DNA from: Fibrobacteria bacterium
GTDB lineage: Bacteria; Fibrobacterota; Fibrobacteria; UBA11236
Direction of reading: 5' to 3'
Length of the DNA stretch: 39,982 nt
Assembly (NCBI GenBank): GCA_041746255.1
Contig: JBGTHM010000119.1
Coordinates: 1 to 39,982 of the forward strand
Positions 1 through 39,982 of this stretch are shown here, in pieces; position 1 is the first letter of the stretch, and each line of letters starts with the position of its first letter. The notes under the pieces were generated by a model. It was not told where the DNA came from. It saw nothing but the letters and a program-made list of their open reading frames with translations, and searched no databases. Both the position numbers and the translations under genes were made by a program.

Positions 1-477
1 CAGGCGCTTTTCAACACCTTGGCCGCCAGGATTGCCAATTCGACATTTGTCGACCTTTACGCCGGATCGGGAGCGGTGGGGTTGGAGGCTTTCAGCCGCG
101 GGGCCCGGGAGGTGGTGCTGGTCGAAAAGGACGTAAAGAGCCTGGAAGGCCTCAAGGCCAATTGTGACTTGCTGCGTGAAAGAAGCGGGGGTACGGGGAA
201 ATTGCGGTTGGTGAAGTCCAGCGCTGAGGTTTTCGCGGGTAGGGCGGAATATGCGGGTTACTTCGACTTGGTCTTCGCCGATCCGCCTTTTCAGGACGAT
301 TTCGCTCCACTGTGGGAAAATTTGAAACCCCTGATGGCTGAGGGAGGATGCGCAGTGCTACAATTTCCCAGCCGGTCACGGCCCAAATGGCTGGATGAAG
401 CTTATTCAGTTCGGGAGTATGGAGAATCGGCGCTGGCCTATTTTAATCACATGAGCCCAGGGCCGGTAAAATTGTAA
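1..477 (+). CDS. rsmD: 16S rRNA m2G966 methyltransferase RsmD (5' end lies upstream of the window)
   Basis: Frame is open from base 1 (QALFNTL...). Motifs VDLYAGSGAVGLEAFSRGA and FDLVFADPPF, plus C-terminal YGESAL; usual position directly upstream of coaD. Confidence 0.92.
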   Translation, partial: QALFNTLAARIANSTFVDLYAGSGAVGLEAFSRGAREVVLVEKDVKSLEGLKANCDLLRERSGGTGKLRLVKSSAEVFAGRAEYAGYFDLVFADPPFQDDFAPLWENLKPLMAEGGCAVLQFPSRSRPKWLDEAYSVREYGESALAYFNHMSPGPVKL

Positions 478-528
478 TTTTCGGTTAGGTAGGATAGAAT
501 TGGTGGACCTTTACTCGGCAGATTTTCT

Positions 529-1017
529 ATGGTGAAAGCGATTTATCCCGGCACTTTCGACCCCGTTACTTACGGGCATTTGGATATTTTGAGCCGGGCC
601 TCCAAGCTATTCGAGTCGGTGGATGTGGTGGTGGCCGTAAATGTGCGCAAGGCCTCGTTATTTAGTTCAGAAGAACGCATTGGACTCATTCGCGCCTGCA
701 CCGAAAAACTTCCCAACATCACCGTATCTTCTTTCGAGGGACTTACCGTTGAGTGCCTGCGTCAAAGAAATGCACAGGTGATTATTCGCGGAATGCGCGC
801 GGTGGCCGACTTCGAATTCGAATTTCAAATGGCCTTGATGAACAAGAAGCTCGATCCGCATTGCGAAACGGTTTATTTGATGCCGAGCGAAAAATACACT
901 TATCTCAACTCCAGCATTATCCGTGAAATCGCTGCCTTGGGCGGGTCGGTTTCGGAATTCGTCCCGGCGGTGGTGGAAAAGGCTCTTACACTCAAATTGG
1001 GAAAGAAAACCGGCTAA
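529..1017 (+). CDS. coaD: Phosphopantetheine adenylyltransferase
   Basis: AIYPGTFDPVTYGHLDI (HxGH-type motif), IIRGMRAVADFEFEFQMALMN, SSIIREIA. Confidence 0.97.
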   Translation: MVKAIYPGTFDPVTYGHLDILSRASKLFESVDVVVAVNVRKASLFSSEERIGLIRACTEKLPNITVSSFEGLTVECLRQRNAQVIIRGMRAVADFEFEFQMALMNKKLDPHCETVYLMPSEKYTYLNSSIIREIAALGGSVSEFVPAVVEKALTLKLGKKTG

Positions 1018-1039
1018 GCTGGTATTAGGGACGACTACC

Positions 1040-1864
1040 ATGGCAGCGCTACCGCGAATCATAAAAATCCTGCTGGGCGTGAACGTCGGGCTGTTCCTGT
1101 TGGAGTTTCTCACGGGGGGTGTACTCCTCCGGACCTATTTTTCGCTGGACCACACCGCCCTTTCCCAGTTTCAAATCTGGCGGTTGGTCACCTATATGTT
1201 CGTACACTCAGTGGCTCCTCCTTTTCTCCACATTCTTTTCAATATGCTCATGCTCTGGATGTTCGGTGTGCCGCTGGTTTATGTGCTCGGGGAAAAGAAA
1301 TTCGCTTGGTTCTATTTCGCGGCGGGAGTCTTTTCCGCCTTTTGCACCTTGATTTTCTTTTCCTTTACGGGAGCCACCAATCCCGTCATCGGGGCTTCGG
1401 GCGCAATATTCGGCCTGATGTTCGCCTTCGCGAAATTCTTCCCGACCCAGCAATTTCTGATGTTCTTTATTTTTCCCGTGCAGGCTCGTTACGCCGTCCT
1501 CATTATCGGCGGCATATCCCTCATGCTTATCACTTCGAACGACGGCATAGCGCATATCACCCATTTGGGAGGCGCTCTTTTCGCCTTTCTCTTTTTCCGG
1601 TACGAGGACAAAATTTACGATTTCTACCACGGCTTCAAGAACCGCCGGGGCGTGCGTATGGAAAAGGAAGCACGGAAATCGGAAACCGTCATTGAGCAGG
1701 TCATGGTCGATATCGATCCCATTCTCAAGAAAATATCGGAAACCGGGATCAGTTCGTTGAGCAAAGAGGAGCGGGAGAAGTTGCAGAAGGCCAGCGAATT
1801 GAAGCGGAAACAAAAGTCGAAAATCATAAATTGGGACGAATATCGCAATAAACAGGCCCTCTAG
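1040..1864 (+). CDS. Rhomboid-family intramembrane serine protease with a C-terminal DUF6576-like helical tail
   Basis: WR motif (QIWRLVTYMFVH), HILFNM, catalytic GASG and AHITHLGG; tail IDPILKKISETGISSLSKEEREKL. Start moved to ATG 1040, downstream of the coaD stop. Confidence 0.92.
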   Translation: MAALPRIIKILLGVNVGLFLLEFLTGGVLLRTYFSLDHTALSQFQIWRLVTYMFVHSVAPPFLHILFNMLMLWMFGVPLVYVLGEKKFAWFYFAAGVFSAFCTLIFFSFTGATNPVIGASGAIFGLMFAFAKFFPTQQFLMFFIFPVQARYAVLIIGGISLMLITSNDGIAHITHLGGALFAFLFFRYEDKIYDFYHGFKNRRGVRMEKEARKSETVIEQVMVDIDPILKKISETGISSLSKEEREKLQKASELKRKQKSKIINWDEYRNKQAL

Positions 1865-1885
1865 GAGAGCCGATGTTTCGCGACT

Positions 1886-4282
1886 TCAGTTCCGACCGAA
1901 GTCGATTTCCGAATTCCATTGCAAGCCCCAACCCGCTCCGTCCGGCCCCCACCCACCCCTCAGGCTGTTGCGCACTCCGAAACCCGCCCACCGCGCTTCG
2001 AACCGCAATCCCGCGCCGATACGCTGGTTGAATGTGCCGCGCATGGGAAAGTCTTCGCGCCATAGCCCCATGCCGGCCCAAAAGCCATAGTCCAAGGAAC
2101 GCCAGGCCTCCAGCCGGCTGAAAAAGACCATGTTCTCCTTGGCCGTTGCGTCGCGCGTAATGCGTTGAATATGGGGGTGCAGACGATTGTCACCCGTGAA
2201 AAGGGTTTCCCAATCCATGTTCAATCCCGTAGTATCGGCCAGCACTATCGCCTGATGGACGAACCCCTGCACATCCAGTTCGACGCGGTGTACGAGCCCT
2301 TCCGGAAATTGCCAATGGCCCTGGACACGGGTATAAATGCCGCCGGTGACCAGCTTGAAATCGGGAACCCTGAGGGTCAGGCCCAAGTCCACCCATAGAG
2401 CGCGAGGTGGGCGGGAGCTTCCGCTCGGAAGCGGAGGGTAAAGATTGCTTCCGAAATACACAAAAGGCCATTCCTGTTCGCTCCATTCGCGCCATCCGAT
2501 TTGGCGCCGCATATCCGGAACGAAAATCCCCACGCGGCCCTGGCCCAATGCCACATAGGCTTTCAATAGGCTCATACCGGCTTGCCAATGGTGTTCGGTG
2601 GTAAGATAGCGCGGATTGCCGGGCAATACCCGGTAGACCACACGTTGCCTGCCGATATTGCCCGAAGGATCATGCGCCGACAGTTCCGCGGCGTAAAGGC
2701 CGGGCCCATTGGCGTAAAGGTAGAGACGCTCGCCATCCCAGTTAAAAGGGCCGTCCTGGGGCAGCCAGGCTTCGATGATCAGGCTGTCTCCATCGGGGTC
2801 GTTTGCCACGGGGCGGTAATTCACGAATTCCTTTTCCCGGACATGCGCAATGCCCACTTCGCTGGTGAACACCGGAGGACGGTTGGGCGCTACGTCCAGG
2901 CTAATGCTCCGCTCCACCAATTTGTCGTCTTCAATGAAGAAAAAAGTCAGCCGATGAGCCGGGGTCGAGCCGGGTTTGACCGTCAGGATCCCCTCGGTGA
3001 AGTCGGTGCTGTCTTCTCCCACTACCGCTTCGAGATGAAGTCCCCGCTCCGCCCAGTTGCGCATCGACGCGTCCGCGTCCCAATGATAGACATGCCCTTG
3101 GCGCAGCGTATCCCAGGGTAGCTGGAGGTAAAGTCCCTCGGTGAGAATCCATTTGTCCGAAGGGTGCACCGACAGGTTGAATTTATACAGGGTGCTATCA
3201 CCCAGGGGATCGATCAGTGATAAGGCCAGGACTTGCAGTGAATCCGGACTTCCGCGCGGTACCTCCCAAGTGAATATTCTTTTCGTTGAGTCGAATTGCA
3301 TGCCCTCCGGCATTTCCAAAGGCTTCACCCCTACGCTGTATCCGGGATGGTCGGCGTCCACGATGTCGACTTCATAACGCCAGGGACGTCCGACCACCGC
3401 GCGAAATTCAGGGGATTGCGCCAGGCGGGGTGGAGAGTTGTCGCGAGCCATAAGCGTGAATCCCAGCGTATCGCGCCTACCGATTTCGTTGCGTACCGAG
3501 AGGACTAGCGGCCATGTTCCGGTTTTCTTGGGCGTACCTTTGAGAGCATGGGAATTTTTGTCCCAGATAATCCCCTCAGGCAGCTCCCCTTGTATCGAGT
3601 AGGTCAGTGCTTGTGAAGGACTGGCGGGGTCGACGGCCCAAGCCTGCCAGAAGAAGTCGTGTCCGCTGAAGGCAGGGTCGGGGGGCCGGCTGACGATACG
3701 GGGGCTCCCTTGAGGGGGAACGCGACGGATATCGCGCATTCGGAGTTGGGCCAAAAGGGAGGCCGGAGCCAGGAGTTTGAGATGATTGTCTTCGAAAACC
3801 ACGACCATCTGCCGGTTTTCCGGAAGGGATTCGAAATTTTCTTCCAAGGCCTGGATGAGGCGGGCGCCGAGATGATAGGCTTTTTTTTCCGGCTCGGATT
3901 TTACTAAATCGCCACGGGTTTTCCAGGCTTCCACCGTGGCGCGGGCCTGCACCTTCACCAGGGAAGCGGATGTGATTCCCGCAAAGGCTCCCTCGGTGCG
4001 TAGGGTTTGCCAGACATCGGCGTCGATGAGCACGGCTCGATCGCGAAAGCGCATGATGTCGCCCTGGGCTACGCCGATATCGGGATTGTGGATGAGAAAA
4101 ACCGGTTCTCCCAAGGCCTTGAAGCGCGCGGCCAAACGGGCGGCGACCGCTTTATCTTCCAGCGAGGCCAAAGCGTAATAATTCACGGCTTCCCTGCTGT
4201 TTTCGCCATGGACAGGTTTTCCCAGGCAGAGAATCAGCAAGAGAAGGGAAGGAAGGATCCATGTACGGGAACGTGAGGACAT
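1886..4282 (-). CDS. Exported protein with tandem Ig/cadherin-like (He_PIG/CADG-type) repeats and a predicted C-terminal beta-barrel
   Basis: Signal peptide MSSRSRTWILPSLLLLILCLGKPVHG from ATG 4282. Repeats ALTYSIQGELPEGIIWD..LKGTP, VDADHPG..MPEGMQFD and NRPPVF..ANDPDGDSL. Aromatic-rich amphipathic C-terminus ending WGLQWNSEIDFGRN. Confidence 0.72.
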   Translation of the reverse strand: MSSRSRTWILPSLLLLILCLGKPVHGENSREAVNYYALASLEDKAVAARLAARFKALGEPVFLIHNPDIGVAQGDIMRFRDRAVLIDADVWQTLRTEGAFAGITSASLVKVQARATVEAWKTRGDLVKSEPEKKAYHLGARLIQALEENFESLPENRQMVVVFEDNHLKLLAPASLLAQLRMRDIRRVPPQGSPRIVSRPPDPAFSGHDFFWQAWAVDPASPSQALTYSIQGELPEGIIWDKNSHALKGTPKKTGTWPLVLSVRNEIGRRDTLGFTLMARDNSPPRLAQSPEFRAVVGRPWRYEVDIVDADHPGYSVGVKPLEMPEGMQFDSTKRIFTWEVPRGSPDSLQVLALSLIDPLGDSTLYKFNLSVHPSDKWILTEGLYLQLPWDTLRQGHVYHWDADASMRNWAERGLHLEAVVGEDSTDFTEGILTVKPGSTPAHRLTFFFIEDDKLVERSISLDVAPNRPPVFTSEVGIAHVREKEFVNYRPVANDPDGDSLIIEAWLPQDGPFNWDGERLYLYANGPGLYAAELSAHDPSGNIGRQRVVYRVLPGNPRYLTTEHHWQAGMSLLKAYVALGQGRVGIFVPDMRRQIGWREWSEQEWPFVYFGSNLYPPLPSGSSRPPRALWVDLGLTLRVPDFKLVTGGIYTRVQGHWQFPEGLVHRVELDVQGFVHQAIVLADTTGLNMDWETLFTGDNRLHPHIQRITRDATAKENMVFFSRLEAWRSLDYGFWAGMGLWREDFPMRGTFNQRIGAGLRFEARWAGFGVRNSLRGGWGPDGAGWGLQWNSEIDFGRN

Positions 4283-4284
4283 TT

Positions 4285-4833
4285 TCAATAGCCGCGTGTT
4301 TCTTTGGTGAAAGCGCGGAATTCGTTTTCCAGGCGACGCGATTCCGGCCTCTTCCCATAATCCAGCGAGTCGCCTACCGAGAACCACTCCTCTTCAACTT
4401 GGCTCCAAAGCAATCGTCCCAGGCGAAAACTCATGGCATGTCCGCGATCCTGAACGTTCATCGCGATAAAGCGCCCCTCGTCGAAGGCATGTTCGACCAC
4501 CAGGATATTACTGTCGGCGTCGACGGCTTCCACGATGAGCTTCCGTTCAATGGGGTCCTGCCGTGCGGAGAGTTTCCGGCCGTCCAATGAAAAGGCGGTG
4601 CGATAGGCCTCTAAAGCTTCGAGGTTATCCCTTCCATTTGTGAGAACCCAGGCCGCCTGACGGCTCCAGAACGGATCGGCCTGCGCCGCGACGGTTTTGG
4701 CGCGGTCGATATTAACCAGGGGCACCATGATGACCAGCCGTAAAACCAGGATGACGGCCATCATGGCGAGAACGTCCTCCACCGCGATGGCTTCGCCCAG
4801 GAGAAGCGATCTGTTCCGGCGTTTGCGGCTCAA
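4285..4833 (-). CDS. Single-TM protein resembling the MotB/ExbD/TolR N-terminus, with an unrecognised periplasmic domain
   Basis: Basic N-terminus RKRRNR then AVEDVLAMMAVILVLRLVIMVPLV (Asp at the TM start). TTG start overlaps the TGA stop of the upstream MotA/ExbB-like gene (TTGA, 4833-4830). Confidence 0.62.
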   Translation of the reverse strand: MSRKRRNRSLLLGEAIAVEDVLAMMAVILVLRLVIMVPLVNIDRAKTVAAQADPFWSRQAAWVLTNGRDNLEALEAYRTAFSLDGRKLSARQDPIERKLIVEAVDADSNILVVEHAFDEGRFIAMNVQDRGHAMSFRLGRLLWSQVEEEWFSVGDSLDYGKRPESRRLENEFRAFTKETRGY

Positions 4834-5912
4834 TTTTTATCATCCTCGAGAATCTGCAGATGTGCCGGCGCCGCCGCGAGTTGTTTGCCTTTCATGAAAC
4901 TGCGATATTGTTTTTCGAATTCTCCCAATTCGCGGATACGTTCCGCAGTCAACGACTGCAAGCGACCCATCGCCTCGATTTGATCACGCGTATAACCCAT
5001 GGCCTTCACCAGCTTCCGTAAGTTCTCATCCATGGTGGCTTGCGCCTCGAGCAGCACAGCATCCATTTTGGCCTGTCTCTCCAGTAGCTGTTCCTGTTTG
5101 GCTTCCGGGCCGTAGTTTTTACGGATCCAGGGTTGAAGGGTGGTGATGTTCCAGTCATGGAGATGACTGCTGACCGTATCGAAACCACCGTAGGCGCGCT
5201 GCAGAATTTGAATGGTGATGAGTTCAATGAGAATGGAAAGGCCGGTGGCCACGAGGGTGGTAAGGATGGCGTATTCATCTCCTTCGATGGCCGCCGCGAT
5301 GTCACGGATGAAACCCAGTTCGCCGTCCCCCTCTCCCAACCCCAAAATGGCGCGCTTCATGGGAGGGAAGGTCATAATGAGCCCGATTAAAGTGCCGATA
5401 AACCCCAATTTCAAAGTGGTGCGATTCAAAGAAACATGGATGCTTAATACGCCATCATCGCGAATCCCGCGCCTTTCACTGGCGTTTTCAAGCACCGCTT
5501 CCGAGCCGGAAGTTTCGCCTTTAAGTCCGAGATCGACCCAGCGCAGGAGTAAATCGCGCAAATAACCGGGCGGCGTATTGTGCAGAAGGCGAGTCTGCAA
5601 GGCTTTGAGGTCCGGTTCATCCCCAATGGAACGCAGCGCCTTGAGAGTCGAGCTCGCATGGCGGACGCTACGCTTCAGTGAGGCCAAATTGTATTGCGCC
5701 AGCAATTGCGCGATTATGAAAACCGTGAGAATGAGCACCAGGAAAATATCCCGGTACCAGTTGGAATTGAGCATGAAAAATGCGCTTATTGCGAGTAGGA
5801 TAAGGGGGATGGGAATCCAGGCGGCCGAGAAGGCCGTTCTGCCGATGGTCCGCAATTCTTGAAAAGCCAGTCGGATGGAGTTTTCCTCGGCGCGAAGGGT
5901 TTTATCTTCCAT
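4830..5912 (-). CDS. MotA/TolQ/ExbB proton-channel family protein with a C-terminal coiled-coil-like tail
   Basis: Two N-terminal hydrophobic helices, channel motif LGFIGTLIGLIMTF, second channel helix YAILTTLVATGLSILI, then about 120 aa of helical, Q/E/K/R-rich tail. Confidence 0.82.
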   Translation of the reverse strand: MEDKTLRAEENSIRLAFQELRTIGRTAFSAAWIPIPLILLAISAFFMLNSNWYRDIFLVLILTVFIIAQLLAQYNLASLKRSVRHASSTLKALRSIGDEPDLKALQTRLLHNTPPGYLRDLLLRWVDLGLKGETSGSEAVLENASERRGIRDDGVLSIHVSLNRTTLKLGFIGTLIGLIMTFPPMKRAILGLGEGDGELGFIRDIAAAIEGDEYAILTTLVATGLSILIELITIQILQRAYGGFDTVSSHLHDWNITTLQPWIRKNYGPEAKQEQLLERQAKMDAVLLEAQATMDENLRKLVKAMGYTRDQIEAMGRLQSLTAERIRELGEFEKQYRSFMKGKQLAAAPAHLQILEDDKN

Positions 5913-7104
5913 CCAATCCTCCTATGGGCTTGTGCAACCAGGGGTGATCCAGCGCCATTGACAAGGAAAGTCCGGCGTGCAGCTGTCCTCTGGAAAGGTA
6001 ATGGAAATCCACGCGCAGCGTGGTTCCTTTCAGGTTGACATTGTCCTCCCCTGGAAACGGTACCGACATCCCCAGCGGCAGCAATTCAGCGCGCAAAAAC
6101 GGAACCCATCGGCCGGAGGCAAGGAACAATCCCATGGCCCAGCTGCCTTGCCCCAGCGGCAGCTGGCGGATTTCAACTTGATGTACGGGTTTATAATCGG
6201 CCCGTTGCTCGTTGTAAAAGGAGTATCCCAGCATTCCCGTTCGCAAGAAAAAAGCATGCCCGAAGGCGGCCTGGGGCTCACCTGTTATATAGACGATACG
6301 GACGAAGTCGTCGGGGGAGGGAGTGGGACGGGGTTTCGGCGGCGGTTGCAGCCAGAAAAGTTCGGGGTGGGGGCGCTGCGCGTATTGAATGCGATAACGC
6401 AGGGCCGGCACAGCCACGGTAGCCGACCACCACCAATGGTTTGACCACCAGTCCTGGTTTTCGTCGAAGTCCCTACCCCGGTAATAGCGGGTGAGACCCC
6501 CCCCGTAATGGCCCCAATGCGATCCCACCCCTACCCAAACCTGCGGGTGAACCGCTTGCAGCCAGTTCACGTCAAATCTTCTCTCGAATTCGGGAGCCAT
6601 GCCCGGAATCGCGTTCGCGGAGGTTCCAACCGAAAAATCCAAACCCGGTTGCCATCGCCCCTGTTTGAGCAATATCGGGAGGAATCGCTCGCCAAATTCC
6701 GATAATTCCGTATTTGCAATGTGGGAGGGAACTGGATTTTTGCAAGCCGACTGGGATGAGAGGCCATGTTCGGTACAAAGGGAATCCCAAAGCTGAGGAA
6801 CGATGCGGACAATTTCCGTGCCTTCCCGTAAAAGAACCCACTTCGTTTCATTGGGGCTGGAAGTTTGGTTGGCCGGGAGGGTTTTCCAGATTTGGTACAG
6901 ACCGGGAAGGGGCGGCTCTCCCAAAACCGATTCGAGTAGGCCGGCCCACTTAGAGGTATTGGTCGTGGGAAACGCTTCGATAAAGCAAGGATCCGATCCA
7001 GGACAGACTGCCGGCACGGAAAAACTTCCCCCGAAATTCGCATGGGAAAGCCACGGAGAGGCCACGGAGAACAAGAACAATAGGGGTAATTGTAAATGTT
7101 TCAT
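5902..7104 (-). CDS. Exported hypothetical protein, predicted outer-membrane beta-barrel
   Basis: Signal peptide MKHLQLPLLFLFSVASPWLSHA; C-terminal two-thirds has alternating aromatic/Gly strands (VWVGVGSHW, WWWSATVAV, LRVDFHY, LHAGLSLSM). Stop overlaps the next gene by 11 nt. Confidence 0.62.
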   Translation of the reverse strand: MKHLQLPLLFLFSVASPWLSHANFGGSFSVPAVCPGSDPCFIEAFPTTNTSKWAGLLESVLGEPPLPGLYQIWKTLPANQTSSPNETKWVLLREGTEIVRIVPQLWDSLCTEHGLSSQSACKNPVPSHIANTELSEFGERFLPILLKQGRWQPGLDFSVGTSANAIPGMAPEFERRFDVNWLQAVHPQVWVGVGSHWGHYGGGLTRYYRGRDFDENQDWWSNHWWWSATVAVPALRYRIQYAQRPHPELFWLQPPPKPRPTPSPDDFVRIVYITGEPQAAFGHAFFLRTGMLGYSFYNEQRADYKPVHQVEIRQLPLGQGSWAMGLFLASGRWVPFLRAELLPLGMSVPFPGEDNVNLKGTTLRVDFHYLSRGQLHAGLSLSMALDHPWLHKPIGGLDGR

Positions 7105-7298
7105 GAGGGCAAGGATGGGTACCTCTCAAAAACGAAAAATCGGAACAACCGCGCAACGCATTTTACCCATGACGGAACGGGCCGGGAATGGGGAGTATTC
7201 AATGGTAGTAATTTTGAAATTGGGCCGTAAATAGGCCTGATTTGTTAGATTTCTCCAGTCTGTGCCCACATCCGAAATTGATTGCAAAGGAAGAATCT

Positions 7299-8291
7299 AT
7301 GTCCGTTTCCACCCGAAAAGGTCCCGTCATCGTAGGTGTCGGCGCCGCACTCATGGACCTTCTCCTGGAAGAGGATGAGGGTTTTCTATCCCGGATGGGG
7401 TCGGAGAAGGGGGGCATGACACTCGTTGAACAGTCTACCATTCTAAACGCTTTGGCAGCCACTCCTGCACCGGTTTCCATCGTAGCTGGGGGGTCGGCAT
7501 GTAATTCCATGGTGGGAATCGGGCTTTTGGGAGGGCGTTCCCGCATGGTGGGTAAGCTGGGTCGGGACGAATTGGGAGATAAATTCCTCCACGGCTTGGA
7601 AAAAGCCGGAGTGGAGACTCATATCACGCGGTCGGATACCGGAACGGGCCGCGTGCTTTCCGTAGTCACGCCCGACGCGCAACGCACCATGTTCACCTAT
7701 CTCGGCGCCTCCGCCGAGCTTTCGCCGGAGGATCTCCATGCCGCGCAGTTCGCCGATGCCGACATGGTTTTACTCGAAGGATACCTGCTTTTCAATCGTC
7801 CGGTCGTTGAGAAAATCCTGGAATTGACGGCGGGGACTCCGGCCAAGCTTGTGCTGGATTTGGGTTCGTTCCAGGTGGTGGAGGCCTGTCGTGAATTGCT
7901 CGAACACCTTATCTCCGAGCATGTGGACATTTTACTGGCCAACGAGGACGAGGCCCGGGCCTTTACGGGCATGGGAGAAGACGGTTCGCTCGAATTATTC
8001 GCAGCGAAGGTCGGCCTGGCCGTAGTCAAGCTGGGTAAAGACGGCGTGCTGCTGGCCCAGGGAAGCGAAAGGTTGAAAGTGCCGGCCCGCGTGGTCGAGG
8101 CCATCGATACCACGGGAGCAGGAGACCTATGGGCGGCAGGATTCCTGCACGGCTTGGCCCAGGGGTATGGGTTGGAACACTCCGCCCGTCTGGGATGCGT
8201 TTTGGGTTCCGAAGTGGTGCAAATCATGGGAGCCCTGATTCCCGAGCAGGGCTGGGATCGTATCCACCGCTTCATGGGAGAGCTACCTTAA
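7299..8291 (+). CDS. PfkB-family nucleoside (adenosine/inosine-type) kinase
   Basis: AGGSACNSMVG, GKLGRDELG, QRTMFTYLGA, LEGYL, ANEDEA, DTTGAGDLWAAGFL. ATG 7299 has AAAGGAAG upstream. Confidence 0.9.
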   Translation: MSVSTRKGPVIVGVGAALMDLLLEEDEGFLSRMGSEKGGMTLVEQSTILNALAATPAPVSIVAGGSACNSMVGIGLLGGRSRMVGKLGRDELGDKFLHGLEKAGVETHITRSDTGTGRVLSVVTPDAQRTMFTYLGASAELSPEDLHAAQFADADMVLLEGYLLFNRPVVEKILELTAGTPAKLVLDLGSFQVVEACRELLEHLISEHVDILLANEDEARAFTGMGEDGSLELFAAKVGLAVVKLGKDGVLLAQGSERLKVPARVVEAIDTTGAGDLWAAGFLHGLAQGYGLEHSARLGCVLGSEVVQIMGALIPEQGWDRIHRFMGELP

Positions 8292-8434
8292 GCCAAGAAG
8301 TGGACAGGTTTCAGCCAAAAGTCTAATTTTGGCCATGGCTGAACCATCCGCCTCCCCATCTTCTTCGACGCACCGGTCTTTCCAGTGCGGAATTTCGGAC
8401 CAAACATCCGCTTTCTTCATTTCGCGAGGTTTTC

Positions 8435-9949
8435 ATGGCTAGAATCCTGGACGATCTCTCCCGTACATTTTCGGAATATTTGCTGATACCCCGTTTGACC
8501 GGTAAGGAGCATTCTCCTCGCAACGTCACGCTCAAAACCCCCATCGCGCGCTTCAAGCGCGGCGAGTCTCCGCGTCTCTCCCTCAACATGCCCCTCGTCT
8601 CGGCCAGCATGCAGGCGGTTTCGGGTCCCGATATGGCCATCGCCCTCGCCCGTCAGGGAGGCTTGGCGTTTATTTTCTGCTCGCAATCCATCGAGTCGCA
8701 GGCGGCGATGATAGCCAAGGTAAAGGCCCATAAGGCCGGTTTCGTCAAAAGCGATTCCAATGTCAAGCCCGACGCGACCCTATCGGAGCTTCTCGAGGTG
8801 ATGAACCGCACGGGTCACTCCACCGTTGCCGTGACGGACGACGGCGGCAGTCATGGTCGTTTCGAAGGGATTATCACCGATAAGGATTTTTGGGAATTCG
8901 AAGATGATTTGGGAGGGTTGGTCCGCAACCACATGACTCCCCGTGAGCAGGTTTTTTTCGGCAAGGTGGGTGTCAGCCTGCGTGAGGCCAACACATTGCT
9001 CTATCGCCATAAGAAGGAATGTTTACCCATTCTCGAGTCGGATGGCCGGCTCAACTCGCTCGTCTTCAAAAAAGATTATGTCGACCATCAGAACAATCCT
9101 CTCGAAATGCTCGACTCCCGCAAACGGCTGGCCGCAGCCGCCGGCATCAATACCCACGATTACAAGGAACGTGTTCCCGCCCTGGTCGCGGCCGGGGCGG
9201 ATGTGCTGGCTTTCGACGCTTCCGATGGGTACAGCGAGTACCAGCGGGACGCCGCCTTATGGGTGCGCGAGAGATTCGGCGACAGCGTGGTGTTGGGAGG
9301 CGGCAACGTGGTGTCGGCCGAAGCTTTCCGCTATCTGGTGGAAAACGCCGATTTGGATTTCATCAAAGTGGGCATCGGTGGCGGCTCGATCTGTATTACT
9401 CGCGAACAAAAGGGTATCGGACGGGGACAGGCATCGGCCTTGATGGAAGTAACGGCGGAACGAAATCGTTATTTCGAAGAGACGGGAGTATACATCCCCA
9501 TCTGCTCCGACGGCGGCCTGGCCAACGATACCCAGATCATCATCGCGATGGCCATGGGCGCGGATTTCGTGATGATGGGCCGCTACTTCGCCATGACGGA
9601 TGAAAGCCCCACTCCCAAAGTCTCCATCCGGGGTAGGATGTACAAGCCCTATTGGGGAGAGGGTTCCAACCGCGCCCGAAATTGGCAACGGTATTCCGAA
9701 TCGGGAGGCTCGACGCGTCTGCAATTTGAAGAGGGTGTGGACGGGTATGTGCCCATTGTGGGTTCGGTGGACGAGGTCTTGGAAGTGACGCTGGGAAAAT
9801 TACGCTCGACCATGTGCAATGTGGGCGCTTTGACCATGCCGGAATTCACTGAGAACGCAGTGCTGACCCTGGTATCGGAACAGTCCATCGTTGAGGGAGG
9901 CACCTCGAATATCATCCGGGTGGACTCGAATTTCGACGACGACTCCTAA
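8435..9949 (+). CDS. guaB: Inosine-5'-monophosphate dehydrogenase with a CBS pair
   Basis: [19 protein letters not shown], catalytic loop [25 protein letters not shown], flap NWQRY and EEGVDGYVP. Confidence 0.95.
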
Positions 9950-9971
9950 TCAACATGTTCTCGGACAGAAA

Positions 9972-11372
9972 TCAGCCGGCTTGCGCGGCCGCCCGCTCCT
10001 CTTCCTCCAATCCATGCTCCTTTAATTTGCGCCACAAGGTGGAGCGGGATATGCCTAGCCGCCGGGAAGTTTCCGTGTAATTGTTGTTACAGATTTCCAA
10101 AGCCTTTTTAATATAGCGTTTTTCCAATTCCGCCAGGGTCATGAGGCTGACGTTGTCGATGGGAGGCCCGCCTTCGGCAGACTCCGATTTGGGTAGGGCG
10201 AAAAGGGGCCTGGGCCCGTTGGGATTAACCAGGTATTCCGGCAAATCCGCTAAAGTGATATATTCCCCTTCCGAAAGCGCAACGGCATGTTCGATGATAT
10301 TCTCGAGCTGCCGGATGTTACCCGGGTAATCGTAATTCATGAGGACGGCTTCCGCGTTTTTCGCCATTCCCTTGATATGCTTGCGATTGGCGGTGTTGCA
10401 CTTTTTGACGAAGGTGCGCACCAGATTGGGAATGGAGCTTTTACGTTCCCGCAGCGGAGGGAGCGTCAAATGGAAAATACTGAGCCGGTAATAGAGATCC
10501 TCCCGAAAGGACCCCGCCGCGATGGATTTGTGCAAATCCTTGTTGGTGGCGGCAATCACACGCACGTCCACATAGCGGGTTTCCGTATCGCCTACCCTGC
10601 GGATTTCCTTTTCTTGGAGAAACCGCAGCAATTTCACCTGGGTGGGAAGCGAGAGTTCTCCGACTTCGTCCAGGAATAGCGTGCCTTTGTCAGCGACTTC
10701 CAGCAGACCCTTCCTATCGGCGATGGCGCCTGTGTAGGATCCTTTGCGTGAGCCGAACAGTTCGGATTCCACCAGGTTTTCGGGTATGGCGCCGCAATTG
10801 ACGGCGACGAAATTCTCTTCGGATCGGCTGCTGAGCCGATGGATGATGTTCGCCAGGAATTCCTTGCCCGTTCCGCTTTCCCCCGACAATAGGATAGTGC
10901 TGTTGGTGGGAGCCACCTTGGTGACGGTTCGGAGGATTTTCTTCATGGCCGGAGAACTGCCCAGTACATCCTCGAGCAGGCGCTCTTCCAATACGCGCAC
11001 GTTTTTGCGGTTCAACGAGCGGGATACGGCCTTGAGGGCCAGCGTCTCCAGTAACTTTACATTGACGGGTTTGATGAGAAAGGAGTGGGCGCCCCGCTCC
11101 ACGGCCTGCTCGGCCTTTTGGGTGTCGCGCACGGTGGCCAATACGAAAGTTTCCACTCCCGGATTATGCTCACGGGCAAAATCGATGATGTCGAGGTTTT
11201 CGATGGTAAGTAGATCGGCGGAGACGAAAAGCGCGCCAATCCCCCCCTGGGTAAGCAGCCGGATGGCGTTGGCGCCTCCGTTGCTTTCCATCAATTCCGT
11301 GTCCCGCAGCGACCAGTTCGCAAAAACCTCTTTCTTGAGTTCGGAATCGGTGTCAAGGATGAGGATTTTCAT
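9972..11372 (-). CDS. Sigma54-dependent (NtrC/Fis-type) enhancer-binding protein with a degenerate receiver domain
   Basis: Walker A GESGTGKE, NCGAIPENLVESELFG, GSYTGA loop, Walker B TLFLDEVGE, FREDLYYRL, YPGNIRQL, C-terminal HTH LGISRSTLWRKL. Confidence 0.92.
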   Translation of the reverse strand: MKILILDTDSELKKEVFANWSLRDTELMESNGGANAIRLLTQGGIGALFVSADLLTIENLDIIDFAREHNPGVETFVLATVRDTQKAEQAVERGAHSFLIKPVNVKLLETLALKAVSRSLNRKNVRVLEERLLEDVLGSSPAMKKILRTVTKVAPTNSTILLSGESGTGKEFLANIIHRLSSRSEENFVAVNCGAIPENLVESELFGSRKGSYTGAIADRKGLLEVADKGTLFLDEVGELSLPTQVKLLRFLQEKEIRRVGDTETRYVDVRVIAATNKDLHKSIAAGSFREDLYYRLSIFHLTLPPLRERKSSIPNLVRTFVKKCNTANRKHIKGMAKNAEAVLMNYDYPGNIRQLENIIEHAVALSEGEYITLADLPEYLVNPNGPRPLFALPKSESAEGGPPIDNVSLMTLAELEKRYIKKALEICNNNYTETSRRLGISRSTLWRKLKEHGLEEEERAAAQAG

Positions 11373-11398
11373 AACGCGATGGGTTGCGGCCCTGGCGA

Positions 11399-12520
11399 CT
11401 AGGAGAAAATCGTTTTGGCCTTATCGAATAGGGACGGTTTGGGCTGTTCCTGGGATTGGATTTTTTCCAACTCCTGGAGCAATTCGGTTTCGCGGGAACT
11501 GAGACTAGTAGGGGTGAAAACATGGACTTTCACGTATTGGCTGCCGCGTCGTCCGCCGCTTAATTCCGGCAGGCCCTTATGGCGAAGCCGCAGCATTTTT
11601 TCGGATTGGGTGCCGGCGGGAATTTTCAGCTCCACTTCGCCGTCAATGGTTTTGACGCGCACTTCGCCTCCCAGAGCCACGGTGGTGAAAGGCACTTCCA
11701 CCTGGCAATAAAGATCGATTCCGCGACGCTCGAAATACTCGTCCTTGGTCTCTTTGATAATCACCAGCAAGTCACCCGATGGGCCGCCCTGCGGTCCGCG
11801 ATGTCCTTCGCCGCGCAAGGTGAGGTATTGTCCCTCCTCCACTCCCGCGGGAATGTCGATGGAAATGGTGACCTCTTCGAGTATCCGGCCTTCGCCATGG
11901 CAATTGGAGCATAACGACTGGATGGTGGATCCCATGCCCCGGCAATCGGGACAAGTCGCGACGTTTACGATTTGTCCGAAGAAAGAGCTTTGTACTTGTC
12001 GGACCTGCCCGACACCGCCGCAGGTTTTGCAGGTTTGTTTGCCCGTACCGCCGGCTCCGGCGCACGAACCGCATTTGTTATAGCGCTTCAGTTTGACTTT
12101 CTTCGTCACTCCCTGGGCGACTTCGCTCAAGTCGACTTCCAGGGCGATTTGCAAATCCTGTCCGCGGGGAGGACCGGATCGGGCTCTGCCCCCGCGACCG
12201 GCACGGCCAAAGGCGTCGCCTCCGAAAATATCCCCGAAAGCGCTGAAGATATCCTCGAAATTATTGAAGCCCTCGGAGGATCCCATGCCGCCTTGCATGC
12301 CGGCGTGGCCAAAACGGTCGTATTGGGCGCGCTTCTGGGTGTCGCTCAATACCCCGTAAGCTTCCGCGGCTTCCTTGAATTTTTCTTCGGCTTGGGTATC
12401 GCCGGGATTCTTATCGGGATGGAATTTTACGGCCAGCTTTTTATATGCAGTTTTAATGACCACTACGTCTGCATCCCGCGGCACACCCAGCACTTCGTAA
12501 TAATCTTTTTTACTCGACAT
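11399..12520 (-). CDS. dnaJ: Chaperone DnaJ
   Basis: J-domain with HPD, G/F region, four CxxCxGxG zinc-finger repeats. Confidence 0.98.
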
Positions 12521-12539
12521 AGTTCACCTTACACAACAC

Positions 12540-12608
12540 GGGGATGGAAACGTCGGAATGGAAACGGGACGCCCACGCGATCGGCGTGGGGTCCGTATTT
12601 TCATCCCG
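12540..12608 (-). promoter_or_regulatory. Stable hairpin in the dnaK-dnaJ intergenic region (possible terminator/attenuator or stabiliser)
   Basis: Stem CCCACGC-GATCG-GCGTGGG extended by GGAC/GTCC and by GGGATGGAAA/TTTTCATCCC. Confidence 0.4.
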
Positions 12609-12649
12609 GTTAAATCTAATCCGAAAAGGGTTTAAAGACCCGAGGTGGC

Positions 12650-14584
12650 CTAATCGACCACCTCATAATCGGCGTCAACCGCATTGTCCTTACCTTTATC
12701 CTTCTTCTTCGATCCATCGGCATCGGGAGCTTCGCCTCCCTCGCCCGCAGCTGCTCCGCCACCGGCTTGCGCGCTTTCGGCGGCGGCTTTGTACATGGCT
12801 TCGGAAAGTTTGTGCGACGATTCCTCCACCTTGCGGATGGCCGTGCGTATGCCCTCGAGATCGTCCGAGCCCTGGATTTTTTTCAGGTCGGCTACGGCCG
12901 CTTCGATGGCCTCCTTATCGGAAGCCGGAACCTTGTCGCCATGCTCCTTGAGTAGCTTCTCGGTGCTATAGACCAGATTCTCGGCCTGGTTGTGCACTTC
13001 GGCCTTTTCCTTCTCGATTTTATCGAGTTCGGCATTGGCCTCGGCTTCTTGTACCATGCGCTGGATTTGTTCCTCGGAAAGTCCCGAAGAGGCTTCGAGG
13101 CGAATCTTCTGTTCTTTGCCCGTAGCCTTATCCTTGGCGCTCACGTGCACGATGCCGTTCGCATCGATGTCAAAGGTGACTTCGATTTGCGGCAGCCCAC
13201 GCGGAGAGGCGGGAATACCCGTCAACTCGAATTTGCCGAGCGTGCGGTTGTGACGCGCCATTTCACGCTCACCTTGCAAGACATGAATGCTAACCGCCGT
13301 TTGATTGTCTTCGGCGGTGGAAAAGATTTGGCTCTTACGCGTCGGAACCGTGGTATTGCGCTCGATGAGTTTGGTCATGACTCCGCCCAGGGTTTCGATT
13401 CCCAGGGACAAAGGAGTTACGTCGAGCAGGAGCACGTCCTTCACCGAAGATTCGCCCGCGAGGACGCCGGCCTGGACTGCGGCTCCGATAGCCACAACTT
13501 CATCAGGGTTCACTCCCTTGTGGGGTTCCTTACCGAAAAATTCCTTGACCTTGTCCTGTATGGCCGGAATTCGTGTGGAACCGCCGACCAGGATGACCTC
13601 ATCGATGTCACCGGTGGTTTTACCGGCGTCTTTAAGGGCCTGGATGCAGGGTTGAATGCTCTTTTCCACCAATTCCAGTGTAAGTTGGTCGAATTTGGCG
13701 CGGGTGAGCGTCAAATCGAGATGTTTGGGCCCGCTCGCATCGGCCGTTATGAACGGCAGGTTGATGGTGGTGCTGGTGGTGCCCGATAAATCGATTTTAG
13801 CCTTCTCGGCGGCTTCCTTTAGACGTTGCAACGCCATGCGGTCGCCACGCAAGTCAATACCCTGTTCACGCTTGAACTCCGAGGCGATCCAGTCGATAAC
13901 GGCTTGGTCGAAGTCGTCGCCACCCAAATGCGTATTACCATTGGTGGCTTTTACCTCGAATACTCCGTCGCCGATTTCCAGGATGGAAATATCGAATGTG
14001 CCTCCACCCAAATCGTATACGGCGATGGTTTCGCTTTTTTTCTTGTCGAGGCCGTAGGCCAGCGCCGCGGCGGTGGGCTCGTTCACGATGCGCAGTACTT
14101 CAAGACCGGAGATACGGCCCGCATCCTTGGTGGCCTGGCGCTGGGAGTCGTTGAAGTAGGCGGGTACGGTTACCACCGCCTGGGTCACTTCTTCGCCAAG
14201 ATAATCTTCTGCGATTTTTTTCATGGCCTGGAGAACCATGGCCGAGATTTCCGGTGGAGTATATCGCTTGCCCATGATTTCCACCGATACGGGATCGGCT
14301 GCCGTGCCGACGACCTTATAGGGAACGCGTTTCTCTTCCGACTCCACTTCGCTATGGGTGCGTCCCATGAAACGTTTGATGGAATAAACCGTGTTTTCCG
14401 CGTTGGTAATGGCTTGCCGCTTGGCTACCTGTCCCACCAGCCGCTCGCCGCCCTTGGTGAAGGCCACGATGGACGGGGTGGTGCGCGCACCTTCCGCGTT
14501 GGGAATGACGGTTGGTTTTCCGCCTTCCATAACCGCAACGCATGAGTTGGTGGTTCCTAAGTCGATTCCGATGATTTTGCCCAT
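12650..14584 (-). CDS. dnaK: Chaperone DnaK (Hsp70)
   Basis: [42 protein letters not shown]-terminus VDADYEVVD. Confidence 0.99.
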
Positions 14585-14614
14585 GATGTTCCCTTTCGTT
14601 TTCCTTTTCTTTTG

Positions 14615-15172
14615 CTAATCCTGGCCGCTGCCCTGGGAGACGATGACCTTGGCATGTTTGATGACTTTCGCCTTGACCTTATAGCCTTTTTGCAATACCT
14701 GAATGACATGATTCTCCGGAATTTCCGGATGCGGCTGTTGCATCAGCGCCTCATGCAGGTTCGGGTCGAATTGCGCTCCCACGGGTTCAAGTTCTTCCAA
14801 GCCCTCCTCTTCCAACACTTGCTTGAATTTGTTGAAGATGAGATGGACTCCTTTTTCAAAATCTTCCAATTTTTCCGCCTTGAGACGGGGGTCGAACGCC
14901 AGGTAAAAATTGTCGAGCACCTCGGTGAGTTTGGCGATGAGCTTGTTGTTGGCCGTGGCCTCCAATTCAAAGCGCTCCTTGGCGGTGCGGCGGCGGAAAT
15001 TCTCGAACTCGGCGTACATGCGGAGGTATTTATCCTTGAGTTCGGCGTTCTCCTTAACCAAATCCCGCTCGGCTGTGGCGCCCTGGGCTTCGGTGGACAA
15101 CTCTTCCGTTTCCCGCGCTTCCGATAGCAGCTCTTCGGCTTCGGTTTGTCCGTTATTTTCTGTTTGTGACAT
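14615..15172 (-). CDS. grpE: Nucleotide exchange factor GrpE
   Basis: YLRMYAEFENFRRR, FDPNLHEAL, QKGY; between hrcA and dnaK. Confidence 0.97.
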   Translation of the reverse strand: MSQTENNGQTEAEELLSEARETEELSTEAQGATAERDLVKENAELKDKYLRMYAEFENFRRRTAKERFELEATANNKLIAKLTEVLDNFYLAFDPRLKAEKLEDFEKGVHLIFNKFKQVLEEEGLEELEPVGAQFDPNLHEALMQQPHPEIPENHVIQVLQKGYKVKAKVIKHAKVIVSQGSGQD

Positions 15173-15190
15173 GGATCCTCTTTTTACCCT

Positions 15191-16240
15191 TTAGGATTTC
15201 TCTTGCGCGGCATGCATTCTCGTAAGTGACTTGGCCGCGTAGTCCACCAAGGGGATGACTTTCGCATAAGGCATACGCTTGGGGCCGATTACGCCGACGA
15301 TTCCCGATGCCTTGCCTTGCTTATAGGTGGAAGTGATGGCAGCGACGGAACGGAAGGTCTTCCCATTTTCGATTTCTTCGCCTATGGTCACTTGCACTCC
15401 ATCTCTATGGCTCAAATCACGCAAAAATCGTACCAGGATATCTCGGGATTCAAGCATGTCGAGAATAGGGGCAAGAGCCTCAAATTTTTCAAATTCAGGC
15501 TGCATAAGCATGTTTTTGGTACCAAAATACTGCATCGCGTTTTCCAGTTGCTCTCGGATTAGTTTCGAAATGGAACGATCCAAAAATTGGATAGCGCGTA
15601 AATCTTCCGTGGAAATTTGATTTTGGCTTTCGCTGCGCAAGTAAGTGTTCAAAAATGAAACGGGCTTTCCTTTCATCAAAACATTAACTTTTCGGGCAAT
15701 GGCTTCCAACCGGTAAATGGAGGTATCTATCGCGTTTTCCAGTAAAAGCGTTCGAAAGACCATTTCCGAAGCCGAAAGCACCAACATGATTTTGGTTTCC
15801 GCCACGGGCACGAGCGAAATCTGTTCGAATGCCTCTTCTTGGAAGGAAGGGGATAGCGAAAGACCCAGCAAATTGGTAAGCCGCCCTAATACCTTGGCGA
15901 TTTGCGCCATAATCTCGTTATCATCGCCTTCCCGGACAATTTCCCTATCGATGCACTGCTTTTCCTGCAAAGTGCTTTCTTCGAAATGCACCAACTCATT
16001 TACATAGGCGCGATAGCCTCTATCGGTGGGCCTGCGCCCGGCGGAGGTATGGGGCTGTTCCAAATAGCCCAGCTCTTCCAATTCGGCCATGGTATTGCGA
16101 ATGGTGGCGGCGCTGGCGTCGAATCGGGGGTTCTGACTGATAATTTTAGAAGAGATCGGTTCCGCTTTTTGGACATATTCGTCGACGATGGCCGCTAGGA
16201 CCCACTTTTGTCTTCCACTTAAAGCGGCTTCCGGAAACAT
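15191..16240 (-). CDS. hrcA: Heat-inducible transcription repressor HrcA
   Basis: LAAIVDEYV..EPISSK, ATIRNTMAELEELGYLEQPHTSAGRRPTDRGYR, GVIGPKRMPY. Confidence 0.97.
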   Translation of the reverse strand: MFPEAALSGRQKWVLAAIVDEYVQKAEPISSKIISQNPRFDASAATIRNTMAELEELGYLEQPHTSAGRRPTDRGYRAYVNELVHFEESTLQEKQCIDREIVREGDDNEIMAQIAKVLGRLTNLLGLSLSPSFQEEAFEQISLVPVAETKIMLVLSASEMVFRTLLLENAIDTSIYRLEAIARKVNVLMKGKPVSFLNTYLRSESQNQISTEDLRAIQFLDRSISKLIREQLENAMQYFGTKNMLMQPEFEKFEALAPILDMLESRDILVRFLRDLSHRDGVQVTIGEEIENGKTFRSVAAITSTYKQGKASGIVGVIGPKRMPYAKVIPLVDYAAKSLTRMHAAQEKS

Positions 16241-16261
16241 TCGATTCGTACTCCTGATGGC

Positions 16262-16297
16262 AAAAAGTCCCCCGACCTTCTAACAGCCGGGGGACTT
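16262..16297 (-). terminator. Intrinsic terminator-like hairpin between groEL and hrcA
   Basis: Minus strand AAGTCCCCCGG-loop-TCGGGGGACTTTTT. A second small hairpin GGGCGC-GCAAA-GCGCCC lies at 16319-16335. Confidence 0.75.
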
Positions 16298-16343
16298 CGC
16301 TTGGATTGGGGAAAGCAAGGGCGCGCAAAGCGCCCCGGCAGCA

Positions 16344-18331
<1,988 letters not shown>

Positions 18332-18368
18332 GGTTTTTTCTCCTTCTAGTACATGGATTCTTGTTCTT

Positions 18369-18395
18369 TTAGCACTCTCGCGGGGAGTGTGCTAA
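18369..18395 (-). promoter_or_regulatory. CIRCE element (HrcA operator) upstream of groES
   Basis: Plus strand TTAGCACTC-TCGCGGGGA-GTGTGCTAA, one mismatch to TTAGCACTC-N9-GAGTGCTAA. Confidence 0.93.
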
Positions 18396-18406
18396 AGTTT
18401 GGGCAA

Positions 18407-18435
18407 AATATAAGGAGGTTGAAAGCTCGAATCAA
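18407..18435 (-). promoter_or_regulatory. Sigma70-type promoter for groES
   Basis: Minus strand TTGATT-17 nt-TATATT, ending 11 nt upstream of the CIRCE. Confidence 0.7.
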
Positions 18436-18547
18436 GTAAATGGGAGCAAATCGAGTTAAAAAGATCGAACTTTGTTCCATTTTGAAACTCTCTGCCCCTT
18501 TTACCCGGTTTTTTCAGGTTAACGGCTTTATCTATTTTGGGTGCCGC

Positions 18548-20236
18548 ATGATTAAGGTTCTCTTTCCGCAGATTTCCTGGCCAAAATTTGCATCCCTGAC
18601 CCAGGACTTTTCCAGCACGCACCGGCGATTCATGTGGGCGAATTCGCTCTTGGCGCTGGCCGTAGCGGGGCTGGAAGGTTTTTTCGTTTTGTTGGGGCGC
18701 CGGGTTCTGGAGGGATCCGCAAATCCGCTTCACATCCTGGCGGCATTGGTGGCGATAGCCGCCTTGCGCGCGGGATTGCAGGCTTCGCAGGCCGGTATGG
18801 AAATACGCGCCCTGGGAGCTTGGTTGCAGGAAAAACGCCGAAACCTTATGCAAACCTTGCAGAATTCCTCCGCTCCGATCTACCGCTCCTCGCAGGCGAG
18901 GACTTTTTCCGGCGATCTCACCGAAGGATTGGAAAATTGCGCCCAAGGCATCGCTTCCTATTTGAAATGCCGCGGAGCGGCGCTGCATGTTTTGGCTTTT
19001 GTGCCGCTGCTTATTCTGGTTTCCTGGAAAGGGGGGGCTTTGGCGGCTCTTTTCATTTTACCGGCTGCGGCGGCTTCGCGATTCAAAGCTGCTCGACTGG
19101 CGGTTCTCGAGAAAGACTGGAGCCACGCGCGGCACCGAATAGAGCTCGAGGGCGAAAGTTGGGCGGAATCCCTCGAAAGCATGGCAGGTAACGGATTGGT
19201 TCGGCAACGGGGTGAGGGGTTGTTGACGCGTATCGGCGAGCTGCGAAAACCGGGATGGATTTGGGATTTGCAACGACTCATCTTTCCGCATCTGATGGAA
19301 CTCTACCTGTTTATCCTGCTCGCCGTTCTCATCGCATTGGCCGTCGCCTGGGATGGAGGACTTGCGGGAGGGGGTGCGCATTTTCTTCCCTTCGCTTTTT
19401 TGATGCTTCTGCTTTACCGACCTGTAAGGGAATGGGCTCGCCATTATCCCCTTTACTTGCAGGGCCAGGCCCGTTGGCAAAGCCATGCAGCCCTGATCGA
19501 CCGTATCACCTCAGTTACGGCGCCGGCGCGGACTGCGCCCGCACAAGACGAATTCATTTCCATAAGGGGGCTGTATTTTTCCTATGGCGTACCAACCCGC
19601 CCGCAGGAACCCTCTCCAAAAAATCCGGGGGTATTCGCGGATCTCGATCTCGAATTGGACACACGTAACGCGGTCTTGCTTTGCGGCCCCAATGGCGCAG
19701 GCAAAACCACCTTGCTCAGGCTGCTGTCTGGGTTGGAAATCCCCGACCGGGGAATCATCCGGTATCCGGAAGCCTTGCTTCACCAGGGTAAACCGAACCT
19801 TACCTATTTGCCCCAACGTCCGGTTTTGGACGCGGGAATGCTGGAGGATTTGCACATTTTCCTCAAGGCCGATAAAGACCAAGGGCAAAAGTTAACGCAA
19901 TTATTGGGACTGGATTCCCTGCTGGCAAAGGCGGGCGCAGCTGGGGATGCCTATGCTTCCCTGTTTCCCGGCGCCGGTCTTTCCGGAGGCGAAAGACAAA
20001 GGCTGCGACTGGCCTGGGCGTTTTCCAGATCACGACCCTGGCTGCTACTCGATGAACCGACCACGGGGCTTCCGGGTGGGGAGAGGGAAGCAATCTTTTC
20101 GGGTCTACTGGATTTCCGTCGGAAACTTTGCCCTCATCGACATGGAGTGTTGCTGGTTTCGCATGAGCCCGGGCTTGCGCGGCTGTGCGCGCAAACCGTT
20201 AAGCTGGACGGCGTTCCCGAAAAGGAAACGGCGTGA
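18548..20236 (+). CDS. ABC exporter, fused TMD-NBD (divergent MsbA-like)
   Basis: N-terminal TM helices; Walker A GPNGAGKTT, Q-loop YLPQ, signature LSGGERQR, Walker B LLLDEPT, H-loop VSHE. Start uncertain (18548 or 18632). Confidence 0.8.
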   Translation: MIKVLFPQISWPKFASLTQDFSSTHRRFMWANSLLALAVAGLEGFFVLLGRRVLEGSANPLHILAALVAIAALRAGLQASQAGMEIRALGAWLQEKRRNLMQTLQNSSAPIYRSSQARTFSGDLTEGLENCAQGIASYLKCRGAALHVLAFVPLLILVSWKGGALAALFILPAAAASRFKAARLAVLEKDWSHARHRIELEGESWAESLESMAGNGLVRQRGEGLLTRIGELRKPGWIWDLQRLIFPHLMELYLFILLAVLIALAVAWDGGLAGGGAHFLPFAFLMLLLYRPVREWARHYPLYLQGQARWQSHAALIDRITSVTAPARTAPAQDEFISIRGLYFSYGVPTRPQEPSPKNPGVFADLDLELDTRNAVLLCGPNGAGKTTLLRLLSGLEIPDRGIIRYPEALLHQGKPNLTYLPQRPVLDAGMLEDLHIFLKADKDQGQKLTQLLGLDSLLAKAGAAGDAYASLFPGAGLSGGERQRLRLAWAFSRSRPWLLLDEPTTGLPGGEREAIFSGLLDFRRKLCPHRHGVLLVSHEPGLARLCAQTVKLDGVPEKETA

Positions 20237-20844
20237 AAGCCGCGGAGGCCTATTTCGGTGGCCGGGGTTATGTGCTGGGAGCTTTATGGGCCGCACTCCT
20301 TCTCGGCCGAGTCCATTCCTTCGCTCCCCTGCGACCCTTGGCGCTGGTCCCCGTAGCGGCCGGATTTTTTCTGCGGCTATGGGCTTCCCGGTATATCGGC
20401 GCCCACAGCAACGGCATGGTAATGGCGCCCGGCCGGGGTCTCTCGGACGAGGCAACGGCGGCGGGCGGGATGGCCACGGGCGGCCCTTATGCCTTAATGC
20501 GCCACCCGCTTTACCTTTCCAACCTGTTGGTGGCCTCTGGAGCGATTTATTTCGCCAACAGCGGTAGGACACGCGGCCGCTTGGCCTTGCTTACGGCGGT
20601 GTCTTCGCACCATTTGTTGCTGGTTCGGGTGGAAGAGCGCTACCTCTGGAAAACCCTGGGAGAAATTTATGCGCGGTATCGCGAGGTAACTCCTTTGTTA
20701 CCGGGAATCGGAGGCGGGTCCGGGTTCTCCCAGGCGGGGCCCGCTCCCTTCTCGTGGCGCGAAGCCTTCGCTCGTCAGGGAGGCAATCTCGCTCGGGCTT
20801 GCGCGGCTATAGCGATATTGGCGGCGGCACGATGGCGGCGTTGA
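20233..20844 (+). CDS. Isoprenylcysteine carboxyl methyltransferase (ICMT/PEMT) family membrane methyltransferase
   Basis: LRLWASRYIG, ATGGPYALMRHPLYLSN, EERYLWKTLGEIYARYREVTP; GTGA overlap with the ABC gene. Confidence 0.85.
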   Translation: MKAAEAYFGGRGYVLGALWAALLLGRVHSFAPLRPLALVPVAAGFFLRLWASRYIGAHSNGMVMAPGRGLSDEATAAGGMATGGPYALMRHPLYLSNLLVASGAIYFANSGRTRGRLALLTAVSSHHLLLVRVEERYLWKTLGEIYARYREVTPLLPGIGGGSGFSQAGPAPFSWREAFARQGGNLARACAAIAILAAARWRR

Positions 20845-22232
20845 CGCTTTACTCCCTTTTGTGGACCGCACTGTGGCCTTTACTTCGTTTGCTGGCCCGT
20901 TGCGAAGCCGTCGCGCGCAAAATCGGGTTTTCTCCCTGGCCGGAAAGCTGGGCCCTGAGCCGGCGCATGGCTTCGGAGCAGGGTTCGCCGCATGTGCTTT
21001 TTCCAACATCTGCGCCTCAAAGGGAGGTTTTGTGGATCCACTGCGCCTCTCTGGGAGAAGCAAAAGGCGTAGCGGGAATGTTACCTAACCTAGAGGATAA
21101 GGCGGCGGAGATTCTGCTTACGGCGGGCACCCTCACCGGTCTCGAATTTTTACGCGGGGAAGCCGCGCTAAGATTCGGCCATCGCGAAAAGTCGCCTCGG
21201 GTTCGGGTGGAAATGGCGCCGTTCGACCACCTTCCCCATGTCGGGAAATTTCTCGACGGTAACCGCGTGGCCGTCCTTTGCCTATACGAGGTGGAAATCT
21301 GGCCGCATTACCTGCGAGCTTGCCGGGAAAGGAATATTCCCGTTCTGCTGGCCGCGGCGCGTCTTTCCTCCCGGGCTTATGCCCGCCTTCGCCCCTTCAC
21401 CCAGCTCTATGCCCGCTTATTGGGATCTCTCGATTTTATCCAAACCCAAAGTGAAGCGGATACCCAAAGGTTTCAGGCCCTGGGCGTGAAACCGCCCCTG
21501 GGCTTGGAAACGGGTGCGGATTTCCGGTTGCTGCATTATCTCCAACGGGCGTCGGCAACGACGGACGCGGGGAAGTTACCTGGATTGCCAGGGCAGGGAA
21601 GGGGATTCGCCTTCATCTCCCTACACCTTGCCGAACTCCGCATCTTGCTTCCGACCCTGCGCGCCTTTCCATCCCAGGTGCCGGTGTGGGTTTTCCCCCG
21701 TCTGCCCCAAGAATTAAATCGTTTCCGCAAGCTTTTGCATCCCTTAGGGTTTAGGGATTTTTCGGGCGATTCGGTTGAAGAAACCCTCGACCCCAACACG
21801 CGCTTGGGGCGGGAAACGCTGCAGGGCCCTCGGCTGTTGGTTTGCAGGTGGGGAATGGTCTCACCGCTGTTGACGTCCTGCTACGCCTGTTTCGTGGGCG
21901 GTAGCCTGATTGGCCGTGGTTGCCATAACTTATGGGAGCCCTGGCTGGCGGGATTACGGATTTGCTTCGGCCCTTCGCTGGAAAACCAGGAAACTCCCGC
22001 GCGATTCCTATTGGAGACGAAAGAGGGAGTTATTGTCCGGAGTCCGGATGAACTGAACCGTTATATACTCTCGATGCTTCCATTCATTGGAAGGGATAGG
22101 CTGAACCGGAGCCAGGTTGACTTTCCCGAAGGAATGCGAATCGACGCGCAGGCTGCGAATAAGCGTTTTGGGGAGGTAGTGAGCCGGGCCTTCGCGGAAT
22201 CGACTCGTAGAGCCATGCCGCAAATTTATTAG
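20832..22232 (+). CDS. waaA: Kdo transferase WaaA (divergent)
   Basis: N-terminal anchor, LWIHCASLGEA, APFD, YEVEIWP, ARLS, TQSEADTQRF, FVGGSL..HNLWEP, FGP. Start set at ATG 20832. Confidence 0.85.
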   Translation: MAALTLYSLLWTALWPLLRLLARCEAVARKIGFSPWPESWALSRRMASEQGSPHVLFPTSAPQREVLWIHCASLGEAKGVAGMLPNLEDKAAEILLTAGTLTGLEFLRGEAALRFGHREKSPRVRVEMAPFDHLPHVGKFLDGNRVAVLCLYEVEIWPHYLRACRERNIPVLLAAARLSSRAYARLRPFTQLYARLLGSLDFIQTQSEADTQRFQALGVKPPLGLETGADFRLLHYLQRASATTDAGKLPGLPGQGRGFAFISLHLAELRILLPTLRAFPSQVPVWVFPRLPQELNRFRKLLHPLGFRDFSGDSVEETLDPNTRLGRETLQGPRLLVCRWGMVSPLLTSCYACFVGGSLIGRGCHNLWEPWLAGLRICFGPSLENQETPARFLLETKEGVIVRSPDELNRYILSMLPFIGRDRLNRSQVDFPEGMRIDAQAANKRFGEVVSRAFAESTRRAMPQIY

Positions 22233-22286
22233 TTTCTGTGCAGCGGACGCCTCTACTGAGGCAGCCGGAAAGAGGAAAGGGCATCC

Positions 22287-23225
22287 GTGAAAATTTTTCT
22301 CGCTTCTCCCAGAGGATTTTGCGCCGGGGTCGACCGGGCCATCAGTATCGTGGAAGAGGCCTTGCGGAAATTCGGCAAACCGGTTTATGTTCGTCATGAA
22401 ATCGTGCATAATCAAGCCGTCGTTTCCCGTCTCAAGGAGAAGGGCGCCATTTTCGTGGAAGAGCTCGAAGAGGTTCCGGAAAAATCAGTGGCGATTTTTT
22501 CCGCCCATGGAGTGCCGCGCGCGGTGCATATCGAGGCGCAGGACCGCTCCTTGATTACGGTTGACGCCACTTGCCCCCTGGTTAAGCGCGTACACTCGTC
22601 GGTGATGCGGCATACCAGCAAGAATTTGCAGGTCGTACTCATTGGCCACCGGGGACACCCCGAAGTGGTGGGCACCATGGGACAGTTGCCGGATGGCCAG
22701 GTTCTCTTGGTGGAAACCCCGCAAGATGTGTGGAAACTGGAAGGAGTGGACGAAGAAAATCTGGCCTATACCACCCAAACCACGTTATCCATCGAAGAGA
22801 CGCGCGACGTTATTATCGAACTCAAGAAACGCTTTCCTCAAATCAAAGGACCCGACAAGGGTGATCTTTGCTATGCCACTACCAATAGGCAACGAGCCGT
22901 GCAGGAAATGGCGGTAATGGTGGACATGCTGCTGGTTATCGGTTCAGCGAACAGTTCCAACAGCAACCGGCTGCGCGAATTAGGCGAGCGCATCGGTAAA
23001 AAATCCTATCTCATCGACAGCCCCGTCGACCTGCGCGAGGAGTGGTTTGAAGGGGTGGAGAATATCGGCATTTCTTCGGGAGCCTCGGCGCCGGAAGACT
23101 TGGTACAGGACGTGGTCCGATGGATTAAGGCGCGCTACCCCGGCACCGAATCCGAAGATTACGTGATTCTCGAAGAAAACGTCCATTTCTCCCTGCCGGA
23201 AATTCTGCGTTCCTCTTCGAAGTGA
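22287..23225 (+). CDS. ispH: 4-hydroxy-3-methylbut-2-enyl diphosphate reductase
   Basis: PRGFCAGVDRAI, HEIVHN, DATCPLV, LCYATTNRQ, SSNSNRL, GASAPE. Confidence 0.98.
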   Translation: MKIFLASPRGFCAGVDRAISIVEEALRKFGKPVYVRHEIVHNQAVVSRLKEKGAIFVEELEEVPEKSVAIFSAHGVPRAVHIEAQDRSLITVDATCPLVKRVHSSVMRHTSKNLQVVLIGHRGHPEVVGTMGQLPDGQVLLVETPQDVWKLEGVDEENLAYTTQTTLSIEETRDVIIELKKRFPQIKGPDKGDLCYATTNRQRAVQEMAVMVDMLLVIGSANSSNSNRLRELGERIGKKSYLIDSPVDLREEWFEGVENIGISSGASAPEDLVQDVVRWIKARYPGTESEDYVILEENVHFSLPEILRSSSK

Positions 23226-24331
23226 ACGCTGTGGCCGAAGCGGAATCCCAGACCGACTTGATAAAGACGCTTGCCTTTTTCATCTCAGGGCATGGATACG
23301 GACATGGAGTGCGTCAAGCGGCCCTTATCAACGCGCTCCCGACGTCCATTCGCCCTTTCCTGTTTACCTCCCTGCCGAAATCCTTCTTTCGGGAAGAACT
23401 GGGGCGTGCATTCCGCTATCGAAAACTGGAAATCGATTGTGGGTGCATTCAACCCGATTCCGTGCATATCGATATTCCCGCAACGCTGGAAACCTATGCC
23501 TCCATTGAGGAAAACAGAAATCGATTGATTCCCGCTACGGCGGAAATTCTGCTTCAGGAAAAAATCGACGCCGTGGTGGGAGATATTCCGCCGCTGGCTT
23601 TTGCCATAGCCGATGCGGCGGGCCTGCCCTCATTAGCGGTGTCCAATTTCAACTGGGTCGATATTTACCGGCCCTATGTCGATTCCCATCCCCAATACGC
23701 CGATTTGCTGGGCCGCATGGAAACGGATTATGGGCTTGCCGGCAAGCACGGGAGGCTTTTTCCCGGAGTGCCGACCCGGGTATTCCGCGAAGAGGTTGAA
23801 ATGGGGCTTTTAAGCCGCCAGGGCCGGAATCGGCGCGAAGAATTGGCGCTTCGTCATGGTCTGGACGTGTCCAAGCGGTGGTGTCTGGTCTATATGGGGA
23901 GCTTCGGTATGCCCGGAATCCAGTGGGAAAACCTTTCCCGGCTGAATGACTGGGAATTTCTCGGTGTTTACCCCTTAGCCGGCGCAGCGCCCAATTACCA
24001 TCGGGTTCCGGTTTTTCCGGATTGTAATTATGCGGATTGGACCGCCAGCTGCGACCTGGTTTTAGGGAAATTGGGGTATGGTCTGGTTTCGGAATGTCTT
24101 CACCTGGGCAAAGCGGTTTTGTTCGTGGGAAGGCGCGACTTCGTGGAATTCGACTATTTGAAAGCGGAGCTGGAATCCAGAGGGCAGGGGTGGGAACTTA
24201 CCCTGGACCAGATTGCAGCATTGGATATTCGGCGTCCTTTGGAGGATATGGCATCCCGCCGTTTCGCAGCCATGCCCTCGGAGGCGGGGACTCACGTGGG
24301 TGCCTTGATAGGGGAAATGCTCCGGGAGTAG
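23222..24331 (+). CDS. GT-B fold glycosyltransferase-like protein
   Basis: FFISGHGYGHGVR, VGDIPPLAF, SNFNW, GKLGYGLVSEC, RRDFVE; GTGA overlap with ispH. Confidence 0.75.
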   Translation: MNAVAEAESQTDLIKTLAFFISGHGYGHGVRQAALINALPTSIRPFLFTSLPKSFFREELGRAFRYRKLEIDCGCIQPDSVHIDIPATLETYASIEENRNRLIPATAEILLQEKIDAVVGDIPPLAFAIADAAGLPSLAVSNFNWVDIYRPYVDSHPQYADLLGRMETDYGLAGKHGRLFPGVPTRVFREEVEMGLLSRQGRNRREELALRHGLDVSKRWCLVYMGSFGMPGIQWENLSRLNDWEFLGVYPLAGAAPNYHRVPVFPDCNYADWTASCDLVLGKLGYGLVSECLHLGKAVLFVGRRDFVEFDYLKAELESRGQGWELTLDQIAALDIRRPLEDMASRRFAAMPSEAGTHVGALIGEMLRE

Positions 24332-24333
24332 TC

Positions 24334-24362
24334 TTGGCAAACCCGCGGTGGATTAATAGATT
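24334..24362 (+). promoter_or_regulatory. Candidate sigma70 promoter for rpmB
   Basis: TTGGCA-17 nt-TAGATT, about 30 nt upstream of the start codon. Confidence 0.35.
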
Positions 24363-24391
24363 GGTCGTCCTGAAATTAAAGCGAGGCAAGA

Positions 24392-24631
24392 ATGAGCCGA
24401 ATTTGCGATGTTACCGGAAAAACCAATCAAGTGGGAATGCAAGTGTCCCATGCGATGAACCATACCAAAAAGGTATTTCAGCCCAATTTGCATAAAAAGC
24501 GCTTTTTCGTACCCGGCGACAATCGTTGGGTGACCTTGAAAGTCAGTAGTGCCGGACTGCGTTATATTGCCAAAAACGGCATTCATGCCGCATTGCGCCA
24601 AGCAGCCAAGCTTGCCAAACTCGGCCAATAA
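24392..24631 (+). CDS. rpmB: 50S ribosomal protein L28
   Basis: [45 protein letters not shown]. Confidence 0.97.
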
Positions 24632-24664
24632 GCCTTTTACTTCGATTCCATCTCTTTGTTTCTC

Positions 24665-24696
24665 AAGTCCGTCGCTCCCAGCGACGGACTTTTTTT
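24665..24696 (+). terminator. Intrinsic terminator after rpmB
   Basis: Perfect stem AAGTCCGTCGCT-CCC-AGCGACGGACTT followed by a T tract. Confidence 0.9.
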
Positions 24697-24908
24697 ATGC
24701 ATTTCATCCCATCGACCTAGCTCACATTTACCATCAATTTCTCAAATTTTTCTAAGGATAATAGGAAGGGTAAAAACCAAGAAAACCCAAAATCGGGCCG
24801 TTACCGCTGAGTTTCCACCCTTTTCAGACAGCCTCTCCACTGCTTATATTCATTTCGCGCATTACCGCTACAAAAATTGAAAGAGTGCCGGAAAGAGGCC
24901 GATTAGCC

Positions 24909-26978
24909 ATGCAATTAAGTAAGAACGTTATCATTACCAAAAGGATATGTGATATCGTTATCGGTTTTTTCGGGACTATCGCGTTTCTTTCGCTCTATCC
25001 CCTTATCGCTCTGGCCATCAAATGGGAGTCGCGCGGCCCCATTCTCTATAGCCAGGAACGTATCGGTATCAACAAGCGGCGGCGTACCGTCCGAGCTGGA
25101 AAAATCGTCGAATCAATCTATCCCCGCGGCGAAGATTTCGGCGGTAGACCTTTCGCTATTTACAAATTTCGCAGTATGTTCACCGATGCCGAGGTGGCCG
25201 GTCCACAACTTTGCCAAAAGGGCCATGATCCACGTGTGACCCGGGTAGGCTGGTGGCTGCGCGCATTGCATCTGGACGAACTTCCGCAATTCTGGAACAT
25301 TCTCAAGGGTGATATGAGTTTTATCGGCCCGCGGCCGGAACGAGCCCATTTTACCCTGCAATTCGGGAAGACAATTCCGCATTACCAGCAACGTACCCTT
25401 TTCGTAAAACCCGGTTTGACGGGATTGGCACAGGTGGTTCTGGGATACGACGATTCCCTGGAAAGCGTGGTCCGCAAAACCTATTACGACTATTCGTACC
25501 GCGCATCCATGGGTAGCTTCGTCACCTGGATCAAGATGGAAGCGTGGGTTTATGTCCATACCGTCGGCTATCTGCTGCAGCCTTTGCGCCGTAGCGGCGA
25601 GGTCCGCGATTTGGACGGCCTGAAACGGGCGAAGGATCTTCCTTTTCGGGATCGAAATCCCGGTAAGGGAAATAACCTTAAAACCAGCGCGCGCATCAAT
25701 CTACAAGGGTCCATTCATCCGATTATCGTCACCGACCCGCTGCTCGACGGGCCGGGGAGAAACCTGGAAATAATTTTCACGCATAAAAATGAATTGGAGG
25801 TATGCTTCACTCCCACGGCCGATTTCGATTTGGAGGATATGGGTTTTCTTATCAACCTGGCCAATAAGGTCAAGGGGATTGGCGGAACCATCAGTATCAA
25901 GAACTCTAATCCCCGCATCGGCCGCATGATACGCGAAATTCACCTCGACAAGGTGGTTCGCATCAAGCAGGCTCCGGTTTCGGTGGTTAACTTTTTGACC
26001 GTGGACGTGGAATGCTGGTTTCATGCCTTCAATCTCAAGGATTTGGCGCCCCCGTCGACCTGGCATCAGCAAGAGACGCGGGTAGAGGCCAATGTCGAAA
26101 AAATCCTGAGATTGCTCGAAGCCCATAACACCAAAGCCACATTTTTCGTTTTAGGTTGGGTAGCCGACAGGTTTCCGGATATCGTGCGGATGATCGACAA
26201 AGGCGGCCATGAAATCGGCACGCATGGGTATTACCACATGCTCATCACCGACATGACTCCCACCAAATTCGAAGAGGATTTGGGCAAGTCGCTGGAAACG
26301 CTCGCGAAGCTTACCAGCCAGCGCATCATCGGCCATCGAGCCTCCAATTTCAGCGTAGTCAATTCGACCTTGTGGTCCTTGGAGCTGATGCGTAAGTTCG
26401 GGTTGGAATACGATTCCAGCATTTTTCCCATCAAGCGCGATCGATACGGCATACCCCATTATCCCAACCGGCTTCCGCATCGCATATTGCTTCCCAAGGG
26501 AAAGACCATGGCGGAATTCCCGATGTCTACTCTGGGTGTCGGAAAAAAGTTTCTGCCCATGTCCGGAGGCGGGTATCTCCGGCTATTCCCGCATCAGGTC
26601 ACGGAAAAGTTCATAGAATCAAAAAATCAAAAAGGCCATCCCGCCATGGTGTATTTCCACCCCTGGGAGCTTGACGTGGATCAGAAGAAGCTGAACGCCG
26701 GAATGATGAAAACCTTTCAACACTATGTCAATCTTCATACCACCGAGTGGAAATTGGATCGTTTGCTGGGGAATTTCCGCTTTGGTTCCGTGCGTGATAC
26801 CATGCAAACCAAGCGGGTACAATCCATGCTCAACCGCAATCCGGTCCGGGTATCGGGCGGCCGACTGGTGGCGCCGAATGAGGTGGTTATCAATGAAGCG
26901 GCTTCTGAGCACGTTCCCACACGTCCGGTGGAAACCCTGCCCAAGGTGAATAAGCACATCGCTCAACTCCGCGAATAG
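24909..26978 (+). CDS. Fusion: priming phosphoglycosyltransferase + STAS-like domain + XrtA/PEP-CTERM-type polysaccharide deacetylase (DUF3473)
   Basis: PGT: KRICDIV, YKFRSM, DPRVTRVG, LDELPQFWNILKGDMSFIGPRPE, KPGLTGLAQV. Middle: GFLINLANKVKGIGGTISIKNSNPRIGRMIREIHLDKVV. Deacetylase: TVDVE, ATFFVLGW, HEIGTHGYYH, YDSS, GGGYLRL, YFHPWELD. Confidence 0.88.
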   Translation: MQLSKNVIITKRICDIVIGFFGTIAFLSLYPLIALAIKWESRGPILYSQERIGINKRRRTVRAGKIVESIYPRGEDFGGRPFAIYKFRSMFTDAEVAGPQLCQKGHDPRVTRVGWWLRALHLDELPQFWNILKGDMSFIGPRPERAHFTLQFGKTIPHYQQRTLFVKPGLTGLAQVVLGYDDSLESVVRKTYYDYSYRASMGSFVTWIKMEAWVYVHTVGYLLQPLRRSGEVRDLDGLKRAKDLPFRDRNPGKGNNLKTSARINLQGSIHPIIVTDPLLDGPGRNLEIIFTHKNELEVCFTPTADFDLEDMGFLINLANKVKGIGGTISIKNSNPRIGRMIREIHLDKVVRIKQAPVSVVNFLTVDVECWFHAFNLKDLAPPSTWHQQETRVEANVEKILRLLEAHNTKATFFVLGWVADRFPDIVRMIDKGGHEIGTHGYYHMLITDMTPTKFEEDLGKSLETLAKLTSQRIIGHRASNFSVVNSTLWSLELMRKFGLEYDSSIFPIKRDRYGIPHYPNRLPHRILLPKGKTMAEFPMSTLGVGKKFLPMSGGGYLRLFPHQVTEKFIESKNQKGHPAMVYFHPWELDVDQKKLNAGMMKTFQHYVNLHTTEWKLDRLLGNFRFGSVRDTMQTKRVQSMLNRNPVRVSGGRLVAPNEVVINEAASEHVPTRPVETLPKVNKHIAQLRE

Positions 26979-27003
26979 CTCTCAGCCCTTATAAGTTACC
27001 GTG

Positions 27004-29232
27004 TCAGCGAGGGGTTTTGGCCTGGGAATCTCCCAGGGCGCCCGAGGGAACCTTTCCCCTTAATTCCGGAGACGCTTTCACGGCCCTTAGGTAAAAATCG
27101 GATGCTACCTTCGCTTCCCCGTCTTCATGGGCGAATGCTCCCGACCAGAACAGCGCCAGCGCATTGTTGGGGTTTTGTCCGAGCAAGAAGCTGAGAATCG
27201 ATTCCGCCATGTGCACATCTTTTTCATGCAGGCGGTAGGCTCTGGCCCGGTCGACGAATACCGTATCGGATTGCAGTCCCATATCAATGGCGCGTTGCAA
27301 TACGCCGGCAGCCTGCTTGAACTCCCCTGACTCCAGCAGGCAGCGGCCATAGCGACCGACGATTTGCTTATCAGCGTTCAGGTCTTCGGAGCGGGCCCGG
27401 AAATGCGCTAAAGCTTCCTGGTATTTCTCCTCGGCATAGAGGTGGTCGGCAAGAAAGGCATGGGCTTCGGGATTGCGGGCATCGAGATTAACCAAGTGCT
27501 GCGCCGCCTTGAAGGCTTCGCTGCGTCTTTCCAAGGCTCGCAATGCGGAAAAACTGCCTTTGGCCGCCGCCAGGTTTTTGTTGTCGGCGGCAAGCGCGGA
27601 GGCGAACGACTCGGCGGCGCGCCGCCAATCCTTTTCGGCGGCGTGGATTTCCGCCAAGTACAAATAGTCATGGGCATTACCCTTCAATACCGTAAGCGCT
27701 GCGGTCAAATAGCGTTTCGCTGCCGAGGCTTCTCCTTTGGCGGCCAGAAGGCGTCCATAGGTCAGATAAGTCCCCGCCACGGCGGAGTCAGGCGTCGTTG
27801 CGATTTTGGACAAGGCCTCACCAAAAAGATTAATCGCCTGCGCGGTATCGCCCTGGGTCAAATACAGGGACGCCAGACGGGTTTTGACGGTGGGATCGGA
27901 TTTTGCGGCCGGGTTTTTCAAATAATAGGCTTCAAAAGCTTTTACGGCCGCGTCCGTCCGTCCGAGCTGCATAGCGCACTCGGCTAAATCGATTTCGACT
28001 TCGGGAAAGGCTGTGCGGCTTTTTTCGAGATGGACTACGGCTTCCTGGCAGCGGCCAGTCGATTTCGCGATGCCTCCGAGCAGCTTGCCGGCTTTGGCCA
28101 GGAGAGCCTTATCGGTGATTTCCAGCAGCAGGGCTTCCGCAGTTTCGGTCTTTCCCTGCGCCGTCAGAGCCTCTCCCCATGCCAGGTATTGGGAATCGTT
28201 GGCAGCATGCCGGGAAGCATAAGCCAGCATATGCGTGCCCGCCTCCACCGGTTTCTGCTGCTTCAGCAAAGCGTCTATCACCAGGGTATGCACTACCTTA
28301 TCATCGGGATTGGATGTCAGCACCCCTTCTCCCAATGTGATAAGCATACCGGTTTCTTCCGGTCGGGCCGCCGCCACGAGGTTCAGGACAGCTTTGCGTC
28401 TGCCTATGAGCAGGGCGGGCTGGGCCTTGTCCGCTTGCGCCCCGGTTTTCAGCAGGTATTCCAGCGATTTCGTTCGCGCTTCCGAATGTTTGGAATCCAT
28501 CATCCAATAGGCGAGCCAGGCGGGATTGGCCCGCTCTGCCATACCCAAAGCATCAAAAGCTTCGGCGGCCTGTAATGCCAGGATTGGATGGGATGAGTGG
28601 AGGGGCAAGGCCTTGTCCAACAGGGAAAGGGTATTGTCCATGCGACGCAAGTGGGTAAAAACCTTAAGTGCGCGAAGGGTGAGTTCGGGATCCTGGGCTA
28701 AGAGCGGTATGTGGTCCGAGTAGAAATCAGCGGTGGAGCGCTCACTGCTTTTTTCCAACAATCGGCCTACTTCCGATAGGATGGTTATATCGGGTTTGAT
28801 CAGCAGGTATTTTTTCAGGCAATAGGTATGGAGACTATCCGATGTCTCGAAGGCCCGGCCGGCTTTCAAATACCAAGGGGCGGCCTCGTATTTTTCTTCG
28901 TTATTCATCAGGGCTTCCGCCATCATCATCATGGCCTGCGGCGATATCTGTTTAAGCTTCCTTAGGCTAACCAGCGATTCCAGCCATTCCCCTTTCAGGT
29001 GCAGCAAAGTAGCTTCGGCTTCGCGAAGGCGATCGTTCTCTCCGTGTCTGCGCAATTGATGACGGATGCTGGAGAGCATTTGCTCGGCGTTTTCGCCGGC
29101 AGTCCGTTCCCGCAACAATCTATCGACTTGCGCGTCCAGCGGAACGGTTTCTCCCAGGGCCGGGGCGAACATCAACAGGGCGCAGGTTAGCGCTGCCAGT
29201 CCCGTAAAGTGTCGGTGGGAACTAAAATTCAT
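27004..29232 (-). CDS. Exported tetratricopeptide-repeat protein
   Basis: GGAGGT RBS before ATG 29232; signal peptide MNFSSHRHFTGLAALTCALLMFAPALG; many Ala/Leu-rich TPR-like repeats (NPEAHAFLADHLYAEEKYQEALAHF). Confidence 0.82.
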   Translation of the reverse strand: MNFSSHRHFTGLAALTCALLMFAPALGETVPLDAQVDRLLRERTAGENAEQMLSSIRHQLRRHGENDRLREAEATLLHLKGEWLESLVSLRKLKQISPQAMMMMAEALMNNEEKYEAAPWYLKAGRAFETSDSLHTYCLKKYLLIKPDITILSEVGRLLEKSSERSTADFYSDHIPLLAQDPELTLRALKVFTHLRRMDNTLSLLDKALPLHSSHPILALQAAEAFDALGMAERANPAWLAYWMMDSKHSEARTKSLEYLLKTGAQADKAQPALLIGRRKAVLNLVAAARPEETGMLITLGEGVLTSNPDDKVVHTLVIDALLKQQKPVEAGTHMLAYASRHAANDSQYLAWGEALTAQGKTETAEALLLEITDKALLAKAGKLLGGIAKSTGRCQEAVVHLEKSRTAFPEVEIDLAECAMQLGRTDAAVKAFEAYYLKNPAAKSDPTVKTRLASLYLTQGDTAQAINLFGEALSKIATTPDSAVAGTYLTYGRLLAAKGEASAAKRYLTAALTVLKGNAHDYLYLAEIHAAEKDWRRAAESFASALAADNKNLAAAKGSFSALRALERRSEAFKAAQHLVNLDARNPEAHAFLADHLYAEEKYQEALAHFRARSEDLNADKQIVGRYGRCLLESGEFKQAAGVLQRAIDMGLQSDTVFVDRARAYRLHEKDVHMAESILSFLLGQNPNNALALFWSGAFAHEDGEAKVASDFYLRAVKASPELRGKVPSGALGDSQAKTPR

Positions 29233-29398
29233 GGTACCTCCAATGCGGCGGGCGGATATACCTCCAAGATAGGATTTTTCCGCTTTGGCTACATTCACCT
29301 TGTGATTGAGTAACTGGGTATTTTCGTGGCGATTTTAACATTTTGGAGGTGTTTGAAACAAGGTCAAGATGAAATTAGCGAATTCGATCTCCCCCGCA

Positions 29399-30043
29399 TC
29401 AAGCGAACTGTGCGAAGGACAAGGGCTGACCGTGCACGCTTTCCAAGGACTTCACGGCTTTGTCCATGGCTAAATCACTGTCCTGATATCTTTTACGAAG
29501 ACAGGTGCACAATACCTCTTTGAGAATTTCACAGTCATAAGTGGCGCGGTGCAACTCGGAAGGATCAACGGAAACGGTGATTTGCGAACCCAGTTTACGG
29601 GCGATTTCGCCCAGCCTATGCGAGGCGTATTCGGGCATGATTTTCTTAATGACCTTCAAGCTGTCGATGATGGGATTCTGCGGCATCACCAAGCCGTTTC
29701 GGCGGATGGCCTTGCACAGGAAAGCCGCGTCGAAGGAGGCGTTATGGGCCACGAGAATGGAGCTGAGACCGCAAAAGCGCAGAAACTTTTCGGCCACAGG
29801 CTTGAGCTGGGGAGCATTTTCCACCATTTCATTGGTGATTTTGTGGATACGCGTCGCTTCGGCGGGGATGAACATTCCCGGTTTGACCAGGCTGGAGTAT
29901 GTGCCCAGTGTGCGGGTGGCAAGCCTTCCCCCTATTTTTTCGAAGGTGAATTTAATTCCCGCCAATTCGACAATTTCATCTTTTTCGGGATCCAGCCCCG
30001 TGGTTTCGAGATCGAAGGCGACCATGGTGACGAAAGGAATCAT
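29399..30043 (-). CDS. DEDDh 3'-5' exonuclease (DnaQ/epsilon-like)
   Basis: ExoI FDLETTG, ExoII VAHNASFD, ExoIII HRATYD. Confidence 0.92.
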   Translation of the reverse strand: MIPFVTMVAFDLETTGLDPEKDEIVELAGIKFTFEKIGGRLATRTLGTYSSLVKPGMFIPAEATRIHKITNEMVENAPQLKPVAEKFLRFCGLSSILVAHNASFDAAFLCKAIRRNGLVMPQNPIIDSLKVIKKIMPEYASHRLGEIARKLGSQITVSVDPSELHRATYDCEILKEVLCTCLRKRYQDSDLAMDKAVKSLESVHGQPLSFAQFA

Positions 30044-30141
30044 CTCGGTTGAACTCCAGGTAGGGGAAGGTGGGAAGTATAAAAAACCTGAAAGGTGCGT
30101 AAAGGAAGCCCCGTTCCTGGCTTGATAATCGTCAATCCCTC

Positions 30142-30747
30142 CTATTTATCCAGCAACCGCATGAGGGTGGCTTGGTTGGTTTCCATGGCCGTGGCCATGG
30201 CCTCAAGCGAATTTTCCTGCATGGGAGAGCCTAACCGCAGCCAGATACGGCTGAAGGGCAGGGGGATTAGGCACCGATCCCAGCTCCCGAGGCGAAAGGA
30301 CCTCTCGGCATGGACGGCAACCGGAACCCAGGACGCCTGTCCCAAGGCGGCTAAACGGCCGGCACCGGGTTTCGGGTGGTGATAGGGCCCCCTGGGCCCA
30401 TCCAGCGCCATACCGGCCATGCCTCCGGCCTGCAAGGCCCGGGTCAGCCCCCGTAGGGCAAAACCTCCCCGGCTGGATGAGCCTCGAAATACCCGGTACC
30501 CCATTTTTTCCAGAACCGAGGTCGCTAATTCGCCGTCGGCGCTTTGGGAGACCAGGACGGCGATGTCGCGGTGGGCGAAGGCCCGGGCAAGGATGGGAAG
30601 GTGTTCATGCCATAAAATGAGAACGCACGGTTTAAGCAGGGGGATGCCGGGACCCTCGGCCATATCGGTGGATTGCCAATGTAACCGCAACGTGGATAGC
30701 CAGCACAAGCCTCCGAAAGCGGCGGCTGGAATAAGTCGGGGATGCAT
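30142..30747 (-). CDS. DUF374 lysophospholipid acyltransferase family protein (LpxJ-like)
   Basis: ILWHE, VSQSADGE, RGSSSRGG, ALDGPRGP, SWDRCLIPLPFSR. Confidence 0.88.
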   Translation of the reverse strand: MHPRLIPAAAFGGLCWLSTLRLHWQSTDMAEGPGIPLLKPCVLILWHEHLPILARAFAHRDIAVLVSQSADGELATSVLEKMGYRVFRGSSSRGGFALRGLTRALQAGGMAGMALDGPRGPYHHPKPGAGRLAALGQASWVPVAVHAERSFRLGSWDRCLIPLPFSRIWLRLGSPMQENSLEAMATAMETNQATLMRLLDK

Positions 30748-30784
30748 GTTGAAGGGCCGGGTCTATGGACTCGTATTGAGACGC

Positions 30785-31138
30785 TTATCCAAGCCCATTT
30801 TCGGGAAGGGTATCTTCGGACGGGTAGGGTGGAGCGGCCAGAACTTGAGCGGCTTTTACGCCGGTTTCGGAATTCAGAAAAGCCCGGAGGAAAATCTCAC
30901 GCCGAAATTCGCTACGGTGATCTTCACAGAACTTGGGGTAGATCACCTGGTTGGGAATCAACACGATTTCGAATTTACGCAAGCACCCCATTAAAGTGCA
31001 TCCGCAGCTTTTTTTCACCGCCGACCTGAAGTTATGCAGCATGATTTGATTATGCTTGCGCACACGATTGAGCAATTGGCTTTCGGGCAAAGCCAATTGG
31101 GCCACTAAGGCCTTTTCCACGTTTCCTTCGCGTGTCAT
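30785..31138 (-). CDS. Small hypothetical protein with a C-x4-C...C-x2-H putative metal site
   Basis: CTLMGC...YPKFCEDHR; GAGGTG upstream of ATG 31138; fills the gap in a minus-strand gene run. Confidence 0.6.
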   Translation of the reverse strand: MTREGNVEKALVAQLALPESQLLNRVRKHNQIMLHNFRSAVKKSCGCTLMGCLRKFEIVLIPNQVIYPKFCEDHRSEFRREIFLRAFLNSETGVKAAQVLAAPPYPSEDTLPENGLG

Positions 31139-31359
31139 AAGATTAAGTATCACCTCTCGCCTGCGAATTGTCTAGCTGTTTTTGGAGCTCATTTAGAATA
31201 TAACCAAGAAGAGAGGGAAAAGTCCCGCAGGCCTTGCTGCATAGGCGTCAATGAGCATCGAACTTGCATTTTGCCAGCGATTTCGCTTGACATGTGGCGA
31301 GGGAAGCGCTACCGCAAAGGCAACGCTTCCGTAGCCGTATTTTAATACATTCTCCCGCC

Positions 31360-31980
31360 ATGACCACGAATCAAATTCTCATCCTTATTCTGATGCCCTT
31401 GGTTTCGGGGGCCATCGGTTGGTTCACCAATCTGCTGGCCGTGAAAATGCTGCTTCGCCCGCGCCAGCCTATTTTTGTATTGGGGTTGCGCATCCAGGGT
31501 TTGTTGCCGCGCCGGCAGCCGGAACTCGCCGAGCGTATTTCCGAAGCCATCTCCAAACAGTTTTTCACCGAAGACGACATCGTGCAACTGCTTAAGAGGG
31601 TGGATCCGGTGGACGCGCTTCGCAATCTCATCGTCTCGAAATGGGACGATAAAATCGGTGAGATTCTGGAAACCATGCCCTTCATCCAGATGTTCCTGTC
31701 ACCGGATAAGTTGCTGGAAATCCGCGATCGCATCGCCGCCGCCGTCTCGGGCGAGAGCGAAGCCTTTATCCGTTTTCTCGGACACTCGCTGGAGGGTAAG
31801 CTGGATTTGAAGGAAACGATTCGCGTGAAAATCCTGGCTTTCGACCTCGAAAAGCTGGATGGAATCATCCACGACATCGCGCGCCGCGAGTTCCGCGAAA
31901 TCGAATTCTTCGGCGGCTTGGTGGGCTTTCTAATCGGCTTGGCGCAGGCCGTGATAGTAATCTGGGTGTTACCCCAGTGA
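31360..31980 (+). CDS. DUF445 family membrane protein
   Basis: MPLVSGAIGWFTNLLAVKMLLRP, QGLLPRR, EIEFFGGLVGFLIGLAQ. Start set at ATG 31360. Confidence 0.88.
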   Translation: MTTNQILILILMPLVSGAIGWFTNLLAVKMLLRPRQPIFVLGLRIQGLLPRRQPELAERISEAISKQFFTEDDIVQLLKRVDPVDALRNLIVSKWDDKIGEILETMPFIQMFLSPDKLLEIRDRIAAAVSGESEAFIRFLGHSLEGKLDLKETIRVKILAFDLEKLDGIIHDIARREFREIEFFGGLVGFLIGLAQAVIVIWVLPQ

Positions 31981-32859
31981 AACCTGGCAGGCGGGGCAGT
32001 GAACCGTCCCTCGTTGCGCCACCACGGTTTTAAGCATGGATTCCCCGCATTTCTTGCAGGGTTTTCCGGCTCTTCCATAGGCCAACAGGCGCTCATAATT
32101 GGATCCGGAAGAACCGTCGGGTTTACGATAATCCGAAAAAGAAGTGCCTTGAAACCGGACTCCCTTCCGCAAAACCGTTTGTGCCGCTTTGATTAATGCC
32201 ATCCGAAGCTGCGGGGAAAGGGCGCGCACGGGGGTTTCGGGATGGATTCGGCTTAAAAACAAGGCTTCATCCGCATAGATATTTCCGATTCCCGCCAGAA
32301 AGGATTGGTCCAGCAGCAGGGCTTTTACCGGGCGGAGGCTATTTTTGGGAAAGGGGAGACCAGCCAGGGCCTTACCCTTCAATTCGAGCGGTTCCGGGCC
32401 TAAAAGGGCGATACGCGGGTGAAGACGCCAGTTCCCGTCCTTTATCCAAATCAGTTTTCCGAAAGTGCGGGGGTCGCGGAACAGGATAGCGTCTCCGCCC
32501 TTGAGTTCCAAGACGAGGTGGGTATGCTTATCGATGGGATGGGCGCCCATGGGTTTTTCCAAACCGGTCAGAGTTCTAACGAAGCGGGAGTCTTTGGGAG
32601 CCCCTTTGGCCGCGAAGGTCAATTGTCCGGTCATTCCCAGGTGGATAATCAGCGCCCCATGATCCATTTCGGCCACCATGTACTTCCCTCTGCGGACCAA
32701 CCGTCGGAGAGTATTTCCGGTTAATGCCAGCTTCAAGGCTTGGGGAGAAGCCCCCGATAGCATGCGGGGCAACCGCAAATGGCCATGAGCGATGACACGA
32801 CCTTCGATTTGCGGGGCAAGTAGGGCGCGAATGGTTTCGACTTCTGGGAGTTCGGGCAT
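31969..32859 (-). CDS. mutM: Formamidopyrimidine-DNA glycosylase / AP lyase
   Basis: N-terminal MPELPEVE (ATG 32859), RRGKY, HLGMTG, DPRTFG, LLDQSFLAGIGNIYADEAL, zinc finger CKKC...CPACQ. Confidence 0.97.
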   Translation of the reverse strand: MPELPEVETIRALLAPQIEGRVIAHGHLRLPRMLSGASPQALKLALTGNTLRRLVRRGKYMVAEMDHGALIIHLGMTGQLTFAAKGAPKDSRFVRTLTGLEKPMGAHPIDKHTHLVLELKGGDAILFRDPRTFGKLIWIKDGNWRLHPRIALLGPEPLELKGKALAGLPFPKNSLRPVKALLLDQSFLAGIGNIYADEALFLSRIHPETPVRALSPQLRMALIKAAQTVLRKGVRFQGTSFSDYRKPDGSSGSNYERLLAYGRAGKPCKKCGESMLKTVVAQRGTVHCPACQVSLG

Positions 32860-32964
32860 GTTGGGGAGGTCTGGTCTTTTTTGCTTTCCACACTGGAATA
32901 GCGGCGTTAAAATAGTAAACTTCGCAGTACCGCTCCGGATTTGGGCGGAGTGAAAAGTTTGCAT

Positions 32965-34800
32965 ATGACCAAATCGCAATCCCCTTCCGCCTCCCCTAAA
33001 ATGTGGGTCAAAACTCAGGTGCTTTCCCTGCGCCTGCCTCCGGAGGGTTTTCGCCTGGTTTCCGGCGCCGCGCTCAAGGCGGTGGACGTGGCCTATGAAG
33101 TCTATGGAAACCTGGATCCGGACAAGAAGAACGCGATTCTAATCTGTTCGCCCTTGACAACCGATGCCCATGCGGCCGGTTGGCATAGCGAGGAGGACAA
33201 GCGTCCGGGCTGGTGGGACGATTTGATCGGACCCGATAAAGCCATCGACACGAACCGATATTTCGTAATCGCTTCCAATATGCTGGGCGGCTGCCGGGGA
33301 ACCACGGGGCCGGCTTCACTTGACCCCGACACCGGAAAACCGTATGGGTCGACCTTCCCGAAAATTACCGTGGAAGACATGGTCAACGTGCAAAAGCTGT
33401 TGGTCGAGCAACTGGGTATCGAGGTATTGGAGGCGGTAATCGGCGGCAGCATGGGAGGTATGCATGCGTTGCAATGGAGCACTTCCTACCCGAATCAGGT
33501 ACGGAAATGCATTTGCATCGCGGCGGCGGCCTGCCTTTCGGCGCAAGCCTTGGGTTTCGAAGTGATCGGACGCAAGGTTATCGTGAACGATCCCGATTTC
33601 GCGGGGGGCGATTATTACGCCGAGGGCAAAGTACCCGGCCATGGCCTGGCTTATGCGCGTATGATTGGTCATTTGACTTATCTCTCGGCCATCAGCATGC
33701 ATGAAAAGTTCGGACGCAGCCACCGTGAAGGTTTCGACGAAAGCCTTTTCGAAACGGGGTTCGAAGTCGAGAATTACCTGCAATACAAGGGGGAACAATT
33801 CGTCGAACGCTTCGACGCGAACTCCTATCTGCACATCACCTACGCCATGGACCGCTTCGATCTGGTCGAGCGCTACGGTTCTCTGCAAAAGGCTTTCGCC
33901 GCGTCGCAGTCGGAATTTTTGCTGGTGGCGCTCTCTTCGGATTGGCTTTTCTTTCCCGAACAAACGCGCGAGCTCGGCAAGGTATTGCTCGAATTGCAAA
34001 AGGTGGTTTCGGTGGTGGAGCTCGATTCGCCTTATGGCCACGACGCTTTTTTGCTGGAAGTGGAACACCTTTCGCAGGTAATTAACGGGTTTTTGGAAAA
34101 ACCCGCGTTTACGCAGGAGAAACCGACCCTATTGCAAGAACATTTGGCGCCCGCAAAGGCCGCGGAACCCGAGGGCGCGACGCTGCATCAGAAATGTTTC
34201 ACCTCGAAGGAGGACTACCGGCAACTGGAAAACCTGGTTCAGCCGGGAAGTTATGTCCTGGACATCGGCTGTGGGGATGGATCGTTGATCGATCATCTCT
34301 ACCATACGCACGCGGTGACGGGCATCGGCATCGATATCGATTTGCGGCATATCGTGGATTGCTTGCGCAAGAACGTGCCGGTGGTGCAAAGCGACGTGGA
34401 TGAAGGACTATCGCTCTTCCGGGACAAGGCTTTCGACTATGCGATTTTGAACCGGACCCTACCGGTGGTAAAAAAACCGGAATTGGTGTTGGGGGAAATC
34501 GTGCGGGTGGCGCGCAAAGCCATCGTAAGCTTCCCCAATTTCGCATGCATCGGCAATCGCGTGGGATTGGCGGTAAAAGGCGTTATGCCGGTAACGGAGT
34601 CGCTGCCCCACGATTGGCATGATACGCCCAACATCCATCTTTTCAGTTTGCGCGATTTCCAGGCTCTGTGCGAACGGCAAGGGGTGGTGATTGAAAGGCT
34701 CATAACGATATCCCATTCCTGGCCCTCGCGCCTGTGCCTGGCGCTGGGTTTGCCGAATCTCGGCGCGGATTTCGTGATCGCCGTGTTGTCTAAGCGGTGA
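32965..34800 (+). CDS. metX: Homoserine O-acyltransferase MetX fused to a MetW methyltransferase-like domain
   Basis: GWWDDLIGP, SNMLGGCRGTTGP, nucleophile GGSMGG, RFDANSY, SSDWLF, YGHDAFL; then VLDIGCGDG, IVSFPNF, WHDTPNIHLFSLRDF. Confidence 0.93.
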   Translation: MTKSQSPSASPKMWVKTQVLSLRLPPEGFRLVSGAALKAVDVAYEVYGNLDPDKKNAILICSPLTTDAHAAGWHSEEDKRPGWWDDLIGPDKAIDTNRYFVIASNMLGGCRGTTGPASLDPDTGKPYGSTFPKITVEDMVNVQKLLVEQLGIEVLEAVIGGSMGGMHALQWSTSYPNQVRKCICIAAAACLSAQALGFEVIGRKVIVNDPDFAGGDYYAEGKVPGHGLAYARMIGHLTYLSAISMHEKFGRSHREGFDESLFETGFEVENYLQYKGEQFVERFDANSYLHITYAMDRFDLVERYGSLQKAFAASQSEFLLVALSSDWLFFPEQTRELGKVLLELQKVVSVVELDSPYGHDAFLLEVEHLSQVINGFLEKPAFTQEKPTLLQEHLAPAKAAEPEGATLHQKCFTSKEDYRQLENLVQPGSYVLDIGCGDGSLIDHLYHTHAVTGIGIDIDLRHIVDCLRKNVPVVQSDVDEGLSLFRDKAFDYAILNRTLPVVKKPELVLGEIVRVARKAIVSFPNFACIGNRVGLAVKGVMPVTESLPHDWHDTPNIHLFSLRDFQALCERQGVVIERLITISHSWPSRLCLALGLPNLGADFVIAVLSKR

Positions 34801-35785
34801 AGCCGTAGGTCAAGCGTTTGATCCTGTCGGATATCAGATCCAGATATCGGGTTTGTGAGGGTGCTGATAGAAACGATTTTCGCATCATCGACTCGATGCG
34901 GGGAAACCCGGATGTGAATTTTTCCATGGCCTTCGCCACCCTATTCGATCGAATTCCCAATTTTTCCCCCAGGGCCGTAAAATCGTCCTTCGCGTAATAG
35001 GCGTTTGCTTGGTAACTTTTTGTTTCGAAGTCGCCTGTGAAAAGGTCCAGCGCGGTATCACCCGACTCGTTGGGCAAGTGGAGGCGTGTGTTCAACAAGT
35101 CATAGGCCGGAGTGAGGGTGTAAATCCCTTTTTCGGGATCCCGGAAAAGGGAGAAATTTTTCAGGTGGGCATCTCCATTGAGAATCAGGTAATTGAAAAC
35201 CACGAGTTCGAAGAACTTTTCCACTTCGACTGCGTAGGGACCGACGAATTTCCGCATGAGTTCCGCAATTTCTTGGTAGCTTCCGTCATATTTATAACCC
35301 TCACCGTGGGTATCCTCGGTTTTTTGGGATAGCTGGGCGAAGTCTTCCTGTAAAAATCGCATACCATCCCTTCCGCAATCGAATCTTCTGGTAAGATAGG
35401 CCGGTTCGCCGTCGTTGAAAAATACCAGACCGTTTTCGGCCACGTTGATTTTAAATACCTGTCGGGCTAATTGCATGGTAAAGTGTTCGTTTACCGGCAG
35501 TTCCGAAACGACATCGAAATTTTGAAACGGAATCGGTTTAAGGATGTATTCGCCGCCGTGATCGGTTAACTCAAGGGACCTCCCGGAAAGCTTTACGGAG
35601 TGTTTTATCTGCGCGCCACTGAGGGAGATTCGATGGGTTGGATCGTTTAGGGTCCGATTCAAATCGGGCCTGGAAAATGGGAGCGTAGGCGAAATTTTCT
35701 TACCGTCGAATAATCGGGTCAGGCAGTTCCTGCAATACCCTTCGCGCTGAGGCTTGAGACACCCTGGACAATTACCCCGTTGCAT
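34790..35785 (-). CDS. HipA-family kinase toxin lacking the N-subdomain (HipT-like)
   Basis: Gly-loop ISLSGAQIK, YILKP, NEHFTMQLA, YLTRRFD, QEDFAQL, NGDAHLKNFSL, LTPAYDL. Confidence 0.92.
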   Translation of the reverse strand: MQRGNCPGCLKPQREGYCRNCLTRLFDGKKISPTLPFSRPDLNRTLNDPTHRISLSGAQIKHSVKLSGRSLELTDHGGEYILKPIPFQNFDVVSELPVNEHFTMQLARQVFKINVAENGLVFFNDGEPAYLTRRFDCGRDGMRFLQEDFAQLSQKTEDTHGEGYKYDGSYQEIAELMRKFVGPYAVEVEKFFELVVFNYLILNGDAHLKNFSLFRDPEKGIYTLTPAYDLLNTRLHLPNESGDTALDLFTGDFETKSYQANAYYAKDDFTALGEKLGIRSNRVAKAMEKFTSGFPRIESMMRKSFLSAPSQTRYLDLISDRIKRLTYGFTA

Positions 35786-36107
35786 CTTCTTCCTGTACCG
35801 TTATTGCGCCGATGGTTTCCGTTCCTGCCGTCTTTACCAGTCGGGTAAAATGGTCCTTCCCGTCAATTTTCAGAAGTCGGCATTGCGTATTTTTGTTTAC
35901 CCCTTCGGCAAGTAACCCGAAGAAAAAGGGAAAAAGGTTGTCACTTCGGAATTCTTTTACGGTTTTAGGAAAAGTCAAACTGATTGGCGGCAAAGCGGGG
36001 TTGCGTAAGTATTCATCCTCATAGGCGAACATGAATTTTCCCCCCGATTTTATCAGCAGCCCGGCAGGCATCCCATTGTAAAAGACTCTTGCTCTGCGCT
36101 CTTTCAT
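35772..36107 (-). CDS. Stand-alone HipA N-terminal domain protein (HipS-like)
   Basis: ARVFYNGMPAGLL, FAYEDEY, PISLTFP, LFPFFFGLLAEG, TIGAITV; ATGA overlap with the HTH gene. Confidence 0.9.
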   Translation of the reverse strand: MKERRARVFYNGMPAGLLIKSGGKFMFAYEDEYLRNPALPPISLTFPKTVKEFRSDNLFPFFFGLLAEGVNKNTQCRLLKIDGKDHFTRLVKTAGTETIGAITVQEEDATG

Positions 36108-36334
36108 TGCTGGACCTCCTTCAGTTCCAGTTTCCATCCGAGTACCTGGATAATTTTGGTGATCTGGCTCCAGGTGGGATTGGCTTCACCTTTTTCCAAG
36201 GCTTTCAAGCTACGCAGCGAAACCCCACCTATTTGGGAAAGATCCTCTTGGGTGATGTCCAGAAGGAGTCGTCTTTTTTTGATCGCTTGCCCAAGCTCCG
36301 CTACGGATTTTGTGTGTGGTGCATTAAATCGCAC
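36104..36334 (-). CDS. XRE/HTH regulator (HipB-like)
   Basis: LGQAIKKRRLLLDITQEDLSQIGGVSLRSLKALEKGEANPT; GGAGG RBS before the GTG start. Confidence 0.9.
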   Translation of the reverse strand: MRFNAPHTKSVAELGQAIKKRRLLLDITQEDLSQIGGVSLRSLKALEKGEANPTWSQITKIIQVLGWKLELKEVQQ

Positions 36335-36476
36335 TTATTGCCTCCCAGCTTAATAAGAATCTACCATTATAATAGTAGAAGTGCAAAATAGTGCACTTTT
36401 ATTAAAAAAGAGGGCGCATTTGCGTTAATTTTCTCCAGATATGGGGATTTTAAATAAAAAGTGCATTAAAGTGCAC
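36319..36476. promoter_or_regulatory. Three palindromic operators GTGCA-N6-YGCAC and a TATAAT -10 box upstream of the hipB-like gene
   Basis: GTGCATTAAATCGCAC 36319-36334, GTGCAAAATAGTGCAC 36381-36396, GTGCATTAAAGTGCAC 36461-36476; minus-strand TATAAT at 36366-36371. Confidence 0.78.
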
Positions 36477-36505
36477 TAATTCTGGAGGGAGAAGTGGGGT
36501 CTGTG

Positions 36506-37660
36506 TCAGTTTAATTCCAGTTCCCGGATACGCTGCTTCGCCTCTGAATGTGCGGGCTCCACCTGGAATCGAATAGACCCCAGGCTGCGGCCGTCTTCGG
36601 CTTCGACCAGCACTTTCCACTCCGCCGGAAATACATTGCGCTTGAAAGTATAGCCGCGATAGCCGCTTTTGCGACCGCCTTGGATGGGAAAGCCGATGCG
36701 CGGAGTCGAGACCCACTTGCGCGTTTTGGCATCTAAATAAAACCAATGGTGGTAGAGCGTGGTGGAAATACCTTCGGGAAGAAAAACGGAGGTAAAGCAG
36801 TAAACCGGTTCCCCGGAAGTGAGGTAGACGGTTTTGGAAGACGTACGCCAGAACTCCCAGGGTTTGGGAAGCGCTATCTGGGCACGGTAGACACCTTCTT
36901 CGCGGACCAGTTCTCGGGCGATGACCATATTTTTTTTCACCAGGGGAACAGGTGGAATGGCTCCCGACATGAACAGGGCGATGAACAAGGCGGCTACCAG
37001 AAAGGGGGGCCAGAAGGGTATTTTGGCAGGGCCGGCGATTTTACGTAGCCCCCATACCAAACTCACCCCGAGCCCCGTGCTCAAGTAAAACCAGGCGGGG
37101 TGAATGCTGCGCAAAAGATGGGGAAGGGCGAAGTTGAGGAACAGGATGGCGCAGGCGCTGAAAAGACCCCAAGTAAGCGCTTGTCGACTGTAATGGTTGT
37201 GCAAAAATTCATTCAGGACCAGGAGGATGGCGAGTCCCGCGATGAGGAACAGGGCGGGAAGATCGCTCGCGCTTTTGAAATAAAAGATGATGAGGGCGCT
37301 AAAGAGTCCACCGAAAAGAAATTGCAGGGCGAGATGAGGCCAATTGGTGGGAATGCGCTTGAGGACCGAGAACCGTTCATTTAGAGTGGGTGCAGAGGAT
37401 TGTCTGTCTTCCAGTCCTTCGGAAAGAGCGAAGGGGAGGTCGGTGGCAGGTATTCTCCGCGCCGCGTATCTTTCGCGGCCTATGAGAAGCAGGGCAGCTG
37501 CGATTAAATAGGCCAAAAGGATAAAGAGATCCAAGGGCTCGATGGAGTTTCCGAGGGTGACGGCGTCCCAAAGAAAGCCGCCGGCGAAAAAGAGGCCGGG
37601 GAGAAAGCGACGGTACTTTTGCATAAGCCTGGAAGTTACAAATTCGATTCTGGGCCACAT
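36506..37660 (-). CDS. DUF2914-domain integral membrane protein
   Basis: LFFAGGFLWDAVTLG, QFLFGGLFSALIIFYFKSAS, IPPVPL, VYCFTSVFLP, LYHHW, GGRKSGYRGYTFK. The real start is ATG 37660 or 37624; the longer ORF is antisense to the desulfurase. Confidence 0.85.
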   Translation of the reverse strand: MWPRIEFVTSRLMQKYRRFLPGLFFAGGFLWDAVTLGNSIEPLDLFILLAYLIAAALLLIGRERYAARRIPATDLPFALSEGLEDRQSSAPTLNERFSVLKRIPTNWPHLALQFLFGGLFSALIIFYFKSASDLPALFLIAGLAILLVLNEFLHNHYSRQALTWGLFSACAILFLNFALPHLLRSIHPAWFYLSTGLGVSLVWGLRKIAGPAKIPFWPPFLVAALFIALFMSGAIPPVPLVKKNMVIARELVREEGVYRAQIALPKPWEFWRTSSKTVYLTSGEPVYCFTSVFLPEGISTTLYHHWFYLDAKTRKWVSTPRIGFPIQGGRKSGYRGYTFKRNVFPAEWKVLVEAEDGRSLGSIRFQVEPAHSEAKQRIRELELN

Positions 37661-37675
37661 TAGTACTTTTTTGCC

Positions 37676-38821
37676 ATGGGATCCCTTTATTTCGACCATA
37701 ATGCGACCACTCCCCTTCACCCTAAAGCAAGGGAGGCGATGTTGCAATGTCTGGACGCGGGTTTCGGAAATCCCTCGAGCTTGCATCGCGAAGGGAGGCG
37801 GGCACGGGAGTTCGTGGAAGAATCTCGCGAAATCCTGGCGGCGGTCCTGGGCGTAAAGGTGCCGGAAATCGTATTTACCAGCGGCGGCACCGAAGCCGAC
37901 AATCTGGCCCTCCGGGGCGTCATGGGTTCGGAAAAGGCCCGAGGCCGGCATATCATCACCACCGCCATCGAACATCCCGCGGTGCTGGCTACGTGCCGGG
38001 TTTTGGAAAATTCCGGGTGCAGTGTTTCGTATGTTTTGCCGGATGAAACCGGTGTGGTACCTGTGGAAGCGATAGCTGCGGAGATTCGCTCCGATACCGC
38101 TCTCATCTCCGTGATGGCGGCCAACAACGAAACCGGTTGTTTGCAGCCGGTGCGGGCAATCGGCGCCTTGGCCCGGGAAAAAGGCATTCCCTTCCATACC
38201 GATGCGGTGCAGGCCTTCGGTCGGGTAACGGGACTTTTACCCACCGAGATGGGATGTGATTTGCTCTCTTTATCCGCACATAAGCTTAGCGGACCCAAGG
38301 GAGTAGGCGCCTTATATGTTCGGAAGGGTATGGCTTTGGGCCCAATGCTTACGGGCGGTTCTCAGGAGCGGGAATTGCGCGGTGGCACCGAGAATGTGAT
38401 GGGTATAGTCGGATTCGCGCAGGCGGTGCAGGTGCTGAATGGAATGCACGTTGAGGAATCACAAAGGCTTTCTCGGTTGCGCGACAGTTTGGAGTCGTCC
38501 ATCCTTACGCGAATTCCGGGTACATCGGTGAACGGAGCTGGGGCGGAGCGGCTGGGGAATACAACCAGCATTGCTTTCGCGGGTTGTCGTGCGGATTTAT
38601 TGGTGATGGCGTTGGATTTGCGAGGCATATCCGTATCGGCTGGATCCGCATGCGCTTCGGGGACGGCGCGTCCTTCGCATGTGATAATAGCCATGGGCAA
38701 GGGGAAGGAAGCGGCCTTGTCTTCCTTACGGTTTTCGCTGGGGATGGGAAATGCGGAGGGGGATATCCCGGCGGTTGTGGAGTCTTTGGTGGAGGCTGTC
38801 CATGCCGCGCGGGAGGGTTGA
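37676..38821 (+). CDS. iscS: Cysteine desulfurase (IscS/NifS group I)
   Basis: YFDHNATTP, GNPSSLH, FTSGGTEADN, HTDAVQA, PLP lysine SAHKLSGPKG, catalytic SAGSAC. Confidence 0.92.
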   Translation: MGSLYFDHNATTPLHPKAREAMLQCLDAGFGNPSSLHREGRRAREFVEESREILAAVLGVKVPEIVFTSGGTEADNLALRGVMGSEKARGRHIITTAIEHPAVLATCRVLENSGCSVSYVLPDETGVVPVEAIAAEIRSDTALISVMAANNETGCLQPVRAIGALAREKGIPFHTDAVQAFGRVTGLLPTEMGCDLLSLSAHKLSGPKGVGALYVRKGMALGPMLTGGSQERELRGGTENVMGIVGFAQAVQVLNGMHVEESQRLSRLRDSLESSILTRIPGTSVNGAGAERLGNTTSIAFAGCRADLLVMALDLRGISVSAGSACASGTARPSHVIIAMGKGKEAALSSLRFSLGMGNAEGDIPAVVESLVEAVHAAREG

Positions 38822-38839
38822 GTAATCGCTCCGCATCTG

Positions 38840-39846
38840 CTAGGGATAAAACTTTAAATAGACAAGCTGGGCATTTATGGAAGCGGGGATCTCGCCCACG
38901 TAATTGCGGTCCCCCACCCGGTTGACGGTTGCAACTAGGGTTCCGTTCGCCAGGTAAATGTCGGCCTTGGAAGTATTATGGGGAAAGGAAAACCGTGCCG
39001 TTCCACTTGTGTGGTTTACGATAGGTTGAATAACCATCCCTTTTTGCCACCTCTTTTCAGCCTGAAAATTATTTGCGGTGACAATGGGAGTTGAAGCAGG
39101 GTTCAATTGAGGATGGTCCAACCGGTAGATGTCGCGAAACTCGGTATTCTCATACCACGAGAGCATGGTCGCGAAAATGTTTCCGAATGAATCGGAAGTC
39201 ATGTGAACAATGCCGTCATGACCGTCTGAGTTTCTTGAAAGCGTATTGGGAGCCTGTCCCACGAATTGGGGTTTACCTCCCTTTTTCAAGGCAATCAATT
39301 TGCTGCTGTTAGTATCGGAGAAAATATAATAGCCATAGAAAGGCGAGGATTTGTCGGCCCGGTAAACCGCTCCATTGGTGATACAGGAAATATGGGTATT
39401 ATCCGCAACGGAGGCATGCGGGAAAATATGGTAGGCCTCTTCGTATTTGGAGCAGTCCAGATTCTTGTTGATGGTGGTTCTGTTTTGGAGCGCGGTTTCA
39501 CATTTACCCTCGAACCCGATACCGACATGATACCTATCCCCGCTGGCTGTCCTCTCTCCATTGGCTCCGTCGGCCCAACCATAATTCAGTCCAGGTTTGA
39601 TCAGGTTGATTTCTTCGAAAACGTCCTGGCCTACGTCGGAGGCCCATAGATTTCCCTCCAAGTCCCAGCCTAGACCCCAAAGATTGCGAAACCCATTGGC
39701 ATAGATTTCCGGTTTTATCCCGGCTTTACCGACAAAGGGGTTATCCGGGGGAACGGCGTATTCCTTGCCGGTATCCTTGTTGTCGATATCGATACGCAGC
39801 AGCTTTCTTCCCCAATGGCTCATGTCCCACGAATTGGCGGCATAAT
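38840..39846 (-). pseudogene. 3' part of a PQQ-dependent glucose/sorbosone dehydrogenase family gene with a T9SS-like C-terminal domain, interrupted by an IS21-like element
   Basis: GRKLLRID..YAVPPDNPF..PEIYANGFRNLW..DVGQDVFEEINLI..GLNYGW; tail IYLANGTLV. Family-like sequence stops at 39846 and the ORF-track N-terminus is read from the repeat element. Confidence 0.75.
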
Positions 39847-39982
39847 TGCAGAATCCGGTGAAAGTGACCGGGCGATCCGGTTCAAAGTGACCGACAGCCA
39901 CCCTTGTCATAGCCGGTCACCATGGACCGGATTTCAACCGATTAGAAGTTACTCATTGCCGGTCACTTTGGGTACGGATTTT
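39847..39982. mobile_element. Terminal region of an IS21-family element (or derived MITE), cut by the window end
   Basis: Starts TG (TGCAGAATCCGG). Direct repeats ATCCGGTGAAAGTGACCG 39853-39870 and ATCCGGTTCAAAGTGACCG 39875-39893; inverted copies at 39914-39932 and 39960-39979. Confidence 0.78.

Follow-up and report, generated by a model that had tools for sequence, protein, structure and literature searches.

The window, a 39,982-nucleotide stretch of a contig from a Fibrobacteria bacterium, carries a cassette of four genes, here called A to D, that forms a conserved operon belonging to environmental Fibrobacterota. We consider it moderately likely that this cassette encodes a lineage-specific, ion-driven motor complex that spans the cell envelope and whose stalk is supplied by an outer-membrane protein. 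It looks like an undescribed route for carrying inner-membrane energy to the outer membrane, and we found no published description of it in the literature.

The genes lie tightly packed on the minus strand, at the positions on the open reading frame list that the first-pass annotation had assigned to them (Table 1), between unrelated housekeeping genes identified as rsmD-like, coaD, rhomboid, pfkB, and IMPDH. Read base by base, the junctions are as nearly gapless as had been claimed. The stop codon of A (TAA, 5904-5902) lies within an 11-nt overlap that runs to the ATG of B (5912-5910), just upstream of which is a GGAGGA sequence; at TTGA, the TTG start of C (4833-4831) and the TGA stop of B (4832-4830) overlap by 4 nt; and the stop codon of C (TGA, 4287-4285) is followed after 2 nt by an ATG at 4282. 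The longest ORF of D opens at GTG 4387, and it is from the ATG at 4282 that a signal peptide is obtained. The hairpin beyond D is suggestive by its position alone, 15 nt past the stop codon, because terminator-like sites are no more common here than in shuffled sequence (9 found versus 8.0 expected). At the other end, the gap before the divergently oriented pfkB is the presumed promoter region, and no sigma-70-like site was found in it.

Table 1 Features of the four-gene cassette, with positions in the window
Feature	Positions	Strand	Description or basis
Gene A	5902..7104	-	400 aa: signal peptide, small alpha/beta N-domain, C-terminal predicted 12-stranded beta-barrel; no Pfam family
Gene B	4830..5912	-	360 aa: putative divergent MotA/ExbB/TolQ-superfamily channel subunit
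Gene C	4285..4833	-	182 aa, TTG start: putative single-TM partner
Gene D	1886..4282	-	798 aa: signal peptide, N-domain, four beta-sandwich (Ig/He_PIG-type) domains, predicted 12-stranded barrel
A barrel, residues 154-386	5947..6645	-	12 strands by DSSP of AlphaFold2 model; structure matches
B core, residues 166-238	5199..5417	-	TM3, 27-residue loop, TM4; motif and conservation
B cytoplasmic tail, residues 266-360	4833..5117	-	Family alignment
C Glu19 codon	4777..4779	-	Candidate ion-binding carboxylate, near cytoplasmic end of TM
D N-domain core, residues 35-110	3953..4180	-	Candidate docking site for C; identity, predicted contact
D stalk, residues 195-553	2624..3700	-	Ig 195-280, Ig 290-373, sandwich 390-465, Ig 475-553
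D barrel, residues 558-795	1898..2611	-	12 strands (AlphaFold2 model, structure matches)
Terminator-like hairpin	1855..1871	-	Past D stop codon
A-pfkB gap	7105..7241	.	137 nt; presumed cassette promoter region

The order A-B-C-D recurs in every Fibrobacterota locus long enough to show it, and because the same order recurs across the phylum, the arrangement lies far beyond chance. B, C, and D follow one another in all 30 loci fetched from relatives (a contig end cuts D in four), and tblastn found A in 25 of these; where a divergent A was sought, 12 of 13 loci held an ORF of 330 to 472 residues just upstream of B. A second set, which overlaps the first in part, comprises 48 loci from genome contigs, among which C occurs in 46, D in 45, and A in 36, all of the missing C and D genes falling at contig ends. 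Spacing is conserved as well, at no more than 10 nt between B and C in 30/30 of the relatives' loci and between A and B in 22/25, and the gene order survives in relatives of only about 30% identity, as it does in a second copy that is paralogous. This survey of gene neighborhoods confirms the co-conservation that the first-pass annotation had anticipated.

The C family is present in 53 of 296 Fibrobacterota genomes, including 27/31 and 10/12 genomes of two families, and in none of the 101 genomes of the largest genus. Such patchiness means that the cassette is dispensable for many members of the phylum. The pfkB/IMPDH and rhomboid/coaD/rsmD flanks are retained across genera of the family, and, together with the near-universal presence in two families, they give the cassette a housekeeping character. 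Flagella do not track it: genus g5 has the cassette in 10/12 genomes and FliG_C in 1/12, and family f17 has FliG_C in 7/7 genomes and the cassette in 0/7. The searches made returned no relatives of C, of the D N-domain, or of A outside the cassette.

Profile comparisons place B in the MotA/ExbB/TolQ superfamily as a remote and very divergent member. Hydropathy analysis marks hydrophobic segments at residues 26-51, 52-79, and 214-238, and a Gly/Thr-rich signature helix lies at 166-186; on this layout, two TM helices open the protein, a cytoplasmic insert separates them from the TM3-loop-TM4 core, and the C-terminal tail is helical and has a conserved tip. The core has the motif LKxGFxGTLxGxxxTFPPM ... 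AIxxTLxATxxSxxxE, in which Thr174, Thr181, and Glu230 are invariant; in the family alignment, its mean identity is 71.7%, with 54.8% of columns at least 80% conserved. The tail averages 27.2% identity, versus 46.2% for its tip (residues 326-350), and varies in length among relatives through inserts of about 50 to 100 residues; its composition suggests a coiled coil. Because the window copy falls below the cutoff for Pfam MotA_ExbB (PF01618; 13.5 versus 22.9 bits, E 0.062), its assignment rests on family-level evidence: 15 of 34 B relatives match PF01618 at E ≤ 0.01 (best E 1.6e-7), and hhalign of these 34 against seven canonical ExbB/TolQ/MotA proteins that this genome also encodes gives 83.7% (E 8e-6, 78 columns). 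With the B-family profile, no ExbB, TolQ, or MotA chain was found among PDB sequences.

C reads as the partner of B that is characteristic of the superfamily, an adjoining single-TM protein whose helix bears a conserved carboxylate close to its cytoplasmic end. It has a basic N terminus and one hydrophobic segment (residues 9-45), followed by 137 periplasmic residues that form a domain assigned to no known family. All 26 aligned relatives have an acidic residue at position 19 (Glu, with Asp in one), and by analogy with MotB, ExbD, and TolR, Glu19 is a candidate for ion binding; this residue at the start of the TM helix sits in a motif that we take to resemble that of MotB. The neighboring Asp20 varies among Asp, Glu, Ser, and Thr. 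Among the same 26 relatives, Pfam gave no ExbD, TolR (PF02472), or MotB match, and there was no match to an OmpA-family (peptidoglycan-binding) domain at E ≤ 1; a wider set of 131 C relatives had no Pfam domain, and hhalign of C against eight ExbD proteins of the same genome reached 2.8% and covered the TM helix alone. Of what the first-pass annotation proposed for this pair, the channel identity of B holds for the family and not at the Pfam threshold for the window copy, and the single TM helix and conserved carboxylate of C stand, with the residue corrected from Asp20 to Glu19.

A and D, which we modeled with AlphaFold2 and compared in structure searches, are both predicted to end in 12-stranded outer-membrane-type barrels. 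Both open with a signal-peptide-like N terminus, and their earlier reading as exported barrel proteins is upheld. In A, a small alpha/beta N-domain (residues 41-112) is followed, right before the barrel, by two short helices in the model (135-140 and 144-148), which we presume to resemble those of FapF-type gated channels. The closest structural matches of both barrels are the autotransporter beta-domains of BrkA, AIDA-I, Hbp, and NalP, with KdgM, FapF, and COG4313 barrels scoring about as well. The Ig-repeat character ascribed to D also proved correct, with a Pfam He_PIG domain at E 4.3e-8 and He_PIG in 25 of 25 D relatives; across Pfam and structure searches, the Ig domains of the stalk are He_PIG, cadherin-like, and SraP-like.

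The D model has a pLDDT of 79.1 and a pTM of 0.39, a value at which the model does not fix how the domains lie with respect to one another. Three features indicate that the stalk is probably periplasmic. First, in the model the barrel opens four residues past the final Ig domain, and the intervening stretch forms no helix. Second, D lengths fall into two narrow classes, 789 to 864 residues (21 complete copies) and 709 to 719 residues (five), the short forms lacking the 390-465 domain. Third, the N-domain is the best conserved part of the protein, with a mean identity of 55.6% versus 34.5% for the barrel; it was found in D orthologs only (15 matches, 717 to 822 residues). The searches run gave no fold identification for this domain or for the periplasmic domain of C.

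Complex prediction gave weak support for a contact between these two domains, and hence for a link from the motor to an outer-membrane protein via C and D. The median score was 0.58 (runs of 0.55, 0.64, and 0.58), in a range (≤0.60) where only 18 of 157 solved complexes reach the mark, together with both of the mismatched pairs that pass; overall, the mark is reached by 116/157 solved complexes and 2/215 mismatched pairs. The best of three controls was 0.00, contact agreement was at least 61%, and partner pLDDT was at least 68. By the predictor's own account, calls of this class are wrong in most cases unless the contact was a likely one to begin with, and the run, which used our own alignments and three chains, departs from the predictor's calibration.

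In the complex that we favor, B would form a ring around a dimer of C, as in MotAB, ExbBD, and TolQR, and ion flow past Glu19 of C and the Thr/Glu-lined core of B would turn that ring. In 5:2 rotary motors, such a ring is a pentamer of the channel subunit. The N-domain of D would be held by the periplasmic domain of C, as the complex prediction weakly suggests, while the stalk, consisting of the N-domain and four further domains, would hang into the periplasm from the D barrel. The force transducer would therefore be an outer-membrane protein and not an inner-membrane protein such as TonB or TolA. Most speculatively, pull or torque on the D and A barrels, both of them small, might gate or drive the passage of a substrate, or might move or hold the outer membrane.

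This arrangement has much in common with both the Ton system and Tol-Pal, in which a MotA/ExbB-superfamily channel in the inner membrane likewise adjoins a single-TM partner whose helix carries a carboxylate, outer-membrane barrels are the presumed targets, and the job is the same, to bring ion-motive energy to the outer membrane. The cassette differs, however, in that B appears from hydropathy to have four TM helices rather than three and extends into a long C-terminal tail; C is without an ExbD/TolR domain; there is no inner-membrane transducer of the TonB or TolA type; and it is the outer-membrane protein that carries the stalk. TonB-dependent transporters have 22 strands and a plug, whereas the A and D barrels are predicted to have 12 strands. 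Pfam detected no TonB_C, TolA, TolB, or Pal in the four proteins; the 10 TonB_C matches of the genome are on other contigs, and a canonical Ton cluster is present elsewhere in the same genome. As the first-pass annotation held, the locus bears no signature of the described Ton, Tol, Zorya, and Agl-Glt systems, and Pfam and PADLOC searches of the cassette yielded no TonB, TolA, FliG, Glt, or Zor partner.

The same anatomy would serve envelope maintenance of a Tol-Pal-like kind, in which D and A are mere anchors by which the outer membrane is held or pulled (for spacing, constriction, or lipid homeostasis) and the barrels pass nothing. The housekeeping synteny, the near-universal presence in two families, and the short outer loops predicted for the barrels from strand spacing all fit this idea. 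We nevertheless think it unlikely: the genome already encodes a canonical Tol-like cluster elsewhere, on contig C28 (TolQ, TolR, a TonB_C-type protein, and TolB_N), most of the phylum yielded no cassette, and there are two different barrels, that of A with short helices ahead of it like those of FapF-type gated channels.

Barrels of 12 strands like those predicted for A and D occur in type Va autotransporter beta-domains, FapF, and KdgM/NanC, none of which they match as a sequence family; we know of no such barrel coupled to an ion motor. D, and perhaps A, could instead be an autotransporter-like adhesin whose barrel exports the N-domain and Ig repeats, with B and C energizing secretion or moving the adhesin for attachment or gliding on polymers. 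Both barrels match autotransporter beta-domains best, the Ig repeats are of types typical of adhesins, and Fibrobacterota are described in PMC6851124 and PMC11700989 as polymer degraders that attach to their substrates. Surface display of the D Ig domains is conceivable because the barrels most resemble autotransporter translocators. D and A have the predicted C-terminal 12-stranded barrel of a type Va autotransporter, but the pore-spanning linker helix has no counterpart in the D model, and Pfam found no autotransporter domain in 25/25 D or 26/26 A relatives. Moreover, the repeat number of D is nearly fixed, unlike that of adhesins; the distal N-domain is its most conserved part and is weakly predicted to bind C through the latter's periplasmic domain; and other barrel families score about equally. 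On balance, we regard the adhesin reading as quite unlikely.

Other motors resemble parts of the complex that we favor. In MotA, a large insert in the cytoplasm parts the second of four TM helices from the third, and the C terminus is cytoplasmic as well; the layout of B by hydropathy is alike. Unlike MotAB and PomAB, however, the cassette has no OmpA-like peptidoglycan-binding domain in C and is not tied to flagella. The GldLM/PorLM motor of the type IX secretion system, found in the FCB group, has a periplasm-spanning stalk of Ig-like domains. There the stalk is formed by GldM, the axle subunit of the motor itself, with its anchor in the inner membrane, whereas the cassette builds the stalk into a predicted outer-membrane barrel protein; Pfam matched nothing in the cassette to a Gld or Por family. 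New partners of TolQ/ExbB-type motors, the vWA-family force transducers, have been identified from synteny and structure prediction, and in PMC12204202, where the word Fibrobacter does not occur, these are tethered to the inner membrane and bind the motor via a TM helix, whereas the candidate transducer of the cassette would be anchored in the outer membrane. The Agl-Glt gene set, as given in PMC3169522, combines AglR, AglQ, and AglS of canonical TolQ/TolR type with GltC, GltD, GltE, and GltG (TPR, TonB-like); the cassette has four genes only, in which the Pfam search found no TPR, TonB_C, or ExbD domain.

The comparison with Zorya raises the prospect of a defense system or envelope-damage sensor, in which the motor would sense perturbation of an outer-membrane protein and signal through the B tail to an effector. 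ZorA too is a MotA/ExbB-type subunit whose helical cytoplasmic tail is long and varies in length, the tail of B keeps a conserved tip, and one of five weak out-of-family matches to the B profile, P0283, fits ZorA models (best E 1.2e-12), which puts a ZorA-like protein among the nearest outside relatives of B. By contrast, the B tail is short (about 95 residues), its partners are predicted outer-membrane barrels, and the cassette holds no ZorC, ZorD, or ZorE and no effector gene. A PADLOC check for known defense systems, of the kind that had been proposed, gave 0 matches to the four proteins at E ≤ 1, and only 1 of 34 B relatives touches a ZorA model (E 0.009). The position between housekeeping genes is fixed across genera, and presence in 27 of 31 genomes of one family is unlike a defense island. 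We judge this reading very unlikely, and phage sensing, one of the functions first suggested, is improbable given how stable the housekeeping synteny is and how nearly universal the cassette is in two families. It is scarcely credible that the genes are mere neighbors, such as two ordinary porins beside a motor pair that serves some unrelated partner: the sole complex prediction, between C and D, is weak, but the reading frames overlap, the order persists in all long-enough loci, at about 30% identity, and in the paralogous copy, and C, the D N-domain, and A gave no relatives elsewhere in the searches made.

As to what the proposed motor does, we would suggest only tentatively that it gates the barrels or drives transport through them; adhesion or gliding, and the uptake of polymers, are further candidate functions. 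A more far-reaching scheme, possible in our view though doubtful, is that the cassette embodies a third coupling logic, an "inverted TonB," in which an isolated clade of MotA/ExbB-type rotary motors has as its load the Ig stalk that an outer-membrane barrel protein extends into the periplasm. The receptor would reach down to the motor, two small 12-stranded barrels would be gated, and a ZorA-like tail would be linked to a cytoplasmic partner. If so, force or signals could pass both ways across the whole envelope. The conserved tip of the B tail itself suggests a further partner in the cytoplasm.

The first-pass annotation described four tightly packed minus-strand genes set between unrelated housekeeping genes, and the open reading frames, junctions, and neighbors of the cassette all agree with that description. 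Read base by base, the end of gene A runs 11 nt into gene B, whose ATG is preceded by GGAGGA; the TTG start of C and the TGA stop of B share the four bases TTGA; and two bases separate the stop of C from the ATG of D. On one side lie genes for an rsmD-like methyltransferase, coaD, and a rhomboid protease, and on the other a pfkB-family kinase, IMPDH, a sigma-54 activator, hrcA-grpE-dnaK-dnaJ, and groEL. A terminator-like hairpin lies 3' of D, in a window where the terminator and sigma-70 scans gave counts not above those of shuffled sequence. No RNA sequencing run is listed for this DNA; the one run that is listed is of DNA and may be the source of the assembly. The heat-shock block (hrcA-grpE-dnaK-dnaJ, with groEL upstream of it) is on the minus strand within 9972-18002 and is followed by the sigma-54 activator (9972-11372), which has a weak receiver domain. 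Farther along, a 697-aa ORF on the plus strand (24885-26978) joins a Bac_transf sugar transferase, a polysaccharide deacetylase, and DUF3473 in an unusual three-part fusion, near a Kdo-transferase-like gene (20754-22232) and lytB/ispH (22287-23225).

Coordinates of the cassette genes, the adjacent hairpin, and the segments of protein D
Feature	Position	Strand	Remarks
Gene A	5902-7104	minus	400 aa ORF
Gene B	4830-5912	minus	360 aa ORF
Gene C	4285-4833	minus	182 aa ORF, TTG start
Gene D	1886-4282	minus	798 aa ORF counted from ATG
Terminator-like hairpin	1871-1855		3' of D; pattern scan
D signal peptide	N terminus		D model
D alpha/beta N-domain	residues 35-180		model confident only to about residue 105
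D beta-sandwich domains	residues 195-280, 290-373, 390-465, 475-553		D model
D 12 strands	residues 558-795		D model

The four genes travel together. Relatives of B occur in 29 of 41 related genomes, and the order and strand of B, C, and D are kept in all 30 fetched loci, in four of which a contig end truncates D; tblastn detects A in 25 of the 30. Spacing of 10 nt or less is found between B and C at 30/30 loci and between A and B at 22/25. A second set of 48 loci, one genome per species and partly overlapping with the first, contains C in 46, D in 45 (every miss falling at a contig end), and A in 36. When loci were checked for a divergent A, 12 of 13 had, immediately upstream of B, an ORF of 330-472 aa with a signal-like N terminus. 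Co-conservation beyond the window was observed in both sets. Four genomes (G009, G013, G017, and G018) carry a second, paralogous whole cassette (loci L038, L039, L040, and L032). At L038-L040, D has only 709-717 aa, about 85 fewer, because the 390-465 sandwich is missing, and the tail of B is longer (protein length 398-419 aa).

The metagenome-assembled genomes behind the 48 loci are labeled Fibrobacterota, Fibrobacteria, Fibrobacteres, Chitinispirillaceae, or Fibrobacterales, except for three with bifidobacterial names and three called 'bacterium'. The cassette contigs at L061 (CAYNXV010000021.1), L084, and L090 are labeled 'uncultured Bifidobacteriales' or 'Bifidobacterium sp.'; at L061 the synteny is complete and B is 78% identical to that of the window, and all three look like mislabeled Fibrobacterota bins. 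C is free of cross-matching relatives, and its profile served for the count across the phylum. Of the 296 genomes, 53 (and of the 172 high-quality ones, 36) contain the C family, which is concentrated in families f1 (27/31, or 26/30 without the unpublished genome G021), f4 (10/12), and f8 (2/2), with further members in f13 (7/46), f14 (2/8), f7 (1/2), f2 (1/6), and f5 (2/151). The cassette was found neither in the remaining families searched with this profile nor in any of the 101 genomes of the largest genus, g16. G021, which is positive, is counted in the tallies of B relatives, C family, and FliG and was used in no alignment or model.

Within the family of the window, different genera retain the same pfkB/IMPDH and rhomboid/coaD/rsmD flanks, which speaks for vertical inheritance rather than a mobile island. 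At five loci of another family (L088, L093, L096, L102, and L106), the gene before A is not pfkB and instead encodes an NAD-dependent sugar epimerase/decarboxylase-like protein (start MHRVLVTGGSGFLGS...), a neighbor that is different from pfkB but envelope-sugar-related too. Our searches returned no relatives of A, of the periplasmic domain of C, or of the N-domain of D outside the cassette.

The assignment of B to the MotA/TolQ/ExbB channel subunits is upheld by family-level profiles, although the window copy by itself falls below the Pfam cut-off (PF01618 MotA_ExbB, E 0.062, 13.5 bits against 22.9) and PDB sequences searched with a B-family profile yielded only chance coiled-coil or helical matches and no chain of ExbB, TolQ, or MotA. 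PF01618 is matched at E<=0.01 by 15 of 34 aligned B relatives (best 1.6e-7), and hhalign aligns the B family at 83.7% probability (E 8e-6) with seven canonical ExbB/TolQ/MotA proteins that this genome encodes, over the G-F-x-G-T-L-x-G helix and the helix after it. Family-wide identity in the core of B (residues 166-238) is 71.7%, and T174, T181, and E230 are invariant. Hydropathy places two more transmembrane (TM) segments at the N terminus (26-51 and 52-79), TM4 at 214-238, and an 86-residue cytoplasmic insert; MotA has a four-helix layout, and by this analogy B appears MotA-like, with four helices and the insert. Judging by composition, the C-terminal 95 residues are probably helical. Among relatives this tail varies in length through inserts of ~50-100 residues, and its conserved tip points to a further cytoplasmic partner as a candidate.

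Against 1.84 billion representative proteins, the B core profile found only 54 matches at E<=0.001, 41 of them at <=1e-30, with a gap between the main matches and five weak outliers (E 1.8e-4 to 7.1e-4). By sequence, B is a sharply isolated branch of the motor superfamily. In public records its relatives are named 'hypothetical protein', with 'biopolymer transport protein ExbB/TolQ' used for a few. Of the five outliers, three match PF01618 at E<=0.01 and another, P0283, hits ZorA models with a best E of 1.2e-12. P0283 is a metagenome protein of 354 aa, only half the length of ZorA, and might connect the B family to Zorya-type motors. ZorA models matched one of 34 B relatives (E 0.009) and did not match the window copy.

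Protein C has a basic N terminus, one TM segment, and a 137-residue periplasmic part. It had been annotated as an Asp-bearing single-TM partner: the single helix and a conserved acidic residue stand, and the residue moves from Asp20 (presumably the one intended), which varies among relatives (D, E, S, or T), to position 19, acidic in all 26 (Glu in 25, Asp in one). Arg32, within the helix, is nearly invariant. No Pfam family was found in any of the 26 relatives, the ESM Atlas gave no usable match to C, and an hhalign comparison with eight ExbD proteins from this genome reached 2.8%, over the TM segment only. The public gene call for C (P0204, 159 aa, 100% identical over 87% of the query) would start at Met24 and so leave out the conserved N terminus with the acidic position 19, which falls in the gene start at 4764-4833. 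Because the upstream N terminus is conserved among the 26 relatives, the alignment supports the TTG, rather than Met24, as the start of C.

The model of D, built from a 25-row alignment (pLDDT 79.1, pTM 0.39), begins the barrel four residues past the last Ig strand, with no intervening helix. Foldseek with the full model returned tandem Ig and cadherin chains only, the structure comparisons by Foldseek and VIA-align bearing on D beyond residue 190, and the ESM Atlas gave no usable match to residues 28-195. Conservation within D is highest in the distal N-domain. The length of the protein falls into two classes: 21 complete copies have 789-864 aa, and 5 have 709-719 aa. Paralogy of A and D was rejected by profile comparison (0.3%).

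Ion-driven 5:2-type motors power flagella, TonB-dependent uptake, Tol-Pal, gliding, type IX secretion, and Zorya defense. To our knowledge, every new set of motor partners has revealed a new way of doing envelope work. The characteristic partners of the described Ton, Tol, Zorya, and Agl-Glt systems are absent from the cassette. Unlike Ton and Tol, it has no TonB- or TolA-type inner-membrane transducer and no 22-stranded receptor; unlike Zorya, it has no Zor partner; and unlike Agl-Glt, as the Glt gene set is given in PMC3169522, it has no TPR or TonB-like Glt component. PADLOC, one of the proposed checks, gave nothing meaningful for any of the four proteins, and neither did NCBIfam. An autotransporter reading of the barrels fits their 12-stranded fold but breaks down over the linker helix and over membership of the sequence family. 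A flagellar link is rejected, since FliG_C (134/296 genomes) does not track the cassette: genus g5 has the cassette in 10/12 genomes and FliG in 1/12, and family f17 has FliG in 7/7 and the cassette in 0/7.

Other contigs of the same genome hold 12 canonical MotA_ExbB, 11 ExbD, and 10 TonB_C matches, among them a Tol-like cluster with TolB_N (contig C28), so the cassette is an addition to Ton and Tol and replaces neither. Three clusters in this genome (contigs C99, C19, and C1) have a long MotA_ExbB protein (497-560 aa) with an N-terminal extension and, after it, a short ExbB, an ExbD, and a TonB_C protein; one TonB_C frame (C1:8313-8543) has an in-frame TGA.

MotAB, ExbBD, and TolQR are established ion-driven motors, and by analogy with them B would form a ring around two C helices, with ions passing via the carboxylate at position 19 of C. 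Complex prediction of two copies of the C periplasmic domain (40-182) with the D N-domain (28-195) gave a median score of 0.58 (runs 0.55, 0.64, and 0.58) against 0.00 for the best of three controls, with contact agreement of at least 61% and partner pLDDT of at least 68; its verdict was weak support for a predicted contact between the two domains. In the calibration of the tool, from which the C-D job differs, 116 of 157 solved complexes passed the mark and so did 2 of 215 mismatches; only 18 of the 157 passed with scores of 0.60 or below, a range that also holds both passing mismatches. The D stalk would hang from its barrel into the periplasm and dock on the motor, a placement that fits the missing linker helix, the near-fixed lengths of D, and the high conservation of its N-domain. 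The transducer would thereby be supplied by an outer-membrane protein, and pull or torque could serve to gate the small D and A barrels, to power secretion or uptake, or to keep hold of the outer membrane. Of these outputs we rank gating or transport first because the cassette has two distinct small barrels, a kind that includes the gated channels FapF and KdgM. What is known here is the motor superfamily; what is new is the branch, the three partner modules, and the proposed outer-membrane-supplied stalk.

If an outer-membrane protein does supply the force-transmitting stalk, energized outer-membrane processes need not rely on TonB- or TolA-type transducers, with a bearing on the evolution of the diderm envelope and on uptake or secretion by the polymer-degrading Fibrobacterota. 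Supplementary tables aside, the literature covered, including PMC6851124, PMC12505986, PMC12204202, and PMC3169522, holds no description of the cassette; a homologue could be listed in the supplements, for instance among the 'generic ion transporters' of PMC12505986. A putative cultured carrier makes the question testable at the bench: Chitinispirillaceae strain ANBcel5, which PMC11700989 gives as cultured, encodes a B homologue (P0102, 40% identity).
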